A model generated the notes under the pieces. The model was not told the origin of the DNA. It searched no databases and worked only from the letters and a program-made list of their open reading frames with translations. A DNA stretch of 64,000 bases from Candidatus Rokuibacteriota bacterium (GTDB lineage: Bacteria; Methylomirabilota; Methylomirabilia; Rokubacteriales; CSP1-6). The stretch covers positions 30,859 through 94,858 of the forward strand of contig JACQWC010000221.1 in the NCBI GenBank assembly GCA_016209635.1. The letters are read 5' to 3'. The position numbers were made by a program, and so were the translations under genes. Every line of letters begins with the position of its first letter. Positions within the stretch are counted from its first letter, which is position 1. Of the stretch, positions 1 through 64,000 are shown one piece after another.

Positions 1-1002
1 ATCGGGCAGGCGGACGCTCAGCAGGAAGTCGAGCATCCTTGCGACCCGCGCCGAGACTGCGGCAGGGATCGGCCACGCGTTCCTCGCTCCCAGGATCAGG
101 AAGTGGAGATAGATCTCGAGCGTGTACCGCTGGTAGCCGGTCGACTGCTCGAAGTAGACGCCGTCAGGCAGGATCTGCCGCTCGGACTGGTCGACCAGGA
201 TCCGCCCGCCGAGCGCGCGCCAGCGCTCCGCGAGGGGCAGGTCCGGGAAGAGCAGCCCGGCGTAGAAGAGGCCGAGGGCCTCGCCCGTGAGATGCGTGTT
301 CGGTGAGAAGTAGTAGGAGAGATACCGCTCCACGTGGGCGGCGTGGGTCCAGATCCCCTCGACCATGCGGGCGAACAACTCCGGGGATAGCGCCGGGGAC
401 TCGCGGAAGAGGAAGAGGCTCCAGCACCACGAGATCAGGCGTAGCGCGACCTCGAGGCTCGACGCCCAGTTGATCCCCGTCCCGGGAGGGTTGGCGTCCA
501 TCCACTGCCGGATGTACGCGGCGAAGGCGTCCGCGTAGCGCCCGTCCCCGGTCAGCCGGTAAGCCTGCCCGAGGCGAATCAGCCACTGGTGCCGGTTCAG
601 CTCCCAGATGACCTTGCTGTCCCCGACCAGAGTCGGATCGAGAGGATCGAGCCGGCTCCAGTGAACAAGCGGCGCCCGCCGGCCGGCGACCGGGTCGAGG
701 TCCCAGTCGACCGGCTTGCCGAAGCGGAGCCCCGAGTACCCGAGGAGATCGAAGCTGCCGCGGCACACGGCCTCCGCCGCGTTCACGACCTCGTCCCGGG
801 CAGCGGGCATCCGGTCGATCAGGAGCCGTGGTGTTCCCTCACTCACCGCCCCTTCGAAGAACCGGCGCGGGCCAAAGGCGCGAAACCGCTCGACGTCGAT
901 GGGGTGGCGAAGCCTGGGGCCGTTCCGCTTGATCGCGCCGGCCCGTTCGAGCCACTTCGACGCCTCCTGCCGGCCCCGGCAGACCAGCTCGTTGATGCCC
1001 AT
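1..1002 (-). CDS. Heparinase II/III-like (alginate-lyase superfamily) protein, N-terminal 334 codons; the C-terminus runs off the window
   Basis: Absent from the ORF track because there is no stop inside the window. Hand translation from ATG at 1002: MGINELVCRGRQEASKWLERAGAIKRNGPRLRHPIDVERFRAFGPRRFFEG...TGINWASSLEVALRLISWCW... The frame is open to position 1 with high GC3. The NWASSLEVALR-x-ISW block matches my memory of heparinase II/III N-terminal domains. It starts 20 nt downstream of the GT4 stop on the same strand. Confidence 0.6.
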   Translation of the reverse strand, partial: MGINELVCRGRQEASKWLERAGAIKRNGPRLRHPIDVERFRAFGPRRFFEGAVSEGTPRLLIDRMPAARDEVVNAAEAVCRGSFDLLGYSGLRFGKPVDWDLDPVAGRRAPLVHWSRLDPLDPTLVGDSKVIWELNRHQWLIRLGQAYRLTGDGRYADAFAAYIRQWMDANPPGTGINWASSLEVALRLISWCWSLFLFRESPALSPELFARMVEGIWTHAAHVERYLSYYFSPNTHLTGEALGLFYAGLLFPDLPLAERWRALGGRILVDQSERQILPDGVYFEQSTGYQRYTLEIYLHFLILGARNAWPIPAAVSARVARMLDFLLSVRLPD

Positions 1003-1022
1003 GCGCGGCAGGCGCGCCCGTC

Positions 1023-2081
1023 TCACGCGGGCGCTCCCGCGTACACGGCCGCCCACTGGTCACGCACCCGCGGCCAGCTGTAGGCCTCCACCCGCTCTCG
1101 GGCGGCGCGGGCGATGCCGAGCGCCAGCTCCGGGTGCTGGAGGAGAGCCGTCACGGCCTTGGCCATCGCCGACGGATCTCCGGCCGGAACGACGAGCCCC
1201 GTCTCACCGTCGCGCACGAGCGCCGCGATGTCCCCCGTCGCCGTGGAGACGACCGGAAGTCCCGCCGCGAACGCTTCCAGCACCGACACCGGCTGGTTGT
1301 CGACGATCGAGGAGTTGACGAAGATGTCGGCCTCGTCGTACAGGCCCGACATCGCCACCGGCGCCACACGTCCCACGAAGCGGATCCCGTCGGTTCCGAG
1401 CGCCGCCGCGAGCCGCAGGAGCCGCGCCCGCTCGCTTCCGTCACCCGCGAGTGTCAGCGTCGCCTCGGGGTAACGCACCCTCAGCAGCGCGAACGCCTCC
1501 AGCGTGTTCTCGACGCGGTAGTGAGGCTCGAGGTTCCTCGAGGAGACGAGCCGCGGGCTCAGCGACGCCCGTTCCCGATAACGGAAGCGCGCGGGGTCCA
1601 CGACGTTCCGGACGACTCGGGCCCGATAGCCGTGGTACGCGAAGACCGCGCGGAGATACTCGGACGGAACGACGATCTCCTGCACCCGGCGCAGGCACGG
1701 ATGGACGAGCACTCCCCAGCGTGCGAGATGGTCCGCCGCCTCGCCGCTGTGGTAGTGGAGCACCGTCCGCTTCCCGGACCCTCGCGCCGCCAGAATCGCC
1801 GGCGCCACGGCGAGCAGGAACGACCAGTACGACGCCGAGAAGATGTGGACGACGTCGGCGCGGCGGAGCCGGCTGAGGCTCGGAAGGTAGAGCGCCTGGT
1901 TGAGCAGGCTGCGCGCGTACGGCCAGCGCCGGACCCAAGCGAGCCCGCGCGGGAACTGCGGGTCGACGGGGACGAACGCGACCTCGTGGCCCGCCTCCCG
2001 AAGCCCGACGGCGAGCGCCTGCGCCTGGACCGACTGGCCGCCCACGATCTCCGGGCTTGCCGCGACCAGCGCGATCCTCAC
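1023..2081 (-). CDS. Glycosyltransferase family 4
   Basis: C-terminal 352 aa of track ORF 1023..2672; the upstream part of that ORF is Arg-rich shadow. GTG at 2081 overlaps the upstream TGA (GTGA). Sequence VRIALVAASPEIVGGQSVQAQ...; GT4 tail EAFAAGLPVVSTATGDIAALVRDGETGLVV. Confidence 0.85.
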   Translation of the reverse strand: MRIALVAASPEIVGGQSVQAQALAVGLREAGHEVAFVPVDPQFPRGLAWVRRWPYARSLLNQALYLPSLSRLRRADVVHIFSASYWSFLLAVAPAILAARGSGKRTVLHYHSGEAADHLARWGVLVHPCLRRVQEIVVPSEYLRAVFAYHGYRARVVRNVVDPARFRYRERASLSPRLVSSRNLEPHYRVENTLEAFALLRVRYPEATLTLAGDGSERARLLRLAAALGTDGIRFVGRVAPVAMSGLYDEADIFVNSSIVDNQPVSVLEAFAAGLPVVSTATGDIAALVRDGETGLVVPAGDPSAMAKAVTALLQHPELALGIARAARERVEAYSWPRVRDQWAAVYAGAPA

Positions 2082-4120
2082 GGATGAACCTCGAAGGCGT
2101 CCACCCATACCCACGCGCCCCCCGACGCCGGGTTGTGGCGGCCTGTCACCTCGATCGTGAGCGTGTGGGGACCTGGCGCCAGGCCGCTCAGCGTGACGAT
2201 CCGGGCCTGCGCGTCGCCGAACGGCGCATAGGTGTCGACCTCCACCCGGAACGTCCCGTCGACGTAGACCTGCGCGAAGCCGGACCACTGGTCGCGGTAG
2301 CCGATCCAGCTCACTGCGGTCCCCGTGAAGCTGAAGGTGGCCCGACACCCCGGGTTCGTGGCCAGCGCCGCGCCGCCGCCGCTGTGGAGTGGGACGGAGT
2401 TCGTGTACCACGTCACGTCCACGGGGCAGCCCAGGCCCACACCCGCGTCGTCCTGTTCGAGGCGCGTGACAACATCGATGGCGTCGATCCAGATCCACGA
2501 CCCTCCTGACGCCACGTTGTGAGCGCCGGTCGCCTCGATCGTCAGGGTGTGGATGCCCGGGGCGAGCCCGCTGGTCGAGAAGAGCAACGCCTGGGGCTGC
2601 GCGGTCGCCGCGTAGGTGTCCACGGTCGCCTTGAGCACCCCGTCCACATAGACCAGCGCGATGCCCGACCACTGGTCCCGATAGCCGACCCAGCTCACCG
2701 CCGTGCCCGTGAACGCGAAGCTCGCCTGCGCGCCGAGATCCATCGCGAGCACGGCGCTGCCGCCGCTGTGGAACGCATTCGTGTTCGTGTACCAGGCGCC
2801 GGCGTAGGCCGCCACCGGGGTGTCCTGCTCGACCCGCGTCGCGACCGGGTCGACCGAGCCCGCCGACGACGGCGCTGCCGAGGTGAGATCGATCAGATAG
2901 ACATCGGAGTACTCGCTCGGCGCTCCCAGAATCGCCTGCGACCCGTAGTTGCTGCTGTAGACCACCTTGCTGCCGTCGCGACTCACCGCCGCCCGGGGCG
3001 TGAAGTAGTAGCCGTTGAAGGGCCGGCTCCGATGCTGCGCGAGCCGCCGGACCTCGGAGCCGTCGAGCTTCACCTGGAGGATCTCGTTCGTGTACGCCGT
3101 CCAGCCGCCGAGCGGCCCAGGGTCGCTCGGCGCGTAGGTGCTGACGATGACCCAGCCGTTGCCGTCGGGTGCCGACACGTGCGCGGCAAGGCTCCAGTCC
3201 AGGGAGAGCAGGCAGGACTGCTGGCCGTCCGCCAGCCGCACCTTCACGACGCTGTTCGGGCAGGTCGCCGCGGGGTCACCCGCGTTGACCCACACCATCA
3301 CCTCGTCGCCGTTGACGTCGCGTGTGACGTCCAGGTGGCCGGCCGCCGTCGTGAGCTGTCGGAGGAAGCTCATGTCGCGGTCGTACAGCTCGACGCCGCT
3401 GAAGCGGCTGGGCCCGGCCTGATACCACGTCACGATCACATTGTGGTCCGGCGTGAGCGCGACCCCGTCCACGAGACCGGGGCCGCCGACGTCCAGCACA
3501 GGCCCCTTCGTGTCGGTGCTGATCTCGTACACGAAGACGTACCGGTTGTCCCCCACGAGGACAAGATGGTCGCCGTCGAAGCAGATGTCGGATTCGCCGA
3601 AGCCACTGATCTCGGTGTACTCGCTGAAGGTGTGCACGACCGAACTCTGGCCCGTGGCGGCGTCGTGCCGCTCGAGCCGATTCCCCCAGGGGTGGTAATA
3701 GAGCACGTTCGGGTCGAGCCGCGACCATCGCGGCTCGCTCGATGCGGTCACGTCGAACGGCAGATCCCGCAGATAGTTCCCGTTGCCGTCGTAGAGCGCA
3801 AAGTAGCTCTGGTGCTGGACGAGAATCCTCGAGTTGTCGCTGTTGAAGGGCGACATTGTGGCGTACTCGTTCGTGATCAGCGTGAGGTTTCCGCTGTCGG
3901 CGGCGTCGGGCCAGTCCAGGGCGTCGGATATCCGCTTGATGGACGTTCCGAAGGCCGGGTCCAGGTAGCTGGCACCGACGACCGGCGCTCGAAAGATGAA
4001 GTAGTCCATCGGCGCGTAGGAGACCCCGTCGGTGACGTAGGCGAAGGCCGTCCCCTGGACGCAGGCCAGGGCAAAGAGCGCCAGAAGGAGTGGGCGTCGG
4101 ATCAGGTGCCGCATGGTCAT
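2078..4120 (-). CDS. Secreted beta-propeller protein with two tandem C-terminal carbohydrate-binding-like modules
   Basis: 680 aa. Signal peptide MTMRHLIRRPLLLALFALACVQGTAFA. Central TolB/oligogalacturonate-lyase-like propeller repeats. Two ~125-aa repeats each carry WYTN...HSGG...F(S/A)FTGTAVSW(V/I)GYRDQWSG...VYVDG...DTYA...LAPG.HTLTIE.TG.HN.ASGG.W.W(I/V)DA. Confidence 0.8.
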   Translation of the reverse strand: MTMRHLIRRPLLLALFALACVQGTAFAYVTDGVSYAPMDYFIFRAPVVGASYLDPAFGTSIKRISDALDWPDAADSGNLTLITNEYATMSPFNSDNSRILVQHQSYFALYDGNGNYLRDLPFDVTASSEPRWSRLDPNVLYYHPWGNRLERHDAATGQSSVVHTFSEYTEISGFGESDICFDGDHLVLVGDNRYVFVYEISTDTKGPVLDVGGPGLVDGVALTPDHNVIVTWYQAGPSRFSGVELYDRDMSFLRQLTTAAGHLDVTRDVNGDEVMVWVNAGDPAATCPNSVVKVRLADGQQSCLLSLDWSLAAHVSAPDGNGWVIVSTYAPSDPGPLGGWTAYTNEILQVKLDGSEVRRLAQHRSRPFNGYYFTPRAAVSRDGSKVVYSSNYGSQAILGAPSEYSDVYLIDLTSAAPSSAGSVDPVATRVEQDTPVAAYAGAWYTNTNAFHSGGSAVLAMDLGAQASFAFTGTAVSWVGYRDQWSGIALVYVDGVLKATVDTYAATAQPQALLFSTSGLAPGIHTLTIEATGAHNVASGGSWIWIDAIDVVTRLEQDDAGVGLGCPVDVTWYTNSVPLHSGGGAALATNPGCRATFSFTGTAVSWIGYRDQWSGFAQVYVDGTFRVEVDTYAPFGDAQARIVTLSGLAPGPHTLTIEVTGRHNPASGGAWVWVDAFEVHP
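2081..2850 (-). repeat. Tandem duplication of a ~125-codon module inside the CDS 2078..4120
   Basis: Unit 1 (ATRVEQD...IWIDAIDV) and unit 2 (VTRLEQD...VWVDAFEVHP) align along their whole length at protein level and visibly at DNA level. Boundaries are approximate. Confidence 0.6.
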
Positions 4121-4135
4121 GCCGGCGGCGGCCCG

Positions 4136-4831
4136 TTACCGCGCCAAGCGCGCCGCCAGAAAGGCTGCGTCGCTCGCCCCGTGGAGCTGCACGTCCACAC
4201 GCGACCTCCCGCCGACCCGGCGGAGCCGCGTCGCGGCCACGGCGCGGAAGCCGGCCTTTTCGACGGCGCGCCGGGTCGGCAGGTTCGCCCCCTCGACCTT
4301 GGTCAAGATGGCGCCGACCCCCTCCGTGGCGAGCGCGCTGGCGACCGCCGACCACGCCGCCGGCGCGATGCCCAGCCCCCGGTAGCTCGGCGACGTGACC
4401 GAGTCCTCCAGACCGACCATGCCGCGCGGCAGCGCGAGCCAGCCACCACACGCCGCCAGCACCGGCATCCGCTTGGCGAAGATCCAGCAGGCGAACACCG
4501 CCCGAGCCGCGTCGCGGACCAGCCACGGGTCGGCGCCAGCGGCGAGGCGTCGCCGGGCCTCTCGAAGGCCGACCGTCGGGAGCTCGGCGAGCAGCGCGAG
4601 GTCCTCGTCCTTCGCCCGGATGATCTCCATTCCCGGCGGAAGCTCGATCCCGGAGCATGTGCGGCCCACGTCGAGCCGGTACCAGATATGCCACTCCTCG
4701 AGATAGACCAGCCTGGCGAGGAGTGCGAGCGCGAGGCGAATGCTGCCGCCGAGCCCGTGTCGATGCAGGCCCCGGTGGAGGCTCGCGACGGCCTCAGCCC
4801 CGCTGCGTCGCTCGAGGGATGCCACGCTCAT
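4136..4831 (-). CDS. GNAT family N-acetyltransferase
   Basis: Internal ATG at 4831, 13 nt after the epimerase stop, with GAGGGG upstream. GNAT core ...VTSPSYRGLGIAPAAWSAVASALATEGVGAILTKVEGANLPTRRAVEKAGF. Confidence 0.75.
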   Translation of the reverse strand: MSVASLERRSGAEAVASLHRGLHRHGLGGSIRLALALLARLVYLEEWHIWYRLDVGRTCSGIELPPGMEIIRAKDEDLALLAELPTVGLREARRRLAAGADPWLVRDAARAVFACWIFAKRMPVLAACGGWLALPRGMVGLEDSVTSPSYRGLGIAPAAWSAVASALATEGVGAILTKVEGANLPTRRAVEKAGFRAVAATRLRRVGGRSRVDVQLHGASDAAFLAARLAR

Positions 4832-4840
4832 GACCACAGG
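4781..4840 (-). repeat. Copy A of a ~60-bp repeat spanning a gene start (GNAT)
   Basis: About 47 of 60 positions are identical to 5820..5879, including an exact 13-mer CTCGAGGGATGCC. It encodes M-S-V-ASLERRSGAEAVA. Confidence 0.6.
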
Positions 4841-4844
4841 CCCC

Positions 4845-5873
4845 TCACGCGCTCGACGCCGCCAACACCGGCGCGAACAACCCAGCGTCCAGAGCTGCAA
4901 CAGTCCGTCGGAGCCCCGCGTCGAAGCCCACGAGGGGGACGTACCCGAGCAGCCGTTTGCCCTTCGACACGTCCGCCAGCGAGTGCGGCACGTCGCCTGG
5001 CCGCGACGGCGTATGTCGCCGCTCGAGCCGCCGCCCGAGGATCGCCTCCAGCTTCTCGATGATCGCGAGCAGGCTGACCCGCTCGCCGCAGCCGACGTTG
5101 AAGATTTCGCCGCCGACCGCAGGCGCCCGCGCCGCCAGCACGTTCGCCTCGACGACGTTGTCGATGTAGGTGAAGTCGCGCGACTGCGTGCCGTCGCCGT
5201 GGACCTCCAAGGGCTCCCCCCGCAGCCCCCACACGATGAATCGGGGGATCACCGCGGCGTACTCCGAGGCCGGGTCCTGGCGCGGCCCGAACACGTTGAA
5301 GTATCTGAGCCCGACCGCCTCCACGTCGTAGAGCTGGCTCCAGACCGCCGCATACTGCTCGCCCGCGGCCTTCGACGCACCGTAAGGCGAGATCGGCGCC
5401 GGCGGCTGGTCCTCGCGCTTCGGCAGGTCGGGCCGATGGCCGTACACCGCCGACGAGGATGCGTACACGACGCGGGTGACGCCCGCGCGCCGCGCCGCCT
5501 CGAGCACGTGCAGCGTGCCCGTCACGTTGCTCTCGTTCGCGCCCAGCGGATCCTTCACCGACAGCGGCACCGAGCGCATCGCCGCTTCGTGGAAGACGAC
5601 ATCCACGTCCACCATCGCGCGCTCGACCAGGTCGAGATCGCGGATGTCGCCGTCGATGACTTCCAGCCGCGCGCGGACGGCGGGGGCGAAGTCGAGGTTC
5701 GCGCGCGTGCCCGTCGAGAAGTTGTCGAGGACCCGCACTCGCGCCCCATCGCGGAGCAACCGTTCGGCGAGGTGCGAGCCGATGAATCCCGCACCGCCGG
5801 TGATGAGGGAGACGCGTTGCCTCGCGACCGCCTCGGTCGCGCCGCGCCCCTCGAGGGATGCCGCGCTCGTCAT
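4845..5873 (-). CDS. NAD-dependent sugar-nucleotide 4-epimerase (WbpP/TviC-like)
   Basis: LITGGAGFIGSHL Rossmann motif, LDNFSTGTRANL, YGASKAAGEQY catalytic YxxxK. ATG at 5873 has GAGG 8 nt upstream. The track start at 5891 is a GTG alternative. Confidence 0.9.
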   Translation of the reverse strand: MTSAASLEGRGATEAVARQRVSLITGGAGFIGSHLAERLLRDGARVRVLDNFSTGTRANLDFAPAVRARLEVIDGDIRDLDLVERAMVDVDVVFHEAAMRSVPLSVKDPLGANESNVTGTLHVLEAARRAGVTRVVYASSSAVYGHRPDLPKREDQPPAPISPYGASKAAGEQYAAVWSQLYDVEAVGLRYFNVFGPRQDPASEYAAVIPRFIVWGLRGEPLEVHGDGTQSRDFTYIDNVVEANVLAARAPAVGGEIFNVGCGERVSLLAIIEKLEAILGRRLERRHTPSRPGDVPHSLADVSKGKRLLGYVPLVGFDAGLRRTVAALDAGLFAPVLAASSA

Positions 5874-5879
5874 CGCAGG
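5820..5879 (-). repeat. Copy B of the ~60-bp gene-start repeat (epimerase)
   Basis: See 4781..4840. It encodes M-T-S-A-ASLEGRGATEAVA. Confidence 0.6.
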
Positions 5880-5883
5880 AACC

Positions 5884-7803
5884 TCAGCCACCCGACGCCC
5901 CCAGCACCGACGTGGGCCGTGGGGACCGCCTCGATCCGGGCCGCGCTGTCCGGTCGAGGAACGTCCGGCACCACTGCTCGAAGCAGATCAGCGTCCAGAG
6001 CTGGAGATCGAGCGGTCGGCCGCGCCGGTGCTGCTCGAGGAGGGTCTCGACGCATGCCGGGTCGAAGATCCCCCGCTGCCGGCTCCGCCCCGAGAGCAGG
6101 AGGTCCCGAAGGAAGTCGGCGAGTGGTCCCCTGAACCAGTGCGCGAGCGGGACGGCAAAGCCCTGCTTGGGTCGATCGATGATCTCGTCGGCCAGGACCC
6201 CTCGCATCGCGCGCTTCAGGAGCTGTTTCGTGCGTCCATGGCGAAGCTGCATCTCGGGCGGGATGGTGGCGGCAAACTCGACCAGCTTGTGGTCCAGGAG
6301 CGGGACGCGCGCCTCGAGCGAATGCGCCATGCTCATCCGATCGACCTTCGTCAGGATGTCCAGCGGCAGATACCGCTTCAGATCGAAGTACTGGAGCGCC
6401 GCCAGCCAGCCGCCGGGCGCCCGGGCCAGGCATTCCGCCTCGTCCCGCCACGGGTCGCAGCCCGAGAGCATCGCGCCCGCCTCGGGCGCGAACAGACGCG
6501 CGTGCTCGTGGCGTCGGAAGAGGGTCACCGCATCGAGGTACCGCTGCCAGCCATCGAGCGAGAAGTGGCGCAGGGAGTTCCGGCCCCGCATTCCTTCGGG
6601 CATGAGCCCGCCCGCCGTCGCGAGCGCCCACCGGAGCGGCGCCGGCAGCGCTCCGTACCGCCGCTCGCTCCACTCGACCCGATACTTGTCGTAGCCGGCG
6701 AAGAGCTCGTCGCCCCCGTCGCCGGACAGGACAACGGTCACCTCCTCGGCCGCCAGCTTCGAGACCAGGTACGTCGGGATCGCCGAAGAGTCGCCGAACG
6801 GCTCGTCGAGGTGCCAGACGAGGCTCTCGATCACCTCCAACGCCGCAGGCTCGACCAGCAGCTCCCGGTGCTCGATCCCGAGCCGCTCGGCGACTCGCCG
6901 CGCGTGGGGTCGTTCGTCGTAGGCGCCTTCCCGAAACCCGATCGAGAAGGTCTTCAGCGGGCCCGGAGCGACCCGCGCCATGGTGGCCACGACCGAGCTC
7001 GAGTCGATCCCGCCCGAAAGGAACGCGCCCAGCGGGACGTCGCTGGTGAGATGCAGACGGACGGACTCTTCGAGCAGATCGCGGAGCCGCTCGACGAAGT
7101 ACGACTCGCCATGATGGCGATCCGGCTCGAAGGTCACGTCCCAGTACTGCCGCGGGCGCGGCGTCACGCCCTCACCGACGATGAGGAGGTGGCCGGGCTC
7201 GAGCTTTCGGACACCGGCGATGACACTCTCCGCCGATGGTGTCGTCAAGAACGCGAAGACCCGGCCCAGCGCGTTCCAGTCGAGTCGCCGCTCGACGTCG
7301 GGCGACTGGAGAATCGCCTTGAGCTCGGAGGCGAACAGCAACCGCCCGTTGACCTCGGTGTAGTACAGCGGCTTGATCCCCAGCCGGTCGCGGGCGATGA
7401 GCGCCTGTCGCCGTCGCTTGTCCCACAGCGCGAACGCGAACATGCCGCGCAGGTGGTCGACACAGGCGGCGCCGTACTCCTCGTACAGGTGGACGATCGT
7501 CTCCGTGTCGGTGGCCGTGTAGAACGAATGGCCGCGATCTTTCAGGTCGCGCCGCAATGTCTTGAAGTTGTAGATCTCGCCGTTGAGCACGACCCAGACC
7601 GAGCCGTCCTCGTTCCTGACCGGCTGGCTCCCCGTCTCCAGGTCGATGATGCTCAGGCGGCGCATGGCGAGCCCGACGCCCTCGCTGGTGTAGAGCCCCT
7701 CGGCGTCGGGCCCACGGTGCGTCATGACCTCGCACATCGAGAAGAGCTCTGCGGCGGAGACCGGCCGCCCGTTGAGGCTCACGACACCTGCGATGCCGCA
7801 CAT
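5884..7803 (-). CDS. Asparagine synthase (glutamine-hydrolysing) family amidotransferase, EPS-associated paralog
   Basis: 639 aa. N-terminal MCGIAG Ntn-amidotransferase start; SGGIDSS PP-loop. Confidence 0.92.
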   Translation of the reverse strand: MCGIAGVVSLNGRPVSAAELFSMCEVMTHRGPDAEGLYTSEGVGLAMRRLSIIDLETGSQPVRNEDGSVWVVLNGEIYNFKTLRRDLKDRGHSFYTATDTETIVHLYEEYGAACVDHLRGMFAFALWDKRRRQALIARDRLGIKPLYYTEVNGRLLFASELKAILQSPDVERRLDWNALGRVFAFLTTPSAESVIAGVRKLEPGHLLIVGEGVTPRPRQYWDVTFEPDRHHGESYFVERLRDLLEESVRLHLTSDVPLGAFLSGGIDSSSVVATMARVAPGPLKTFSIGFREGAYDERPHARRVAERLGIEHRELLVEPAALEVIESLVWHLDEPFGDSSAIPTYLVSKLAAEEVTVVLSGDGGDELFAGYDKYRVEWSERRYGALPAPLRWALATAGGLMPEGMRGRNSLRHFSLDGWQRYLDAVTLFRRHEHARLFAPEAGAMLSGCDPWRDEAECLARAPGGWLAALQYFDLKRYLPLDILTKVDRMSMAHSLEARVPLLDHKLVEFAATIPPEMQLRHGRTKQLLKRAMRGVLADEIIDRPKQGFAVPLAHWFRGPLADFLRDLLLSGRSRQRGIFDPACVETLLEQHRRGRPLDLQLWTLICFEQWCRTFLDRTARPGSRRSPRPTSVLGASGG

Positions 7804-7816
7804 CGTCCTCGTCCCC

Positions 7817-9334
7817 CTAGCCCCTGGACCGCGCCGCCACTCGTCCGTCCGCGACCGGCCGACGCCGCCACCCGGTCAGCGCCGTGCGCTCCGTCTCGCC
7901 GAGCAAGCCCAGCCGGAGCACCAGCGCCAGGTAGACGACGCCTGTCGCCACGGTCGCCGCGGTCAGGCCCGACCAGCCGGCGTCGCCCACGGACGACCTC
8001 GCCGCCAGTCCCACCAGCGCCGCGAGCGTCGCGGCGGTCGCGGTGGTACCGAGGCTCCGCCACGGCAGGAGCCCGGCGAGGCCCACTCCCATCAGCCCCC
8101 GCATCCTGGCCAGCGCGAGGCACTTCGCGACCGCGGTCGCGAGCACCGTGACGAGCATTGCGCCCGGCAGCTGGAAGACCGCGATGAGTGGAGCGATCAG
8201 CGCGGCGATGAGCACGAGCCGGACCGCGTTCAGCAGCAGCAAGAACCCTGTTTGCGCGTACACGCGCAGCACCGCATCCGTGGCCAGGACGGCGAGCCCG
8301 ATGACCGTGGTCGCGATCATGAACACCGGAACGCTCGCCCGGTACTGCTCGGTGAAGAGCAGCACAATCAGGTCCGGCGCCCCCACCAGGAGCACGCCCA
8401 CGAGCGGAAAGAAGACCACGGCCAGCTTGCGGGTCGCGTCGTGCCAGATCTCGAGCACCCGGTCGGCGCGCGCCTCCCGCACCGCCTCCGCCATCCGCAC
8501 CATCAGCACGTTGCCGGCCGACATCGCCACGAGGTCGACGAACGGGATCTGCAGGCACCCGACCGCGTAGACGGCGAACGTCGCCGCGTCGAAGCGGTAG
8601 GCGACCGCGTACTGGTGGAAGTTGGCCTGTACGATCTCGAGCAGGACGGCGAGCCCGAACGGGCCCGCATAGGTGAGCTGCCTCGCCAGGAGCGCCCGAT
8701 CCACGCGCAGCGTGGCCCGGAACGCGCACCCGAAGTAGCCGAGCGCCGCGGCGGCCCGGACGAGGGCGAACACGACCGCGCCGGCCACCACCGCGTCGAG
8801 ACGCCCCAGCAGCAGCGCCGGCACCGTCAGGCTGGCGGCTCGCAGCACGTCGGAGGCCCCATAGCACGCCGAGGCCGCGAGGTAGCGGCGTCGGGCGGTC
8901 ATCACGATCTCGAGCCCGGCCGAGCCCAGCATCAGCGCGAGGAACGCCGCGATCGGCCCGAGGTGAAGGGACAGCGTGTCGTTAGAGAGCCAGCCGGCGA
9001 TCGTCACGCCTGCGGTCGCGAGCAGCGCGCCGCACGCCGCCCCCATGACGGCGAGAACCAGGAGCGAGTTGGCGACGTACCTCCCCGTCGCCGCCCCGGC
9101 CGCGGGGACGAAGTAGAAGAGGCTCTCGGCCATGCCGACCTGCGCGATGTAGTAGAGGGTCGAGAACACGAGGAAGAGTTGCTTGTAGGTGCCGAACTCG
9201 GTCTGGTCGAAGACCCGCGCCAGGACGACGGGAGTGAAGAACGTCGCCACGAACGCCAGGGTCCGCCCCGACATCAGGAGGAGCGCCGGTCGGAACGTCG
9301 AGTCCGTTGCGCGCGTGTCACGCATCAGGGGCAT
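7817..9334 (-). CDS. Wzx-like polysaccharide flippase (MOP superfamily)
   Basis: 505 aa, polytopic. N-terminal ...LLLMSGRTLAFVATFFTPVVLARVFDQTEFGTYKQLFL... is typical of oligosaccharide flippases. Alternative ATG at 9325. Confidence 0.85.
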   Translation of the reverse strand: MPLMRDTRATDSTFRPALLLMSGRTLAFVATFFTPVVLARVFDQTEFGTYKQLFLVFSTLYYIAQVGMAESLFYFVPAAGAATGRYVANSLLVLAVMGAACGALLATAGVTIAGWLSNDTLSLHLGPIAAFLALMLGSAGLEIVMTARRRYLAASACYGASDVLRAASLTVPALLLGRLDAVVAGAVVFALVRAAAALGYFGCAFRATLRVDRALLARQLTYAGPFGLAVLLEIVQANFHQYAVAYRFDAATFAVYAVGCLQIPFVDLVAMSAGNVLMVRMAEAVREARADRVLEIWHDATRKLAVVFFPLVGVLLVGAPDLIVLLFTEQYRASVPVFMIATTVIGLAVLATDAVLRVYAQTGFLLLLNAVRLVLIAALIAPLIAVFQLPGAMLVTVLATAVAKCLALARMRGLMGVGLAGLLPWRSLGTTATAATLAALVGLAARSSVGDAGWSGLTAATVATGVVYLALVLRLGLLGETERTALTGWRRRPVADGRVAARSRG

Positions 9335-10412
9335 CCCGTCGGGCGGTCACGGGCGCGCCGTGGCGCTGACCGCAGCCCCGCGCGAGATCGAAGACGCCGT
9401 GGGTGAGACAGCTCGCGACGGCGGAGGAGAAGCGGCCCGCCGCGTCGAGGCAAGAGTTCTCCCAGAGCAGACGGCGTGGGATCGTCAGCAGCGGATGGCG
9501 CGGGTCCCGGTGGCGACAGGTCGTGTAGGCGAACCGATAGCCAGCCGCTGCCACCGCCTCCACGATCTCGGCGTCGAACGCGCCGTCGGGGTAGGCGAAG
9601 TGGTCGATCGGCGTCCCGAGCCGCGCCTGGAGAGCGCTGCGCGAGCCTGCGATCTCCGCCGAGACCCGCGGCTGGGTCTCCCTGGTCAGCACCGGGTGGG
9701 TCCTCGTGTGCGAGCCCACCGTGATGCCGGCGCGCCGCATCTCGGCCAGCATCTCCCAGGCGAGCGGCCGGAGCCCCTCGAGCGCCCCGTCGTCGATCGC
9801 CGTCTGCTCCTCGAGGGCCGCGATCACGCGGGCGATCCCGGCCTGCGACAGCGTGGTGAGCAAGAGGCGCAGCGCGCTGAACGGGTCGCTCGGCGCGCGT
9901 GGCGTCCCGCTGCCCGGCGGTAGGACGCCGAGCCGGGAGAGTACATCGCGCGCGGTCGGCCAGGCGCGGGTGAGCAGGAGGTACAGCCGGTCGTGAGGCA
10001 GCGGGCTCGGGTTGCCAATCCAGTCCGCGACCACGAAGACCGCGGCCGGGATCCCTTTCCGCGCCAGCAGCGGAAACGCGTGGTCGTACACGTCACGATA
10101 GCCGTCGTCGAAGGTGACGGCGGCCAGGGGGGTCGCCAACCCTTCTCCCGATTCGAGCCGCGAGCCCAGCTCGTCGAGGGACACGAACCGGAAGCGCCGC
10201 CCGATCCAATCCAGATGGCGCTCGAGCATCCGGCGGCTCACGAGCATCGGCGGAATCGCCGACCGGACGCGCGCCGGCCGGTCGGCCACGACCCGGTGAT
10301 AGCCGATCACCAACGGCAGCCGGCGCGCCCCGGACACGAGCGCGACCAGCCGCGCTCCGCCGCTCGCTCGCAGGGCGAGAGCGATTCCCGTCTTAAGGTG
10401 CGCCCGTCGCAT
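9318..10412 (-). CDS. Polysaccharide deacetylase (CE4 family)
   Basis: VTFDDGYRDVYDHAFPLL and GSHTRTHPVL motifs. ATG at 10412. Confidence 0.88.
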   Translation of the reverse strand: MRRAHLKTGIALALRASGGARLVALVSGARRLPLVIGYHRVVADRPARVRSAIPPMLVSRRMLERHLDWIGRRFRFVSLDELGSRLESGEGLATPLAAVTFDDGYRDVYDHAFPLLARKGIPAAVFVVADWIGNPSPLPHDRLYLLLTRAWPTARDVLSRLGVLPPGSGTPRAPSDPFSALRLLLTTLSQAGIARVIAALEEQTAIDDGALEGLRPLAWEMLAEMRRAGITVGSHTRTHPVLTRETQPRVSAEIAGSRSALQARLGTPIDHFAYPDGAFDAEIVEAVAAAGYRFAYTTCRHRDPRHPLLTIPRRLLWENSCLDAAGRFSSAVASCLTHGVFDLARGCGQRHGAPVTARRDAPDA

Positions 10413-11589
10413 GATCCACGGCGTAGGGCTCGTTCCGGCGTCCGGCGGCGAAGCCCGGCGAGACCGTCTCCAGAAGGACGCGCCTTGCCACGTGGCGGGC
10501 GGCCCGACTCGCTTCGATCGCCTGACGGTAGAGCCATCCCCGCACGCGAGGTGGATACAGCTCCAGCCGTTGCAGCGCGCGCGTCCGGTGAGCCCAGTGG
10601 AACTTGTACTCCTCGTCGCCGTGCAGGAGATCGTACTCCTTCACCCCTTCCTCCACCGCCGCCTTGATGCTGAGGCCGAGGGCCACGAGGCCACTGCTCT
10701 GCCGGGCGTAGCTCGGATCGAAGCCCGACTGGTAGAAGTAGAATCTGTCCCGGTAGCGGAAGCCGTAGACGGACGCGACCGGTCTGCCGTCGAGGCGGAG
10801 CGTGAACAGCCGGAGCCAGCCGCGCTCGAGGGCGAGGCCGCTGAACTCGTCGTGAAACGCGACGAGGCTCGTGCTGTGAAGCGCGCTGGAGCCTCCCCGG
10901 GGATACCAGCGCATGTGGTGCAGGGTCACCAGCGCTCGCACCGCGGCCCGCCGCTGCGCCTCGGTCTCGACGCGCTCGAGGCGCAATTCTCCCAGACGCG
11001 ACAGCTGCCTGAGTCGCCGACGAAAATTGTATCGGTGCGCCGGGCCGAGGCCGTCCAGATACGATTCCCACGAGCCGCCGGCCAGGTCGATGAACGGACA
11101 CACGCTCGTCCCCGCCGACCGCACGCTCCAGCCACGCCTTTCCAGCTCGGCGGCGAGGCGCCAGGCATTCGGCGCGCCCGGTTCCAGCTGAGCCAAGCCC
11201 ATGACGGCCGTGCCGTCGACCAGGTGGGCGGCCAGCGCCCGGGCCGCCTCCACCGCCAGGCCGCGCCTGGTGATCAGATCGAGGTAGTCCGACCCCACGC
11301 TCCCCGTCCCGAGGAACTCCAGCGAGCGGACCGACAGCAGGTGACTCAAGCGCCGCGGTCTCCAGGCCAGCGGCGCGATGGCGATCAGCTCTCCGCGCGA
11401 GCGCACGACGAGGATCGAGAGCCTCCGGTCCTCCGCGAGGTGCTTCCACCAGGTGAAGAGCCACTCCCAGGTCAGGAACAGGCAATCGGACGTGCACGTC
11501 GAGAGCAGCGCGGTCCACTCGCCCCGCAGCTTCTCGAAGGCCGCGGCGTCCTCGATTCTCTCGACGTGGGTCATCGGATCACTCGTCAT
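10393..11589 (-). CDS. FemAB/CelD-like GNAT-fold acyltransferase
   Basis: MTHVERIEDAAAFEKLRGEWTALL...FLTWEWLFTWWKHL... is typical of the CelD/BioF2-like acetyltransferase domain. Start at ATG 11589 or ATG 11574. The track N-terminus is shadow. Confidence 0.75.
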   Translation of the reverse strand: MTSDPMTHVERIEDAAAFEKLRGEWTALLSTCTSDCLFLTWEWLFTWWKHLAEDRRLSILVVRSRGELIAIAPLAWRPRRLSHLLSVRSLEFLGTGSVGSDYLDLITRRGLAVEAARALAAHLVDGTAVMGLAQLEPGAPNAWRLAAELERRGWSVRSAGTSVCPFIDLAGGSWESYLDGLGPAHRYNFRRRLRQLSRLGELRLERVETEAQRRAAVRALVTLHHMRWYPRGGSSALHSTSLVAFHDEFSGLALERGWLRLFTLRLDGRPVASVYGFRYRDRFYFYQSGFDPSYARQSSGLVALGLSIKAAVEEGVKEYDLLHGDEEYKFHWAHRTRALQRLELYPPRVRGWLYRQAIEASRAARHVARRVLLETVSPGFAAGRRNEPYAVDHATGAP

Positions 11590-11622
11590 GGGCCCGGACG
11601 GATCGACGCGGAACGGGGCGCC

Positions 11623-11660
11623 GCGCTCGCGGGGCAGCCGGACGGCCGACCCGCGAGCGC
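11623..11660 (-). other. GC-rich stem-loop just downstream of CDS 11676..12278
   Basis: An 11-bp perfect stem GCGCTCGCGGG / CCCGCGAGCGC with a 16-nt loop that can pair further (GCCG/CGGC). There is no U-tract, so intrinsic termination is doubtful. Confidence 0.35.
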
Positions 11661-11675
11661 TCGACCAATCACCCG

Positions 11676-12278
11676 TTACTTCGGATTGACCCCGTTGCAC
11701 GGCTTGTGGATCTGGATGTTCCCGCCGTCGATGCCGTCACTGGGGGGTGTGAAGGCACTGGGGGCGCCGCCGCTGTCGGCGTGATAGGAGAGGCCCGGCC
11801 CACTGACGGTGATAATGAAGCGGTCGTGGCCTTTCGGCACGTTGCCCGGCTCGCCGTCGTCGACCACCTCGGCCCTGTAGGCGTAGCCGGCCACGCCGTT
11901 GACCTGAGCGCTTCCGCTGAAGGTCCGGTCGGCGCATTCCGTGTTGTGGACCGTATCGAAGCAGGCGAACGCGTCGTACGTGTCGACGCTCGTCGCCTTC
12001 ACGTGCATCCCCGTGTTGTGGTCGATGTAGTTCAGGTTGCCCATGAGCGGCGGTGGGGGCTCGCCGTTCTTGTAACCGGCCTCGAAGCCGAAGTTGGCCC
12101 TCTGGTTCGGATTGTCCGGGTCCGAATCCGGTGTCGGGGCGAACCACCCACCGCCCGTCACGAAATCGAAGCAGGGGCTCGGCACCGGATGCGCCTCGGA
12201 GTCGTGGCCGGGCATCGACACGGCCACGCCCGTCAGCAGAAACACGAGCCCTGCCATTCGAAGGATCACCCATTTCAT
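11676..12278 (-). CDS. Secreted Cys-containing hypothetical protein (possibly post-COAP-1-like)
   Basis: 200 aa. Signal peptide MKWVILRMAGLVFLLTGVAVS. SD GGAGGAG 6 nt before the ATG. Motifs GGGWF, ANFGFEAGY, GNLNYIDH, FSGSAQVNG, VVDDGEPG, DRFIITV, GGNIQIH. Confidence 0.75.
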   Translation of the reverse strand: MKWVILRMAGLVFLLTGVAVSMPGHDSEAHPVPSPCFDFVTGGGWFAPTPDSDPDNPNQRANFGFEAGYKNGEPPPPLMGNLNYIDHNTGMHVKATSVDTYDAFACFDTVHNTECADRTFSGSAQVNGVAGYAYRAEVVDDGEPGNVPKGHDRFIITVSGPGLSYHADSGGAPSAFTPPSDGIDGGNIQIHKPCNGVNPK

Positions 12279-12290
12279 CGCTGGCTCCTC

Positions 12291-12914
12291 CTACTGAGAG
12301 ATCGAGCTGCTCGCGCTCGACACGACGATTTCCCCGCCCGCCGAGAGGATCAGATGGAGCGCGTTGACGACGATCCCCTGGAGCGTCGTCGTCTGCTCGT
12401 TGATGACGAGCGTCGCCACCCCGGGAAGGCTGATCGTTTGGTTCGGCAGACCCGTCACCTGGACGGGAACGCCGCCGAACGTCAGGCCGTCGATCTGGCT
12501 GCCGCCGCTCGGGCCGACGTCGGTCGCGTCCGCTTGGGCCTGGACGAACGAGGCCGTGATCTCCGCCGCCTGCCCGGGCAGAACGACGACGTTGGCCAGC
12601 GACGTCAAGCTGTTGACCTGGTCACCCGCCGTGCTGGTCAGGGCGCCGCTCGTGGCCGCGACCAGTGTCTCGGCGCTCAGGACACCCGGCACCGCGGTGC
12701 CCTCAAGCGTCGCGCCGGACCAGCCGCCGTCGGCGGGCAGCGCGCCCGTATCGGCGATGTACAGCGGGCCGGCCCCGAGAACGTTCACGTAGGCGCTGTA
12801 GGCCCGACCGCCGAAGCTGGACGCGTGGGCGGGAGCCATCCAGGCCACTCCCGACAGGACGAGGAGGCTCGCGACAAGCGCGAGCCTCACGGGTCGTGCA
12901 CCGATGTTTCTCAT
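12291..12914 (-). CDS. Secreted Gly/Ala/Ser/Thr/Val-rich hypothetical protein (possibly choice-of-anchor P-like), no C-terminal anchor
   Basis: ATG at 12914 with AGGAGG 7 nt upstream; the track start at 12917 is GTG. Signal peptide ...LALVASLLVLSGVAWMAPAHA. No Cys. Ends SSASSSISQ. Confidence 0.75.
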   Translation of the reverse strand: MRNIGARPVRLALVASLLVLSGVAWMAPAHASSFGGRAYSAYVNVLGAGPLYIADTGALPADGGWSGATLEGTAVPGVLSAETLVAATSGALTSTAGDQVNSLTSLANVVVLPGQAAEITASFVQAQADATDVGPSGGSQIDGLTFGGVPVQVTGLPNQTISLPGVATLVINEQTTTLQGIVVNALHLILSAGGEIVVSSASSSISQ

Positions 12915-12932
12915 CACTCTTCCTCCTTGCTA

Positions 12933-12956
12933 GACTCTTGCGGCGTGGACTCTTGC
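12933..12956 (-). promoter_or_regulatory. 9-bp direct repeat (plus-strand GACTCTTGC x2, 15-bp phasing) just upstream of the SD of CDS 12291..12914
   Basis: Read directly: gactcttgc ggcgtg gactcttgc. A third partial copy, cttgc, lies at 12926..12930. The function is unknown. Confidence 0.25.
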
Positions 12957-13092
12957 CGAGTTGCTCCTGAGGGTAGGCTCGACAGCAGAGCGCCGAAATT
13001 CGGTGAATCCTCGAATCGGAGAAGGGAAATCCAGGAAACGGGCGCCGGGCCGGCCCTCGGCCGGGGCCCCGATCACCCCGCGGGGTACCGCC

Positions 13093-14202
13093 CTAGATCC
13101 CGATCCACCACTCGCCCTCGAGCCGTGAGAGGAAGGCGTCCCCGCGGTGGATGGCCTCCAGCACCTCCGGATGACGCGAGTGGATCAACATCCACGCCCC
13201 GCCGTCATGGTGGAAGAGGCAGTAGCGATCCGGCGCCGCGCGGAGCGCCGTGGGATCCAGCGGCCCGGACACGGCGACGGCGCCGTGGCGCCACGCGTCG
13301 TGGAAGAGATGCTCGAGCACCTCGCCCATCGAGTCAGATCGGGCCGCGATCTGGACCACCTCGCTCGGGCCGCCCGGATTCAGGTAGTAGAGGTACCAGC
13401 CCGCTGCCTCTCCGCGGCCGTCGCGAACGACCACCGTCCGGAAGGCGCCGTGGGCCGTCTTTCTGGCCAGGAGCTCGAGCAGCCACCGCAACGCGCGCGC
13501 GTCGTACTCGGGGCGCAGCGCCCGGTCGCCCGAGAGCCGCTCCAGGCCCTCCAGGAGGATCTCGGCGGTGAGCTCCCCCCCGGTCAGGCGCGGGGCCGGA
13601 GGACGGAACGCCGACCGCGTCGCCACGGCGTCGGTGACCGACACGAGGGGACGCAGCATCGAGTCCCAGCGCGACGACCACCCCCGCCTTCTGAGAACCG
13701 TGAGGATGTAGCGCGCGGGCCGAAGCGGCCGCGTCCACCGCAAGCTGTACAGCAGCGACGTGGCGCCGCCGAAAGCCTCCCAGATCCTCCGGGAGGTGTC
13801 GTTCCCCTCCGCGAGGGACAAGTCCTGTGATCCCGCGAGGAAGGCCTGGACCAGCCGGATGGCGGCGAGCGACGCCCGCCGGTCGGCTTCGACCATGAAC
13901 GTATGCGTGATCGCCGCCCGGATGGGTCGCCCGCCGAGCGACATCGGCCGGGGCATCACCCCGAGGCAGCCGATGATCCGACCGTCTGCCTCCTCGTACA
14001 CGAGGGACGGCAGCTCGTCGTCCCGCCACGGGTTCCGGCAGAACATCTCGGTCAGGTAGGGCGCGACCTTCCGGGCCGGGCGCCCGACGCCGTCGCCGAA
14101 GATCCGTTCGTGCAGCCCGGCGACCCCGGGAATGTCGTCCTCGGTCAGCGGCCGGACCCTGCCGATCGCCGACCCGCTCCGCGTCAGCCCCTGGGCGGTC
14201 AT
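13093..14202 (-). CDS. GNAT-fold acyltransferase (Eis-like two-domain architecture)
   Basis: ATG at 14202 with GGAG 5 nt upstream; GTG at 14232 is an alternative. ...VRPLTEDDIPGVAGLHERIF... and IGCLGVMPRPMSLGGRPIRAAITHTFMVEADRR resemble a GNAT core. The call is family-level only. Confidence 0.6.
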   Translation of the reverse strand: MTAQGLTRSGSAIGRVRPLTEDDIPGVAGLHERIFGDGVGRPARKVAPYLTEMFCRNPWRDDELPSLVYEEADGRIIGCLGVMPRPMSLGGRPIRAAITHTFMVEADRRASLAAIRLVQAFLAGSQDLSLAEGNDTSRRIWEAFGGATSLLYSLRWTRPLRPARYILTVLRRRGWSSRWDSMLRPLVSVTDAVATRSAFRPPAPRLTGGELTAEILLEGLERLSGDRALRPEYDARALRWLLELLARKTAHGAFRTVVVRDGRGEAAGWYLYYLNPGGPSEVVQIAARSDSMGEVLEHLFHDAWRHGAVAVSGPLDPTALRAAPDRYCLFHHDGGAWMLIHSRHPEVLEAIHRGDAFLSRLEGEWWIGI

Positions 14203-14238
14203 GGCGACTCCGCGACCGGATTCAGGTGCCACCCCGTC

Positions 14239-14505
14239 TCAGCACCCGGCACCGGCGTCGCTCCCGTTCCCGCTCAGCATGAACTCGGCGATCCGCGCGA
14301 TCGATCGGAACCGCTCGATCTCGAGGTCCTCGACCGTCGTCCTGATTCCGAACTCCTCCTCAAGCCGGACCAGGAGATCCACGAACATGAGCGAGTCCAT
14401 CACGCCGCTCGTGAAGAGGTCCGTCTCCTCCGAAGGCACCGTCAGATGCAGGCGCTTCTCGAAGAGGTCCGCGATCCGACGCCGTACGCTCGCTCGGTCC
14501 GCCAT
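14239..14505 (-). CDS. DltC-like acyl/aminoacyl carrier protein
   Basis: ATG at 14505, 1 nt after the upstream stop. Phosphopantetheine-site context LFTSGVMDSLMFVDLLVRLEEEFGI resembles D-alanyl carrier proteins. Confidence 0.85.
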   Translation of the reverse strand: MADRASVRRRIADLFEKRLHLTVPSEETDLFTSGVMDSLMFVDLLVRLEEEFGIRTTVEDLEIERFRSIARIAEFMLSGNGSDAGAGC

Positions 14506-14506
14506 C

Positions 14507-15025
14507 TCACAGCTCCTTGTGCTCCGACGCCAGCAGGTCGAAGAGCAGGCGGTCATGGTGTCGCCCGTCGATGTCGTGGCACTGGCGCTGCCGGCCGATC
14601 AGGCGGAAGTTGTTCCGCTCGACCATCCGGAGCGACACGGCGTTGTCCGCCACCACCCAGGCGAAGATCGAGCGGAGCCCGAGTTCTCTGAAGCCCAGGG
14701 CCAGGATTTTCGACAGCGCTCGGTTGCCGTAGCCGCGCCCCGCGTATCGCTTGTCGCCAAGCACACACCACGGCGTCGCCGTCTTGAACCTCCGGTCGAC
14801 GTTGCTCAGGCCCACGACGCCGATCGGCACCTCGCCCGAATCGTCGGTGAAGGCCCGGATGACGTGGATGTCCCGCTGGGCCATGATCTTCAGGGACACC
14901 GCGCTCAGCATCTGTTTCCCGCTTCCGAAATCCAGCCACTGGTAGTTCTCTTTCAGGGCCATCCATTCGGCGATTTGCTCGAGGAGCTTCGGGTCATCGA
15001 GTGGCTTCAGCTCCATCTCCCTCAC
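14507..15025 (-). CDS. GNAT family N-acetyltransferase (RimJ/RimL-like)
   Basis: 172 aa; ...WCVLGDKRYAGRGYGNRALSKILALGFRELGLRSIFAWVVADNAVSLRMVERNNFRLIG. Overlaps the 3' end of the adenylation gene. Confidence 0.85.
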   Translation of the reverse strand: MREMELKPLDDPKLLEQIAEWMALKENYQWLDFGSGKQMLSAVSLKIMAQRDIHVIRAFTDDSGEVPIGVVGLSNVDRRFKTATPWCVLGDKRYAGRGYGNRALSKILALGFRELGLRSIFAWVVADNAVSLRMVERNNFRLIGRQRQCHDIDGRHHDRLLFDLLASEHKEL

Positions 15026-16604
15026 ATGCCTCCTTCAGTCGCCGTCGGTCGATCTTTCCGTTCGCGTTGCGGGGAAGGCTTCCCAGGACCATCCAGCGTG
15101 ACGGCAGCATGTACGCTGGCAACGTCCGCCCGAGCTCCCGCCGGAGCGTCACTGGCGTGACCTCGCGCCCGGGTTCGCCCACGTAGGCAGCGCAGATCAG
15201 CATCCCCTCGAAGCCCCCCGACTGGATGGCCACCACCGCGCCCTCCCGCACCCCCTCGATCGCGCTGAGCGCCGTCTCGACCTCGCCCAGCTCGATCCGG
15301 TAGCCTCGGCTCTTGATCTGCGAGTCGGTCCGGCCGAGGAAGTACAGGAGACCGTCGTCGCCGACCATCGCTCGGTCTCCGGTCCGGTAGATCCGCTCCA
15401 TCGGCTCCCCGCCCCGGGGGTCGGGCAGGAACGCCGCACGCGTCAGCTCCGGATCACGCCAGTAGCCCGGGCTCAGCCCGACGCCCCCGATATAGAGGTC
15501 GCCAGGCTCGCCGAGCGCTGTCGGACCCAGGTGCTCGTCGAGCAGGAGCAGTTCTTCCCCCTCACAGGCGATCCCGATCGGGATGGCCGCCCTGTCGTCG
15601 TCGGGACACCGCGGGACCGTGTAGTAGCTGCTGGCGATCGTCGTCTCGGTGGGCCCGTACAGATTCGTAAAGGTGGCGTGGGGCAGTCGCGCCATCCAGT
15701 AGCGAAGGGCCGGCGTGGGAAAGACCTCCCCGCACCAGAGCACGCGCCTCAGCGTCGGGAAGTCGTTGGCTCTGACGACGTCGAACTTCGCCATGTAGTT
15801 GAGCACCGACGGAACGGAGAACCACTGGGTCAGCTCGGAGGTCCGGACGAACTCCGCCAGCTTGTTCGGCAGGATGCTCAGGTCCGGCGGCACGAGATGG
15901 AGCTGGGCGCCCGCCGCGAACGTCCCGAAGATGTCGTAGACGGAAAGGTCGAAGTGCAGTGGCGGGTGGGCGGACATCCGATCCGCCGACGTCGTCCCAA
16001 AGTACCGTCGCGCCCACTCGACGAAGTGCGCCACGCTCGAGTGCGTGATGACGACCCCTTTCGGCGCGCCCGTGGACCCGGAGGTGAAGAGGATGTGGGC
16101 GGCGTCGTGCCGCCGGTTGGCGCAATCCGGCGGCGCCGTCGAGTAGGCGCTGAGATCCGCCAGCGAGAAATCGGAGTGGAAGCGCGCCCCCTTGCCCCGC
16201 TCTCGACCCAGCCATCCCACCGAGATCGCCGCCCGGAATCGATCGGCTTCGAACAGCGCGTCGAGCAGGGGTTCGACGCCGTCGCCGGCCAGGATCCAGC
16301 GGTTCTCGCAGGACTCGAGGATCTTCGCCACGCGCGGGGCCGGGCTCGACGGGTCGACGGGCACGTAGATGCAGTCCGCCTTGTAGATGCCGACGATCCC
16401 GACGATCGCCTCGATCGATTTGGACGTGAGGAGGCAGACTCGGTCGCCCCTCCGGCACCCGGCCGCCTGGAGGAGCCTGGCCAACTGGTTCGCGGCGCTC
16501 TCGAGCCGGCCGTAGCTCAAGCGCTCACCATTCAGGACCACGGCGACGGCCTCGGGCCGTCGCTCCGCCTGCCGCGCGACGTACTCCTGCAGCAGCTCTA
16601 TCAC
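14994..16604 (-). CDS. Adenylate-forming enzyme (amino acid adenylation domain, DltA-like)
   Basis: 536 aa. Motifs FTSGSTGAPKG, LYGPTETT, YRTGD, GRTDSQIKSRGYRIELGEVE, NGKIDRRRL. Confidence 0.92.
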   Translation of the reverse strand: MIELLQEYVARQAERRPEAVAVVLNGERLSYGRLESAANQLARLLQAAGCRRGDRVCLLTSKSIEAIVGIVGIYKADCIYVPVDPSSPAPRVAKILESCENRWILAGDGVEPLLDALFEADRFRAAISVGWLGRERGKGARFHSDFSLADLSAYSTAPPDCANRRHDAAHILFTSGSTGAPKGVVITHSSVAHFVEWARRYFGTTSADRMSAHPPLHFDLSVYDIFGTFAAGAQLHLVPPDLSILPNKLAEFVRTSELTQWFSVPSVLNYMAKFDVVRANDFPTLRRVLWCGEVFPTPALRYWMARLPHATFTNLYGPTETTIASSYYTVPRCPDDDRAAIPIGIACEGEELLLLDEHLGPTALGEPGDLYIGGVGLSPGYWRDPELTRAAFLPDPRGGEPMERIYRTGDRAMVGDDGLLYFLGRTDSQIKSRGYRIELGEVETALSAIEGVREGAVVAIQSGGFEGMLICAAYVGEPGREVTPVTLRRELGRTLPAYMLPSRWMVLGSLPRNANGKIDRRRLKEACEGDGAEATR

Positions 16605-17614
16605 CGGGTCACCTCCACGGCCTTTTGGAAGCCGAGACTGGTGTGGCGCAGATCATCCGGAGCGCCCGGCACGTCGAGAATGAAGCGCGTGTACCCGGCT
16701 TCCATGTATCGCGCCAGCGCCTCGCCGACCCGGTCGTAGCTGCCCACCAGGTAGGGGCAGAACGTCTGATAGTGCTGGAAGGGGCCCAGCCAGTACCCGT
16801 CGGGCAGCGCCTCCGCGCTCAGCTCCGCAAGCTCCTTGTGCCAGGACGAGTCCGAGGTCTTCGTGGCCAGCTGGTGGGTCAGCTGACCCCGCCGGTCCTC
16901 GGGAAAGCGCGCGTGGGCGACCTGCCACGCCTCCTCGTCGGTGGGCCGAGCGATGATCCCGACGCGTATGCCGTACGGGATGCCGGCGTCCGGCGGGACC
17001 GTCTCGGACGCGGACGGCTTCGGATACTTCACCGCGGTCGCCCCCAGCATCCGGGCGGCCGCCAGCCCCGCCTCCGAAGAGGCCGACACGAAGATCCCCG
17101 GGAACAGCTCCGGCGCCAGCGGCGGGACGAGCTTCAGCTTCTCGACCCGGTAGAACACGCCCTCATAGCTGACCGCGGAAGCCGTTCCCAGAAGCGCCTT
17201 GACGACGGTCGTGTACTCGAGCAGGCGGTCGTAGCGCGCGTCGTGGGGCGCCGTGTCGTTGAGCGCGGCCAGATCGTTGCGGAAGCCGCCCGCCACCATG
17301 TTGAGGTACACGCGCCTCGCGTGCAGGTCAGCGAGCGACGTCACCATCTTCGCCACCCAGTAGGGGTGCGTGTACACGGGCTGGACCGCGACGAGGGGAC
17401 ACAGGCTGGCGGTGTTCTGGATGATGATCTGGGCGAGCAACCACGGCTCCAGCAGGCCGTTGTCGGAGTAGACGAGGATCCCCCGGCACCCGGCCTCCTC
17501 GCTCCACCGGGCGACGTCGATCACGTGTCGCAGGTAGCGTCCCCGAGCGACGGCGCTCGACGGCGGGCAGGTGGAGAACACCTCGATCGACACGTCGGGA
17601 ATCTTGTCCTTCAC
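16601..17614 (-). CDS. LLM-class (luciferase-like, SsuD-like) flavin-dependent oxidoreductase
   Basis: C-terminal 337 aa of track ORF 16601..18826. GTG at 17614 overlaps the upstream TGA, with GAGGAG 6 nt upstream. VKDKIPDVSIEVFSTCPP...GILVYSDNGLLEPWLLAQ...LCPLVAVQP...VYLNMVAGGF...HDARYDRLLEY parallels SsuD. Confidence 0.85.
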   Translation of the reverse strand: MKDKIPDVSIEVFSTCPPSSAVARGRYLRHVIDVARWSEEAGCRGILVYSDNGLLEPWLLAQIIIQNTASLCPLVAVQPVYTHPYWVAKMVTSLADLHARRVYLNMVAGGFRNDLAALNDTAPHDARYDRLLEYTTVVKALLGTASAVSYEGVFYRVEKLKLVPPLAPELFPGIFVSASSEAGLAAARMLGATAVKYPKPSASETVPPDAGIPYGIRVGIIARPTDEEAWQVAHARFPEDRRGQLTHQLATKTSDSSWHKELAELSAEALPDGYWLGPFQHYQTFCPYLVGSYDRVGEALARYMEAGYTRFILDVPGAPDDLRHTSLGFQKAVEVTR

Positions 17615-18801
17615 GGAATTCTCCTCGGGGAGCCGGCCCAGCTCGCCCCTTCTTGCACGTTCAGGTAGAGCTGCTCGGTCTCGGTCACCATCCGTTCCAG
17701 AGAAAAGTGCTCGGCGATCCGCCGCTGCCCGGCTCGGCCGAAGCTCGCAGCCAGCTCGGCGTCCTCGAGCACTCGGCAGATGGCGCGGGCCAGCGCCGCG
17801 GGGTCTCGTGGCGGGACCAGCAGGCCGGTCCCTCCGTCCACCACCACCTCCGGGTTGCCCCCCACTCGTGTGGCGACGACGGGCACCCCGGCCGCCATCG
17901 ACTCGAGCAGGACGTTCGACAAGCCTTCGCTCAGGGACGGGAGCACGGACACCGTGGCCTCGGACAGGACCTCGGGAATGTCGAGCCGGAACCCGGCGAA
18001 CGTGATGCGCCCGTCGAGGCCGAGACGCCGCGCGTGGCCCTCCAGCGCCTCCCGGTACAGGAGGTCCGGCACGACACCGCCGTCCTTCACGAGGTGGCCG
18101 TCGCCCACGATCAGGAAGCGCGCGTGCCGGACGCGCTGGGCGACGAGGGCCGCGGCGTCCACGAAGTCCTCCAGCCCCTTCAGCGGCTTCAGTCGAGACA
18201 ACACGGTGACGACCGGGACCCCCGCACGTAGCCCCAGCTCCTGGCGGACGCGGCCATCGCAGCGGCTCACCCCGAACGCGGAGAGGTCGACGCCGTTCCG
18301 GATGACGGCGATCTTTCGCGGATCGTAGCCGTCGGTGACCAGCCACTGCCTCACCGCCTCGGCGTTCGCCACGATCCGGTCGGCCAGGCGACACACGAGC
18401 CGCTGCACCCGCCGCTGCCACGACGAGAGGTAGACGCCGGTGTCCCTGATCGATACGACCGCCGGCACGCCGATCAGCTTGGCGACAGGAACGGCGAAGA
18501 CGGTGGGATAGAAGTTGTACGTGTGCACCACCTGGATCCGATCCCGGCGAAGGTCGGAGGCGAATCTCACCTGCGCTCGGAGCGTGCGGGGGCCGTACAG
18601 GCGATCGATGCCGTACTCGGCGAGCGGCACGCCGAGCGCCTCGATCTCCCCGAGGAGATGCCCCCACCGCCTGAGACACGCGATGTGCAGCGCGAACCGG
18701 GACGGGGCCAGAGCGCGCCCGAGGGCGACCGCCTGCCGTTCCGTCCCGCCCATGCCGAACACGGTGAGGAACTTCAGCAACCTGAGGCGTTCTCGTGGCA
18801 T
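17611..18801 (-). CDS. Glycosyltransferase family 4
   Basis: C-terminal 396 aa of track ORF 17611..20163. ATG at 18801. MPRERLRLLKFLTVFGMGGTERQ...; tail SLSEGLSNVLLESMAAGVPVVATRVGGNPEVVVDGGTGLLV. Confidence 0.88.
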   Translation of the reverse strand: MPRERLRLLKFLTVFGMGGTERQAVALGRALAPSRFALHIACLRRWGHLLGEIEALGVPLAEYGIDRLYGPRTLRAQVRFASDLRRDRIQVVHTYNFYPTVFAVPVAKLIGVPAVVSIRDTGVYLSSWQRRVQRLVCRLADRIVANAEAVRQWLVTDGYDPRKIAVIRNGVDLSAFGVSRCDGRVRQELGLRAGVPVVTVLSRLKPLKGLEDFVDAAALVAQRVRHARFLIVGDGHLVKDGGVVPDLLYREALEGHARRLGLDGRITFAGFRLDIPEVLSEATVSVLPSLSEGLSNVLLESMAAGVPVVATRVGGNPEVVVDGGTGLLVPPRDPAALARAICRVLEDAELAASFGRAGQRRIAEHFSLERMVTETEQLYLNVQEGASWAGSPRRIP

Positions 18802-18806
18802 GGCGG

Positions 18807-20159
18807 TCACGGGGGGAAGCTGGCACGGATCCTCGGATCGCCCTCCGAAGTCGGCGCCGGCGCCCGGCTGACCGCCTGCATGGCGACTGCCAGCCCCGCG
18901 AGCTCGTAGAAATAGAAGTGGTAGGCGACCGGGTGGAACAGAGCCGCGACGGCGAAGGCGACGAGGCTCACCTGCAGGCCTTCGGCCAGGTGGAAGAGGT
19001 CTCGAGCCCCCGGGTCGCCGGCCGCCCTCCGCCGAACGAGCCCGACACGCCGGATGGCCCCGAGGAGCAGCAGGAGAAACAAGCTGAGCCCGGGAAGACC
19101 CAGCTCGACCGCCAGCTCCAGATAGACGTTGTGGACGGCTTTCCACGACGGGCCGCGCTCCGCGTTGAGCGCGAGGACGTTCATGCCGACGCCGGCGCCC
19201 ACGATCGGATGGGCGAGCACGAAGGTCGCCGCGGCGACCGTGTCGGTCCACCTCGCCTGCGCCGAGCCGGTCGGGTCCGAATCGATGCTGGCGACCGTGC
19301 CCAGGCGATCCAGATAGCCCGAGGGTAGGAACGGGATGGCGGCGAGCGTCAGGATCATCGCGACCACCGCCCAGCCGCGCTCCGCACGCTGGCCGAGCCG
19401 CCAGCAGTACAGGACGACCGCCGTTGCCAGAGTCAGGAAGCCCGCGCGCGAGAGCGTCACGATCACCGCGAGCACGTCGACCAGGACGGCGCCGGCGAGA
19501 AGCAGACGGAGGGAACGCCTGCGCTGGATGAACAGCAGCGCCACCGTCAGGGGCAAGATCAGGTTGAGCATCAGGGCGAGGTCGTTCGGATTCTCGGTGA
19601 GCGGCGCGTCGTATCCGAGGATCCGCTTCACTCCGACGTGTCCGCCGTCGGGGACGAACGTGCCCGCGAGGTAGTTCCGGACCCCGGTCACCGCGAGCGG
19701 GATGGCCGTCAGGCTCAGCGTCCATGCCACCAGCCGGAGCCTCGCGCGTGTGTCGATGACGATGCCCAATAGCCAGAAGACCGCCAGCGTCTTGAAGTAC
19801 GTGTCGAGCAGGAATGTCACGCTCCCTCCCGGCCAGGCGGAGAACGGTGCGGTCGCGATGGCCCACCCGGCCAGGGCCGCGGCGACCCGCGTCTCGCGCG
19901 TCGATGCCACGAGGGGGCGCCGTTCGACGAGGCGACTGGCGAGGAGCGTCACGATCGCCACGACGGCGGTCAGCAGCGCGGGGCGTACCGAGGCCAGCGC
20001 GGGCACGAAGGTCTGCGGCGCGATCAGCGAGATGACGACGAAGGCCATCAGGGCCGAGAACGCGACCGCGCCCCCGCGGGCCGCGGAACCCTCGGGGGCG
20101 GCGGTCAGGACCGCGCCCGAGCCGCCGTGCATCGAAGCTCGCCACCAGTGATGGCTCAT
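18807..20159 (-). CDS. O-antigen ligase / Wzy-like polymerase family membrane protein
   Basis: Polytopic, with a large loop ...SIDSDPTGSAQARW... and VTLSRAGFLTLATAVVL. The start is uncertain: ATG 20159, GTG 20168 or ATG 20132. Confidence 0.8.
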   Translation of the reverse strand: MSHHWWRASMHGGSGAVLTAAPEGSAARGGAVAFSALMAFVVISLIAPQTFVPALASVRPALLTAVVAIVTLLASRLVERRPLVASTRETRVAAALAGWAIATAPFSAWPGGSVTFLLDTYFKTLAVFWLLGIVIDTRARLRLVAWTLSLTAIPLAVTGVRNYLAGTFVPDGGHVGVKRILGYDAPLTENPNDLALMLNLILPLTVALLFIQRRRSLRLLLAGAVLVDVLAVIVTLSRAGFLTLATAVVLYCWRLGQRAERGWAVVAMILTLAAIPFLPSGYLDRLGTVASIDSDPTGSAQARWTDTVAAATFVLAHPIVGAGVGMNVLALNAERGPSWKAVHNVYLELAVELGLPGLSLFLLLLLGAIRRVGLVRRRAAGDPGARDLFHLAEGLQVSLVAFAVAALFHPVAYHFYFYELAGLAVAMQAVSRAPAPTSEGDPRIRASFPP

Positions 20160-20199
20160 GCAAGGCACCGGTCAGGACGCGGGGCGCCCGCGTCTCCTG

Positions 20200-21507
20200 C
20201 TAGAGCGTGACGACACGACCCGCCGGGGCCTGGATCTCGTACGTTGCGCCGCGCGTGTCGACGACGAGCGCGGCGACCGCGACGATCCGGTGGTAATCGA
20301 ACTCCGCGTGATCGGTGAGGATCAGGACGCAGTCCGCGCCGGCGAGGCGCTCATCGGTGGGCTCGACCGCCTTGAAGGCGTGACCGCCCAGAGTGATCTC
20401 GGGAACATACGGGTCCGCGTACGCGACCCCGGCCCCGCACTCGATGAGCCTGCCGAGGACCTCGAGCGCGGGCGACTCTCGCGTGTCTCCCACTCCCCGC
20501 TTGTAGGCGACCCCCAGGGCCAGGATCGTCGCGCCGTTCAGGCAGCGCCGCCGGCGGTTCAGGGCCTCCCCCACCAGCTCGACGACGTGTCCCGGCATGG
20601 ACCGGTTGATCTCGTCCGCCAGCCGGATGCACCGGGCCTCGTAGCCGTCCAGGCGCATCTTCCAGGCGAGGTAGGCAGGATCGACGCCGATGCAGTGCCC
20701 GCCGATCCCCGGCCCCGGGTAGAACGGCAGGAACCCGAACGGCTTGGTGGCGGCGGCGTCGATCACCTCGCGCGTGCTCACGCCGAGGCGGCGGCACATG
20801 AGCGCAAACTCGTTGGCAAGCGCGATGTTGACGTTCCTGAACACGTTCTCGTAGAGCTTGACCAGCTCCGCCACCTTGGCGTTCGAAACCACGATGACCT
20901 GCGCGATGATCTGGCGATAGAGGAAGGCCGCGAGAGCAGCGCACCGCGGCGTCACCCCTCCGACCACCTTCGGGATGTCCGTCACCGAGTACGTTGGGTT
21001 GGCCGGGTCGATCCGCTCGGGCGAGAAGGCCAGGAAGACGTCCACGCCCGGCCTGGCCCCCCGACCCTCGAACAGCGGCACGAGCAGCTCCTGGGTCGTC
21101 CCAGGGTACGTCGTCGATTCCAGGATCACGAGATGGCCGGGCCGGAACCGGGCAGCCACTTCCTCGGCGGCGGCGAGGACGAACGAGATGTCCGGATCCT
21201 TCGTCTTCCTCAAGGGCGTGGGCACGCAGATGACCGCGACGTCGCTCTGGTCGAGGACCGAGAAGTCGGCGCTGGCCTCGTACAGCCCCTCGCGCAGCAC
21301 CGTTGCCAGCGTCTCGTCCTCCACGTCGGGACTGTGTGAGCGGCCCGCGTTGAGAGCGCCCAGCCGGTCCGGATCGGTATCGAGCCCGGTCACGACGAAG
21401 CCGCCCCGGGCGAACGCGATGGCCAGTGGGAGACCAACGTACCCTTGCCCGATCACGCAGAGCCGGGCGGCGCGATCACGGATGCGACGCATCAGATCGG
21501 TGGTCAT
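20200..21507 (-). CDS. Nucleotide-sugar 6-dehydrogenase (WbpO/TviB/WbpA-like, UDP-N-acetylhexosamine type)
   Basis: CVIGQGYVGLPLAIAFA Rossmann motif, PGPGIGGHCI catalytic Cys. ATG at 21507 gives the usual N-terminal length; ATG at 21540 is an alternative. Confidence 0.9.
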   Translation of the reverse strand: MTTDLMRRIRDRAARLCVIGQGYVGLPLAIAFARGGFVVTGLDTDPDRLGALNAGRSHSPDVEDETLATVLREGLYEASADFSVLDQSDVAVICVPTPLRKTKDPDISFVLAAAEEVAARFRPGHLVILESTTYPGTTQELLVPLFEGRGARPGVDVFLAFSPERIDPANPTYSVTDIPKVVGGVTPRCAALAAFLYRQIIAQVIVVSNAKVAELVKLYENVFRNVNIALANEFALMCRRLGVSTREVIDAAATKPFGFLPFYPGPGIGGHCIGVDPAYLAWKMRLDGYEARCIRLADEINRSMPGHVVELVGEALNRRRRCLNGATILALGVAYKRGVGDTRESPALEVLGRLIECGAGVAYADPYVPEITLGGHAFKAVEPTDERLAGADCVLILTDHAEFDYHRIVAVAALVVDTRGATYEIQAPAGRVVTL

Positions 21508-21568
21508 CACCTCGAGACCCTCTCGGGACGCGCGAACCATGGGCGGCGATGCCGAGCCTCGCGGTCCA

Positions 21569-22504
21569 CTATGAGGTCTTCACGCCCCGCATTCGGATCG
21601 GGCCGTCGAACACCTCGACGTCGAGAAACCCGTTGGCCCGAAACCACCCGAACACCTCGGGGTAGAGGAACTTCCACTGATACCGCGGGGTGTACCAGTC
21701 GAACGTGTCGAGCCAGCGCCAGCGCCAGTTCGGGTGCATCGAGATCGCGAAGAACAGCCGCAGCGCTTCGCCGAGCCCGCGCACGCGGTAGACGTAGTAG
21801 AGGGGGATCGCCACGGCTGACAGCGCGAGCATCAACCGTCGGGGAAGCCGGGTCGTCAGCCGGCGCACGACGTCCGCGACCCGGTGGGCGGATCCGTACC
21901 GAGCGTACACGTACACGGCGAACCCGCCCCCTTTCTTCACCGCCGCCGCGACGCGGTCGAACGCCGCGCGCGGGTCGGGGGTGTGATGCAGGACGCCGAT
22001 CGAGTACGCCAGATCGAACGTCCTCTCGCGAAACGGCATCGCGAAGATGTCCGCCTGGACGACGTGCACCTTGTCGAGCCGCCCGATGTTCGCGTACGCG
22101 GCGTCGGCCGCCGTCGTGAGATCGATCCCGACGACCTCGCCCCCCTTCCTCGCGACGACCTCGGCGAACCGACCCGCGCCAACGCCCGCGTCGAGCACGA
22201 GGCGGCCCACATAATCCGCGTCCCGCCAACCGGTTGTCGCTTCCAGCGTCGTCTCCGACTCCCGCGTCCCGCTCCACGAGTCGAGCTGCACCTTGCGGAA
22301 CCAGTTCCACTGGTCGCCGAAACTCGATGCGTACGTGCGCTCGGCGACGAATCTCGGAACGCCGCGGATGACCGGGTAGGCACGCCGACACTGACGGCAG
22401 GCGAGGATCCCCTCGCTCACCTCCGCGTCTCGGCGGTCCGCGCGCAGGTCGAGCTCACCGTGACAAGCCGGACAGACGAGGAACCGCAGGGCGCTGGGCT
22501 TCAT
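21569..22504 (-). CDS. Class I SAM-dependent methyltransferase with N-terminal Trm112-like zinc ribbon
   Basis: Internal ATG at 22504, 4 nt after the upstream stop. MKPSALRFLVCPACHGELDL...ILACRQCRRAYPVIRGVPRF, then LDAGVGAGRF. The track N-terminus is shadow. Confidence 0.85.
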   Translation of the reverse strand: MKPSALRFLVCPACHGELDLRADRRDAEVSEGILACRQCRRAYPVIRGVPRFVAERTYASSFGDQWNWFRKVQLDSWSGTRESETTLEATTGWRDADYVGRLVLDAGVGAGRFAEVVARKGGEVVGIDLTTAADAAYANIGRLDKVHVVQADIFAMPFRERTFDLAYSIGVLHHTPDPRAAFDRVAAAVKKGGGFAVYVYARYGSAHRVADVVRRLTTRLPRRLMLALSAVAIPLYYVYRVRGLGEALRLFFAISMHPNWRWRWLDTFDWYTPRYQWKFLYPEVFGWFRANGFLDVEVFDGPIRMRGVKTS

Positions 22505-22508
22505 CGTG

Positions 22509-23717
22509 TCAGGCGGCCCGGCCGAGGCGCGCTTCCAGACCGCGCGCGCGCCTGCCGGACCGACCGGCGTCGGCGTCGGCCGAGCCACGCCCGGAGAGTA
22601 CGACCTTGACCGTCTCAAAGAGGATGCGGAGGTCCAGCGACAGCGACGCGTGCTGGAGGTAGTAGAGGTCGTACCGGATCTTCTCGATCTCCTCCTCCAG
22701 GGAGTTGGCGTACCCGTAGCGGACCTGCGCCCACCCCGTGATCCCTGGCCGGACCGCACACCGAAGCGAGTAGTAGGGGATCGCGGCGCCCGTCGGCTCG
22801 CCCAGGTTGCGGAGTGCCAGGATCAGGAGCTCGAGGTTCGTCACCGGATGGGGCCGCGGGCCCACGAGGTTCATGTCGCCCAGGAGGACGTTCACGAGCT
22901 GGGGGAGCTCGTCGAGCCGAAACCGCCTGAGCCACTTCCCGACGCGCGTGATCCGATGACTGTTGTCCCGAACCCATTCGGACGTCCGCCGGACGGCCGG
23001 ATGCATCGTGCGGAACTTGATCAGCTTGAAGGATCTCCCGGCCCGCCCCACGCGCTCCTGGATGAAGAACACGGGGCCCCGCGACTCGAGCTTGATCAAG
23101 AGCGCAATCGCGCCGAAGACGGGCAGGAGGACGGTCAATGCGACCACGGACACGAGAAGGCCGAGCCCGCGCGCCACCACAGCCTGGAGGCAGGCCGTCT
23201 CGAAGCTCCCCGAGAAGACGACGCTGCTCGGGGTGAGCGACTCGAGGGCGAGCTTTCCGGTCAAGCGCTCGTAGGTCCCGAGCCCATCCTCGACCAGGAT
23301 TCCGCGCGCCCGCGCCTCGAGGAGCCGGTCGATCGGCAGCCGCCCCCGTCGCTCGGCAAGCGCGACGACGATGCGGTCGGGCCGAACCTCGTCGATGACG
23401 CGACCGAGGTCCTCGAGCGCCCCGAGGAGCGGATGGCCGACGATCGACCCTCGTGGAGGCGTCGCGTCGTCGACCACACCGACGACGATGCAGCGCAGCT
23501 CGGGCCGCCCCTGGATCTCCTCGATGACCTTCCACGCCAGCCGGCTGGTCCCCAGGATCAGTACGCGCTCGCCGGCATGACGGAGGCGCGGCCCTCGGCC
23601 GCACGCGACGCGAAACCCGAGCACGAAAGCGGCGATGATCAGAAGGCTCGCGAGGAGCGGGCCACCGCCGAGCCGCGCCTCAGGGACGAGACCGTATATG
23701 GCGCTCATCCCACTCAC
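22509..23717 (-). CDS. Polyprenyl-phosphate sugar-phosphate transferase (priming bacterial sugar transferase, WbaP/EpsB-like)
   Basis: ...PVFFIQERVGRAGRSFKLIKFRTM...DELPQLVNVLLGDMNLVGPRPHP. GTG at 23717 or ATG at 23708. Confidence 0.9.
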   Translation of the reverse strand: MSGMSAIYGLVPEARLGGGPLLASLLIIAAFVLGFRVACGRGPRLRHAGERVLILGTSRLAWKVIEEIQGRPELRCIVVGVVDDATPPRGSIVGHPLLGALEDLGRVIDEVRPDRIVVALAERRGRLPIDRLLEARARGILVEDGLGTYERLTGKLALESLTPSSVVFSGSFETACLQAVVARGLGLLVSVVALTVLLPVFGAIALLIKLESRGPVFFIQERVGRAGRSFKLIKFRTMHPAVRRTSEWVRDNSHRITRVGKWLRRFRLDELPQLVNVLLGDMNLVGPRPHPVTNLELLILALRNLGEPTGAAIPYYSLRCAVRPGITGWAQVRYGYANSLEEEIEKIRYDLYYLQHASLSLDLRILFETVKVVLSGRGSADADAGRSGRRARGLEARLGRAA

Positions 23718-23726
23718 GCGGGGCCG

Positions 23727-24758
23727 TCAGCGGCCCTGCCCGTCTCGCGCCCAGTCGACGTGCCTGGCCGCGAGGTTGCAGAGGATCGGCCCCAGCTTCC
23801 CGGCGGCGTGCCTCACCACCGGACCGGGCTCGAGAAGATCGGCACGGAGAATCACCGGCGGCTCGGCGGGCACCACGAAGTCGGGGTCGACAGGCCCCGC
23901 ACCTTGGGCGGCGTACCGAGCGCGGACCTTCGGCGGGATCGGGGTCGTGTTGACGACGACGTAATCGAGCGCCCCCGCCGGCAACCCATGCGCGGCCAGA
24001 GCGCCGAGGTGCTCGGCGACGCCGTACCCCGTGGTCTCGCCGGGCTCCGTCATCACGTTGCACACGAAGATGCGGACGGCCTCTGAGCGCGCCACGGCCT
24101 CGGCCACACCCGGGACGACCAGCGTGGCGAGGAGGCTCGTGTAGAGGCTTCCGGGTCCCAGGATCATCGCGTCGGCCGCGTCCAGCGCCTCCAGCACGCC
24201 GGGCGCGGCGGTCGCATCGGCGGGATCGATCCGCACGCGCGTGATCGGCGCGCCGCCCCGCGGAATCTCGGACTCGCCGTGAATCGAGCGGCCATCCACC
24301 AGGTCGGCGACCAGCTGAACCCGATGGGTCGTCGATGGAAGGACGAGATCCTCCACACCGAGCAGCTCGGCCGCCAGGCGGATCGCCTTCAACTCGTCGG
24401 TCGCGACCATATCGAGCGCGGTCAACAGGAGGTTCCCGACAGGGTGCTCCACAACGCCCCCGTCAAACCGGTACTGGAGTGCCGCCGACACCTCCGGCGC
24501 CACCCGGGCCAGCGCGGCCAGGCAGTTACGGATGTCCCCCGGCGGGAGCACACCGTACTGCCGTCGCAGGATCCCCGAGCTCCCGCCGTCGTCCGCGGCC
24601 GTGACGATCGCCGTGATCCGGCAGCGCGCGGGGAGGTGACGGCGCAGCCCGCTCAGGACCACCGGCAGCCCCGTCCCGCCGCCCAGCGCGACGACGCGGG
24701 AGAGCGACCGTTCAACACCGCCTCGAGGCAGGACCGGGACCATCAGGCTCGCCCTCAC
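23727..24758 (-). CDS. YvcK/CofD-family protein (UPF0052, gluconeogenesis factor-like)
   Basis: VVALGGGTGLPVVLSGL...TAADDGGSSG...PGDIRNCL...ILGPGSLYTSL. GTG at 24758 overlaps the BY-kinase TGA (GTGA). Confidence 0.85.
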   Translation of the reverse strand: MRASLMVPVLPRGGVERSLSRVVALGGGTGLPVVLSGLRRHLPARCRITAIVTAADDGGSSGILRRQYGVLPPGDIRNCLAALARVAPEVSAALQYRFDGGVVEHPVGNLLLTALDMVATDELKAIRLAAELLGVEDLVLPSTTHRVQLVADLVDGRSIHGESEIPRGGAPITRVRIDPADATAAPGVLEALDAADAMILGPGSLYTSLLATLVVPGVAEAVARSEAVRIFVCNVMTEPGETTGYGVAEHLGALAAHGLPAGALDYVVVNTTPIPPKVRARYAAQGAGPVDPDFVVPAEPPVILRADLLEPGPVVRHAAGKLGPILCNLAARHVDWARDGQGR

Positions 24759-25555
24759 GGCCCCGCGCTCCTCTCCCGGTGTAGCGGAGTCTCAAGCAAG
24801 CCCCCGACGCGCTTCGCGACGCGGCGCCACGAGGCGTCTCGAGGCGACCCTGCGTACACGTCGTAGTAACGAGAGCGACGCGCGTCGTCGCCGTTGAACA
24901 CGAGGCCGATGACCTTCGCCGGATCCATCAGGTCCAAGGCCTCTGCGAGCATCGCCCGCGGCGCGCGATGCGCACCGACCACGACGAGGAACCCATCGAC
25001 GCACTTCGCGACGAGCCGGCAGTCCGGGACGGGAGCGAACGGTGGCGTGTCGAGCACGACGTAGTCGTAGCGCCTCCGCGCTTCATCGAGCAGCGCCTCG
25101 AACCGCGACGACTTGAGCAATTCGTAGGGTGCCGCGGCAGGCCCGCCCGCCGGCAGCACCGAGAGATTGAAGCGGGGAAGATGCTCCACGGTGTCTTCCG
25201 GCGTGAGACCGGACTCCATGAGCACATCCAGGAGACCGCCCCTCGAACCGCGCAGCCCGAGCTGACGCGCGACCGCCGGCCGCCGAAGGTCGATGTCCGC
25301 CAGCAGGACCCGGGCCTCGGCAGATTGCGCGAGGGCCCCCGCGAGGTTGATCGCGGTCGTCGTCTTACCGTCGCCGACGCCCGGACTCGTGACGGCCACG
25401 ACCTGGAGGCTGGCGTTCTTGCGCAGCGTCTCCACGACATGGCGGAGCACCCGGTACTGCTCGGCCTCGACCGAGGCGGGCCGAACGAAGCTCACCAGGC
25501 GCTCGTCGATCCGCGTGGACGACCAGGGCGCGTGCAGGGCGGCCTCGTGACTCAT
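24755..25555 (-). CDS. Bacterial tyrosine (BY) kinase, stand-alone cytoplasmic ATPase type
   Basis: Walker A SPGVGDGKTT, Walker A' LLADIDLRRP, Walker B VVLDTPP. C-terminal Tyr cluster RSRYYDVY. Confidence 0.88.
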   Translation of the reverse strand: MSHEAALHAPWSSTRIDERLVSFVRPASVEAEQYRVLRHVVETLRKNASLQVVAVTSPGVGDGKTTTAINLAGALAQSAEARVLLADIDLRRPAVARQLGLRGSRGGLLDVLMESGLTPEDTVEHLPRFNLSVLPAGGPAAAPYELLKSSRFEALLDEARRRYDYVVLDTPPFAPVPDCRLVAKCVDGFLVVVGAHRAPRAMLAEALDLMDPAKVIGLVFNGDDARRSRYYDVYAGSPRDASWRRVAKRVGGLLETPLHRERSAGP

Positions 25556-25567
25556 ACGACCCCCCCG

Positions 25568-27112
25568 TCAGGACCCGCCCCGCGACAGAATCCGGGCCAG
25601 TTGCTCGTTCCCGTGTGCGACGTGATAGGAAGCCAAGACGACGAGGGCCACCCCGAGCGCGATCGAGGCCGTCGCCAGCCACCCCTGACGCCACCGCTGC
25701 GCGGTGTCGCCGGCGGTGGCGATGCGGGGGATGCTCGCCAGCACCGGCACCCGCGTGAACGACCGGAGATCGTCGAGCGTGTGGAAGGAGGTGTCGCGGT
25801 GCTCGGCCAGCACGATCGCTGCCGCCGCCAGCCCGAGCGCAAGCAGCGCGCCGATGAGGATGAGCCGGGCCCGGTCCGGTGCGACCGGGTGGAGGGCCGG
25901 AACCGCAGGATCCAGGATCCGGAACTCCTCGCCCGTCCGCCGCCGCTCCATGTCCTCGGCGACCTGGGCGTCCTGGTACCGCTTGAGGATCGCGTCGTAG
26001 AGCTCCCTCGTCGTCCGGTAGTCGCGGGACATTTCCTGCAGCTCCTGCTCTCGCTCGGGCGCGGATTCGACCCGCCGCTGGTAGGCAGCGGTGTCGCGCC
26101 GCAGGCGCTGCTCCTCGGCCTTGAGGGCGCTGATCTCCGCGTCTAGCTCGCCGAGCGACGTCCTGAGCCCGGTGACGGTCGGGTCGACCGTCCCGGCGGG
26201 TCCGGCGTCCGCCACCTGCCGCTCGGTCGTCGCGATCTCCGCCTTCAGCGCGACGACATCCGGGTACCTGTCGCTGAATAGCTTTCGCATCCTCGCCAGC
26301 TCTCGCTTCAGGCGCGCCAGGCGCGCGGTCGGCGCGTCCTCGCCAGTGGCCGCGGCGGACGATTGGGCGTCGGCGAGCTGCCTGACGAGCGCGGCCCGCC
26401 GCTCCATCGCGCGCATCTGGCCGTTGCTGTTGAGGGTGAGCTGCGCGTTCAGGCGCTCCAGGGTTGCCAGGTTCGCCGCGACTTGCTCGGGGAGCTCGCC
26501 GATGTGGCGCCGCTTGAATTCGTTGATCTTGCGCTCCTGCTCTTCCAGCCGCCGCTTCGTCTCTTCGACCTGCAGGATCGAGAGCCGGACGGCGGCCGTC
26601 GCCTGTCGCTCCCGGATCTTGATATTTTCCTCGACGTAGAACGACGCCAGCGCGTTCGCCACCCGCGCCACGGTCTCCGGGTCCCGTCCCCGGAAGCTCA
26701 CGGTGAAGGCGATCGTCGGTCCGCGCCCGAGCGCCGGCTCGACGCCCTTGAGCTCCACCTGGATGTCACGCCTCAGCTGCTCCATGGCCCCCTCGGGCAC
26801 CATCCTCGATCTCAGGTCCCGGTAGAGGTCGAAACGATTCATGAGGGTCTCGAGCCGCGCTCGGCTCAGGATCTCCTGGCCGATCGTGTGCAGCCGGGCC
26901 TCGAGTTCGCTGGTGACGGCGGGCCGCACGAACGCCCCCTGCATCTCCTGGCGCTCGACCAGCACGGTCGCCACCGACCGATAGATCCCGGGAAGCGACA
27001 GGGCGGCCGTCACGGCGCCGGCGACGACCGCGGTGAAGATCGCGGTGGCCAGGAGCTTTCGTCGGCCCCAGACCGCCGCACCGAGCGCCGAGACCCCGCT
27101 CGGCTGGATCAT
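25568..27112 (-). CDS. Polysaccharide chain-length determinant (Wzz/GumC-like, PCP family)
   Basis: 514 aa. N- and C-terminal TM helices flank a long coiled-coil periplasmic region. Confidence 0.85.
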   Translation of the reverse strand: MIQPSGVSALGAAVWGRRKLLATAIFTAVVAGAVTAALSLPGIYRSVATVLVERQEMQGAFVRPAVTSELEARLHTIGQEILSRARLETLMNRFDLYRDLRSRMVPEGAMEQLRRDIQVELKGVEPALGRGPTIAFTVSFRGRDPETVARVANALASFYVEENIKIRERQATAAVRLSILQVEETKRRLEEQERKINEFKRRHIGELPEQVAANLATLERLNAQLTLNSNGQMRAMERRAALVRQLADAQSSAAATGEDAPTARLARLKRELARMRKLFSDRYPDVVALKAEIATTERQVADAGPAGTVDPTVTGLRTSLGELDAEISALKAEEQRLRRDTAAYQRRVESAPEREQELQEMSRDYRTTRELYDAILKRYQDAQVAEDMERRRTGEEFRILDPAVPALHPVAPDRARLILIGALLALGLAAAAIVLAEHRDTSFHTLDDLRSFTRVPVLASIPRIATAGDTAQRWRQGWLATASIALGVALVVLASYHVAHGNEQLARILSRGGS

Positions 27113-27119
27113 GCCCCGC

Positions 27120-27716
27120 TCACGGCACGACCACGATGTCGCCAGGCTGGAGGAGGAAGTTCTCCTCCTGTGGATCCCGGGAGACGACCTTGTTGTAGTT
27201 GAACGGGATCCGCTTGATGCTTGTCCCGTCCCGGCGAAGGATCACGACCCGCGCACGGGAGGCGAACTCGCTGAACCCCCCGGCGAGCGCAAGGACGTCG
27301 AGCACGGTTGCGGGGCTTCTGAGCTCGTAGCGGCCCGCCGTCTTCACCTCGCCGATCACCGAGACCTTGAAACTGTGTACCTCGCGGACGATGACGGACA
27401 CCTCGGGCGCCGGCACGTAGTCGGCGAGTCTCTTCGTGAGCACATCCCGCAGCTGGTCCGGCGCGAGGCCGGCCGCCTGCACCTCGTTCAGCAGCGGGAG
27501 CGAGATCTTGCCGTCTGGGCGGACCGGCACCGTGCGGCTCACCGCCGTGTTGTTCCACACGGCGATGTCGAGCACGTCCTCAGGCCCGATCCTGTACTCC
27601 CCGGCCGGCCCCGCCGCCCCGGAGCGCCCGTTCGGCTGCTCCTCTGCGGAGGCGAAGCCGGTGAGGATCAGCGACGCGACCGTCACCGCCGTAAAGACAC
27701 GCCCGCGGAACGTCAC
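27120..27716 (-). CDS. Polysaccharide export protein (Wza/EpsE-like, Poly_export + SLBB)
   Basis: Signal peptide. YRIGPEDVLDIAVW, RPDGKISLPLLNEVQAAG, KVSVIGEVKTAGRYEL. GTG start with GGAAGG 5 nt upstream. Confidence 0.88.
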   Translation of the reverse strand: MTFRGRVFTAVTVASLILTGFASAEEQPNGRSGAAGPAGEYRIGPEDVLDIAVWNNTAVSRTVPVRPDGKISLPLLNEVQAAGLAPDQLRDVLTKRLADYVPAPEVSVIVREVHSFKVSVIGEVKTAGRYELRSPATVLDVLALAGGFSEFASRARVVILRRDGTSIKRIPFNYNKVVSRDPQEENFLLQPGDIVVVP

Positions 27717-27737
27717 TGGAGCCTTCCGCGACCCCGC

Positions 27738-28304
27738 CTACGCCGGCACCGCTAAGGTGCAGTCGACGTACACGGCCACGCTCTTCCGCAGGAGGTTGAC
27801 GGACACCACCAGCAGGCCCCTGCTCGGCTTGGTCCGCAGGAGAATGCCCTCGACGTCGGCGAGTGGCCCGCGCGTGATCCGCACCTTCTGGCCCTCCCGC
27901 AGATAGGGATACGGCAGGGCGGGAGCCCGGCTATCGACGATCCGCCGGATCGCGTCGATCTCTCCGTCCGAGATCGTCGCCAGTCGATCCCAGCGCTCGC
28001 CGAGGACGCTCACGAGCCCCCGCGCCTTCCGCACCTCGATGTAGCTCGCCCTGTCCATGGCGCTGTGGAGAAAGACGTAGCCGGGGAACACCGGGACGCG
28101 GATCAGATGCCTCAGCGTGCCGCGCCTCGACCACATGTCGATCTTCGGCAGAAACATGTCGAATTCCCTCGCCGCCAACTGGTCGTGGACCAGCTGCTCG
28201 CAGTGGCTCCGCGTCCAGAGCGCGTACCAGGCCGGCGTCCGCCAGGGATCAGCGTGAGATATGGCTATCGGTGCTGCCGCTTCGAGCGTTGTCGCGTTGT
28301 CCAT
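27738..28304 (-). CDS. NusG paralog (RfaH/UpxY/LoaP-type specialised antiterminator), first gene of the EPS operon
   Basis: 188 aa. NGN-like WYALWTRSHCEQLVHDQLAAREFDMFLPK... and a KOW-like region GQKVRITRGPLADVEGILL. Confidence 0.8.
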   Translation of the reverse strand: MDNATTLEAAAPIAISHADPWRTPAWYALWTRSHCEQLVHDQLAAREFDMFLPKIDMWSRRGTLRHLIRVPVFPGYVFLHSAMDRASYIEVRKARGLVSVLGERWDRLATISDGEIDAIRRIVDSRAPALPYPYLREGQKVRITRGPLADVEGILLRTKPSRGLLVVSVNLLRKSVAVYVDCTLAVPA

Positions 28305-28382
28305 GGGTCAGGCTTCGCCCCCTTTGGTTCGTCCCCCCGCCTCAGGGCTGAACCCCACAGGTCCGGTCGCGTCATTCCTCAC

Positions 28383-28414
28383 GGTCGGGATCCGCCAAGC
28401 GGACGACCCCGACC
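28383..28414 (-). terminator. Stem-loop 3 nt after the glmS stop (weak terminator candidate, no U-tract)
   Basis: On the minus strand: GGTCGGG-GTCG-TCCGC-TTG-GCGGA-T-CCCGACC. Confidence 0.3.
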
Positions 28415-28417
28415 GGC

Positions 28418-30232
28418 CTACTCCACCGTGACGCTCTTCGCCAGGTTCCTGGGTTGGTCCACATCGCACTCCCGCAGCACAGCGATGTGGTACGCCAGGA
28501 GCTGCAGCGGGATCGCGCAGAGGATCGGCGTCAGCAGCTCCGTCGTCCGCGGGACGTAGAGCACGTGATCCGCCCGCGTCGCGATCTGGTCGTCGCCGTC
28601 GCTCGCGACGGCGACCACGAGGCCGTTCCGAGCCTTCACCTCTTCGATGTTCCCGAGCGCCTTCTCGTACAGGCGCCCGCGCGGCGCGAGCACGACCACC
28701 GGCAGCTTCGGGTCGACGAGGGCGATCGGCCCGTGTTTCATCTCGCCCGCGGGATAGCCCTCCGCGTGGGTGTACGCCAGCTCCTTGAGCTTGAGCGCCC
28801 CCTCGAGCGCCACGGGATAGGTGACCCCTCGTCCGAGGTAAAGGAAGCTCGGGTACGGCGTCAGCGCCGGCGCGAGCTCCACCACCCGTCCACCCCGGCC
28901 GAGGACCGCCTTCGCGAGATGCGGGATCTCCATCACCTCGCCGAGCAGGGCACTCGCCTGGTCCGCCGAGAGGGCGCCCTTTGTTCGTCCGAGATGAACC
29001 GCAAACAGGTAGAGCGCGACAAGCTGACCCGTAAAGCTCTTCGTCGAGGCGACGCTGATCTCGGGCCCGACGCGCGTGTAGATGACGCCGTCGGCCTCCC
29101 GGCTGATGCTGGACCCGACCACGTTGCAGATCGCGACGCTCTTGGACCCGCAGCCCCTCGCGTGCCGGAGCGCCCCCAGCGTGTCGGCCGTCTCGCCCGA
29201 CTGGGAGATGGCCACCGTGAGGGTCGACCCGGTCGCGACCGGCTCGCGGTATCGGAACTCGGACGCGATGTCGACCTCGACCGGGATGCGGCAAAGCGTC
29301 TCGACCATGTACTTACCGACGAGCGCCGCATGCCAGGAGGTGCCACACGCGACCAGAGCGATGCGGTCGATCTTCTCGAGGTCCGTGCAATCGAGACCGA
29401 GGCCGCCGTCCGGGTCCCGGAGAGACCGAATCGTCGCCTCTATGGTGCGCGGCTGCTCGTGGATCTCCTTCAGCATGAAGTGGGGATACCCGTCCTTCTC
29501 GGCCGCCGCGGCGCTCCACGGGATCGTCGTCATCGGCTTGTGCACGGAGCGTCCTTCGAGGGTGACGATCCTCGCTCCGGCCTCGGACAGCACGGCCATC
29601 TCCCCGTCGTCGAGGACGAAGACGTCGCGGGTGTACTTGAGGACCGCCGCAATGTCCGATGCGAGGAATAGCCCGTCGCCGCCGACCGCGACGACCAGCG
29701 GTGCGCCACCATTGCGCACGCCCACGAGCGTCCCCGGCGCGTGCTCGCCGATGATTCCGAGGGCGAAGGCTCCGCGGAGCGTGGCGGCCGCGCGCCGCGT
29801 CGCGGCTTCGAGGCCCTCGCCCGCGTACCGCTCGATGAGGTGGGCGATCACCTCGGTGTCCGTCTGGGACTCGAACTGGTGCCCGTCCGCTTCCAGCGAC
29901 TTCCTGAGCGACGCGCAATTCTCGATGATGCCGTTGTGGACGACCGCGAGCGATTTGGAGCAATCACGGTGCGGATGGGCGTTCGCGTCAGACGGCCGGC
30001 CGTGGGTCGCCCACCGCGTATGGGCCACACCCAGCCGACCCCGGAGAGGTTCTCGTGACAGGACCCGCTCGAGGGCGGCGATCTTGCCCACACTCCGCCT
30101 CACGTCCAGTCGGCCCTCGCAGATCACCCCGACACCGGCCGAGTCGTAGCCCCGGTATTCGAGCCGCTTGAGCCCGTCCATCAGGATGGGCACGGCTTCC
30201 CGATTGCCGACGTACCCGATGATTCCGCACAT
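28418..30232 (-). CDS. glmS: Glutamine--fructose-6-phosphate aminotransferase
   Basis: 604 aa. MCGIIGYVG start, two SIS domains, C-terminal ...NLAKSVTVE. Confidence 0.97.
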   Translation of the reverse strand: MCGIIGYVGNREAVPILMDGLKRLEYRGYDSAGVGVICEGRLDVRRSVGKIAALERVLSREPLRGRLGVAHTRWATHGRPSDANAHPHRDCSKSLAVVHNGIIENCASLRKSLEADGHQFESQTDTEVIAHLIERYAGEGLEAATRRAAATLRGAFALGIIGEHAPGTLVGVRNGGAPLVVAVGGDGLFLASDIAAVLKYTRDVFVLDDGEMAVLSEAGARIVTLEGRSVHKPMTTIPWSAAAAEKDGYPHFMLKEIHEQPRTIEATIRSLRDPDGGLGLDCTDLEKIDRIALVACGTSWHAALVGKYMVETLCRIPVEVDIASEFRYREPVATGSTLTVAISQSGETADTLGALRHARGCGSKSVAICNVVGSSISREADGVIYTRVGPEISVASTKSFTGQLVALYLFAVHLGRTKGALSADQASALLGEVMEIPHLAKAVLGRGGRVVELAPALTPYPSFLYLGRGVTYPVALEGALKLKELAYTHAEGYPAGEMKHGPIALVDPKLPVVVLAPRGRLYEKALGNIEEVKARNGLVVAVASDGDDQIATRADHVLYVPRTTELLTPILCAIPLQLLAYHIAVLRECDVDQPRNLAKSVTVE

Positions 30233-30259
30233 GAGCCTTGCCGCCCTCTCTCCTCTTCG

Positions 30260-30290
30260 GCGCGAGTCGCGCCCTTCGCGACTTCGCGCT
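30260..30290 (-). promoter_or_regulatory. 12-bp stem-loop in the glmS 5' leader, about 30 nt upstream of the ATG
   Basis: On the minus strand: GCGCG-A-AGTCGCG-AAGGG-CGCGACT-CGCGC, followed by the GAGGAGAGAGGG SD region. Confidence 0.3.
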
Positions 30291-30349
30291 CGATCCTGCC
30301 GTCACCCTACGGCTTCCGGGTGAAGACGCTCAATCCGGGGAACCCCCAA

Positions 30350-30373
30350 GTGCGGGTCCGGAAATTCCCGCAC
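30350..30373 (-). terminator. Hairpin 25 nt after the stop of CDS 30398..31306 (weak terminator candidate)
   Basis: GTGCGGG-AATTTCCGGA-CCCGCAC followed by TTGGGGGTT. Confidence 0.3.
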
Positions 30374-30397
30374 CGGGCGGCCTGGTCTTTCCTCCGG

Positions 30398-31306
30398 TCA
30401 GGGCCGCACACGGACGTCCTTGACCGTCGTCGTCGGCGTCTCCGCGTTGAACCCGCCGAGAACGGCGCCGGTGGTGATGTCGAACAGGTAGACGTTCGAA
30501 GAGCCATAGTTCGATGCCCAGAACGTGCCGTCGCCGACGAGGTCGAGACCCAGCCAGAGCGCCGGCTCACCGGGCACGCTGTACGTCTGGACGAGGTTGC
30601 CTGACGGGTCCAGCCGCGCGATCAGCGCGGACATCGCGACGAGGACGCCCCCGTCGGGAAGGATCCGCAGCCCGTAGGTCACCCCGCTGGGACTCGGCGC
30701 AGTGTTGAAGTTTGACAGCTGGTGACCCGCACAGACGTCGAACCGCTTCACGTTGGGACCCTGGGAGGTGTAGAACATCGTGCACCCGTCCGCGGCGAGA
30801 TCGATGCGCGTGGAACCGCGGTTGTCGGGAGCCACGGCAAACGCCCGCAGCAAGACTCCGGAGCCGTCGAACTCAAGGATGTCGCCGGTGCAGTCGGCTT
30901 GGCCGACGTACGCCCGCCCTGCACCGTCGAAGACAATCGCTTCCGGGTTGCAGTTGTACCCGCCTCCGAAGGCCCCAGCCGAGAGCCCGGTCGGATCGAA
31001 CTTCTCCACCGTGTTCCCGGTCCGACAGACCGAGAGGTCGGCACAGTAGTGGGTCACGTACAGGTCCCCGGCGGCGTCAAACGCCATCCCCTCGGCCTTG
31101 CCCGGGATCGCGTTCACCAGGACCCGGTTGAGGGTCCCGTCAGGATGTCGCCACTCGACCGCGCCAGTTCGCAACGAGACGAAGACGTCGCCTGGCGCAA
31201 ACATCGCGTGGGTCGCTTCGGCGTTCTGCGCTGGAACGAGCGCGCAGAGGCTGTTCAACAGGATCGTGATCCCCATCGCGTACGTTCCGCGTGTCCACCC
31301 GTTCAT
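30398..31306 (-). CDS. Secreted NHL/SMP-30-like six-bladed beta-propeller protein, Cys-rich
   Basis: C-terminal 302 aa of track ORF 30398..32050. ATG at 31306 with AGGAGG 8 nt upstream. Signal peptide MNGWTRGTYAMGITILLNSLCALVPAQNAEA. Repeated G-D-L/I-Y-V/F-like blades. Confidence 0.8.
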   Translation of the reverse strand: MNGWTRGTYAMGITILLNSLCALVPAQNAEATHAMFAPGDVFVSLRTGAVEWRHPDGTLNRVLVNAIPGKAEGMAFDAAGDLYVTHYCADLSVCRTGNTVEKFDPTGLSAGAFGGGYNCNPEAIVFDGAGRAYVGQADCTGDILEFDGSGVLLRAFAVAPDNRGSTRIDLAADGCTMFYTSQGPNVKRFDVCAGHQLSNFNTAPSPSGVTYGLRILPDGGVLVAMSALIARLDPSGNLVQTYSVPGEPALWLGLDLVGDGTFWASNYGSSNVYLFDITTGAVLGGFNAETPTTTVKDVRVRP

Positions 31307-31350
31307 TCTCGGATCCTCCTTCCCAACTCTCTCGGACCTCACAAGAAGTC

Positions 31351-31977
31351 TCAGACCTGGATCAGGCCCTGACGGATCGCGTACCGGACGATCCCCGCGG
31401 TGTTGTGCGTTTCCAGCTTCCTCATGATTCGTGTCCGGTGGGCCTCCCCGGTCTTGACGCTCATTCCGAGGATCTTGGCGATTTCCTTCGTCGTCTTGCC
31501 TTCCGCGACGAGCTGCAGGACTTGTCGCTCCCGGGGCGTCAGCGGATCCGCCGGGCCCTCGGACTTCGCCAGATACGCTTCCACGACGGTGCGCGAAACG
31601 CGTGGGCTCAAGTACAGCATGCCCCGCGAGACCTCGGAGATCGCTCGGGTCAGATCCGATGCCGCCTGGGTCTTCACGATGTAGCCCTTGACTCCCACCC
31701 TGAGCGCTTCGAGGACATAGTGGTCCTCCGTGTGCATGCTCAGGAGGATCACCTTCGTGCGCGGGCACGACCGCAAGATCTCTCTCGCCGCGCCGACCCC
31801 GTTCAGGAGCGGCATCGCGTAGTCGAGCACGGCGACGTCGGGGCAGCGATCGCGGGCCACCCCGATGGCTTCCTCGCCGTTGCTGGCTTCCCCGACCACG
31901 TCGAACCCCTCCTGTTCCAGGAGGAGCCTGAGGCCCTGCCGGACGATCAGGTGGTCGTCGGCCAAGAGGATTCGCAT
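31351..31977 (-). CDS. NarL/FixJ-family response regulator (REC + LuxR HTH), paralog 1
   Basis: MRILLADDHLIVRQGL..., LTPRERQVLQLVAEGKTTKEIAKILGMSVKTGEAHRTRIMRKL. ATG at 31977; the track start is TTG. Confidence 0.93.
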   Translation of the reverse strand: MRILLADDHLIVRQGLRLLLEQEGFDVVGEASNGEEAIGVARDRCPDVAVLDYAMPLLNGVGAAREILRSCPRTKVILLSMHTEDHYVLEALRVGVKGYIVKTQAASDLTRAISEVSRGMLYLSPRVSRTVVEAYLAKSEGPADPLTPRERQVLQLVAEGKTTKEIAKILGMSVKTGEAHRTRIMRKLETHNTAGIVRYAIRQGLIQV

Positions 31978-32105
31978 CGCCAAGCTGAACGCTCCGTGTC
32001 GTCAAGCCTAGCGGTGGTGGAGGGGCGAGGACATCCGGGAGGCGCCGCAAATCGGGGCCGGAAAATCCCTGACCGCGCGGCGAGCGGCCGGAAGCGGGCG
32101 GAGCG

Positions 32106-32738
32106 TCAGGGTTGAATCAAGCCACGGCGCACGGCATAGCGGACGAGACTGGCGGTCTCGTGGATGTTGGTTTTCCTCATGATGCGCGTCCGGTGGGACT
32201 CCGCCGTCTTGAAGCTGATCCCCAGGAGCCCGGCGATCTCCTTCGTCGACTTGCCCTCTGCGACGAGCTGCAGGACTTCCCGCTCCCGGGGCGTCAGCGG
32301 GTCCGGCGGCACGCCCGACTTGCTCAGGAACGCCTCGACGACGGTCTGCGAGATGCCGGGGCTCAGGTACACCATGCCCCGCGACACCTCATTGATCGCC
32401 CGGACCAGATCCGCCGCCGCCTGGGTCTTGACGACGTACCCCCTGACGCCCGCCTGGAGCGCCTCCAGGACGTAGTGGTCGTCCGTGTGCATCGTCAGAA
32501 GGATCGCCTTGGCGCGGGGACAGGACTGTAAGATTTCCCGGGCCGTGTCGAGTCCATTCAGGAGCGGCATCGCGAAATCCAGGACCGCCACGTCCGGGCA
32601 CCGCTCCCGCGCCGCGCGCGTGGCCTCCTGGCCGTCCCCGACCTCGGCAACGATCGCGAACCCTTCGCGCTCGAGCAGGGCCTTCAGGCCCTGCCGGACG
32701 ATCAGATGGTCATCGGCGAGGAGAATCCGCGTCGGCAC
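32106..32738 (-). CDS. NarL/FixJ-family response regulator, paralog 2 (tandem duplicate)
   Basis: Collinear with 31351..31977 over all 208-210 aa, roughly three-quarters identical by eye, and also similar at DNA level. GTG start. Confidence 0.93.
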   Translation of the reverse strand: MPTRILLADDHLIVRQGLKALLEREGFAIVAEVGDGQEATRAARERCPDVAVLDFAMPLLNGLDTAREILQSCPRAKAILLTMHTDDHYVLEALQAGVRGYVVKTQAAADLVRAINEVSRGMVYLSPGISQTVVEAFLSKSGVPPDPLTPREREVLQLVAEGKSTKEIAGLLGISFKTAESHRTRIMRKTNIHETASLVRYAVRRGLIQP

Positions 32739-34044
32739 CGCCTGCCTCCACGGGGACGGAGACGATCAGCTCCGTCCCGCTGCTGGGGGTGGAGATGATG
32801 TTCAGCGTTCCGCCAACCGCGTTCAGCCGTTCCTGGATCCCGAGGAGACCGAGGCCGCGCGAGCCTCGCCGCGCCTGCACCGCGGGCCCGTCGAACCCCG
32901 CGCCGTCGTCGCGGACCGAGCACCGCAGGAGGAGACCCTCACGCACGAACCTGATCACCACCCGGGTTGCCTGCGCGTGCCTGGTCACGTTGGTCAGTGC
33001 TTCCTGGACGATGCGGTACAGGGCGGTCTCGGTCGGCGAGGGCAGGCGCTTGCCCGGGGAGCCTTCGACCGAGATGACGAGCCCGGTGCGCCGCGACACC
33101 CCGTCGGCGAGGAACTCGACCGCCGGCCGGAGGCCGAGGTCGTCGAGGATCGTCGGGCGCAGCTCGTGGGACATGTGCCGCAGCTGCTCTTCGATCTTGG
33201 TCAGGAGCCCTCTCACGTCCTCCAGGCGCCGGGAGGCGTGGGGCGGCAGGTCCAGCACGATCTCGGCCAGGACGATATGGACCGAGGCCAGCAGCTGGCC
33301 CGCCTCGTCGTGGAGCGCGTGGGCGATCCGCTTGATCTCTTCCTCCAGCGCCTCGTTGAGGCGCCGCAGCGCCTCCTCCGCGCGCTTGCGGTCGGTGATG
33401 TCGCGCGCGACGCCCAGAACCCCCACGATCTGCGCGTCCTGCACGAGGGACGTGGCCTGGAACTCCCCCGGGATGTAGGCGCCCGACTTCGAGAGGATGC
33501 GCAGCTCGAACATCGGCGGGACCTTCCCCTCGAGGACCACCTGGTAGAGCTCCATCGCGCGAGGGAGGTCGTCCGGGTGAACGAGGGGGGGAAATTCCTT
33601 GCCGATCCACTCGGCGCGGGACCAGCCCGTGATTGTCTCGAAGACCGGATTCAGAGACTTGATCTTCCCGTCGGTCGAGAGCGTGTAGATGACGTCCCGC
33701 GCGGTCTCGACGAGATTCCGGTAGCGTTGTTCGGACTCGAGGAGCGCCGCGTTGGTCTCCTGGACCCGGCGGTGGGACATCTCGAAGGGCAGCAGGCTCT
33801 CGACGAAGAGCCTGTTCGCCGCCCTGAGAGTCCGCGATCCCTCCTTCGCCGTCTGGACCTTCAGCAGGCACGTGAGGAGCGCCCGGTGCTGGATCGTGAC
33901 CATATCGAGCACGCCCAGTCCCTTGGCGAGCGCCTGCCGCCCCAGCTCGTACGCCTGCTGGAGCGCGACCTCCCCGCGTCCCGCCAGGTAGTCCTGCAGG
34001 GCACGCCCGCACTGCGTCGCGAGCCCGCGGACCTCAGCGTTCAT
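32710..34044 (-). CDS. Sensor histidine kinase: RsbU_N-like N-terminal domain + PAS + HisKA_3 + HATPase_c (no TM segment)
   Basis: ATG at 34044. N-terminus MNAEVRGLATQCGRALQDYLAGRGEVALQQAYELGRQALAKGLGVLDMVTIQHRALL... parallels the RsbU N-terminal (RsbT-binding) domain. PAS: YRNLVETARDVIYTLS...GVARDITDRKRAEE. H-box IAHALHDEAGQLL. ATPase: GLGLLGIQERL. Confidence 0.88.
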   Translation of the reverse strand: MNAEVRGLATQCGRALQDYLAGRGEVALQQAYELGRQALAKGLGVLDMVTIQHRALLTCLLKVQTAKEGSRTLRAANRLFVESLLPFEMSHRRVQETNAALLESEQRYRNLVETARDVIYTLSTDGKIKSLNPVFETITGWSRAEWIGKEFPPLVHPDDLPRAMELYQVVLEGKVPPMFELRILSKSGAYIPGEFQATSLVQDAQIVGVLGVARDITDRKRAEEALRRLNEALEEEIKRIAHALHDEAGQLLASVHIVLAEIVLDLPPHASRRLEDVRGLLTKIEEQLRHMSHELRPTILDDLGLRPAVEFLADGVSRRTGLVISVEGSPGKRLPSPTETALYRIVQEALTNVTRHAQATRVVIRFVREGLLLRCSVRDDGAGFDGPAVQARRGSRGLGLLGIQERLNAVGGTLNIISTPSSGTELIVSVPVEAGGADADSPRR

Positions 34045-34648
34045 GCGCCGGCCCCATGTAACGGGCAACGAGGACGAGCGCATCGTCGGTCCGCGTTCCC
34101 CACCCGGTGAGGATGTGATCGGCGAGCCGCTGCGGCGAATCACCCAGGACGAAGTGCTCGACGGCGAAATCGGATCGGACACCGTCGGTCGCGAAGATCA
34201 GCGTGTCGCCTCCCGTCACCGGGACGATCGCGGCGGCCAGCGCCGGCAGGTGCACCCCGACGACGCCGCCCCGCATGATCAGCGACTCGCGGCGCGGACT
34301 CGCCGTCGCGTGGGCGCGCACCAGCAAGCCTTCGACGTTCCCGACGCCGATCCACGTCAGCGTCTCCTCACGCACGTTGAACATGGCCACGCTCATGACG
34401 ACGCCGCGGGTGCCGGCCAGGCTTCTATGGCAGTCCCTGATGAGGGGGATGGTCGACTCTTGCGCGTGAAGCTCGATCGACTTCACGGCGGCCTTCGCCG
34501 CCTCGGCGGCCTCGGCGCCGTGTCCCAGGCCGTCCACGACGGCCGCGAGCACGCCGTCCGGCGTCGGCTTGACCAGGTAGCGGTCGCCGGACTCCGTCTG
34601 CCCGGGCAGGATGAAGTCGGCGACGGCCCAGTCGACCGGGCTGCGCAT
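34034..34648 (-). CDS. rsbX: PP2C-type phosphoserine phosphatase, RsbX-like
   Basis: ATG at 34648 overlaps the rsbT TGA (ATGA). GDRYLV...VVDGLGHGAEAAEAA...TRGVVMSVA...IGVGNVEG...TDGV parallels B. subtilis RsbX. Confidence 0.85.
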   Translation of the reverse strand: MRSPVDWAVADFILPGQTESGDRYLVKPTPDGVLAAVVDGLGHGAEAAEAAKAAVKSIELHAQESTIPLIRDCHRSLAGTRGVVMSVAMFNVREETLTWIGVGNVEGLLVRAHATASPRRESLIMRGGVVGVHLPALAAAIVPVTGGDTLIFATDGVRSDFAVEHFVLGDSPQRLADHILTGWGTRTDDALVLVARYMGPAHER

Positions 34649-35064
34649 CAGCGCTTCCACTTCCGGGCCTTCACCGTCGTCCCCTTACCGGACTCGGAGC
34701 TGATGTCGAACTCGTCCATCAGCCGCCGGACGCCCGGCAAGCCCAGACCGAGGCTGCCAGAGGTCGAGTAGCCGTCCTGCATGGCCAGCGGGATGTCGAG
34801 GATCCCGGGCCCCTCGTCCGCGGCCTCGACCTCGACCGCCCGCCGGCCGTCAGTGTCGATCAGCCGGAGAATGATCTCGCCGCGTGCCGCGTAGCGGACA
34901 ATGTTCCTCGCCAGTTCGGAAATCGCTGTGGCGACCACCGCCAGGTCGGTGGAGGGAAAGCCGCACTGCGCCGCCAGTTCCCGTCCCTTCTGGCGGGCAG
35001 CGACGATGTCGGCCTCGGAGTCTATCGGCACTCGCACTTCATCAGCGATGAGTGCGTCCTTCAT
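34648..35064 (-). CDS. rsbT: Stressosome switch kinase RsbT-like (anti-sigma regulatory factor Ser/Thr kinase)
   Basis: 138 aa. IVAARQKGRELAAQCGF...AISELARNIVRYA...DEGPGI...MQDGYSTSGSLGLGLPGVRRLMDEF is nearly collinear with B. subtilis RsbT. Confidence 0.92.
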   Translation of the reverse strand: MKDALIADEVRVPIDSEADIVAARQKGRELAAQCGFPSTDLAVVATAISELARNIVRYAARGEIILRLIDTDGRRAVEVEAADEGPGILDIPLAMQDGYSTSGSLGLGLPGVRRLMDEFDISSESGKGTTVKARKWKR

Positions 35065-35431
35065 GGTCCGGGACTTTCATCCTGCCCTTCCGGGCAAGAT
35101 ACGCGAGGCCTTCCTCGAGATCCAGCGAGGTCGCTACGCCCTCCAGCGTGAGCCCCAGCTTGACCATCGAGAACGCGACCTCCGGTTGGATGCCGACGAT
35201 GACGGTCTCCGCGCCGCGCAACCGGATCATGTGGGCGATATCGCGCAGGGTGCGGGTCGCGAAGGAATCGATCACGTCCAGCGCCGTGACGTCGATGATG
35301 ACTCCGCGTGCCCTGACCACACTGACCCGCTCGACCAGGGTATCGCGCAGCTGTTTCAGGTCCTCGTCCGTGAGCGCCGACTGGACCGTCGCGATCAGAT
35401 AGAAGCCCTGCTTGAGGATCGGAACCTGCAC
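35042..35431 (-). CDS. rsbS: STAS-domain stressosome scaffold RsbS-like
   Basis: 129 aa. MQVPILKQGFYLIATVQSALTDED..., GVIIDVTALDVIDSFATRTL with the conserved phosphorylatable Ser context. Confidence 0.9.
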   Translation of the reverse strand: MQVPILKQGFYLIATVQSALTDEDLKQLRDTLVERVSVVRARGVIIDVTALDVIDSFATRTLRDIAHMIRLRGAETVIVGIQPEVAFSMVKLGLTLEGVATSLDLEEGLAYLARKGRMKVPDHEGRTHR

Positions 35432-35443
35432 GGTCCTTCCCCG

Positions 35444-36343
35444 CTACGCCGGCTGTACGGCGGGCTCCAGAGTCGGGAGAACCTTGTAGCCCAGCAGGCG
35501 CTCGGCCTCCTCGATGCCGCCCTGGAGGTCACCCACCGTGTTCATCTTGCCCAGGTCCACCCCGATATTAACCAGAGTCTGGGCGATTTCGGGCGACAAA
35601 CCAGTCACGATGACGGTGGCGCCGAGGAGCCGGGCCGCTTCGACGGTCTGGACGAGGTGGTTCGCCACGGGCGAGTCGATGTACGGCACGCCGGTGATGT
35701 CGAGCACGACGACCTTGGCGCGGTTGGTCCGAATGCCCCGGAGGAGCTGCTCGGTCAGCTGACGGGCGCGCTGGGGGTCGATGACGCCGATGATCGGCAG
35801 GATGAGCAGGCGCTCGCGGACCTGGAGCACCGGGGTCGACAGCTCGCGGATCGCCTCCTGCTGCTCGCGGATGATACGCTCGCGCTCCTGGACGAAACCG
35901 ACGGCGACCGTGATCGCGATACGGTTGGCGGCGGGCTCGTACGCGTCGAGGATCCGGTTCAGCTTGTTGAAGTCCGCCTGGTACTTCGCGAACAGCGAGC
36001 GCGCGAGCACGTCGCGGAGCAGGAGCACGATCCCGACGACCTCGTTCGTCTCGACGCCTCGCGGAATGATGCGTTCCGAGAGGTTGCGCGCGTAGGCCTG
36101 CAACGCCTCGTACGTCCCCGTCTCGAGGGCCTCGACGTAGTTATCGTAGACCGAGGTCGCCTCGGCGAAGATCTCTTCTTTTGTCATCGCCGTCAGCAGT
36201 TTGGCCTCGGTGATGAGCCGAGCCCACTCTTCGCGCAGCTGGGCGCGCTGCTGCCTGAGGTGCGCCACCAGCTCGCGAAGCAGAAAGGCCGTGGATTCGA
36301 GGCGGGGTTCGGTCGCGGTCACCAGGTCCCGGGAATCACTCAT
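35444..36343 (-). CDS. rsbR: RsbR-like stressosome sensor (N-terminal non-haem-globin-like domain + C-terminal STAS)
   Basis: ATG at 36343; the track N-terminus is shadow. STAS part LSTPVLQVRERLLILPIIGVIDPQRARQLTE...VVVLDITGVPYIDSPVANHL... carries the conserved Thr context. Confidence 0.88.
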   Translation of the reverse strand: MSDSRDLVTATEPRLESTAFLLRELVAHLRQQRAQLREEWARLITEAKLLTAMTKEEIFAEATSVYDNYVEALETGTYEALQAYARNLSERIIPRGVETNEVVGIVLLLRDVLARSLFAKYQADFNKLNRILDAYEPAANRIAITVAVGFVQERERIIREQQEAIRELSTPVLQVRERLLILPIIGVIDPQRARQLTEQLLRGIRTNRAKVVVLDITGVPYIDSPVANHLVQTVEAARLLGATVIVTGLSPEIAQTLVNIGVDLGKMNTVGDLQGGIEEAERLLGYKVLPTLEPAVQPA

Positions 36344-36430
36344 CGGACACCCCCTGCCTGCTCGACCTCGCAGGCGTCTCTCGGCGAATAAAACCCGCGA
36401 GAACCCTACCGCCAGGAGCCCCTGAGTCCT

Positions 36431-36448
36431 ATCAGGTATTTGCCTGAT
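36431..36448. promoter_or_regulatory. Palindrome ATCAGG-N6-CCTGAT in the AT-richer divergent intergenic region
   Basis: Read directly. It lies about 90 nt upstream of the rsbR ATG and about 150 nt upstream of the GAF-protein start. Confidence 0.25.
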
Positions 36449-36597
36449 TTGGCCACCGGAAAATTCTTGAGCCAAGTCCGAAGTCGAGGGGCCGGGAGGC
36501 CCGCTTTGCCCCGAAGGTCGGGTTGGGCATTTTCCCTGTTCCGCTTCCGGGATTCACCCGATTGTTCGGGAAATGCCTGAGGGCTAGCCTTCGCGTC

Positions 36598-37611
36598 ATG
36601 CGAGCCGTGGTGAATGTGGGACCTGCCCTGGGTCGCCCGATACCAACCGTCCTCAGGGGGCCCGTCATCGCCATCGGCGTCCTCGTAGGGTTGGAGACCC
36701 TCTCCAGGGCCGTGCTCTCGCTCCCCCACGTCGCGCCGATTTACTTGGTCGCCGTCCTGGTCGCTGTCGTCGGTGCCACCCTCGGCTCCGGCTTAGCCTC
36801 TGGGCTCACAAGCGCGTTCATCGTCGTGCTCCATGCGCTCGATTTCTTCTCCGTGCCCGGCAGCCCCTTTCAGTACACCGTCGAGAGCTGGATTCACCTC
36901 TCGGTGCTCGCGGTGATCGCGCCCACGGCGAGTGTCGTGACTGCCCGCCTCGGGCGTCGGGTTCGGAACGCGACTGACGCGGTGAAAGGCGCGATGACCG
37001 AGCGCGGGAAGGCGTTGCAAACGGCCGCGGAGCTGGTCGCCGCCGCCGAGCGACACCAGCGGTTCGCGGAGACTCTCCTCAGAGCGAGCGAAGCGGTGGG
37101 TTCAACCCTTGACGGCACGGAGATCTTCCAGCGGCTGACACGGGAACTCGTGCGCACGCTTGACGCGGAGATGGGCGGCGCGTGGGGCGTGGGTTCACGG
37201 CGTGATCAGCTCATCGCGCTGACCGGCTCTCGCGTCACGCAAGACGTGCTGGCCGCGATCGCACGGACCCCGTCCATCCCCGGATCCCAGACGCTCGACG
37301 CGCTCCAGTGGTCACGGCAGTCGGTGTTCTTCGCCGACAGCCAAGCGGACCTGCCGAGTTTCGATCACCCGGCCGTTCCCCTTCTTGCCCACAAGTCGAT
37401 CCTGCTGCAGCCCATCGCCATCCGTGACGAGGTCGTCGGGCTGTTCGTTGTGGTCTGGGCGCGGGAGCGCCACACGTTGACCGAGGACGAGCGGCGATTG
37501 GCCGACGCCATCGCCCGGCACGGCGCACTGGTGCTCGAACGTGTTCGGTCGACTCCGCGGTCCATGTCAGAAGCCATCCCTCTCAGCGCGAACGGCGGCG
37601 GTCCCCCCTGA
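36598..37611 (+). CDS. Membrane-anchored GAF-domain protein (DUF4118/KdpD-like TM region + coiled coil + GAF, no output domain)
   Basis: ATG at 36598; the track TTG start at 36523 is less likely. TM region ...PIYLVAVLVAVVGATLGSGLASGLTSAFIVVLHAL.... GAF: SEAVGSTLDGTEIFQRLTRELV...LLQPIAIRDEVVGLFVVVW. Confidence 0.7.
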   Translation: MRAVVNVGPALGRPIPTVLRGPVIAIGVLVGLETLSRAVLSLPHVAPIYLVAVLVAVVGATLGSGLASGLTSAFIVVLHALDFFSVPGSPFQYTVESWIHLSVLAVIAPTASVVTARLGRRVRNATDAVKGAMTERGKALQTAAELVAAAERHQRFAETLLRASEAVGSTLDGTEIFQRLTRELVRTLDAEMGGAWGVGSRRDQLIALTGSRVTQDVLAAIARTPSIPGSQTLDALQWSRQSVFFADSQADLPSFDHPAVPLLAHKSILLQPIAIRDEVVGLFVVVWARERHTLTEDERRLADAIARHGALVLERVRSTPRSMSEAIPLSANGGGPP

Positions 37612-38577
37612 TCCATCCACCCCGCTGTCGTGGGGCGTGGCGCCCAGCGCCTCCCTCCTGACCTCCTTCCCCGTGTCATCCCGGTACACGAGCTCGCCGG
37701 TCAAGAGGTCGCACTCTGCGATCGCCGGATCGTTCCACCGGGTCACGAAGTCCTGGTAGAACGCCGTATACAGCCGTGCGGGATCTTGGCTGTGCACGAA
37801 CAGGTACTCCGGCATGGCTCGAACGTCGCGGCCCGGGTGATAGTGCTGGACCCAGGCGTAGTCGCCAAGGATCGCCAGCTTCCAGACGGGCGGATCCGGA
37901 TACAGCTTGAGCCGGAGCCTCTTCTCCGCGGCCCGAAGCGCCCCGAGGAACGCAATCGTTTCCCCCAGCTGGTTCCGCAGGCTTTCCTGGGTCACCTCGG
38001 CCCCAGGAATGCTCCGGACACGCTCGAGCGCCCCCGAACTCTCGGGGTTCAACAGCATGATCTTCGCGGAACGGCAGTTCTGTATCACCGTGTGCAGGTC
38101 GCCGTTCGGATCGACCAGCGTGCGGAATCCCGTCGACCCGACGATCATGACGTCTCTCATGAAGCCTTGCTGCTCCTTCAATCTCCGCGTCCTGGTCTGG
38201 CCCAGCACCCCCTTGCGGGCGCTGTAATGGATGAGCCCCGCCGCGCGCGCGCTCTTGGAGACCACTCGGTTCCGCCAGTTCGTCCTCGCCTGGGTGAGGA
38301 CCAGGATGAGCAGGAGCGCGACCGCGACCTCGACCGAGACGAGGAACAGCTTCTCGTTGTCGATGGACGCCCAGTAGACAAGGAGCCACCGGGCAGCGAA
38401 GGTGAACGTCAACGGCAAGGAGACGGCGATGGCCGCGCTGAGGACAACGATCACGATGTGATACAGGGGAGCCACGCGACTCCTCATGAGCGGTGCCGGG
38501 CGGTCCGCCTCACGGACGAGGAGCCGCAGGGCCGCTGTGATCAGCGCTCGCACGTTCTCCACTACTTCCGACGCCAC
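37567..38577 (-). CDS. Two-TM membrane protein with uncharacterised cytoplasmic C-terminal domain
   Basis: 336 aa, high GC3. The C-terminal domain (KIMLLNPESSG...LKLYPDPPVWKLAILGDYAWVQHYHPG) reminds me of DUF5919-type domains. Start at GTG 38577 or ATG 38487. The 3' end overlaps the convergent GAF gene by 45 nt. Confidence 0.6.
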   Translation of the reverse strand: MASEVVENVRALITAALRLLVREADRPAPLMRSRVAPLYHIVIVVLSAAIAVSLPLTFTFAARWLLVYWASIDNEKLFLVSVEVAVALLLILVLTQARTNWRNRVVSKSARAAGLIHYSARKGVLGQTRTRRLKEQQGFMRDVMIVGSTGFRTLVDPNGDLHTVIQNCRSAKIMLLNPESSGALERVRSIPGAEVTQESLRNQLGETIAFLGALRAAEKRLRLKLYPDPPVWKLAILGDYAWVQHYHPGRDVRAMPEYLFVHSQDPARLYTAFYQDFVTRWNDPAIAECDLLTGELVYRDDTGKEVRREALGATPHDSGVDGSGGTAAVRAERDGF

Positions 38578-38593
38578 CGACGGGGCAGGCGGC

Positions 38594-38947
38594 TCACGAC
38601 AAGGTGAGCAGCGCCGTGATCAACAGGAGTGCAATCCCGGGGGCCGGCCCTTCATCATCGGCGGCCATCCGCTCAGACAGGGAAGCGATCAGCCGTCTCT
38701 GGCGGTCGCTCAACGTCGCGAGCTTGCTCGCCGCCTTCCTGACGACCCTCGGATCTGCAATATTGCGTTCCAGGACCGCCACGATCCGCGCCGTCTCGAC
38801 TTGACGATCGACGGCTGGCTCGTATCGATGATGCGTCGGGGGCGTGCCGGGCCGGGCGGCAGCGGCTGCTCCGTCCCAGCTCGATATGGCGAGAAGCGTC
38901 GTTGCGGACGAGAGCAGGAGGGTGGTGACCAGTCTGTTCGTGCTCAT
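38594..38947 (-). CDS. Small protein with signal peptide and C-terminal TM helix (PA2779-family-like architecture)
   Basis: 117 aa. MSTNRLVTTLLLSSATTLLAISS...; C-terminal GPAPGIALLLITALLTLS. AGGAGG lies directly before the ATG, an unusually short spacing. Confidence 0.55.
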   Translation of the reverse strand: MSTNRLVTTLLLSSATTLLAISSWDGAAAAARPGTPPTHHRYEPAVDRQVETARIVAVLERNIADPRVVRKAASKLATLSDRQRRLIASLSERMAADDEGPAPGIALLLITALLTLS

Positions 38948-38988
38948 CCTCCTTCAAGACGTCCCGTCGTGGGCCGAGACGAAGCGGG

Positions 38989-39195
38989 CTAACCCTCGAT
39001 CGTATTCAGCGGGTCGCGTCGGAGTCCGGGGCGTCGTCCAGCGCGGCTGCCACGGGCTCGATCTTCACGGACCGGCAGGCTCGAAGGGTCATCGGCGCCT
39101 GCCTCCGATCGGCGCCTCGCCGCATCGCGTTCGAGAATCGCTCGGCGGAGACGATCGTCGATCTCCAGCCACTCCCGAAAGACCCTGGGATCCAT
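38989..39195 (-). CDS. Small ORF with a strong SD; the frame of the 3' half is ambiguous
   Basis: ATG at 39195 with GGAGGAGG 9 nt upstream. MDPRVFREWLEIDDRLRRAILERDAARRR... GC3 falls in the 3' half, while the overlapping frame (39006..39236) keeps high GC3. Confidence 0.3.
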   Translation of the reverse strand: MDPRVFREWLEIDDRLRRAILERDAARRRSEAGADDPSSLPVREDRARGSRAGRRPGLRRDPLNTIEG

Positions 39196-39494
39196 CCCCT
39201 GCACCCTCCTCCACGCGTCACGAACCTTTCGAGCAATGTGTATGCCGGAGGGCGCGGGATGACGCCGGTAGGGGGGAAACCCGTTGATTTGCCGAGTGTT
39301 GTTGCGCTCGGGCCGATGCGGGGGCCGAGTCGTGCGGCGCCGACGGTGGGCTGTTTTTACGTGCCGACCGTGAAAGACTTACATGGTTCTGTCAGGGCGG
39401 GGGCGTGCGCCGCCACCTGGGGATCCTCGCCTCCGCGGCGATCTTCCCCGGCTGCACCCTCGCGAGCACTCCGCTCGGCGCGAAAGCGTTTGTT

Positions 39495-40739
39495 ATGATC
39501 GCGACGATGTCGCTCATCTATGATCCACGCCGCCCGGAGGTGCTCGCTGACCCCTATCCTGTGTTCCACCAGCTGCAGGCCGAGGACCCCGTGCACCGGA
39601 GCGAGATCCTCGGTGGCTGGGTGCTGACGCGATACGACGACGTCAAAGCCGCGCTCAGCGATTCGCGACTGTCATCGGACCGCATCACCCCGTTCGTGAA
39701 CCATCACGCCAAGGACGGCCGGGGCGACCTCCACGAGCTTGGCCACCTCGTCGGGCTCTGGGCCGTCTTCACCGATCCGCCCACGCACACCCGCCTCCGC
39801 GGGCTCATGAACCGGGCGTTCACCAGCCGCGCGGTGGAGCGGTTGCGGCCGCGGATCGAGGAGATCGTTGCGACGCTACTCGAAGCCGTCCGGCCGCACG
39901 GCCGGATGGACGTCATTCGCGACTTCGCTTATCCGTTGCCGATCGCCGTCATCGCCGAAATGATCGGCGTCCCGCGCGAGGACTGCCAGGCATTCAAGAC
40001 CTGGTCGGATGACCTCGCGTCGTTCATCGGCAGCGCGCTCACAACCCCCGATAAGTACGAGCGCGCAGCGCGCGCGATCATCGCGATGGCGGACTACTTC
40101 CGGCGCATGATCCCGGCGCGACGCGCGAACCCGCGTGAGGACATCATGAGCGCCCTCGTGGCCGCCCGCGACCGCGACGAGGCTCTCGGCGCGGACGAAC
40201 TCGTGGCCAGTTGCATTCTGCTGCTGTTCGCCGGCCATGAGACGACGACAAATCTGATCGGCAACGGCCTCCTCGCCCTTCTGCGCCACCCGGCTCAGGC
40301 GCGCGCGCTGCGCGACGATCCCGGCCTCACCGGCCCGGCGGTAGAGGAGATCCTCCGTTACGACGGTCCCACGGGCGCGATGGTCCGCGTGGCGGCCGAG
40401 GACGTCAGGCTCGAGGGCCGGACGATCCGACGTGGCGAGCGGGTCTTCACGATGATCAACGCTGCCAACCGTGACCCGCGCCAGTTCGAGGAACCTGACC
40501 GGCTCGATCTCGCGCGCGCGAACAACCACCACATAGCCTTCGGTTACGGCATCCACTTCTGTCTCGGCGCCCCGCTGGCGCGGCTGGAGGGGCAGATCGC
40601 GATCCCTGCACTCCTTCGGGCGCTGGCGGAGCCGGCGCTCGACGGCGGTGAGCCCGCCTGGCTCGACTCGCTCGTCTTCCGCGGCGTGAAATCGCTCCCG
40701 GTGACGTTCCGCGTCGGATCGCGCCCCATCGCTCGCTGA
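39495..40739 (+). CDS. Cytochrome P450
   Basis: AGHETT I-helix, EEILRY (ExxR), haem-Cys loop FGYGIHFCLGAPLAR. ATG at 39495 or 39507. Confidence 0.93.
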   Translation: MIATMSLIYDPRRPEVLADPYPVFHQLQAEDPVHRSEILGGWVLTRYDDVKAALSDSRLSSDRITPFVNHHAKDGRGDLHELGHLVGLWAVFTDPPTHTRLRGLMNRAFTSRAVERLRPRIEEIVATLLEAVRPHGRMDVIRDFAYPLPIAVIAEMIGVPREDCQAFKTWSDDLASFIGSALTTPDKYERAARAIIAMADYFRRMIPARRANPREDIMSALVAARDRDEALGADELVASCILLLFAGHETTTNLIGNGLLALLRHPAQARALRDDPGLTGPAVEEILRYDGPTGAMVRVAAEDVRLEGRTIRRGERVFTMINAANRDPRQFEEPDRLDLARANNHHIAFGYGIHFCLGAPLARLEGQIAIPALLRALAEPALDGGEPAWLDSLVFRGVKSLPVTFRVGSRPIAR

Positions 40740-40774
40740 ATGGGCCGGGCAGTACGTCGCAAGCCACGTCGTGT

Positions 40775-40804
40775 CTCCGGAGGTGCGCTCGCTAGCCTCC
40801 GGGG
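40775..40804. terminator. Hairpin between convergent genes; its loop contains the GT2-MTase stop codon
   Basis: CTCCGGAGG-N12-CCTCCGGGG: 9 bp including one G-U pair. Confidence 0.3.
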
Positions 40805-42090
40805 CGCGGTGAGCCAGAACCTGAGTTGGCATGCGGTTTCCTGAGCGCGAGGATCAGCTCCCCGCGCAGGATGTAGCGGGTGACCTCGAGCGTGAAACCC
40901 AACCTATTGAAGTGGTCGATCAGTTCGTCTCTCGTGTAGTGCGCGATATGCTCGTCGGCGTACGCTCCGGGCGCGAAGAAGCCGTAGAGTCGCTCCGTCA
41001 CCACCCATTCCCATCTGTCGTAATCCGGAGTCCCGAGGACCAAGCGGCCGCCCGGCTTCAGAATCCGCACCAGTTCGGCCAGAATCGGCGAGTCCTTTGG
41101 GACATGCTCGATGACCTGCGAACACAGGACGCACGAGAATGACTCGTCAGGAAAAGGCAACTTCAAAGCGGAACCCTGCACGAGCATGACGTCATAGCGA
41201 CGAGCGTAGCGAAGCTTGCGGGCCAGCACGTCGAGACCGACGCTGCCGGGCGGAAGAGACCCGATGATCCGGCTCGACCCGCAACCGATGTCCGCGACCG
41301 GACCCTCGCCAGCGATGAGCCCAGTGACATGCGTGTGCCGCATTCGCTGCCAGTACCGCTGAAGCGGTATCGGGCTGTCGTATGCCCGGGCATCGTAGTC
41401 GGCGCACAGGACCGAGTTCCGGAGCCTCCAGAGGGACCAGAATGTCCTTGCGTAGGCCAGTCCAAAACGGATGACACGCGCGTGCGAGTGGCCGTGGTGG
41501 CGCGGGCCGTAGAAGAAAGGGACTTCCATTACGCGCCACCCCTCGGCATATGCGCGCACGAGCAGGGTCTGAAGCACGTCGAAGTCACGAGGCAGCGAGC
41601 CGCGATCACGCAGGACGCTGGCCCGGTAGAGCCGGAAGCCGCTCGACATGTCCCGCACTTCAAGGCCCAGGCCACGGCTGAACACGCGGTTGAGGCCGCG
41701 GCTCAGCAGGTAGCGACGGAACGGCATGTCTGCCCCGCCGCCCGGAACGTAGCGGGACGCAATGACGACATCGGCGTCGTGACGATGCTGCCAGAGATCG
41801 GCGATGAAGGTGGGCAAGTGTGACAGGTCGGCGTCCATCGTGAGCAGGAACTCACCTGACGCCTCGGCGAAGCCGGCGGCGAGCGCACTCCCGAAGCCGG
41901 ACTCGCTTTGCATCACGAGGCGCGATCCCGCCAGTCCGCCAACCGCGCGCGTCTCCTGGTCCGAGGCGAGCGTCACCAACAAGATCTCGTACCGAATGCG
42001 CAGCGAATCCAAGACCCGGGCAAGCTCGGGCAGCAGCACGCGAAGATTTTCGCCCTCCCGCAGCGCCGGAATGATGACCGAGAGGTTCAC
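40792..42090 (-). CDS. Fusion protein: DPM1/ArnC-like GT2 polyprenyl-phosphate glycosyltransferase + class I SAM methyltransferase
   Basis: GTG at 42090 overlaps the upstream TGA. GT2: LSVIIPALREGENL...LTMDADLSH...VVIASRYVPGGG...SGFRLYR. MTase: VADIGCGSSRI...LKPGGRLVLGTPDY. Confidence 0.85.
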   Translation of the reverse strand: MNLSVIIPALREGENLRVLLPELARVLDSLRIRYEILLVTLASDQETRAVGGLAGSRLVMQSESGFGSALAAGFAEASGEFLLTMDADLSHLPTFIADLWQHRHDADVVIASRYVPGGGADMPFRRYLLSRGLNRVFSRGLGLEVRDMSSGFRLYRASVLRDRGSLPRDFDVLQTLLVRAYAEGWRVMEVPFFYGPRHHGHSHARVIRFGLAYARTFWSLWRLRNSVLCADYDARAYDSPIPLQRYWQRMRHTHVTGLIAGEGPVADIGCGSSRIIGSLPPGSVGLDVLARKLRYARRYDVMLVQGSALKLPFPDESFSCVLCSQVIEHVPKDSPILAELVRILKPGGRLVLGTPDYDRWEWVVTERLYGFFAPGAYADEHIAHYTRDELIDHFNRLGFTLEVTRYILRGELILALRKPHANSGSGSPRPGG

Positions 42091-43998
42091 GGCGTCTTGA
42101 ATGCGCGGGCGAAGGCGGCGCGCGCGGTGGTGAACAACCCCAGCCGGGCATCGGGCCCGGGGCGAGGTGCCAAGGCACGCCCGCACTCTGCACGCATGAG
42201 GTATGCTGTGGCCCGCGCGAGCGCGGACTCCTCGGTCAACGGCTTGCCCTGTTCCATCAGATAGAAGATCATTCCACCAGACACCGACTCCCCGGTCGAC
42301 CGGGTCCCGGCGCGCCCAACCGCTAGAAGCGGCCCGTCGGGCTGACCGACGCGAACCTCGACGCTCCGAATGCCGTCTGGCGCCTTCCAGTGAACGGTCG
42401 TCGTGCCCAGTCCGCTGTCATCGCACACCGGGATGATCTTTGGCTCTACGGCGATCAGCGGAGCGCTCGTGCCGCTTGAGTCCGACGGACGAAGCGGGTC
42501 GCGCGAGCAGACGAACCCCCAACCCGCGTCGAGGCATGCGGATGACGTGGCAAGCCTCGCCAGCTCGGCGGTTCGCCCCTTGACCGCTTTGCTGAGCAGG
42601 TACAGCACGCGCGCCTCGAGAACGGGCCGCTCCGCCCAACGGGCCTCGGCGGGACAATCCTTCAGAGGCCGTGACGTGTACACGCTGTTGGTGGGAATTC
42701 CCACACGCGCGACGAGCAGCTCGGTTTGTAACTCACGGTTGGACTCGCGGCTCCCGAACGCAATGTTGGGCACCAGCCCTCCACACCAAAATGACGGGAA
42801 CTGAAACATTCGATCATGCGCCTCCATCCAGCTCCGGAGCTGCAGGGTCTCCACCAGCTCGGGATGGAGCCGGCTCGACGTGGATCTGAGCCGCGTGAGC
42901 GTGACGCTGGCCTCCCACAGCTGCGCGACCATGGCGAGCGCGACCCGCGGAACGACCAGGGCCCGCGGAGCCCACCTGACGAGTACCGCGAGTGACAACA
43001 GGATGATCGCGTAGCCGGGCACCCACACGAATCGGCCGCTCACCCGGAGGAAGCTCGTCGCTACGGTCATCGCTTCCGGAAGCGGAATGTCGAGCAGCAG
43101 GCGGGAGCCTAAGAAGATCCGATTCGACGCGGCGAACGCGGCGCAGGCGAGCAGGGTTGTACAGAGAAGCCAGTGTTGCCTGACCGCCGATAGTATCCGC
43201 CTCGGGCGGACGAGGAGACAGGCGACGAAGACGAGCGCGGCTCCAAGTCCGATGTACGCCTCGCCCTCGGTCTGTCCTCCGGTAGCATCGCGCACGATTC
43301 CGGTCGGGTTTCCCCAGAACTCCCCTGGCGGCACGAGCAGGGTGGCGAGATTCCACGAGTAGTGACCGAACCCGGGTGCGCCCATGCTGGCGCTCCCCGT
43401 AAAAATGGCGCTGTACCCTTCGACCAGCGCAATCGCCAGCACCCCCCCGAGGACGAGCGCGGCTCTTCCCCAGTCCGCAGCCCGCACGACCCCGTTCATC
43501 CACAAGGTCGCATACGTCGTGACCTGCAGGACGCCGACCATCACGAACAGGTAGGGATTCACGAGGATCGCCAATGCGCCCAGGACGAAATGGCGACCCG
43601 CCGCGAAACGCCGGGATCGAACGTCCTCGAAGTAGAGGGCAAGCGCCCACAGGATCACGAAATGGCTCGAGAGCGCGATGTGGCTGTAGCGCCCCATGAA
43701 GAAGATGGAGCCGATCGCCAGGACGGCGGCGGCGACAGCCGCCCACCGGGACCGGACCCCGCAGGCGGTGACGACGCGAGCAGCGGTCGCGCCCTGAAGC
43801 ACTCAGGAAGTTCCACCAGCCGAATGGGTTCAAAGCGTGTCCGATCACCGAATAGATCGCCTTGGTCGTGATCGCTGTTATCGGGAGGGCGTTGTTGAAG
43901 AGCACGCTTCCCCCCTCCGGATAGCCCATGGCGGGCAGCCTGAGCAGCGGCATTCGCCACGTGTCGTGGAGGAAGTAGTGACCTACGGGTCGTCGCAT
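42087..43998 (-). pseudogene. Large polytopic GT-C/DUF6311-like membrane protein with a soluble C-terminal domain, interrupted by a 1-nt frameshift near 43800
   Basis: The N-terminal ~65 codons are in the frame of track ORF 42814..44070 (MRRPVGHYFLHDTWRMPLLRLPAMGYPEGGSVLFNNALPITAITTKAIYSVIGHALNPFGWWNFLS). The rest is in the frame of ORF 42087..43802 (LQGATAARVV...). Both parts have high GC3. Beyond the junction, each frame turns into nonsense or hits a stop. Confidence 0.55.
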
Positions 43999-44045
43999 TC
44001 GATTCCCGATTGTATACGGCAACCGATTCTGGAAGCCGAACTGAG

Positions 44046-44074
44046 TTGACTTCCGCCGGCGGGCTCGCAAGAAT
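44046..44074 (+). promoter_or_regulatory. Sigma70-like promoter candidate TTGACT-N17-AAGAAT
   Basis: Read directly. The -10 ends 29 nt before the ATG at 44104, with GGAGGAGG in between. Confidence 0.4.
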
Positions 44075-44103
44075 CCAGTCCAGGCGGAGGAGGATCGACG
44101 GGC

Positions 44104-45135
44104 ATGAGGATCGGGATCATCGGCGCGGGGGCGATCGGCTCAGTGGTAGGGGGACTCCTCAGCAAGGCGGGGCGTGACGTGACGCTCGTCGACCAGTGGC
44201 CCGAGCACGTCGAGGCGATGCGTCGGCACGGTCTCAGGCTCTCCGGCACCTGCGGCGAGCACACGATCGCCGTCAAGGCGCTCCACATCCACGAGGCCCA
44301 GACGATCCGCGAGCCCTTCGACGCGGCCTTCGTCGCCGTGAAGTCGTACGACACCGAGTGGGCCACCCAGCTCGCGGTCGCCTACCTCGGGGACCCCGAC
44401 GGGGTCGTGGTCGACTTCCAGAACGGGCTCAACGACGAGCGGGTGGCGGCGGTGGCAGGCAGGGAGCGGACCCTCGGCTGCGTCATCACGATCGGCGCGG
44501 GACTCTACGAGCCGGGCCACGCGGTGCGCACCGACACGAGCGCGGTCGGGTTCAAAATCGGCGAGCTGGATGGCTCGGACTCCGAGCGGGCGCGCGCCCT
44601 GGCCGGGATCCTGAACGACATCGCGCCCGCGCGGGTGACCACGAACCTCCAGGGGGAGCGGTGGTCGAAGCTCGCCATCAACTGCATGGCGAACCCGCTG
44701 GCGGGCCTCTCCGGTCTGGGCTCCGCCGAGGTCCGGAGCGAGCCGGGGCCCCGGCGCATCGCGATCCAGATCGCGGCCGAGGTCATCAGGGTGGGGCGCG
44801 CCGTCGGCCACGAGGTCGAGCCGATCTTCGGGATCACGGCGCAGCGGCTCGTCGACGCCGCCGAGGGCCGGGGCCTCGAGGATGTCGAGGCCGACATGGT
44901 CGCCGGGGCCCAGCGCCTGAGCGGCGGGCGCCCCTCCCTGCTCCAGGATGTGCTGAAGGGCCGCCGGACGGAGATCGAGTACCTGAACGGCTACGTCGGG
45001 GCGCAGGGTCTGAAGCTCGGGATCGCGACCCCTTTCAACGACGCGGTCGTCGGGATCTATCGGCGCCAGGCGCTCGGGACGCTCAGGCCCGACCCGAAGA
45101 ACCTCGAGCCCCTGGTGCGGATGCTGCCGGGGTGA
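44104..45135 (+). CDS. 2-dehydropantoate 2-reductase (ApbA/PanE) family oxidoreductase
   Basis: MRIGIIGAGAIGSVVGG Rossmann motif; ...ERWSKLAINCMANPL...SLLQDVLKGRRTEIEYLNG. Confidence 0.88.
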   Translation: MRIGIIGAGAIGSVVGGLLSKAGRDVTLVDQWPEHVEAMRRHGLRLSGTCGEHTIAVKALHIHEAQTIREPFDAAFVAVKSYDTEWATQLAVAYLGDPDGVVVDFQNGLNDERVAAVAGRERTLGCVITIGAGLYEPGHAVRTDTSAVGFKIGELDGSDSERARALAGILNDIAPARVTTNLQGERWSKLAINCMANPLAGLSGLGSAEVRSEPGPRRIAIQIAAEVIRVGRAVGHEVEPIFGITAQRLVDAAEGRGLEDVEADMVAGAQRLSGGRPSLLQDVLKGRRTEIEYLNGYVGAQGLKLGIATPFNDAVVGIYRRQALGTLRPDPKNLEPLVRMLPG

Positions 45136-45141
45136 GGCCCC

Positions 45142-46005
45142 TCAGCCCTTGACGGCGCCAGCCGTGAGGCCGGAGACGTAGTAGTCGAGGAAGAAGACGT
45201 AGCAGATCACGATCGGGACGCTCGCCAGCACCGCCCCCGCCATGAGCGACCCCCAGTAGTAGATGTCGCCCCGGATGAGGTCCGACGTCACGCCCACAAC
45301 GGCGGTCTTGTTCGCGGTCTGCGACACGAAGGTGAGCGCGTAGATGAACTCGTTCCAGGTGAGGGTGAAGCCGAACAGGGCCGCGCACACCACGCCTGGA
45401 ATGGCCATGGGCAGGACGATCCGGAAGAGCGTCTGCATGCGGGTGGCGCCGTCCACCAGCGCGCACTCCTCGACCTCTCGGGGGATCGTCCGGAAGTAGC
45501 CCATCAAGAGCCACGTGGAGAACGGGATCAGGAAGGTGGGGTAGGTCACGATCAGCGCCCAGATCGTGTCCGAGATGCCGAGCCAGACCACGACCTGGGA
45601 GAGCGGCAGGAAGAGGAGCGTCGGCGGCACCAGGTAGGTGACGAACACCGCCGTGCCGAACGAGCCCACCCCGGGGAAGCGCAGCCGCGCCAGGCTGTAG
45701 CCGGCCAGGATGGAGATCAGCAGCGAGGCCGAGGTGGCGACCAGGCTGATCACGAGGCTGTTCTTCATCCACGTGAAGAAGTCGGTCTGCTGGAACAGGT
45801 AACGGTAGTGGTCCGTGATCACGCCGGTCTGGACCCAGAACGGGATCGATTTCAGATTGTACAGCTCCGCGTTCGACTTCAGCGACGTCACGACCATGAA
45901 ATAGAAGGGAAAGAGCGCGAAGAAGACGAACGGGACGAGGTTCGCATACCCGAAGGCGGCTGACCGGATCCCGGCTGCGCGGCTCTGGGCGCTCGCCACC
46001 GTCAC
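45142..46005 (-). CDS. Carbohydrate ABC transporter permease (MalG-like)
   Basis: C-terminal 287 aa of track ORF 45142..47733. GTG at 46005 overlaps the upstream TGA. EAA loop ...EECALVDGATRMQTLFRIVLPMAIPG. Confidence 0.9.
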   Translation of the reverse strand: MTVASAQSRAAGIRSAAFGYANLVPFVFFALFPFYFMVVTSLKSNAELYNLKSIPFWVQTGVITDHYRYLFQQTDFFTWMKNSLVISLVATSASLLISILAGYSLARLRFPGVGSFGTAVFVTYLVPPTLLFLPLSQVVVWLGISDTIWALIVTYPTFLIPFSTWLLMGYFRTIPREVEECALVDGATRMQTLFRIVLPMAIPGVVCAALFGFTLTWNEFIYALTFVSQTANKTAVVGVTSDLIRGDIYYWGSLMAGAVLASVPIVICYVFFLDYYVSGLTAGAVKG

Positions 46006-46940
46006 TCCCGCCGGATGTACCGCAGCTGGAAGAAGACGACGGCCGCGAGCATCGGGAACAGGAACAGCGAGATCGCCGCCCCCTGTCCGAGGTTGCCGCC
46101 GTTCAGCCCCACCTGGTAGGCCAGGGTGGCGAAGAGATGGGTCGAGTTGACCGGACCGCCTCGGGTGAGGATGTACACGATGTTGAAATCGCTGAAGGTG
46201 AAGATCGTCGAGAAGAGGACGACGACGGCGATGACCGGCTTCAGGAGGGGCAACGTCACGTGGAAGAACCGGCCCCACGAGCTGGCGCCGTCCACCTCGG
46301 CGGCCTCGTAGTATTCGCGGGGGATCGAGACCAGGCCGGCGAGCGTCGTGATGGCGAAGAAGGGGAGACCGCGCCAGACGTTGACGGTGATGACGGCGGT
46401 CATCGCGTACCCCGACATGCCGAGCCAGTTGGGCCCCGGGGGATTTATCAGGCCGAGGCGGATCGCCGTCCAGTTCACGACGCTGTAGAGCGAGTCGAAC
46501 ATCCACCACCAGGCCAGCGTCGACAGCGCCGTCGGGATGACCCAAGGGAGGAGGACGGCGCCGCGGAGCAGCCGCTTGAACCGGAGGTTCCGCGCGAGGA
46601 GGAGCGCCAGCCACACGCCCAGCACGCTCTTGAGCGTGACGGCGATCGCGGTGAAGACGAACGAGTTCCAGACCGTCTGGCGGAAGACCTCGTTGCCCAG
46701 GATCGCGCGGAAGTTCTCGAGGCCGACGAACTTCCCAGGCGAGCCGACCCAGTAGTCGGACAGGCTGAAGTAGATGGCCATCCCGAAGGGGTAGGCGACC
46801 AGGCAGATGAGGAGCGTGAGGGCGGGCAGGATGAGGCCGTAGCCGAACACATGCTCCTGCTCCCACCACTCGCGGGCGCGCGCGAGGTGGCCGACTCGTG
46901 GGAGCCCGGCCACCTCGAGCGCGCGCGGACCAACGGCCAT
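46002..46940 (-). CDS. Carbohydrate ABC transporter permease (MalF-like)
   Basis: 312 aa. EAA loop YEAAEVDGASSWGRFFHVTLPLLKP. Confidence 0.9.
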   Translation of the reverse strand: MAVGPRALEVAGLPRVGHLARAREWWEQEHVFGYGLILPALTLLICLVAYPFGMAIYFSLSDYWVGSPGKFVGLENFRAILGNEVFRQTVWNSFVFTAIAVTLKSVLGVWLALLLARNLRFKRLLRGAVLLPWVIPTALSTLAWWWMFDSLYSVVNWTAIRLGLINPPGPNWLGMSGYAMTAVITVNVWRGLPFFAITTLAGLVSIPREYYEAAEVDGASSWGRFFHVTLPLLKPVIAVVVLFSTIFTFSDFNIVYILTRGGPVNSTHLFATLAYQVGLNGGNLGQGAAISLFLFPMLAAVVFFQLRYIRRE

Positions 46941-46946
46941 GCGCGC

Positions 46947-48242
46947 CTAACCGACCTTGAGGCGGCCCTGCACGGCCAGAGCTATCTGATCCTGCGCCCA
47001 CTCCATCACGCGCTTGGTGGGCATCCCGTTGATCGCCTTGGCGAGCATATCGGGGAGGATGTAGTTGGAGTCGATCAACTGGACCGACGGGTTGGGCTTG
47101 GCCGGCCAGCCCCGCGGGTGGGCGTACTCCGCTTCTCCGGGGAGCATCGCGAACTTCGGGTTCCGGGCCCAGATCGGATGGTCGGCGAAGTGCTTGAGTG
47201 GCGGGTGGTTGAAGGCGTTGGAGGCGACGATCCAGGCGTCGAAGTTCTCCTTGCGGTAGAGGAACTGGATGAACTCCTTCGCCAGGTCGACGTTCTTCGA
47301 GAATTTCCAGATCCCCAGCCCCAGGATGGGCGGCGCCGAGTGGGTCCCGGCCGGCCCCGCCGGGCTGGCGTGGTGATTGATGTCGTCGGCGATGGGCTGC
47401 TTGTTGGCGAGGGCGGCGTTGTAGGGGCTGATCGGGTTGTGGATCCAGGAGCCCTTGCCCGAGAGGATGAACCGGTTGTTCGAGGCGTCGTCCCACGAGA
47501 GCACCTCGGGCTCCATGGCGTCCCTGTAGAGTTCCTTGTACCACTCGATGACCTGCGCGGTCTTGTCCGAGTTGATCCCCGGGGTCTTGCCGTCCGCTTC
47601 GAGCACCTTCCCGCCGTAGGACCAAGCCACCGACCAGTACGTCGTGTTGGCGTCGGAGCAATGGCTGACGGGGATCCCGACCGGGTTGCCCTGCTTCTTG
47701 AGGCTCTTCCCTTGCTTCAGGAGCTCCGCCCACGTCTTCGGCGTCTCGAGGCCAGCCTTCTTGAAGTGGGCCTGGTTGTAGGTGGCCGGGAAGGAGATCC
47801 AGAACCAGGGGACGCCTCGCCAGCCCGACTTGGTCTCGTGGGCCTCGGCCGCGAACGGATACCAGCCGCCGTACTGCCTGCCGAGCTTGTCGACCAGGTC
47901 GCCCACGTCGGCCAGGAGGTTCTCGTAGAGGAACGGCACGACGTTGTGGGTCCGGATCATGTCGTGGCCCGACTGCGACTGGGCCTCGGCCGCGAACTTG
48001 GCATCGAGCTGGAGGTGGGCGATGGTGTCGACCCGCACCGTGACCCCGGCCTGCTTGCCGAAGGCCTCGGCCTGCTTTCGGAGCTCCACATCGGCGGCGG
48101 GAACGAAGTGGTTCCAGGAGAGGAACGTCAGCTCGCGCTTCTGCGCGAACGCGGGCGGCGTCCGGAGAGCGAGCCAGGAGGCCATCCCGGCGGTCGCACC
48201 GGCGGTCGTCCGGAGGAACTGTCGACGCGAGGTCCTGGTCAT
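46947..48242 (-). CDS. ABC transporter extracellular solute-binding protein (family 1, sugar type) with Tat signal
   Basis: ATG at 48242 with AAGGAG upstream. MTRTSRRQFLRTTAGATAGMASWLALRTPPAFA twin-arginine signal. Confidence 0.88.
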   Translation of the reverse strand: MTRTSRRQFLRTTAGATAGMASWLALRTPPAFAQKRELTFLSWNHFVPAADVELRKQAEAFGKQAGVTVRVDTIAHLQLDAKFAAEAQSQSGHDMIRTHNVVPFLYENLLADVGDLVDKLGRQYGGWYPFAAEAHETKSGWRGVPWFWISFPATYNQAHFKKAGLETPKTWAELLKQGKSLKKQGNPVGIPVSHCSDANTTYWSVAWSYGGKVLEADGKTPGINSDKTAQVIEWYKELYRDAMEPEVLSWDDASNNRFILSGKGSWIHNPISPYNAALANKQPIADDINHHASPAGPAGTHSAPPILGLGIWKFSKNVDLAKEFIQFLYRKENFDAWIVASNAFNHPPLKHFADHPIWARNPKFAMLPGEAEYAHPRGWPAKPNPSVQLIDSNYILPDMLAKAINGMPTKRVMEWAQDQIALAVQGRLKVG

Positions 48243-48334
48243 AGGGGCTCCTTCATCATCCGGGGGTTGGGTGAAGGTCTGGTGGGTGACGCCGGGGCTC
48301 TCTCTCACCCCCTCACGGCTCGGACGGTGGTTCG

Positions 48335-48364
48335 CTTCTACCACCCGCGGCGGGAGACTGTCAA
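48335..48364 (-). promoter_or_regulatory. Sigma70-like promoter candidate TTGACA-N18-TAGAAG overlapping the selenoprotein stop codon
   Basis: The minus strand reads GATTGACAGTCTCCCGCCGCGGGTGGTAGAAG. The -10 is also part of a small hairpin GGTGGT-N8-ACCACC. Confidence 0.3.
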
Positions 48365-49233
48365 TCGAGATGGTCGGCGGCGGCGCCCGAGCCCTGGGCG
48401 CGGCCGAGCGGGCGCTCGGCGAACCCCGTCTGGACCGCCTTCCCCACGCCGTAGAGCTCGAAGTCGGGGCCGAAGTCCCGGTCCTCCCAGGCGTGATCGT
48501 CGGGATCCCAGACGTAGGGCAGGCTCAGGATCTGGCCCGGCTCCCAGAGCGTCTCGAACGCCCGGAGCGCGTCGAGGAGGATGCGGCGCTGGAGCGGCGG
48601 GTCGTGGGGCTTGCCCGTCTGGTGATTGAGGGGGAAATTCAGGAAGACGGCGCGGGGCGGGCGGACCGCGAACGTGATGTCCCACGCCGAGCTCATGCAG
48701 AGCGTCGGGATCCCCGCCCTCTCGATCTCGCGCGCGGTCAGTCCGACGGACTGGTGGCAGACCGGTCAGACGGGGACGAGGAGGACCGCGTCGACTGCCA
48801 TCCGTCCCAGATCCGCGAGGATCTCCGCGGCCCGGCCGATGTCCCGGCGCGCCGAGTAGAAGGTGACGAAGCTCACCGCATAATCCGCGAGCCCGCCGAT
48901 GACGCCAGCGGCCGCCAGTTCCCTGAGCCGCTCCAGCGGGAAGATGCAGTTCGGATCCCGGTCGGGGTCGTCGTCCCGGTACCCATGGTGGTAGATCCTG
49001 AGCTCACGCACGTCGACGTCCACCGGGATCAGCCGGTACGACGGGTCGTTCTCCTCGAAGGGCGGCTGGCCCTTCGCGTAGAAGCCGCCCGAGCTGATCA
49101 GCGCGAGCCGGCAATCGCGGAGCGGCCTCGCCAGCGGCGTCCACGGCGCGTCGGTGTTCACCACCCAGTTGAACGGCGGGTACTGCGCGTACCGCTCACG
49201 GGTTCGCTGGATGTAGGCGATCGGCACGGTCAC
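48361..49233 (-). CDS. GrdB/PrdB-family (glycine/sarcosine/betaine/D-proline reductase B-like) candidate selenoprotein; TGA at 48766..48768 read as Sec
   Basis: Track ORFs 48766..49233 and 48361..48696 share one frame. They are separated only by that TGA and 23 sense codons. The joined sequence reads ...AVDAVLLVPV-U-PVCHQSVGLTAREIERAGIPTLCMSSAWDITFAV...FPLNHQTGKP.... A GTG start at 49227 has better SD spacing than 49233. Confidence 0.7.
48735..48768 (-). promoter_or_regulatory. TGA(Sec) codon plus SECIS-like stem-loop immediately downstream
   Basis: The minus strand reads UGA-C-CGGUC-UGCCAC-CAGUCC-GUC-GGACUG-ACCG. Inner 6-bp stem CAGTCC/GGACTG with a GUC loop; outer CGGTC/GACCG, sharing one G. 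Confidence 0.5.
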
Positions 49234-49249
49234 CTCCTCGGCGAGGGGA

Positions 49250-50170
49250 TCAGAGTTCGGGACGGCACACGGCGCGGAAGTTGCACCACTTGCAGATCCG
49301 CAGATCCTCGGTCCGCTCGAAGTCGGTGATCGCCGCGACGTTCGCCTCCGGGTCCGCGAGGTAGGCCTTCATCGAGCGGATCGAGAGGCGGAGCTGCTCC
49401 TGGATCGCCTCGAGGCGCTCGTCGTCCCAGCGGAGCGGCGTGACCTGGGGCTCCCGGAGGTTCGCCTCGTAGAGATCGACGTCGCGCGGCGCCACGCCCA
49501 GCACCGCCTGCGCGTACAGGGCGTAGCAGCCGAGCTGGAAGGCCGCCGCGTCCGGGTTGGCGCCGCCGGTCTTCCAGTCCACCAGCGCGAGCCGGCCCTC
49601 CCCGGTCCAGAAGCCGAAGTCCGGGGCGATCCAGATCTGCGTCCCCTCGAAGTCGAAGACCTTGGACCAGTGCTCGATCGACCAGTGCTCGGGCGACGTG
49701 CGGCGGATCGTCGCGAGGAGCGGGAGCCGGAAGAAGTTCCTCAGACAGGTGGAGACGTTCCGGGAGAGCGCCTGCCAGGCCTCGGGCGGGAGGTCCACCG
49801 CGTACTCGTGCTCGAAGAGGGCCACGGTCTTCGGGTTCTCCCGGTAGCGGCCCGCCCTGGAACTCTTCCACTCGCCGCGCATGCGCTCGATCACGTCGCG
49901 GATGAAGGGCTCCACCGGGATGTCGCGGCCGTCCCGGAAGGCGTGGAGCGCCATCTCGACCGCGTCGTGGACCACGCGTCCCGCCCACTGCTGCCGCGAG
50001 GAGAGCTGCTTGAGGATGTACAGGCGCCGGACCTCAGCGGGCGCGTCGGCCTCCCAGCCGCCCCAGGAGCCGTAGTAGCGGTAGAAGTACCTCCGGCGGC
50101 ACTCCTGGAACGTGCTGTCGCGGCTCCGGGACCAGGAGAAGTCGTTGGTCAGCGCCGGCATCGCCCGCAT
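49250..50170 (-). CDS. PD-(D/E)XK nuclease (Cas4/AddB-nuclease-like) with 4-Cys Fe-S cluster signature
   Basis: 306 aa. N-terminal FQECRRRYFYRYY, core LVDWKTG and QLGCYALY, C-terminal CKWCNFRAVC. Confidence 0.78.
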   Translation of the reverse strand: MRAMPALTNDFSWSRSRDSTFQECRRRYFYRYYGSWGGWEADAPAEVRRLYILKQLSSRQQWAGRVVHDAVEMALHAFRDGRDIPVEPFIRDVIERMRGEWKSSRAGRYRENPKTVALFEHEYAVDLPPEAWQALSRNVSTCLRNFFRLPLLATIRRTSPEHWSIEHWSKVFDFEGTQIWIAPDFGFWTGEGRLALVDWKTGGANPDAAAFQLGCYALYAQAVLGVAPRDVDLYEANLREPQVTPLRWDDERLEAIQEQLRLSIRSMKAYLADPEANVAAITDFERTEDLRICKWCNFRAVCRPEL

Positions 50171-50280
50171 TCTACGTCCTCCCGGCCCCGCGCACGAGCG
50201 GGACCTCGGCTCTTGTGGCCATCGGGACGCCCGTGGTACGTTTGCCGCGCTTCTGAACCCAACCCCGAGGGAGCACGACC

Positions 50281-50472
50281 ATGCCGTTCGTCAACATCCG
50301 GCTGTACGAGGGACACGGGAAGGACCGCAAGGACGAGATCGCCCGGCGCGTGACCGACGCCGTCTCGGACGTGTGCAAGGTGCCCCGGGAGGCGGTCTGG
50401 GTCGTCTTCGAGGACGTCCCCCCGCCCGACTGGTACGTGGCCGGGAGCCCCGGGAAACCCGTCCAGAAGTGA
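50281..50472 (+). CDS. 4-oxalocrotonate tautomerase family enzyme
   Basis: 63 aa. MPFVNIRLYEG with catalytic Pro1. GAGGGAG SD. Confidence 0.88.
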   Translation: MPFVNIRLYEGHGKDRKDEIARRVTDAVSDVCKVPREAVWVVFEDVPPPDWYVAGSPGKPVQK

Positions 50473-51311
50473 GCCGGGAGTTCGAGAAGCTCGGGACCGG
50501 GTTCCTCTTCACCGAGGGCCCCGTCTGGCACCCGGTAGGCAAGTTCCTCCTGTTCAGCGACATGCCCGGGGACCACATGCGCCGGTGGTCGGCCCGGGAC
50601 GGCGTGACCACCTTCCGCAAGCCGTCCAGCATGGCGAACGGGAACACCTATGACCGGCAGGGGCGCCTCCTCACCTGCGAGCACGCGACGAGCCGGGTGA
50701 CGCGGACCGAACCCGACGGCCGAATCGTGCCGGTCGTGACGCACTTTCGCGGCAAGCAGCTCAACAGCCCGAACGACATCGTCTGCCGGAGCGACGGCGG
50801 CATCTACTTCACGGACCCGCCCTACGGGCGCCTCAAGTTCTACGGCGTCGAGCGGCCGCAGGAGCTCGACTTCCAGGGGGTCTTTCGGGTCGGCGGCGAC
50901 CCCGGCAGCCCGGAGCTGCTCGTGGACGACTTCGACCGGCCGAACGGCCTCTGCTTCTCCCTCGACGAGTCCCGCCTCTACATCAACGACACGGCCCGCA
51001 AGCACATCCGGGTGTTCGACGTCGCGCCGAACGGCACGCTCCGGAGCGGCCGGGTCTGGGCGGAAACCAAGGGGGACAAGCCCGGCGCGCCCGACGGCAT
51101 GAAGATCGACGCCGCGTCCACCCTCTACTGCACGGGCCCGGGCGGCATCCACGTCTTCGGCCCCGACGCGAGCCTGCGGGAGGTCATCGAGGTGCCGGAG
51201 TACACCGCGAACTTCACGTGGGGCGACGACGACTTCCGGTCGCTCTTCATCACCGCCTCGACATCGCTCTACCGGACCCGGACGACGGGCCCGGGTCGGC
51301 CCGTGTTCTGA
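50469..51311 (+). CDS. SMP-30/gluconolactonase/LRE-family protein
   Basis: GTG at 50469 overlaps the upstream TGA. FTEGPVWHP, NGNTYDRQGRLLTCEH, NSPNDIVCRSDGGIYFTDP, PNGLCFS, PDGMKID. Confidence 0.88.
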   Translation: MSREFEKLGTGFLFTEGPVWHPVGKFLLFSDMPGDHMRRWSARDGVTTFRKPSSMANGNTYDRQGRLLTCEHATSRVTRTEPDGRIVPVVTHFRGKQLNSPNDIVCRSDGGIYFTDPPYGRLKFYGVERPQELDFQGVFRVGGDPGSPELLVDDFDRPNGLCFSLDESRLYINDTARKHIRVFDVAPNGTLRSGRVWAETKGDKPGAPDGMKIDAASTLYCTGPGGIHVFGPDASLREVIEVPEYTANFTWGDDDFRSLFITASTSLYRTRTTGPGRPVF

Positions 51312-51348
51312 GGCGCATCGGTCCCTCTCACCGCTGAAGGAGGTTTCC

Positions 51349-52542
51349 ATGCGACGACGCGTATTCCTGGTCGCCCTGCTGGCGACGGCGCTGCTCCTCC
51401 CCGTCGGGAGCGACGCGCAGAAGCCGATCAAGGTCGGGTTCCCCATGATCCTGTCCGGCCCCGGCGCGCTCTTCGGCGAGCCCGCGCTCAAGGGCGCGCA
51501 GATGTTCGTCGAGGAGCTGAACGCCAAGGGCGGCGTGCTCGGGCGGAAGATCGAGCTCCACCCGCGCGACACCAAGGGCAACGCCGACGAGGCCGTGCGG
51601 GTCTCGCGCGAGCTGATCCTCAAGGAGAACGTCGACTTCCTGGTCGGCACGCTCACCTCCGCCGAGGGGCCCGCGGTGTCGGTCGTCGCCAAGGAGAACA
51701 AGATCGTCTTCATCGCCCCCATCCCCAAGACCGACCAGCTCACGGCGCCCGACAAGCTGCACCCCTACGTCTTCCGGGTGGCCTCGACGACCACGATCGA
51801 GGGGCGGACGGCCGCCGAGCTGATCGCGGGCTGGAACGTGAAGCGGGTCGCCACGATCAGCCCCGACTACGCGTACGGCCAGGACGTCACCCGAGCGTTC
51901 GTCGAATACATGAAGAAGATCAAGCCCGGCGTCGAGATCGTGGACCAGCAGTGGCCCAAGCTGGGCGAGGCCGACTACACGCCGTTCATCAACGCGCAGA
52001 TGGCGAAGAAGCCCGAGGCGGTCTTCTCCTCGCTCTGGGGCGGGCACTTCGTGACCTTCGCCAAGCAGGCCAAGCCGCTCGGCTACTTCGACGCCATCAA
52101 GTACAACTTCTTCGGCGCGGGCGAGGCGGCGTCACCCGAGTCGACGAAGTCCATGGGCGCCGACTACCCGGTGGGGATCTGGGGCAACTCCTACGACGCC
52201 TTCTACTGGCAGGAGGGCCCCGCCGCCCACAAGGAATACACGGCCCGGCTGAGCAAGTACCTGAAGGACGAGTACCCCTCCTCGTGGGCGATCCAGGGCT
52301 ACATCGGCATGCAGGCGCTGACGGAGGCGATCAAGAAGGCCGGCTCGATCGAGTCCGACAAGGTCTCCAAGGCGCTCCTCGGCCTCACGATCGAGACCCC
52401 GCACGGCAAGCTCACCCTCCGCGCGAAGGACCACCAGGCGAACCGAGCGCAGATCTACGGCAAGACGGTCCGGGATCCGAAGTACCCGTTCGCGATCATG
52501 AAGCCGGCCGTGTACGTGGATCCCACGAAATACATGGACTAG
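51349..52542 (+). CDS. ABC transporter substrate-binding protein (LivK/Peripla_BP_6 type)
   Basis: 397 aa. Signal peptide. IKVGFPMILSGPGALFGE. GAAGGAGG SD. Confidence 0.9.
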   Translation: MRRRVFLVALLATALLLPVGSDAQKPIKVGFPMILSGPGALFGEPALKGAQMFVEELNAKGGVLGRKIELHPRDTKGNADEAVRVSRELILKENVDFLVGTLTSAEGPAVSVVAKENKIVFIAPIPKTDQLTAPDKLHPYVFRVASTTTIEGRTAAELIAGWNVKRVATISPDYAYGQDVTRAFVEYMKKIKPGVEIVDQQWPKLGEADYTPFINAQMAKKPEAVFSSLWGGHFVTFAKQAKPLGYFDAIKYNFFGAGEAASPESTKSMGADYPVGIWGNSYDAFYWQEGPAAHKEYTARLSKYLKDEYPSSWAIQGYIGMQALTEAIKKAGSIESDKVSKALLGLTIETPHGKLTLRAKDHQANRAQIYGKTVRDPKYPFAIMKPAVYVDPTKYMD

Positions 52543-52554
52543 CGGCGTTCGTGC

Positions 52555-52631
52555 GCGGTACGCGAAGCGGGGAGGGGCTGCGGCTTCAGGAACGACACTT
52601 CCGCCGCAACCCCTCCCCGCTCCCGTACCGC
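52555..52631 (+). terminator. Very long GC-rich stem-loop (about 25 bp in three segments) between the binding-protein and permease genes; attenuator or mRNA-stabiliser candidate
   Basis: GCGGTACG-CGAA-GCGGGGAGGGG-C-TGCGGC-(18-nt loop)-GCCGCA-A-CCCCTCCCCGC-TCC-CGTACCGC, followed by ...GCGCTTCTTTCC. Confidence 0.45.
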
Positions 52632-52703
52632 AAACGGGCGCTTCTTTCCACGATCACGCGTGATGCCGAACGTGGCTGAGTCTGATCGCGACCGATTCTG
52701 ATC

Positions 52704-53591
52704 GTGCCCGACGCTTCCTTCATCTTCGCGCAGTCGCTGAGCGGCCTCACCGCCGCGATGTTCCTCTTCCTCATCGCCTCCGGACTCTCGCTCATCTTCG
52801 GCGTCCTGCGGGTGCTCAACTTCGCCCACGGCTCCTTCTACATGCTCGGCGCCTACCTCGCCTGGCAGGTGGTCCGCTGGGCGGGCACCGGGCCCGGACG
52901 CTTCTGGTGGGCGGCCCTGGGCGCGGCCCTCGGCGTCGCCGTCCTCGGCGGCCTGGTGGAGCGACTCCTGCTGCGCCACCTCTACGGCAAGGAGGAGCTG
53001 TACCAGCTCCTCTTCACCTACGCGCTCGTGCTGGTCATCTCCGACGCGGCGAAGGTCACCTGGGGCACCGGCCAGCTCTCGGTCTCGCGTCCGCCCGGGC
53101 TGAGCGGCGCCCTCCACCTCTTCGGCACGATCATCCCGCACTACAACCTCTTCGTCCTCCTGCTCGGGCCGGCGATCGCGCTCGTGTTCTGGGTGATCCT
53201 CCACCGCACGCGGCTCGGCCGGCTGATCCGCGCGGCGGCCCTCGACCGGGAGATGCTCGGGGCGCTGGGCGTCAACGTGAGCCGGCTCTACACGGGCGTG
53301 TTCGTCCTCGGGTCCTTCCTGGCGGGCCTCGGTGGGGCACTCGTCACTCCGGTGAAGACGATCGTCCCGGGCATGGACGTCGAGATCATCGTCGAGGCGT
53401 TCATCGTGGTGGTCATCGGCGGCCTCGGCTCCTTCTGGGGGACCCTCCTCGGCGCGCTCATCTACGGCCAGGTGCTCTCCTTCGGGATCCTGATCTTCCC
53501 CCGCTTCTCGATCTTCTCCGTGTTCGCCCTCATGGCGGTGGTGCTGATCCTCAGGCCGTGGGGGCTGCTCGGCCGCCCACTCAAGGCATGA
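52704..53591 (+). CDS. Branched-chain amino acid-type ABC permease (LivH-like)
   Basis: 295 aa, polytopic. GTG start. Confidence 0.9.
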   Translation: MPDASFIFAQSLSGLTAAMFLFLIASGLSLIFGVLRVLNFAHGSFYMLGAYLAWQVVRWAGTGPGRFWWAALGAALGVAVLGGLVERLLLRHLYGKEELYQLLFTYALVLVISDAAKVTWGTGQLSVSRPPGLSGALHLFGTIIPHYNLFVLLLGPAIALVFWVILHRTRLGRLIRAAALDREMLGALGVNVSRLYTGVFVLGSFLAGLGGALVTPVKTIVPGMDVEIIVEAFIVVVIGGLGSFWGTLLGALIYGQVLSFGILIFPRFSIFSVFALMAVVLILRPWGLLGRPLKA

Positions 53592-54559
53592 GCGCGCTCG
53601 GCCGGATCCCCTGGGGAGGTCTCACGCTCCTGGCCGCGCTCTGCGTGCCGGCGCTCGGCTCCCGCTTCTACACCTTCGTCGCGACGGACGTCGCGATCCT
53701 CGCCCTCTTCGCGGTGAGCCTGAACCTCCTGCTGGGCTACACGGGACTCGTCTCGTTCGGCCACGCCGCGTACTTCGGGATCGGGGCGTACGGATGCGGC
53801 ATCCTCATGAAGAAGCTCGGCGTGTCCTTCGTCCTCGCGTTCCCCGCCGGCGGGGCGCTCGCCGGGCTCCTGGCGCTCGTCTTCGGCTTCTTCTGCGTGC
53901 GACTGACCAAGATCTACTTCGCGATGCTGACCCTCGCGTTCGCCCAGATCGTGTGGGCCATCTGCTTCAAGTGGAACGACGTGACGGGCGGCGAGCAGGG
54001 CATGCCGGAGATCCCCTACCCCGACCTCGCCTGGATGGGACGGCTGCCCCTCCTCGCCGACTGGCGGACGAGCGACCACTTCTACGTCCTCACCGTGGTG
54101 CTGGTCGCCGCCTGCCTCGCGGTGCTGCGGCGGATCGTCGGGTCGCCGTTCGGCCGGATGCTCACGACCATCCGCGAGAACCCGGAGCGCGCCGAGTTCA
54201 TCGGCGTGAACGTCCGGCGCTACGAGCTGCTCGCGTTCGTGATCGCCGGCGTCTTCGCCGGGCTCGCGGGCGCGCTCTTCGGCATCTACAACCGCGGCGT
54301 CTTCCCGGACTTCGCCTACTGGCCGAAGTCGTCCGAGGTCCTGATCATGACGATCCTCGGCGGCATGGGCTACTTCTACGGCCCGGTGGTCGGCGCGCTG
54401 GTCCTGCTCGTCCTCAACCAGCAGATCACGTCGTACACGGAGTACTGGCCCGTCGTCCTGGGCACGATCCTCATCGTGCTGCTCTTCGCCTTCCCCGGCG
54501 GCCTCGTGGGGGCGCTCCACGCGGCCGCCCTCCGGCTCGCGAGGCGCCGCCGTGCTTGA
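53588..54559 (+). CDS. Branched-chain amino acid-type ABC permease (LivM-like)
   Basis: ATG at 53588 overlaps the LivH-like TGA (ATGA). LNLLLGYTGLVSFGHAAYFGIGAY. Confidence 0.9.
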   Translation: MSALGRIPWGGLTLLAALCVPALGSRFYTFVATDVAILALFAVSLNLLLGYTGLVSFGHAAYFGIGAYGCGILMKKLGVSFVLAFPAGGALAGLLALVFGFFCVRLTKIYFAMLTLAFAQIVWAICFKWNDVTGGEQGMPEIPYPDLAWMGRLPLLADWRTSDHFYVLTVVLVAACLAVLRRIVGSPFGRMLTTIRENPERAEFIGVNVRRYELLAFVIAGVFAGLAGALFGIYNRGVFPDFAYWPKSSEVLIMTILGGMGYFYGPVVGALVLLVLNQQITSYTEYWPVVLGTILIVLLFAFPGGLVGALHAAALRLARRRRA

Positions 54560-55289
54560 GGTCCGGGACGTGCGGAAGGCCTTCGACGGGTTCCAGGCGG
54601 TCGCGGGCGTGAGCCTCGGCGTCGCGCGGGGTCAGATCGCCGCGATCATCGGCCCGAACGGCGCCGGCAAGACCACCTTCTTCAACCTCATCACGGGCCA
54701 CATCCGGCCGGACGGCGGGCAGGTCCTGCTGGAGGGCCGGGACATCACCGGCGTGCCGCCCCACGACATCTGCCGCCTTGGCATCGCCCGCTCGTTCCAG
54801 CGCACGAACATCTTCCCGCGGCTGACGGTGTTCCAGAACGTCCAGGCGGCCCTGATCTCCCACCGCGGGCGCGGCCTCAACCTCCTGGCCCGCGTCGACC
54901 GGCTCTACCGCGAGGAGACCGACGCGCTCCTCCAGTCGATCGGGCTCCTCGGGAAGGCCGGCGAGGTCAGCGGCTTCCTCTCGCACGGGAACCAGAAGCA
55001 GCTCGAGCTGGGCCTGGCGCTCGCCAGCGAGCCCGACCTGCTGCTCCTGGACGAGCCGACCGCCGGCATGTCGGCCGCCGAGACCCGCGAGACCATCGCG
55101 CTGATCCACCGGATCACCGCCGAGCGGGGGCTGACGCTCCTCTTCACCGAGCACGACATGGAGGTCGTCTTCTCCATCGCGCAGACGATCACCGTGCTCC
55201 ACCAGGGCCGGGTCATCGCCGAGGGGCCGCCCGCGGAGGTCCGCGGCGATCCCGAGGTGCGCCGCGTCTACCTCGGAGAGCGCCCGTGA
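54552..55289 (+). CDS. ABC transporter ATP-binding protein (LivG-like)
   Basis: GPNGAGKTT Walker A, LSHGNQKQLEL signature, LLLLDEP Walker B. Confidence 0.92.
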   Translation: MLEVRDVRKAFDGFQAVAGVSLGVARGQIAAIIGPNGAGKTTFFNLITGHIRPDGGQVLLEGRDITGVPPHDICRLGIARSFQRTNIFPRLTVFQNVQAALISHRGRGLNLLARVDRLYREETDALLQSIGLLGKAGEVSGFLSHGNQKQLELGLALASEPDLLLLDEPTAGMSAAETRETIALIHRITAERGLTLLFTEHDMEVVFSIAQTITVLHQGRVIAEGPPAEVRGDPEVRRVYLGERP

Positions 55290-56038
55290 TCCTCGAGGTA
55301 CGCGACGTCCACACCGCCTACGGTCTCTCGCGCGTGCTCTTCGGCGTGTCGATCGCGGTCGGCGCCGGTGAGTGCGTCTGCCTCCTGGGTCGGAACGGCG
55401 TCGGCAAGACCACGACCCTCCGCTCCATCATCGGGCTCACCCCGCCCAGCGCCGGCCGGGTCGTGTGGAAGGGCCAGGACATCACGGGGTGGCCGCCCTA
55501 CCGCATCGCCCGCGCGGGGATCGGCTTGGTGCCGGAGGACCGGCGCATCTTCGCCGATCTCACCGTGTGGGAGAACCTGGACGTCGCGAGCCGTGCAGGG
55601 CGGAGCGGGGTCGCGCCTGTGTCAGGCCGCCCACGGAGCGTTCCGGCCTCGCGGCCCCCGTTACAATGGACCATCGAGCGGGTCTTCGACCTCTTCCCGA
55701 CGCTCCGCGAGCTCACGACCCGGCCTGGAGGGTACCTCTCGGGCGGCGAGCAGCAGATGCTGACGATCGCGCGGACGCTCATGGGGAACCCGGAGCTGCT
55801 GCTCCTCGACGAGCCCTCCGAGGGGCTCGCCCCGATCGTCGTCGATCACCTGCGCGAGCAGATCGCGCGCCTCAAGCGCGAGGGGCTCACCATCCTCCTC
55901 GCCGAGCAGAACGTCGGGTTCTCCCTGGCGCTCGCCGATCGGGTCTACGTGCTCGAGAAGGGATCGATCCGCTTCAGCGGCAGCGCGGCCGCGCTCCGCG
56001 ACAACGAGGCCCTGCGCCACGAGATGCTGGCGCTCTAG
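55286..56038 (+). CDS. ABC transporter ATP-binding protein (LivF-like)
   Basis: GRNGVGKTT, LSGGEQQML, LLLLDEP. GTGA overlap with the upstream gene. Confidence 0.92.
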   Translation: MILEVRDVHTAYGLSRVLFGVSIAVGAGECVCLLGRNGVGKTTTLRSIIGLTPPSAGRVVWKGQDITGWPPYRIARAGIGLVPEDRRIFADLTVWENLDVASRAGRSGVAPVSGRPRSVPASRPPLQWTIERVFDLFPTLRELTTRPGGYLSGGEQQMLTIARTLMGNPELLLLDEPSEGLAPIVVDHLREQIARLKREGLTILLAEQNVGFSLALADRVYVLEKGSIRFSGSAAALRDNEALRHEMLAL

Positions 56039-56072
56039 GTAGCTTTCCGGGCTCGCCCGAAGGAGGAACAGC

Positions 56073-56606
56073 ATGAAGGCCACACTCGGTGCCGCGCTGA
56101 CGGCGGTCGCGCTTCTGGCCTCTGCCCACCTCGATTCCCCGGCCCGGGCGACCGACTTCGACCACCACTTCCTGGCCGCGACCTGCGTCCAGAAGATGGC
56201 CGCCAACGGGCGGCCGATCGGCGAGATCGTGACCACCGCGAACGGGGTGGCCGTGCAGCACCGCGCCAACTCGACCGAGGACCTGGTGCTGTACTGCAAC
56301 GTCGATCCCGCCGGGACGCACTTCTTCAACATGTTCCAGATCCTCGCCGAGGACAACACGCCCACCGGCTCGGTCACCGCGACCCTCTACCAGGCCAACG
56401 CCGACGGGGGTGGAGCACCGGTGGCCCTGGCCACCGTCGCCACCACGGATCAGGCCGGGGTGCAGGTGGCTCAGAACTTCGGCGACCCAGACATCGAGAC
56501 CCTGAACGAGATCTTCTTCCGCTACTACATCGAGATCGTGGTGCAGCGGCAATCCCCCGGCGACGTGGTTCGCGTCTACGCCGTCAGCCTGAGGGACGTC
56601 CTGTAA
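56073..56606 (+). CDS. Secreted hypothetical protein
   Basis: 177 aa. GAAGGAGG SD. Signal peptide MKATLGAALTAVALLASAHL. High GC3. No family recognised. Confidence 0.65.
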   Translation: MKATLGAALTAVALLASAHLDSPARATDFDHHFLAATCVQKMAANGRPIGEIVTTANGVAVQHRANSTEDLVLYCNVDPAGTHFFNMFQILAEDNTPTGSVTATLYQANADGGGAPVALATVATTDQAGVQVAQNFGDPDIETLNEIFFRYYIEIVVQRQSPGDVVRVYAVSLRDVL

Positions 56607-56635
56607 CCGACGGCTGGCCGCCGCCGGGACGCCGC

Positions 56636-56665
56636 TTGACGCGCGCGCGGTGGCGCTGCTAGCGT
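56636..56665 (+). promoter_or_regulatory. Sigma70-like promoter candidate TTGACG-N18-TAGCGT, placed so that the ATG at 56673 would be at or near the transcript 5' end (leaderless)
   Basis: Read directly. Only 7 nt separate the -10 from the ATG, and there is no SD. Confidence 0.35.
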
Positions 56666-56672
56666 GGGCCCG

Positions 56673-56966
56673 ATGGCGACACCGTTCAAGATCGAGTGTC
56701 CCTGCTGCCAGGCCCGGCTCACCGTCGACCCGGAGCTCCAGGCGGTGCTGAGCCACGAGGCGCCGCCGCCCAGGCGCGCCATCGCCGACCTCGGCCGCGC
56801 CGTCGACGCCCTGCGCACGAAGTCAGCCGAGCGGGAGGAGCGCTTCCGCCAGCAGATGCAAGCGGAGAAGCAGAAGGGCAAGCTGCTCGACCGGAAGTTC
56901 CAGGAAGGACTCAAGAAGGCGAAGGACTCCCCGGACCCGCCACCGAGACCGTTCGACTACGACTAG
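56673..56966 (+). CDS. Small hypothetical protein with an N-terminal CPCC half zinc-ribbon and a Lys/Glu-rich helical tail
   Basis: MATPFKIECPCCQARLTVDPEL...EREERFRQQMQAEKQKGKLLDRKFQEGLKKAKD. The track start at 56664 is a GTG inside the putative -10. Confidence 0.55.
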   Translation: MATPFKIECPCCQARLTVDPELQAVLSHEAPPPRRAIADLGRAVDALRTKSAEREERFRQQMQAEKQKGKLLDRKFQEGLKKAKDSPDPPPRPFDYD

Positions 56967-56967
56967 C

Positions 56968-57993
56968 GTGGCCTCGGCCGACGACCTGCTCGGCGATCTC
57001 CTGCGGCAGGTCAGCCGGAGCTTCTACCTCTCGCTCACGATCCTCCCGCCGAGCCTGCGCGAACCGATCGGCCTGGCGTACCTGCTCGCCCGTGCCGCCG
57101 ACACGGTCGCCGACACGCGCCTCATCCCCCGCGCCGAGCGGTTCGGCCACCTCGAGACCCTGCGCCGCGCGTACGCGGGGGCGACCGCGGACACGGGCGC
57201 GGTCAGGGACGCCTGCGCGCCCCACCAGGCGCGCGGCGCCGAGCGGCGGCTGCTCGAGCGGCTCCCCGAAGGCGTCGCCCGGCTCGCGGCGCTGCCCCCG
57301 ACCGATCGCGCGTACGCGCGCACCGTGCTCGCCACGCTCACGGCCGGCATGATCTTCGACCTCACCCGCTTCCCGGGCGAGGACGCGGCGGGCCTCGGCG
57401 CGCTCGAGACGCTCGAGGAGCTGGACCACTACACCTACCTGGTCGCCGGCTGCGTGGGAGAGTTCTGGACGGCGCTCTCCATCGCCCACCGCCCGCGACT
57501 CGCGCACTGGGACGCGGCGACGATGGGCGCCCGCGGGGTGCGCTTCGGCAAGGCGCTCCAGATGACGAACGTCCTCCGGGACGTCCCCGCGGATCTCCGG
57601 AGCGGCCGGTGCTATCTGCCGGCGCGCGAGCTGGCCGAGCTCGACCTCCGCCCCGCCGATCTCCTCGATCCCGCGTCCACCCCGCGCGTCCGCCCGCTCG
57701 TCCGCCGCCTGCTCGCCGTCACCGTCGAGCACTACCAGGTCGCGTGGGGCTACACGCTCGCCATTCCCCGGCTCGAGTTCCGGCTGCGGCTCGCGTGCGC
57801 CTGGCCGCTCCTGATCGGCCTGGGCACCCTGGCGGAGCTGGCCGCCCATCCGGACCCGCTCGCGGCCAGGGAGCCGATCAAGATCTCGCGAGCGGCGGTC
57901 CGCGGCATCCTCGCGCGCTCGGCGGTGACCGTGTGGTCCAATCGCGCGCTCGCCGCCGACGCGGCGCGCCTCCGCGGACGCATCTCCGTCTGA
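56968..57993 (+). CDS. Squalene/phytoene synthase family protein (HpnC/HpnD-like)
   Basis: GTG 1 nt after the upstream TAG. VSRSFYLSLTILP, AYLLARAADTVAD (DxxxD), NVLRDVPADLRSGRCYLP. Confidence 0.85.
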   Translation: MASADDLLGDLLRQVSRSFYLSLTILPPSLREPIGLAYLLARAADTVADTRLIPRAERFGHLETLRRAYAGATADTGAVRDACAPHQARGAERRLLERLPEGVARLAALPPTDRAYARTVLATLTAGMIFDLTRFPGEDAAGLGALETLEELDHYTYLVAGCVGEFWTALSIAHRPRLAHWDAATMGARGVRFGKALQMTNVLRDVPADLRSGRCYLPARELAELDLRPADLLDPASTPRVRPLVRRLLAVTVEHYQVAWGYTLAIPRLEFRLRLACAWPLLIGLGTLAELAAHPDPLAAREPIKISRAAVRGILARSAVTVWSNRALAADAARLRGRISV

Positions 57994-58081
57994 GACCCCG
58001 CACCGCGAAATTCCCCCTTGCGCCCAGTGGGCGCCGCATGCACCGTATGGCGGGTCCACTCACCCGACGCGGAGGAGACAG

Positions 58082-58315
58082 ATGGAACGGATGAACCCCG
58101 AGATGCAGCCCTGGATGCCACCGGCCCCGGCGGCTCCGCCGGCACCGGCACCACCCCCCGCTGCCCCCGTCGCGCGGAAGCCGGCCACGAAGGCGGCGCC
58201 GCGACGGAAGGCCAAGCCCAAGGCCAAAGCCAAGGGCAAGGCCAAGGCGAAGGCCAAGGCCAGACCGACGAAGGCCCGCCGCCGGGCGAAGTCCCGCGCG
58301 CGCAAGCGCCGCTAG
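58082..58315 (+). CDS. Small very basic protein: Pro/Ala-rich N-terminus + Lys/Ala repeat tail (histone H1-like)
   Basis: GGAGGAG 4 nt before the ATG. ...KPATKAAPRRKAKPKAKAKGKAKAKAKARPTKARRRAKSRARKRR uses preferred AAG/GCC codons. The antisense ORF would need rare TTG Leu codons. Confidence 0.5.
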   Translation: MERMNPEMQPWMPPAPAAPPAPAPPPAAPVARKPATKAAPRRKAKPKAKAKGKAKAKAKARPTKARRRAKSRARKRR

Positions 58316-59193
58316 TCGGCGAGCGAGAGACCCAGGAGTCGCGCCGGGTCCACGCGAGCCGTCCCCACCTGGACGCCGAAGTGCAGGTGGGGACCCGTCG
58401 CGCGACCGGTGGCTCCGACCGTCCCGATCGGCTGGCCCCGATCGACCAGGTCCCCCTCGGTGACCGAGACCGCATCGAGGTGGAAGTAGAGCGTGTAGAG
58501 GCCGAACCCGTGGTCCAGGACGACCAAACGGCCCGGGAAGAAATACTCGGCCACGAGGACGACCCGGCCGGAGTTCGCGGCGACCACCGGCGCGCCGAGC
58601 GGGGCGGCATAGTCGGTGCCGCCGTGAGGCGCCCGGGGCTGGCCGTTGATGATCCGGCGCGCCCCGAAGCCGCTGCCCGGCTCCGAGCCAGCGACGGGGC
58701 GCGTGAAGCGGCCGCGCCAGAGCCGCTCCGACGTGAGCATCCGGAAAAGGGTGCGCAACCGCTCCGCCTCGCCGAGGGCCCGGCGCTCGGTCTCGGGGTC
58801 GAGATCGACCATCGCCGGCGGCAGCGTCAATCGCTCCACGGGAAAGTCGCGCGGCCGGATGTGGAGGGTGCCCCGCACCGTCCGCGGCTCGCGGCCGGAT
58901 TCCAGGATCGCGAGCCGCCAGGGCTGGGCCCCGGCCTTCGTCTCGAGATCGAGGCCCGAGAGCGCCGCATGGCCGCCGCCGTAGGCGAAGAACGCGAGGG
59001 ACCGGCCGCCGAGCGACCCCTCGACGGAGGCCTCGGCCGGGGCGCCCTGGACGCTGACCCACGCGACGTCGCCGGCCGCCGGCCGCGCGGGCCGCCACAC
59101 GACCCGCAACCCGTCCGCGGCCTCGGCGAGCGCTCCCGGGGGTGAGACGACGAGCAGCGCCCATCCGAGCAGGATGAGCGCGGCGGCGGTCAC
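58312..59193 (-). CDS. M23 family metallopeptidase with N-terminal signal/anchor
   Basis: C-terminal 293 aa of track ORF 58312..59838. GTG at 59193 overlaps the PAC2 TGA. HGGTDYAAPLGAPV, GATGRATGPHLHFGV. Confidence 0.88.
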   Translation of the reverse strand: MTAAALILLGWALLVVSPPGALAEAADGLRVVWRPARPAAGDVAWVSVQGAPAEASVEGSLGGRSLAFFAYGGGHAALSGLDLETKAGAQPWRLAILESGREPRTVRGTLHIRPRDFPVERLTLPPAMVDLDPETERRALGEAERLRTLFRMLTSERLWRGRFTRPVAGSEPGSGFGARRIINGQPRAPHGGTDYAAPLGAPVVAANSGRVVLVAEYFFPGRLVVLDHGFGLYTLYFHLDAVSVTEGDLVDRGQPIGTVGATGRATGPHLHFGVQVGTARVDPARLLGLSLAD

Positions 59194-60080
59194 TCGGGTC
59201 GCTGCTGCCGGAGGAACTGCTCGATCTCCGCGACCAGCTCGGCCGCCGGCGGGAGATCGGACGCCTGGGCCTCCGGACCGGGCGGGTTCTCCTCGGCGTC
59301 CCGCGACTCGAGCTTCTTCACGTAGTTCGCGATCTTCGCGTTCTGCGCCAGGACCTCGGCGAGATTCGCCTCGAACTGCCGCGTCGCCTCCTCGAGATCG
59401 CTCAGATCGAGCGAGGCGCCGAGGAGCGTCAGGACGCGCCGGACGAGCGCGAGCGCCGCCTTCGGGTTCTCGATGCCCGAGACGTAGTGAGGCACGTTCG
59501 CCCAGAGGCTCCCGACCGGGACCCCCTCCTGGCGGCAGATCGTGTTCAGGACGCCGACGATCCCGGTCGGCCCCTCGTAGCGCGTGGGCCGGGTTCCGAG
59601 CACCTGGGCCAGCTCGGGATCGGAGGCGCCGCCGACGAGGCGGACGGGCTTCGTGTGGGGCACCTCGGCGAGGAGGGCGCCGAGGGTCAGCACCAGCGTG
59701 GCGTCGCAGCGGCGCGCGAGGTCGAGCACGGCCTGGCAGTAGCGCTTCCACCTGAGGTGCGGCTCGACGGCGACGCCCACGATCACGTCCCGCGCGAGGT
59801 CGGGCGACTGGACGACCGAGAACTCCGTGGCCGGCCACACGATCTCGCGCTCCGTCGGCGATCCGGCCTTGAACCGCACGTACGGGCGGGAGAGGCCGAA
59901 GTGGTAGAACTCCTCGGGATCGATCTCGGCGAACTTCTCGGCCCGGAAGGAGGTGGTGAGGTAACGGGCGGCGGTCGTCGCCGACTCCGCGGCGTCGTTC
60001 CAGCCGCTGAAGGCCATGATGAGGACGGGCCGGCGGGGCTCCCGCGGCAGCGTGTGAATCGTTAGCGGATCCACGGGCAT
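59190..60080 (-). CDS. PAC2 (proteasome assembly chaperone 2-like) family protein
   Basis: ATG at 60080 with GGAGGAGG 6 nt upstream. PVLIMAFSGWNDAAESATTAARYL...IDPEEFYHFGLSRPYV...IVWP... is typical of bacterial PAC2 proteins. Confidence 0.82.
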   Translation of the reverse strand: MPVDPLTIHTLPREPRRPVLIMAFSGWNDAAESATTAARYLTTSFRAEKFAEIDPEEFYHFGLSRPYVRFKAGSPTEREIVWPATEFSVVQSPDLARDVIVGVAVEPHLRWKRYCQAVLDLARRCDATLVLTLGALLAEVPHTKPVRLVGGASDPELAQVLGTRPTRYEGPTGIVGVLNTICRQEGVPVGSLWANVPHYVSGIENPKAALALVRRVLTLLGASLDLSDLEEATRQFEANLAEVLAQNAKIANYVKKLESRDAEENPPGPEAQASDLPPAAELVAEIEQFLRQQRPE

Positions 60081-60158
60081 GGCGCGCCTCCTCCGGAATC
60101 TCAGGGCGAGTCTACCACGGGACGCGCGTGCCGAGCGGCGCGCGACCGATCTCTCGGG

Positions 60159-60187
60159 TTGACCCGTCGGAGGGCCGCGGGTAGCAT
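60159..60187 (+). promoter_or_regulatory. Sigma70-like promoter candidate TTGACC-N17-TAGCAT
   Basis: Read directly. The -10 ends 35 nt before the ATG at 60223, with a GGAGGG SD in between. Confidence 0.45.
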
Positions 60188-60222
60188 GGGGGCGCGGCAC
60201 ATTCCTGACGGAGGGTTGGCAC

Positions 60223-60480
60223 ATGCGAATCGATGGTGCACGGCTCCTGCTGATCGGCGGCGCGCTCCTCATCCTGACCGGCTGCGCGACCAGCGACGAG
60301 TGGGCCACGTGGAAGGCGCACAACACCCACTTCGCTTCCAGCGACCATCTGTTCTTCTCGACCCGGAACACCGAGGGCAACCCGCCGAAGGTGACGCGGA
60401 ACGACATCGCGATGGCCCGCACCGAGGCGTGGTGGGGCAAGCCGATCACCGTGAGTCAGGAGCAGATCCTGGAGCGCTAG
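60223..60480 (+). CDS. Small lipoprotein
   Basis: 85 aa. Lipobox LILTGC after the signal peptide MRIDGARLLLIGGAL. Confidence 0.7.
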   Translation: MRIDGARLLLIGGALLILTGCATSDEWATWKAHNTHFASSDHLFFSTRNTEGNPPKVTRNDIAMARTEAWWGKPITVSQEQILER

Positions 60481-60482
60481 GC

Positions 60483-61166
60483 GTGTCGCGGGGCGCGGTC
60501 CTCGCGCTCGCCGTCCTCGCTCTGGCGGGGGGAGCCGCGGCGGCGCCCCACGAGGACCGGATCCTCCCCCTCGAACAGTACACCTCGGAAAAGGGCCGCG
60601 CGCTGGCGCACGCCCACTCCCGCGTCCTTCGCGAGCTGAACAGCGAGATCTATCACTGCCTCCCCTGGGTGGAGATCGAGAAGGAGTCCATCGGCTTCTT
60701 CAGGCCCAAGCACCTCCAGCGGGACGATCGCTATCTCTCCCTGCGGATCTACATCGAGCAGGATCCCTCGCCGGCCTTCTCCCGGGCGTCGCTCGAAGCG
60801 CGGGCGTCCGCGATGTTCTCGCGGTACGTGGGCCCGCTCCTCCGGCGAATGGCGCGCGACGCCGCCCTCCTCGCCGACGGGTCCGTCGACGGCTTCACCG
60901 TCGTGCTCGAGTGGCAGAAGGACGCGCAGCGCCAGGGGGAGCGGCCGATCCACGAGACGATCGCGGCGTTCGTCGACAAGCCGACGGCGGTCGACTACCT
61001 CGCCGGCCGGCTGCGCCCGGACGAGCTGGTGGCGCGCGCGCGCGTGCTGGGCTGGGACGGAGAGACGCCGCGCGGCACCCTGCGCCTGCAGGCGTGGGAC
61101 GACAACTTCGTCGCGACCTACAAGGTCAAGAACTACCAGCTCGAGCCCGGCGTCTCCTGCCAGTAG
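60483..61166 (+). CDS. Secreted hypothetical protein
   Basis: GTG 2 nt after the lipoprotein stop. Signal peptide VSRGAVLALAVLALAGGAAAA. High GC3. No family recognised. Confidence 0.6.
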   Translation: MSRGAVLALAVLALAGGAAAAPHEDRILPLEQYTSEKGRALAHAHSRVLRELNSEIYHCLPWVEIEKESIGFFRPKHLQRDDRYLSLRIYIEQDPSPAFSRASLEARASAMFSRYVGPLLRRMARDAALLADGSVDGFTVVLEWQKDAQRQGERPIHETIAAFVDKPTAVDYLAGRLRPDELVARARVLGWDGETPRGTLRLQAWDDNFVATYKVKNYQLEPGVSCQ

Positions 61167-62014
61167 CGCTCAAGAGATTCGCGGACCGCCGCGGCGATGC
61201 GCGCGAGCGCCCGGGCCGCGTCGCGCTCCGGCTCGAGGGCGACGAACGGCGCGCCCCGATCCGCCGCCGCCGCGAGCAAGGGATCGAAGGGTATCCGGCC
61301 CAGGAACGGGATCCCGGCGGCGGCGGCGAGAGCCCCGGCATCGGGCCCCGGGAAGAGGCCGGCCATGTTCTCGACGAGGCCGAGGACGGGCGCCCGCGTC
61401 TGGGTGGCGACGGTGATCGACTTCCTGACGACGAGGTGCGACACCTCCGAGGGGATCGTGACGATCACGCTCCCGGCGAGCGCAGGAAGGACGGAGGCAA
61501 CCGTGGCGAGGCGGTCCGTCCCGGGCGGCAGGTCCACCAGCATCAGGTCGAGGTCGCCCCAGTTGGTGTCGGCCAGGAACTCGCGGAGCGCGTTGACCTC
61601 CATCGCGCCCCGCCACGTGTGGGCGTCTTCCTGCGTCGGCGCGTCCCAGGTCAGCGGCGTCGCGTCCGAGGGCAGGAGGAGATCCATCGACATCACCCTG
61701 ACGCCGAGGGAGGTCCGCGGCGGCTCGACGCCGCCGCCGACGACGTCGAGCCGCGCGCCTCGCACGCCCAGCATCTTGGCCATCGTCGGCCCGTTGAGAT
61801 CGGCGTCGAGGACGCCCACCCGCCAGCCGCCGAGCGCCAGGCAGCAGGCGAGGTTCGCGGTGAGCGCGGACTTGCCCACCCCGCCCTTGCCCGACACCAC
61901 GGCCACGACCGAGCGGACCCCCGCGAGGCGGCTCCGGAGTCGCGCCTGCTGCTCCGCGACCTGGCCCGCGATGTCCGACCCGGCGTCGCCGGCGATGTCC
62001 CTGTACCGCTTCAT
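61133..62014 (-). CDS. Mrp/NBP35 (ApbC) family Fe-S cluster carrier ATPase
   Basis: VVSGKGGVGKS deviant Walker A, DADLNGP, VDLPPGT, GLVENM. Confidence 0.9.
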   Translation of the reverse strand: MKRYRDIAGDAGSDIAGQVAEQQARLRSRLAGVRSVVAVVSGKGGVGKSALTANLACCLALGGWRVGVLDADLNGPTMAKMLGVRGARLDVVGGGVEPPRTSLGVRVMSMDLLLPSDATPLTWDAPTQEDAHTWRGAMEVNALREFLADTNWGDLDLMLVDLPPGTDRLATVASVLPALAGSVIVTIPSEVSHLVVRKSITVATQTRAPVLGLVENMAGLFPGPDAGALAAAAGIPFLGRIPFDPLLAAAADRGAPFVALEPERDAARALARIAAAVRESLERYWQETPGSSW

Positions 62015-62021
62015 CCGGGCC

Positions 62022-62465
62022 TCAGTGTTCCGCCGCGTGACGGGGCGCGGCCGCCCACGCGGCGCGGGCCACCAGGACCAGCGCCACGAGGGTGACGACG
62101 AAGAAGACGGCGGCGCCCGCCCGGAACGTGATCACGCCGCCCCACGGCGCGGGGACCGACGCGGTCTCGGACCGCAGCGCGATCTTCCCGACCTCCCACG
62201 CGCGAACGGCCATGAAGAGCGCCAGGACCCGCGCGAAGTCCCGGCGGGACAGGATCCAGCGCTCGAACCACGCGCGGGGGCGCCGCAGGAGGAAGGGGAT
62301 GAGGACCACGAGCGCCCCGCCCAGGAGGATCCACCCGATCCCCGCCGCCATCGAGCCGCGGACACCGACGCCGTGAAGGGCGAGGTACACGCCGCCGATC
62401 CAGTAGATCACGCCGTAGACGAAGTAGCCGCGGGCCGCGGCGCGGAACCGGTCGTCCGGACTCAC
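62022..62465 (-). CDS. Small 4-TM membrane protein, unknown function
   Basis: C-terminal 147 aa of track ORF 62022..63950. GTG at 62465 overlaps the radical SAM TGA (GTGA). Four hydrophobic segments. Confidence 0.6.
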   Translation of the reverse strand: MSPDDRFRAAARGYFVYGVIYWIGGVYLALHGVGVRGSMAAGIGWILLGGALVVLIPFLLRRPRAWFERWILSRRDFARVLALFMAVRAWEVGKIALRSETASVPAPWGGVITFRAGAAVFFVVTLVALVLVARAAWAAAPRHAAEH

Positions 62466-63910
62466 ACGCGGGGCCGGAAGCGACCGCCCCAGCGCTCGCG
62501 GACTTCCGCGAGGAGGGCGGGCGTGATCACGGTCTCGCCCCGCCCGCGCGCGTAGGCCTCGACCGCCTTCACCACCATGCCCCGCGCGAACGACGGGATC
62601 GCCGCCAGCCGGGCGCGGGCGGCCTCCTCCCAGCCGAGCTCGTACGCGACCGCGAGCCCGAAGGTGAGCGAGGACGGGAGATCGATCACCCGGCCGCCGT
62701 GGGCACCCGGCTGGTACGCGCACGCCGGGTCCTCGGCGAGGTAGTCGCCGTACGTGGCGTACGCGCGACACCGGCAGCCCCCGCAGATCTTCGAGAACTC
62801 GCAGGCGCCGCACCGTCCGTGGAGCCTCGGCTCGCGCAGGTCCTCGAAGACCTCCGCCGTCCGCCAGAGGTCGGCGAACCCCACCTCGCGCAGATTGCCC
62901 GCCGAGACCGGCATGTAGGGGCACGGCGTCACGTCCCCCTCCGGCGTGATGCGACAGTAGTACTTGCCGGCCGGACACGCGCCATGAGCGTAGTTCTGGA
63001 GGAGCGGCGAGGACGGGTCGCGCTGCCAGATGACGCGCCGGAAGTGCGGAGCGCACTTGGCGCGGATCAGGAGGCCACCGGCCCGGCCGACCGGCATCGA
63101 CCACGGGTCCTCGAAGCGAGCGCCAGGGGGGGGCAGGGGGTCTCCGCTCGGAACACCCTGGACCTTCGCGAGGTAGGTGAGGATGCGCTCGTACTCGGCG
63201 GCGTCGATGTCCGTGAGGTCCCGCCCGCGCCCCGTCCGCACGAGGAAGAAGAAGTTCAGCACCTTGGCGCCGAGCTCCTTCGCCAGATCGATCATCGCCG
63301 GGACCTCGCCCACGTTCCAGTCGGTGACGGACATGTGGAGCGAGAAGTCGAGCCCCTCGGCGGCGAGCGCGCGGGTCGCGCGGACGGCGCCGTCCCAGGC
63401 GCCCGGAAGGTGGCGGAACGCGTCGTGTCTCCGGGGATCGGTAGAGTCGAGGCTCAGGGAGGCGCCGACCACGCCGTGCTCGCGCATGAGCCGCGCCTCC
63501 TTGTCGCCCAGGAGGACGCCGTTGGTGCCGAAGACGGTGGTGAAGCCGCGCCCGACCGCGTGGTCGGCGATCGCGAAGAGGTCCTTGCGGAGGAACGGCT
63601 CGCCGCCGGTGAGGATCAGGAAGACGTTGGGGTTGACGAGGGCGATCTCGTCGATCACCCGGCGGCACTCCTCCGTGCTCAGCTCGACCCGCGTGTCCGC
63701 GCCGGCGAACGCCGACATGTAGCAGTGCGCGCACTCGAGGTTGCACCGCTGCGTCAGATTCCACGACACGGAGTACGCCGTGTACCTCTCGGCGGTGGGG
63801 GAGGGGGTGGGCCCAGAGCGAGTGTCGTGCGCGCTGGCTCGGGTGGGGGCAGGGGCGGGGTTCGGGTGAGTGTCTCTCCGAAACCCGACCCCGCCCCCGC
63901 TCCCGGCCAT
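62462..63910 (-). CDS. Radical SAM / SPASM-domain enzyme with a C-terminal PCP_red-like (protochlorophyllide-reductase-C-like) extension
   Basis: CNLECAHCY (CxxxCxxC), ILTGGEPFL. SPASM Cys cluster CPAG...CRITPEGDVTPCPY...GRCGACEFSKICGGCRCRA. Tail WEEAARARLAAIPSFARGMVVKAVEAYARGRGETVIT. Confidence 0.85.
   Translation of the reverse strand: MAGSGGGVGFRRDTHPNPAPAPTRASAHDTRSGPTPSPTAERYTAYSVSWNLTQRCNLECAHCYMSAFAGADTRVELSTEECRRVIDEIALVNPNVFLILTGGEPFLRKDLFAIADHAVGRGFTTVFGTNGVLLGDKEARLMREHGVVGASLSLDSTDPRRHDAFRHLPGAWDGAVRATRALAAEGLDFSLHMSVTDWNVGEVPAMIDLAKELGAKVLNFFFLVRTGRGRDLTDIDAAEYERILTYLAKVQGVPSGDPLPPPGARFEDPWSMPVGRAGGLLIRAKCAPHFRRVIWQRDPSSPLLQNYAHGACPAGKYYCRITPEGDVTPCPYMPVSAGNLREVGFADLWRTAEVFEDLREPRLHGRCGACEFSKICGGCRCRAYATYGDYLAEDPACAYQPGAHGGRVIDLPSSLTFGLAVAYELGWEEAARARLAAIPSFARGMVVKAVEAYARGRGETVITPALLAEVRERWGGRFRPRV
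63852..63897. repeat. 15/16-bp GC-rich inverted repeat inside codons ~5-20 of the radical SAM ORF
   Basis: GGGGCGGGGTTCGGGT-(15 nt)-ACCCGACCCCGCCCC; one bulged T. Confidence 0.6.
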
Positions 63911-63915
63911 GGCGC

Positions 63916-64000
63916 CTACCGCGGCTTCTTCTGCGACACGTACCCGGCAATGACCTCGTTCATCGTCTGACGCGCGTGGCCGATCCCCTCCTCGGCGAGG
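63916..64000 (-). CDS. 3' end of an unidentified upstream gene (28 codons visible)
   Basis: Hand translation ...LAEEGIGHARQTMNEVIAGYVSQKKPR, then TAG at 63916..63918. High GC3. 5 nt upstream of the radical SAM ATG. Confidence 0.4.
   Translation of the reverse strand, partial: LAEEGIGHARQTMNEVIAGYVSQKKPR

Follow-up and report, generated by a model that had tools for sequence, protein, structure and literature searches.

What does a Dlt-like loading pair, joined by a flavin oxygenase and two GNAT proteins, do in the middle of an EPS operon? A sequence-only reading of this locus had proposed that five genes decorate an amino sugar with a carrier-bound group. Our analysis confirmed the observation itself and partly supported its interpretation. 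The minus strand carries all five, tightly coupled, at 13093-17614 of the window (the whole stretch of DNA analysed, 64,000 nt):

16601..17614, minus strand: LLM-class flavin oxidoreductase (337 aa, GTG start)
14994..16604, minus strand: stand-alone NRPS-type amino-acid adenylation (A) enzyme (536 aa)
14507..15025, minus strand: small GNAT, RimJ/RimL/PseH-like (169-172 aa)
14239..14505, minus strand: carrier protein (PCP/ACP), DltC-like (88 aa)
13093..14232, minus strand: large tandem-GNAT protein (ATG start at 14202, 369 aa; GTG start at 14232, 379 aa)

As these coordinates bear out, the LLM gene is placed upstream in the direction of transcription. Read from the sequence, it overlaps both the preceding GT4 glycosyltransferase gene and the following A gene by GTGA. 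The A and small GNAT genes overlap by 23-32 nt, a single nucleotide separates the small GNAT stop from the PCP start, and 6-36 nt lie between the PCP and the large GNAT. This coupling, with GTGA and 1-nt junctions reaching up to GT4, shows that the cassette and the glycan genes form one translational unit. A cytoplasmic location is predicted for every cassette protein. No MBOAT (DltB), DltD or LpxL-type gene was found among the scanned operon ORFs, and neither a flavin reductase nor a PPTase was found in the operon of the cassette. The description of a Dlt-like loading pair devoid of DltB and DltD therefore held in the ORF scan (the pair is also Alm-like, and AlmG is likewise absent), and the GNAT-fold enzymes, to which transfer had been attributed, are the only candidate transferases inside the block.

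The A enzyme matches PF00501 in Pfam (2.9e-77) and passes the NCBIfam model TIGR01733 (384 bits, cutoff 317). All DltA models remain below their cutoffs (288-307 bits; NF003417, 307 versus 476), as does TIGR03098 (259 bits, cutoff 592). The specificity residues, whose reading had been suggested, spell DLYFLCLIAK, a code nearest to that of AlmE (glycine; DLHLFCLIAK) and next to that of DltA (D-Ala). Pocket identity reaches 7/10 with AlmE (8/10 in His239 variants), 6/10 with DltA and 5/10 with PltF, with no exact code match. The proline ligase PltF is the best overall stand-alone PDB relative of the enzyme and gives the best single-domain PDB match of the pocket fragment (89.5 bits), followed by AlmE (4oxi, 71 bits) and DltA (64-66 bits). 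Asp235 and Lys517, the alpha-amino acid-binding residues, are kept, and Leu236, Leu299, Cys301, Ala331 and Lys517 are common to the DltA pocket; in DltA structure papers, Cys301 is reported to set D-Ala selectivity. Where an acyl or aminoacyl donor had been envisaged, the retention of Asp235 and Lys517 in a pocket closest to those of AlmE and DltA makes an aminoacyl substrate likely and argues against a fatty-acyl one. From its sequence, the enzyme most likely activates a small alpha-amino acid, glycine or (D-)alanine. The family code DLFFLCLIAK recurs in 28 of 65 family members, and the near invariance of the code indicates a substrate that is probably common across phyla.

The carrier protein (PF00550, 2e-11) displays the phosphopantetheine site GVMDS*L. 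Its likeness to a D-alanyl carrier protein was recovered, DltC being its best NCBIfam match, though below cutoff (NF003464, 35.5 bits versus 68). For the LLM protein (PF00296, 9.4e-30), the proposed SsuD-like oxygenase stands at the superfamily level, with a match to SsuD in the PDB at 3e-16, but not as SsuD itself, since the best NCBIfam match, TIGR03565, falls far below its cutoff (92 bits versus 518). Its probable role is that of the oxygenase component in a two-component FMNH2 monooxygenase.

The small GNAT matches PF13302 (1.3e-10) and PF00583 (5e-9), and its NCBIfam matches to PseH, RimJ and RimL are weak (PseH, 32 bits, cutoff 93). The large GNAT barely passes PF13527 (25.6 bits), over its N-terminal half only, and has no match in NCBIfam or in PDB sequence searches. 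Its AF2 model is confident (pLDDT 85.8), and the best Foldseek matches of the model are N-myristoyltransferases (NMTs) and the Eis-like 3n7z, at TM 0.5-0.58. According to this model, the protein is a tandem GNAT of NMT/Eis architecture; the earlier label of an Eis-like GNAT is thus upheld for the architecture, but an identity with Eis is not demonstrable.

The family of the large GNAT is widespread, with at least 1135 homologues and relatives in 308 species genomes. Gene content was counted in 51 related loci whose upstream flank measured at least 5.5 kb, with neighbours annotated by Pfam. In 26 of these, the A gene is immediately preceded by an LLM orthologue of 55-66% identity, and these loci hold the LLM-A-PCP-large GNAT quartet, in Acidobacteriota, Rokubacteria, Nitrospirota, Burkholderiales and Gemmatimonadota. 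The small GNAT is present in 19 of the 51 loci; in six loci, a PF00551/PF02911 formyltransferase occupies its slot, and the small GNAT is absent from all six. A PF01613 flavin reductase lies within the block in 16 loci. Judged from gene order, the portable unit is LLM-A-PCP-tandem GNAT, to which the small GNAT, the formyltransferase and the flavin reductase are accessories. The block is thus recurrent, but its conserved core counts four genes rather than five. Among the 80 genome loci listed, all carriers are uncultured MAGs; the core occurs in many uncultured soil and groundwater bacteria.

Polysaccharide genes lie within 10 kb in 24 of the 26 quartet loci (three or more such genes in 17). 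Quartets standing away from glycan genes, the finding that would have spoken against the sequence-only reading, are a minority, with at least three (L084-L086) having no polysaccharide gene within 10 kb. The order Wzy-GT4-LLM-A-(GNAT)-PCP-(flavin reductase)-large GNAT-FemAB-like-CE4-flippase-AsnB-like is kept in several phyla at 45-80% identity. Remoter relatives of the large GNAT have other acid-activating modules as neighbours, either LuxE/LuxC/FabA or an A enzyme accompanied by an aminotransferase and an NAD-synthase/AsnB-like protein, a pattern compatible with a transferase that works with exchangeable donor modules. We propose that the large GNAT is a carrier-protein-dependent transferase.

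In the window, the EPS setting was borne out, the cassette being embedded in a Wzx/Wzy, XrtA-like operon that includes:

17614..18798, minus strand: GT4 glycosyltransferase (PF13692/PF00534), whose stop overlaps the LLM start
12294-12917, minus strand: choice-of-anchor P secreted protein (NF040603, 1.4e-36)
11679-12278, minus strand: post-COAP-1 secreted protein (NF041523, 8.4e-27)
10396..11700, minus strand: Acetyltransf_6 / FemAB-like protein (PF13480, 4.8e-36)
9321..10412, minus strand: CE4 polysaccharide deacetylase (PF01522, 2.1e-26; weak PgaB/IcaB-like matches)

XrtA families are the best matches of the chain-length determinant (TIGR03007, above cutoff), the kinase, the exporter, the priming transferase (TIGR03013), the ligase-like protein (TIGR03097), the GT4 (TIGR03088, an XrtA-system GT, 183 bits, cutoff 409) and the amidotransferase (TIGR03108), with scores mostly below the family cutoffs. 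Neither an exosortase nor a PEP-CTERM protein was found within the window. A Wza exporter is present, and the organism is a diderm. The secreted pair (11679..12917) is an insertion that separates the cassette from the FemAB-like gene and recurs in the related loci L001, L030 and L069. The CE4 and FemAB-like genes do lie downstream, as described, and the FemAB-like gene is syntenic in L001-L020. Their proposed role as pathway partners needs revision: both are XrtA-type backbone members and not strictly tied to the quartet.

Taken together, these data lead us to propose, with a probability of about 0.5, that the block would be a tRNA-independent, carrier-protein-dependent module decorating the EPS of the surrounding Wzx/Wzy operon. 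First, the A enzyme would activate an amino acid of the glycine or (D-)alanine type and thioesterify it onto the phosphopantetheine of the 88-aa carrier. Secondly, the LLM enzyme, fed with FMNH2 by a flavin reductase that is block-encoded in other genomes, would oxygenate the tethered residue, as suggested by the strict LLM-A pairing and the co-occurrence of the reductase. Thirdly, the small GNAT, probably an accessory N-acetyl cap enzyme, would acetylate the free alpha-amino group, which the formyltransferase would N-formylate in other genomes; non-orthologous replacement in the same slot points to this capping. Weighing against it, if an alpha-aminoacyl thioester were hydroxylated at the alpha position, the amine required for the third step would be destroyed, and the small GNAT could act on a sugar instead, as its best weak match, PseH, is a sugar N-acetyltransferase. 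Finally, the cytoplasmic tandem GNAT would move the acyl group from the carrier to a sugar nucleophile, for which the amine of an NDP-sugar or of an undecaprenyl-linked repeat unit is the likeliest candidate. Here this amine could come from the CE4 deacetylase, and in related loci DegT aminotransferases could provide it.

It is unlikely that the product of the quartet is instead a small molecule, free or lipid-type, such as an N-acyl amino acid or a lipoamino acid, with the NMT-like tandem GNAT N-acylating carrier-bound glycine or alanine with fatty acyl-CoA or acyl-ACP to yield a surfactant or signal co-produced with EPS. Such a product would suit the stand-alone quartets, the LuxE/LuxC/FabA lipid-type genes beside remote homologues and the structural matches to N-myristoyltransferases, enzymes that acylate the amine of glycine; Craig et al. 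are also cited in the reference list of PMC11631085. However, in 24 of the 26 quartet loci the genes lie among glycan genes, with translational coupling to GT4 here, and the block has no release enzyme (thioesterase). Moreover, Pfam and NCBIfam searches yielded no N-acyl amino acid synthase model for the large GNAT, and a TM of ~0.55 reflects only a common tandem-GNAT architecture, Eis-like proteins scoring equally.

Alternatively, the FemAB-like protein could transfer the aminoacyl group to a CE4-freed amine, both GNATs being acetyl-CoA-dependent sugar N-/O-acetyltransferases. Aminoacyl transfer is a proven activity of FemX-type enzymes, the genes for the FemAB-like protein and CE4 are directly downstream and syntenic in the closest loci, and the PseH match of the small GNAT agrees with a sugar substrate. 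We nevertheless consider this route improbable: FemX enzymes use aminoacyl-tRNA, FemAB-like and CE4 pairs are named members of XrtA loci with other ligase sets, and the constant companion of LLM-A-PCP is the large GNAT, even in quartets with no FemAB-like or CE4 gene nearby.

A Dlt-type charge modification, in which D-alanine is esterified to hydroxyls of an acidic polymer while the LLM and GNATs serve unrelated sugar steps, is very improbable, for although, after the generic A-domain model, the named NCBIfam matches are led by DltA and DltC, and pocket residues including Cys301 are common to DltA, both proteins score far below the cutoffs, DltB (MBOAT) and DltD are absent from the scanned operon ORFs, Dlt esterification takes place outside the membrane whereas the cassette proteins are predicted cytoplasmic, and the strict LLM-A pairing across phyla suggests that the LLM acts on the same intermediate.

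Compared with known systems, the preferred reading of an EPS-decorating module shares with DltABCD an A enzyme and a carrier of the same families and 6/10 pocket residues; it differs by lacking DltB and DltD, by sub-equivalog scores, by the added LLM and GNATs and by the diderm host. XrtA/PEP-CTERM loci, whose families the operon best matches, also contain an acid-activating enzyme and a carrier of unknown role. However, the cassette enzyme is an amino-acid adenylation domain and not a TIGR03098 ligase, and LLM and GNATs stand in place of the decarboxylase and hydrolase partners of the XrtA accessory set.

In butirosin biosynthesis (BtrI/J/K/O/V/H/G), an LLM enzyme hydroxylates an ACP-bound aminoacyl chain before its transfer to an aminoglycoside amine (PMC2922099, PMC13707489). 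The resemblance lies in an amino-acid-derived chain on a free carrier, its temporary N-acyl group, hydroxylation of the tethered chain by BtrO with the flavin reductase BtrV, BtrO being likened by superfamily and role, and transfer to an amino-sugar-type acceptor amine. In contrast, butirosin uses an ATP-grasp ligase for loading instead of an A domain, a PLP decarboxylase absent from the cassette, the papain-like fold of BtrH instead of a GNAT fold, and an antibiotic rather than a polysaccharide as acceptor. Details of this pathway are reported by Li et al. in 2005 and by Llewellyn et al. in 2007.

In the altemicidin pathway, SbzL, SbzG and SbzI provide an A enzyme, a free carrier and a GNAT using a carrier-bound acyl donor instead of CoA (PMC11685415), so the chemistry proposed for the cassette GNAT step exists. 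SbzI differs as a single-domain GNAT of an alkaloid pathway with a 2-sulfamoylacetyl donor, and no similarity to it was detectable for either GNAT in PDB sequence searches. AlmE/AlmF/AlmG of Vibrio cholerae place glycine on lipid A via a carrier protein, with a stand-alone DltA-like A enzyme, a small DltC-like carrier, no DltB/DltD and a cytoplasmic-face transferase moving a small amino acid to an envelope glycolipid (PMC4278540); AlmE is also the second-best single-domain pocket match. The cassette departs from it by a soluble tandem GNAT instead of the LpxL-family membrane acyltransferase AlmG, by the added LLM oxygenase and N-capping enzyme, and by a target that is presumably the EPS repeat unit rather than lipid A. 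The claim that no such route had been described must therefore be narrowed: AlmEFG, butirosin and SbzI furnish published precedent for each proposed step; the present enzyme combination and its glycan setting are as yet uncharacterised.

Because the G+C content of the window is about 70%, genes were called from codon-position G+C and then tested against profile libraries. A single long operon extends on the minus strand from ~28.3 kb to 1 bp of the window. It encodes a UpxY/RfaH-like antiterminator, a Wza exporter, a chain-length determinant, a BY-kinase, a YvcK-like protein, a priming phosphoglycosyl transferase, a Trm112-methyltransferase fusion, a UDP-ManNAc/GlcNAc-type dehydrogenase, a Wzy_C protein and a GT4, then the five cassette genes. 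These are followed by two secreted proteins (choice-of-anchor P and post-COAP-1), an Acetyltransf_6/FemAB-like protein, a CE4 deacetylase, a flippase, an AsnB-like amidotransferase, a TviC-like epimerase, a further GNAT, a beta-propeller with CE2_N-like modules, a GT4 and a heparinase II/III-like protein. The top NCBIfam matches of this backbone are XrtA/PEP-CTERM-system families. The chain-length determinant alone passed its cutoff (TIGR03007, 285.8 versus 278.85), the other best matches falling below theirs (TIGR03108, 677 versus 817; TIGR03013, 326 versus 393; TIGR03018, TIGR03027, TIGR03088 and TIGR03097). Pfam scans of the called genes detected no exosortase XrtA in the 64-kb window and, combined with a regular expression for the C-terminal PEP motif, no PEP-CTERM proteins.

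Features of the operon
4136-4831, minus strand, further GNAT (PF00583, 4.4e-7), flanked by the beta-propeller and TviC-like epimerase genes
4848-5900, minus strand, TviC-like UDP-GlcNAcA 4-epimerase
5887-7800, minus strand, AsnB-like amidotransferase
11679-12917, minus strand, choice-of-anchor P and post-COAP-1, signal peptides on both, separating the large GNAT from the FemAB-like gene
13093-14202/14232, minus strand, large GNAT (PF13527 only)
14239-14505, minus strand, carrier protein PCP (PF00550; DltC the best match, below cutoff)
14507-15025, minus strand, small GNAT (PF13302; weak PseH, RimJ and RimL matches)
14994-16604, minus strand, adenylation enzyme A (TIGR01733)
16601-17614, minus strand, luciferase-like flavin oxidoreductase LLM (PF00296, 9.4e-30)
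20203-21579, minus strand, WecC/TviB-like dehydrogenase
23730-24791, minus strand, YvcK/CofD-related gene (TIGR01826, 302 bits versus a cutoff of 196, passed), flanked by the genes for the BY-kinase and the priming transferase

The co-occurrence of the WecC/TviB-like dehydrogenase, the epimerase and the amidotransferase suggests that the polymer includes 2-acetamido uronic acids of the GalNAcA type, which may be amidated. Using tblastn, a homologue of the YvcK/CofD-related gene was located at the same place in seven related loci (L002, L004, L005, L012-L014 and L036), so that this gene looks like a conserved part of the operon type. The Myxococcus exo spore-coat genes (YvcK-like ExoF, ExoG/H/I, glycine) offer a parallel, which we do not count as evidence. 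The choice-of-anchor P/post-COAP-1 pair occupies the same position in L001, L030 and L069, and neither protein of the window carries a PEP-CTERM tail. With the further GNAT, and including the FemAB-like protein, the operon encodes four GNAT-fold proteins. Outside the operon, a PAC2-family protein (59193-60455, minus strand) and a cytochrome P450 (39288-40736, plus strand) have no visible link to the cassette.

The five-gene arrangement described in the sequence-only reading was borne out in the window for families, coordinates and translational coupling. The start/stop overlap, read from the sequence, is GTGA at both the GT4/LLM and the LLM/A junctions, the start of the small GNAT lies 23-32 nt within the A gene, and 1 nt separates the small-GNAT stop from the PCP start. 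The reported absence of MBOAT (DltB) and DltD genes from the operon also held, neither being present among the ORFs scanned (the operon genes within 4-30301 and ten others of the window).

The LLM enzyme scored 92 bits against the SsuD equivalog TIGR03565 (cutoff 518), which, at the level of sequence profiles, places its likeness to SsuD at the superfamily level only. In related loci, LLM is strictly paired with A/PCP. A flavin reductase (PF01613) is found inside the block in 16 of them, and not in the window; its presence suggests that LLM works with FMNH2, as the oxygenase component of a two-component monooxygenase, and not with F420.

The A enzyme belongs to the amino-acid adenylation family TIGR01733 (384.1 bits versus a cutoff of 317.4), and falls outside both the DltA equivalogs (TIGR01734, 288 bits versus 560; NF003417, 307 versus 476) and the exosortase-A-associated acyl-CoA ligases (TIGR03098, 259 bits versus 592). 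To read its pocket, the ten specificity positions were anchored on conserved motifs and GrsA numbering, and checked against alignments to PltF (6o6e), AlmE (4oxi) and DltA (3dhv, 3e7w). Position 278 was assigned to the F of QWFSVPS from the GrsA residue count and the PltF, AlmE and DltA alignments.

Specificity codes of A and of known adenylation enzymes
Window A: DLYFLCLIAK
Family majority (28 of 65 members): DLFFLCLIAK
AlmE, glycine: DLHLFCLIAK, 7/10 versus the window code, 8/10 versus the family variant DLHFLCLIAK
DltA, D-Ala: DLMTLCTVAK, 6/10 versus the window code
PltF, L-Pro: DLLYLALVCK, 5/10 versus the window code

Asp235 and Lys517 (GrsA numbering) bind the alpha-amino and carboxylate groups. 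Both residues, the D of FDLSV and the K of NGKIDR, are retained by the window enzyme and by most members of the family, from which the substrate is predicted to be an alpha-amino acid. The bulky lining of the pocket (Phe, Phe, Leu, Leu, Ile) suggests a small one, with glycine or alanine as the most likely candidates. Variant codes within the family include DLHFLCLIAK and DVFFLALISK; the 8/10 agreement with AlmE is that of the His239 variants, from Acidobacteria gp2, and an exact match to the AlmE code is absent. Proline stays as a caveat, PltF being the top stand-alone match both over the full length and for the pocket fragment. A reading in which proline would undergo pyrrole or dehydroproline formation was demoted to this caveat, as only five pocket residues are shared with PltF; most of those that differ are bulkier in the window enzyme, in keeping with a smaller pocket. 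A cysteine or mycothiol-like reading, based on the proximity of the code to DLYNLSLIWK and on the SsuD-like LLM, was dropped because AlmE and DltA are the closest characterised pockets and because of the distant relationship of LLM to SsuD.

The carrier protein scored below both DltC equivalogs (NF003464, 35.5 bits versus 68; TIGR01688, 24.3 versus 52). Of the 51 loci with at least 5.5 kb upstream, 19 carry the small GNAT; in Burkholderiales it lies nearby on the opposite strand along with the flavin reductase. Six loci (L015, L042, L059, L063, L065 and L066) harbor a formyltransferase (PF00551 and PF02911) between A/PCP and the large GNAT, and none of these six has the small GNAT. The alternation of an acetyltransferase and a formyltransferase in one slot suggests that a free amino group gets capped.

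The large GNAT matched PF13527 at threshold (25.6 bits, residues 25-133), with no NCBIfam match and no PDB sequence match at E<=1. A confident AlphaFold (AF2) model computed with 26 sequences (pLDDT 85.8, pTM 0.85) retrieved N-myristoyltransferases first in Foldseek, with the Eis-like 3n7z alongside (E ~1e-14), over alignments of ~350-390 columns and TM values of 0.5-0.58. The modelled protein is a tandem GNAT, with two GNAT domains in one chain; its initial description as Eis-like stands for the architecture, by AF2 and Foldseek, and fails in sequence searches for membership of the Eis family. At E<=1e-5, the homologues of the large GNAT number at least 1135, most of them nameless or annotated merely as hypothetical or GNAT-family proteins. 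Relatives occur in 308 species-representative genomes, of which the 80 listed are all MAGs, from Acidobacteriota, Rokubacteria, Nitrospirota, Burkholderiales and other Gammaproteobacteria, Gemmatimonadota, Binatia and Eisenbacteria.

Remoter homologues (~43% identical) adjoin other acid-activating sets, and this variety fits a transferase family serving interchangeable donor modules. Five loci of Acidobacteriaceae MAGs (L054, L058, L062, L068 and L070), at ~4-10 kb, place a ~43%-identical large GNAT beside LuxE (PF04443), LuxC (PF05893), a FabA-like dehydratase, a methyltransferase, an AMP-ligase with the code CFSALAMARK and a DUF3050 protein. This set is a different, lipid-like donor module for the same transferase family. 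In other lineages the partner of the large GNAT is an A enzyme whose code reads DYNATTM-RK or DYYPTTM-RK; L007, L019 and L064 add a class I/II aminotransferase (PF00155) plus an AsnB-like protein (PF00733), and L031, L073 and L076 an NAD-synthase-like protein (PF02540).

Mapping of the window proteins on 83 loci carrying large-GNAT homologues, with clustering of every ORF, delimited LLM-A-PCP-large GNAT as a conserved core (hereafter the quartet). Three loci, L001-L003, reproduce the window order: Wzy, GT4, LLM, A, small GNAT, PCP, large GNAT, FemAB-like, CE4, flippase and AsnB-like, with an extra PF01613 flavin reductase between PCP and the large GNAT in L002. Among the 51 loci with at least 5.5 kb upstream, orthologous LLM and A lie directly upstream of the large GNAT in 26. 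At least one polysaccharide-type gene is found within 10 kb in 24 of these 26, and three or more in 17; recurrent neighbours, by Pfam, are GT4, GT2, CE4, Acetyltransf_6, flippase, heparinase II/III, DegT aminotransferase and carbamoyltransferase. In L084 (Nitrospirota), L085 (Terriglobales) and L086 (Rokubacteria) the quartet forms a bare operon of its own, next to regulators and genes of no related function. The proposed association with polysaccharide genes is therefore usual, though not constant, and the quartet is portable. The bare operons are compatible with a lipoamino-acid or small-molecule product, in which the tethered amino acid would be the acceptor; with the glycan setting of 24 quartet loci on the other side, we consider this unlikely. 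To a similar degree we doubt that the FemAB-like protein is the true transferase: it accompanies the cassette in the window and in L001-L003, and the conserved core comprises the large GNAT.

For the observed families, coupling, synteny, conserved pocket and accessory-gene pattern, we favor a four-step mechanism in which the large GNAT is the transferase, and give it as a whole a probability of about 0.5. First, A would load a small amino acid, presumably glycine or alanine, onto PCP. Secondly, LLM, with a reductase, would oxygenate a target that we take to be the tethered residue. Thirdly, the amine would be capped by the small GNAT, or elsewhere by the formyltransferase. Finally, the tandem GNAT, with the carrier protein as its putative donor, would transfer the group within the cytoplasm to the amine of a sugar; the acceptor may be an NDP-sugar or a lipid-linked repeat unit, and its amine would likely come from CE4 in the window and from DegT in other loci. 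The order of these steps is the one we infer. The acylation or aminoacylation route put forward in the sequence-only reading is supported in part.

The charge, hydration and recognition of bacterial exopolysaccharides are governed by non-carbohydrate substituents, and to our knowledge the enzymes for most substituents of amino-acid type have not been identified. The cassette is found in several dominant uncultured soil phyla (Acidobacteriota, Rokubacteria, Nitrospirota, Gemmatimonadota, Burkholderiales). More tentatively than the mechanism itself, we propose that the quartet is a widespread, phylum-crossing, tRNA-independent route by which uncultured soil and groundwater bacteria attach an oxygenated, optionally N-acetylated or N-formylated, glycine- or alanine-derived group to their exopolysaccharides. 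The 370-aa tandem GNAT would then found a class of carrier-protein-dependent glycan aminoacyl transferases with interchangeable donors (A/PCP, LuxE/LuxC, A/NAD-synthase-like). If true, this would be a third way of bringing an amino-acid-derived group onto a glycan, besides aminoacyl-tRNA (Fem-type) enzymes and ATP-grasp ligases, would give a family of at least 1135 proteins a function, and would provide a second, structurally different example of a GNAT with a carrier-protein donor. The cassette proteins are small and soluble and the key steps would be visible as mass shifts on the 88-residue PCP, which makes the hypothesis directly amenable to in vitro tests with synthetic genes.

Compared with known systems, plain Dlt-like D-alanyl esterification is the least probable account, the pocket agreeing with that of DltA at 6/10 positions, the cassette proteins scoring below the DltA and DltC equivalog cutoffs, and the ORFs scanned including no DltB or DltD. 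In AlmEFG, glycine is loaded by a DltA/DltC-like pair and transferred without DltB or DltD (PMC4278540). No lipid A acyltransferase domain of the AlmG type (LpxL family) was detected in the operon, where the AlmG-type position beside the ligase and carrier is occupied by GNAT-fold proteins. In the butirosin pathway, an aminoacyl chain is built on an ACP, hydroxylated by the LLM-superfamily BtrO with BtrV, and moved to an aminoglycoside amine by the papain-like BtrH (PMC2922099, PMC13707489). The pairing of LLM with A/PCP, and the reductase of 16 related loci, may parallel this pathway; its ATP-grasp loader, PLP decarboxylase and BtrH-like transferase are absent from the cassette block, which has an A domain and GNATs instead. 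SbzI is a GNAT that draws its donor from a carrier protein (PMC11685415); it was not retrieved from the PDB by the sequence of either cassette GNAT. Given AlmEFG, butirosin and SbzI, the statement that no such route has been described was too strong. A full-text literature search returned no paper on the cassette, and we found no description of an A domain, LLM, tandem GNAT and optional acetyl or formyl cap combined in a Wzx/Wzy EPS operon. The cassette would represent a widespread carrier-protein-mediated aminoacyl decoration, known in kind and new in its combination of enzymes.

Follow-up and report, generated by a model that had tools for sequence, protein, structure and literature searches.

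PrdB and GrdB are selenoproteins for which selenocysteine (Sec) has been proposed to act as the nucleophile in a reductive cleavage, with a cysteine resolving the intermediate. In metagenomic surveys the family termed 'proline reductase PrdB' ranked third in abundance among the selenoprotein families of the Sargasso Sea, with 42 Sec-containing genes and a single Cys-containing one (Zhang, Fomenko & Gladyshev 2005, PMC1088965), and it stood among the top families of the GOS data (235 Sec versus 110 Cys), described there under pfam07355 and with a UxxC motif (Zhang & Gladyshev 2008, PMC2398784). These surveys took the family name from the clostridial enzyme, and their accounts of the family do not discuss the partner protein PrdA (PMC1088965, PMC2398784). 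As for the recoding signal, the rule for E. coli is a minimal upper stem-loop of 17 nt placed 11 nt from the UGA (PMC11431864), and a small apical loop containing G is given as a trait of bacterial SECIS elements in the survey of the Sargasso Sea (PMC1088965). A search of the literature on 'PrdB-like' proteins and on selenocysteine in Rokubacteria returned nothing relevant.

The locus described here lies on the minus strand of a 64-kb stretch of DNA (the window, by which we mean the whole of the sequence analysed). As far as the survey accounts describe their 'proline reductase PrdB' family, the window gene shares with it the pfam07355 assignment, the UxxC motif and the existence of Sec/Cys pairs, and nothing essential differs; the surveyed family is abundant in marine data, whereas the window gene seems to belong to a bacterium of 69% GC, of a kind found in soil or sediment, and not to marine plankton, the GlmS encoded in the window being 84% identical to a protein of Candidatus Rokuibacteriota. 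We interpret 48361..49227 as one gene, encoding a stand-alone PrdB-like selenoprotein in which an in-frame UGA would be recoded to Sec by way of a hairpin bound by SelB, and we assign this interpretation a probability of about 0.88. The gene is thus one more member of a selenoprotein family that the surveys have already catalogued, a fairly ordinary find whose existence will not surprise selenoprotein specialists. Its features are as follows.

48361..49227, minus strand: complete gene of the PrdB-like selenoprotein, with GTG start at 49225-49227, a predicted Sec codon and a TGA stop at 48361-48363; 288 aa in translation
49231-49233, minus strand: alternative GTG start, giving a product of 290 aa
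49233..49237, minus strand: putative Shine-Dalgarno-like motif GGAGG, 5 nt ahead of the GTG that we prefer
48766..48768, minus strand: in-frame TGA, read as the Sec codon (U154 in the 288-aa numbering)
48757..48759, minus strand: TGC, putative resolving Cys of U-x-x-C, which doubles as the 5' strand of a weak lower stem
48739..48753, minus strand: candidate SECIS mini-hairpin, stem CAGUCC (48748-48753) with GGACUG (48739-48744), loop GUC (48745-48747)
48364..48765, minus strand: 134 codons past the Sec codon, taking in the listed open reading frame 48361..48696; translated under our reading, and not a separate gene

An earlier, sequence-only reading had joined two listed open reading frames of the minus strand, 48766..49233 and 48361..48696, across this TGA. 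The two do lie in one frame, with a single TGA (48766..48768) and 23 sense codons (PVCHQSVGLTAREIERAGIPTLC) between them, the downstream one being no more than the portion beyond the first ATG (48696) of the frame that stays open after the TGA. The high codon bias reported across the gap is likewise present, with a GC3 of 0.90 in the 30 codons upstream of the TGA and 0.97 in the 30 downstream, and the read-through product (...LLVPV-U-PVC-HQS...REIERAGIP) does contain the claimed U-x-x-C motif, as U-P-V-C, followed by REIERAGIP. The start is better placed two codons further in than that reading had it: the upstream sequence GAGGAGGTGACCGTG holds a GGAGG 5 nt from the second GTG (49225-49227), and the closest full-length homolog (P0001, 75% identical) begins MPIAYIQ, as does the product from that codon, and for these two reasons we prefer the second GTG. 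The likelier product, as judged from the translation, is therefore one of 288 aa with U154 and C157, which become U156 and C159 under the earlier start. When every TGA of the window was scanned, a coding signal on both sides was seen at 48766-48768 and at one other site, 25568, which we rejected as a second selenoprotein as it is the normal junction of genes for a GNVR protein and a tyrosine-kinase ATPase; an acyl carrier protein (ACP) gene ending at 14239 was also rejected, a separate gene coming next. UGA is the commonest ordinary stop in the window, and reassignment of the genetic code was therefore rejected too.

Profile searches, made with a Cys in place of the in-frame stop, place the protein in the GrdB/PrdB family, as had been proposed. 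The best match is NCBIfam TIGR04483 (PrdB, D-proline reductase; E = 2.8e-39, profile positions 16-234 of 238), at 135 bits, well short of the equivalog cut-off of 300 bits. The Pfam family PF07355 (GRDB) is matched above its gathering cut-off (32.1 bits against 22, E = 1e-7), with residues 33-153 aligned to profile positions 218-345 of 347, so that the model stops just short of the Sec column. Models of the GrdB type match through their C-terminal halves alone, at about 50 bits, and the score against TIGR01918 (selenoprotein B subfamily) is 52.9 bits for a cut-off of 65.45. With each flank of the Sec column scanned separately, both flanks agree in placing it at position 148 of TIGR04483 and position 346 of TIGR01917 and TIGR01918, positions that we take to coincide with the Sec published for PrdB and for GrdB; the U-P-V-C motif thus falls at the conserved catalytic column, where homologs carry Cys or TGA. 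The name that NCBI gives to relatives is 'glycine/sarcosine/betaine reductase selenoprotein B family protein'.

Set beside clostridial PrdB, then, the window protein has its best match there, a similar size class and Sec in U-x-x-C at the same profile position; it differs in its score, in an additional C-terminal tail of about 45 aa that is of low confidence in the structural model, in the absence of PrdA, PrdC or any other prd gene adjacent to it, and in its hosts, which are here largely non-clostridial (Acidimicrobiia, Gemmatimonadota, Myxococcota and probably Rokuibacteriota). With GrdB, GrdF and GrdH (TIGR01917, TIGR01918, NF040794, NF040795; PF07355) it shares a homologous C-terminal domain (matching profile positions from about 220 to 425, out of 431), an identically placed Sec and a passing Pfam GRDB score, but the first ~220 residues of GrdB are missing from it, its score falls below the subfamily cut-off, and it has no grdA, grdC, grdD or grdE nearby. 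The remark that the protein is much shorter than clostridial GrdB is accordingly right for GrdB and misleading otherwise: it is PrdB-sized, and hence short relative to GrdB alone. The description of it as an uncharacterised member of the family stands in a biochemical sense, but the surveys have had the family on record since 2005 (PMC1088965, PMC2398784).

The neighbourhood of the gene, as annotated with Pfam, offers little resemblance to the operons of these enzymes.

49250-50170: PD-(D/E)XK nuclease gene, ending 16-22 nt upstream of the selenoprotein gene
45142-48242: sugar ABC transporter, flanking the selenoprotein gene
Flanking, on the other (plus) strand: tautomerase, SMP-30-like protein and Liv-type ABC system

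A Pfam pass over about 50 genes of the 64-kb window turned up neither a protein of the PrdA/Gly_reductase type nor further grd or prd genes, and no SelA, SelB or SelD; a tRNA scan of the same window found no tRNA gene, and hence no tRNA-Sec. Across 124 Sec-type loci no neighbouring family recurs in more than 9, and even the closest relatives showed no synteny with the window. The gene had been said to sit outside any grd/prd operon, which agrees with both the window and the 124 loci, and with neither an operon nor a recurrent neighbour we conclude that it stands alone.

An exhaustive search of 50%-identity representatives gave 1638 clusters with E <= 1e-3, of which 625 had E <= 1e-10. The homologs returned by a search of 5.8 billion proteins fall into two classes. 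Those of full length (about 290-310 aa) carry Cys at the Sec column (C-P-V-C), a few having Ser or Thr, and the closest of them, P0001, reads LLVPV-C-PVCHQSVGL. The others, about three quarters of the best 120 database matches, are of about 160 aa and correspond to the N-terminal half of the query only; those taken into alignment A1 end exactly at ...LVPV. For three of these short homologs (L001, L004 and L007) the DNA has a TGA at the same column, after which the frame continues as PVCHQ(S/T)(V/I)GL... for 135-147 codons. The second of the three comes from an Acidimicrobiaceae MAG and is also present in TARA contigs.

A metagenome scan with the pattern GTN CCN GYN TGA CCN RTN TGY CAY CAR returned at least 120 loci, and all 120 of those listed are family members with an in-frame TGA at the same column, the downstream frame typically running for 100-150 codons (less at contig ends); in three of the loci listed (L051, L056 and L121) it closes early. 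One locus (L109, AACY023836033.1) bears the AACY prefix, which we take to mark a Sargasso/GOS contig. The nearest Sec-type relatives (L132, L053, L076 and L070; 70-80% identity) all have TGA. A scan of genomes used a pattern containing Cys and therefore returned Cys-type loci alone, which served as a control set: 33 loci from Desulfobacterales, Alpha- and Betaproteobacteria (including Bordetella bronchiseptica), Caldilineaceae and others. The second Cys of the motif (C159 in the 290-aa numbering) is invariant in alignment A2, as is the corresponding C158 of P0001 in A4. Full-length homologs thus have Cys in this column, and more than 120 further ones have TGA, the alternation of conserved TGA and Cys by which Zhang and Gladyshev recognised selenoprotein families. 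The sequence-only reading, which had asked for Sec or Cys at this column and for homologs with TGA there to be sought as a check, is confirmed on both counts.

If the TGA is read as Sec, a SECIS element should lie directly 3' of it. The window sequence by itself says little on this: a 76-nt fold of the window alone gives z = -0.69, indistinguishable from shuffles (the sequence being 69% GC), and a scan of the window against Rfam, which is without a usable bacterial SECIS model, gave no match. We therefore relied on comparative evidence, in the form of a gap-free alignment of 114 distinct Sec-type sequences (A3). Given this alignment and no prior input, RNAalifold returned one hairpin, pairing columns 21-26 with 32-37, which is 17 nt long, starts 11 nt past the UGA and corresponds to 48738-48754 in the window. 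In the 8-bp hairpin together with a 3-bp lower stem, 91.9% of cells are paired, falling to 25-35% once the partners are slid by 1-3 columns; the weak lower stem, which joins columns 16-18 to 40-42, is paired for the most part, and the apical loop opens with G-U, at least 90% conserved. The covariation score of the hairpin was reached by none of 500 shuffles, and three pairs show compensatory changes: pair 25-33 (UA 70, AU 30, UG 8, GC 1, other 5), pair 21-37 (UA 76, CG 27) and pair 24-34 (GC 108, AU 3, GU 3), the last two of which could partly reflect differences in GC content between genomes. The U-A/A-U swap at pair 25-33 is the sole covarying pair free of GC bias.

The same pairing is visible as a coupling of codons within the stem. 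Ser UCC has Gly GGA as its partner, whereas Thr ACC is matched by Gly GGU or Ser AGU and Ala GCC by Gly GGC; Gln CAG goes with Leu CUG and CAA with UUG, CAA and CUG never occurring together; and a His written CAU is accompanied by Ile AUN, one written CAC by Val GUN. The stem Gly codon of the Sec-type sequences is GGA in 70, GGT in 22, GGG in 8 and GGC in 2, a usage unusual for GC-rich genomes. The window's own copy keeps 6 of the 8 consensus pairs, the two basal ones being broken because Thr (ACC) stands in for Ile/Val, and at -9.6 kcal/mol (z = -1.83) it is of modest stability on its own and weaker than the family consensus. The two-tier, SECIS-like stem-loop proposed earlier therefore survives in its upper part, the conserved mini-hairpin at 48739-48753. 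Its lower stem, 1-2 nt past the TGA (columns 11-16 with 47-52), was rejected: it is specific to the window and without covariation across the family, with 68.4% of cells paired against 68.8% in shuffled alignments, 332 of 500 shuffles being as good.

Like the SECIS of E. coli fdhF, the family hairpin lies inside the reading frame directly 3' of the UGA, as a 17-nt stem-loop at a distance of 11 nt whose loop starts with G-U; it differs from it in sequence, in a loop of 3-5 nt and in having no evident bulged U. The small apical loop containing G matches the trait given for bacterial elements in the Sargasso Sea survey (PMC1088965). As part of the joint claim of recoding, we think it very probable that this hairpin acts as a bacterial SECIS, with SelB as its presumed ligand.

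Sec-type and Cys-type genes differ in this hairpin, the former keeping 7.6 of 8 consensus pairs and the latter 5.2, with mean minimum free energies of -9.85 and -4.98 kcal/mol, a comparison between samples that are phylogenetically non-independent. In P0001, the closest Cys homolog, the column reads TGC, GGA is retained and most of the stem is kept, which suggests a recent switch from Sec to Cys in that lineage. The hairpin decays in more distant Cys-type homologs: two of them (L163 and L164), with an identical HQSVGL peptide, have GGC as the Gly codon and have lost the stem, and in 30 Cys loci of proteobacterial type the stem Gly itself is not kept.

These data bear on several ways in which the locus might be explained with no selenoprotein in it. 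A pseudogene or split gene would yield an N-terminal fragment of 153-155 aa and leave 48361..48696 either untranslated or a small gene starting from ATG 48696; gene callers split the gene in just this way, many products of about 160 aa stand in public databases, and the non-significant fold of the single sequence would fit as well. Yet the 23 codons between TGA and ATG are the family's most conserved stretch, and among the first 12 codons past the TGA those for Pro, Val, Cys and His (columns 12, 15, 18 and 21) vary only synonymously, at the third position, across the 114 distinct sequences. Over 100 codons after the TGA, dN/dS between the window and its nearest Sec-type homologs is 0.10-0.27, a mark of purifying selection, and tblastn identity is 75-80% for the C-terminal half against about 70% for the N-terminal half. 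With the TGA at one column in 120 of the 120 loci listed, and Cys-type homologs running uninterrupted through the site, the comparative data already contradict a broken gene, and we regard one as very improbable. We give as little credence to the idea that the TGC or TGT of an ordinary Cys-type gene was replaced through an error in sequencing or assembly, or through a nonsense mutation at strain level. One base (A as opposed to C or T) is all that distinguishes the two readings, and P0001, the closest full-length homolog, does have TGC; however, the codons downstream in the window bear the UCC...GGA hairpin signature of Sec-type genes, GGA is found among Cys-type genes in P0001 alone (the distant ones having GGC or no Gly there), and TGA is the codon in all four of the nearest Sec-type relatives.

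The UGA might instead be read through with no selenium involved, through insertion of Cys by a SelB-dependent variant of the tRNA-Cys(UCA) type or through near-cognate decoding as Trp or Cys, to give a full-length protein that is not a selenoprotein. A few bacteria are known to place Cys at Sec codons, Cys evidently works at this position in many homologs, and genes of the Sec machinery are missing from the window. Against this, more than 120 unrelated lineages keep both the TGA and a SECIS of the SelB-binding type, which is the classic signature of Sec; several surveys score the family as a true selenoprotein family in their accounts of it (PMC1088965, PMC2398784); and a lineage-specific switch would still require the same hairpin and SelB. 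We consider such read-through improbable, and favour recoding of the UGA to Sec.

Under Sec recoding, a ribosome reaching the UGA at 48766-48768 would meet SelB, carrying Sec-tRNA(Sec), bound to the hairpin that lies inside the codons for H-Q-S-V-G-L; Sec would be inserted, and translation would then run for 134 more codons. A view of the resulting protein comes from P0001, modelled in AlphaFold2 with the help of 31 homologs (pLDDT 84.7, pTM 0.85): the model shows an alpha/beta fold in which the C-x-x-C sits where a strand (148-152) meets a helix (156-171), and its last ~40 residues are disordered. A strand-to-helix junction is a typical site of a redox-active pair. A sequence search of the PDB found no solved relative, and Foldseek with the P0001 model gave no meaningful match (best TM about 0.3). 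In the window protein the selenol would accordingly be expected at the N-terminus of a helix, three residues ahead of the conserved Cys, and the U-P-V-C pair would most likely cycle between the selenol/thiol and selenenylsulfide states, as proposed for PrdB and GrdB; we are much less sure of this redox chemistry than of the recoding.

As to what the protein reduces, neither here nor in the 124 loci is it accompanied by PrdA, by another pyruvoyl partner or by genes of the prd and grd sets, so that it probably does not serve as a canonical subunit of D-proline reductase; the activity of that enzyme is made unlikely both by the consistent absence of PrdA and by the score below the equivalog level. 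On the basis of these comparisons it is more likely to be a separate Sec-dependent reductase. Rare fusions of the domain to AMP-binding (adenylating) enzymes (P0157 and P0201) give a weak hint on function.

Standard gene callers split or shorten the gene, as the preponderance of ~160-aa fragments among the best 120 homologs attests, several of them labelled PrdB, and the family SECIS (a 17-nt hairpin, 11 nt past the UGA, in which Ser/Thr codons covary with Gly codons) offers a simple route to mending these calls in a selenoprotein family that few others exceed in abundance in the metagenomes of ocean and soil. For the biology of the family, we lean, if by a little, towards the hypothesis that the stand-alone PrdB-like proteins, Sec and Cys forms together, constitute a separate and widespread family of selenol/thiol reductases of largely aerobic soil and marine bacteria, which work without a pyruvoyl partner and are not subunits of proline reductase; their substrate may be linked to carboxylate activation, a link we propose because of the rare fusions that join the domain to an AMP-binding enzyme. 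If this is true, 'D-proline reductase PrdB' would be a functional misnomer in the thousands of truncated database entries that bear the name, and the consistent lack of a PrdA partner suggests that the borrowed name hides a reductase activity of another kind.

About three-quarters of the best 120 homologs of the PrdB-like selenoprotein are products of ~160 aa that cover the N-terminal half of the query only, and several of these carry the label 'D-proline reductase (dithiol) PrdB'. The Pfam model PF07355 (GRDB) likewise stops just short of the selenocysteine (Sec) column. Together, these short N-terminal products and the early end of the model suggest that the family has been systematically truncated in databases.

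Among homologs with Cys at the Sec column, the closest is P0001 (L162:178-1053), which is 75% identical to the query and retains most of the SECIS hairpin (CAU CAG UCG GUC GGA CUG AUC in L162, preserving 7 of the 8 pairs). The hairpin is gone from Cys forms more distant than P0001. Judged from these sequences, its persistence in the one and its loss from the others make P0001 look like a recent Sec-to-Cys conversion.

The window in which the selenoprotein gene lies has a GC content of 69% and contains several other modules and genes, as follows.

Other features of the window
1-30300 (-): long cluster for polysaccharide biosynthesis and export, all on one strand, with a heparinase II/III-like protein, epimerase, AsnB, flippase, deacetylase, GNAT proteins, ACP and AMP-binding enzyme, Wzy-like O-antigen ligase, UDP-glucose dehydrogenase, sugar transferase, GNVR protein and tyrosine-kinase ATPase, Poly_export, NusG-like paralogue and GlmS
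13096-14238 (-): ORF of 381 aa, within the cluster
16604-18826 (-): ORF of 741 aa, within the cluster
23730-24791 (-): CofD (2-phospho-L-lactate transferase) gene, mid-cluster
28421-30232 (-): GlmS
30401-32050 (-): ORF of 550 aa, just past the GlmS end of the cluster
32109-36553 (-): regulatory module in partner-switching style, with a LuxR-type response regulator, PAS histidine kinase that includes an RsbU_N domain, SpoIIE/PP2C phosphatase, RsbW-like HATPase_c_2 kinase and STAS-domain protein
59193-63910 (-): adjoining genes, whose products are a PAC2-family protein, a ParA ATPase of the Mrp/NUBPL type and a radical SAM/SPASM protein that has PCP_red as its C-terminal domain

The nearest named relative of GlmS comes from a Candidatus Rokuibacteriota MAG and shows 84% identity over 72% of the query, the relative being a partial protein. 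Taken with the GC content of 69%, this match suggests that the DNA is from a Rokubacteria-like source. The three large ORFs of 381, 741 and 550 aa have no Pfam match at E <= 1e-5; those of 741 and 550 aa are also absent from the GC3-supported gene set, and for this reason may not be real genes.

Among the loci of Sec-type homologs compared for neighbours, L105 and four related loci carry a putative thiol peroxidase-like protein (so assigned by reading the representative sequence of its cluster) just downstream of the PrdB-like gene, ~1.2 kb from the TGA; five loci are too few to call this a conserved association. Domain fusions occur as well: two family members, P0157 (805 aa) and P0201 (514 aa), carry the domain of an AMP-binding enzyme (acyl/aminoacyl-adenylate-forming) N-terminal to the PrdB-like one, and a further protein, P0152, has an HTH_3 domain at its N-terminus. 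These AMP-binding and HTH_3 fusions may be artefacts of gene calling, or they may be a clue to function.
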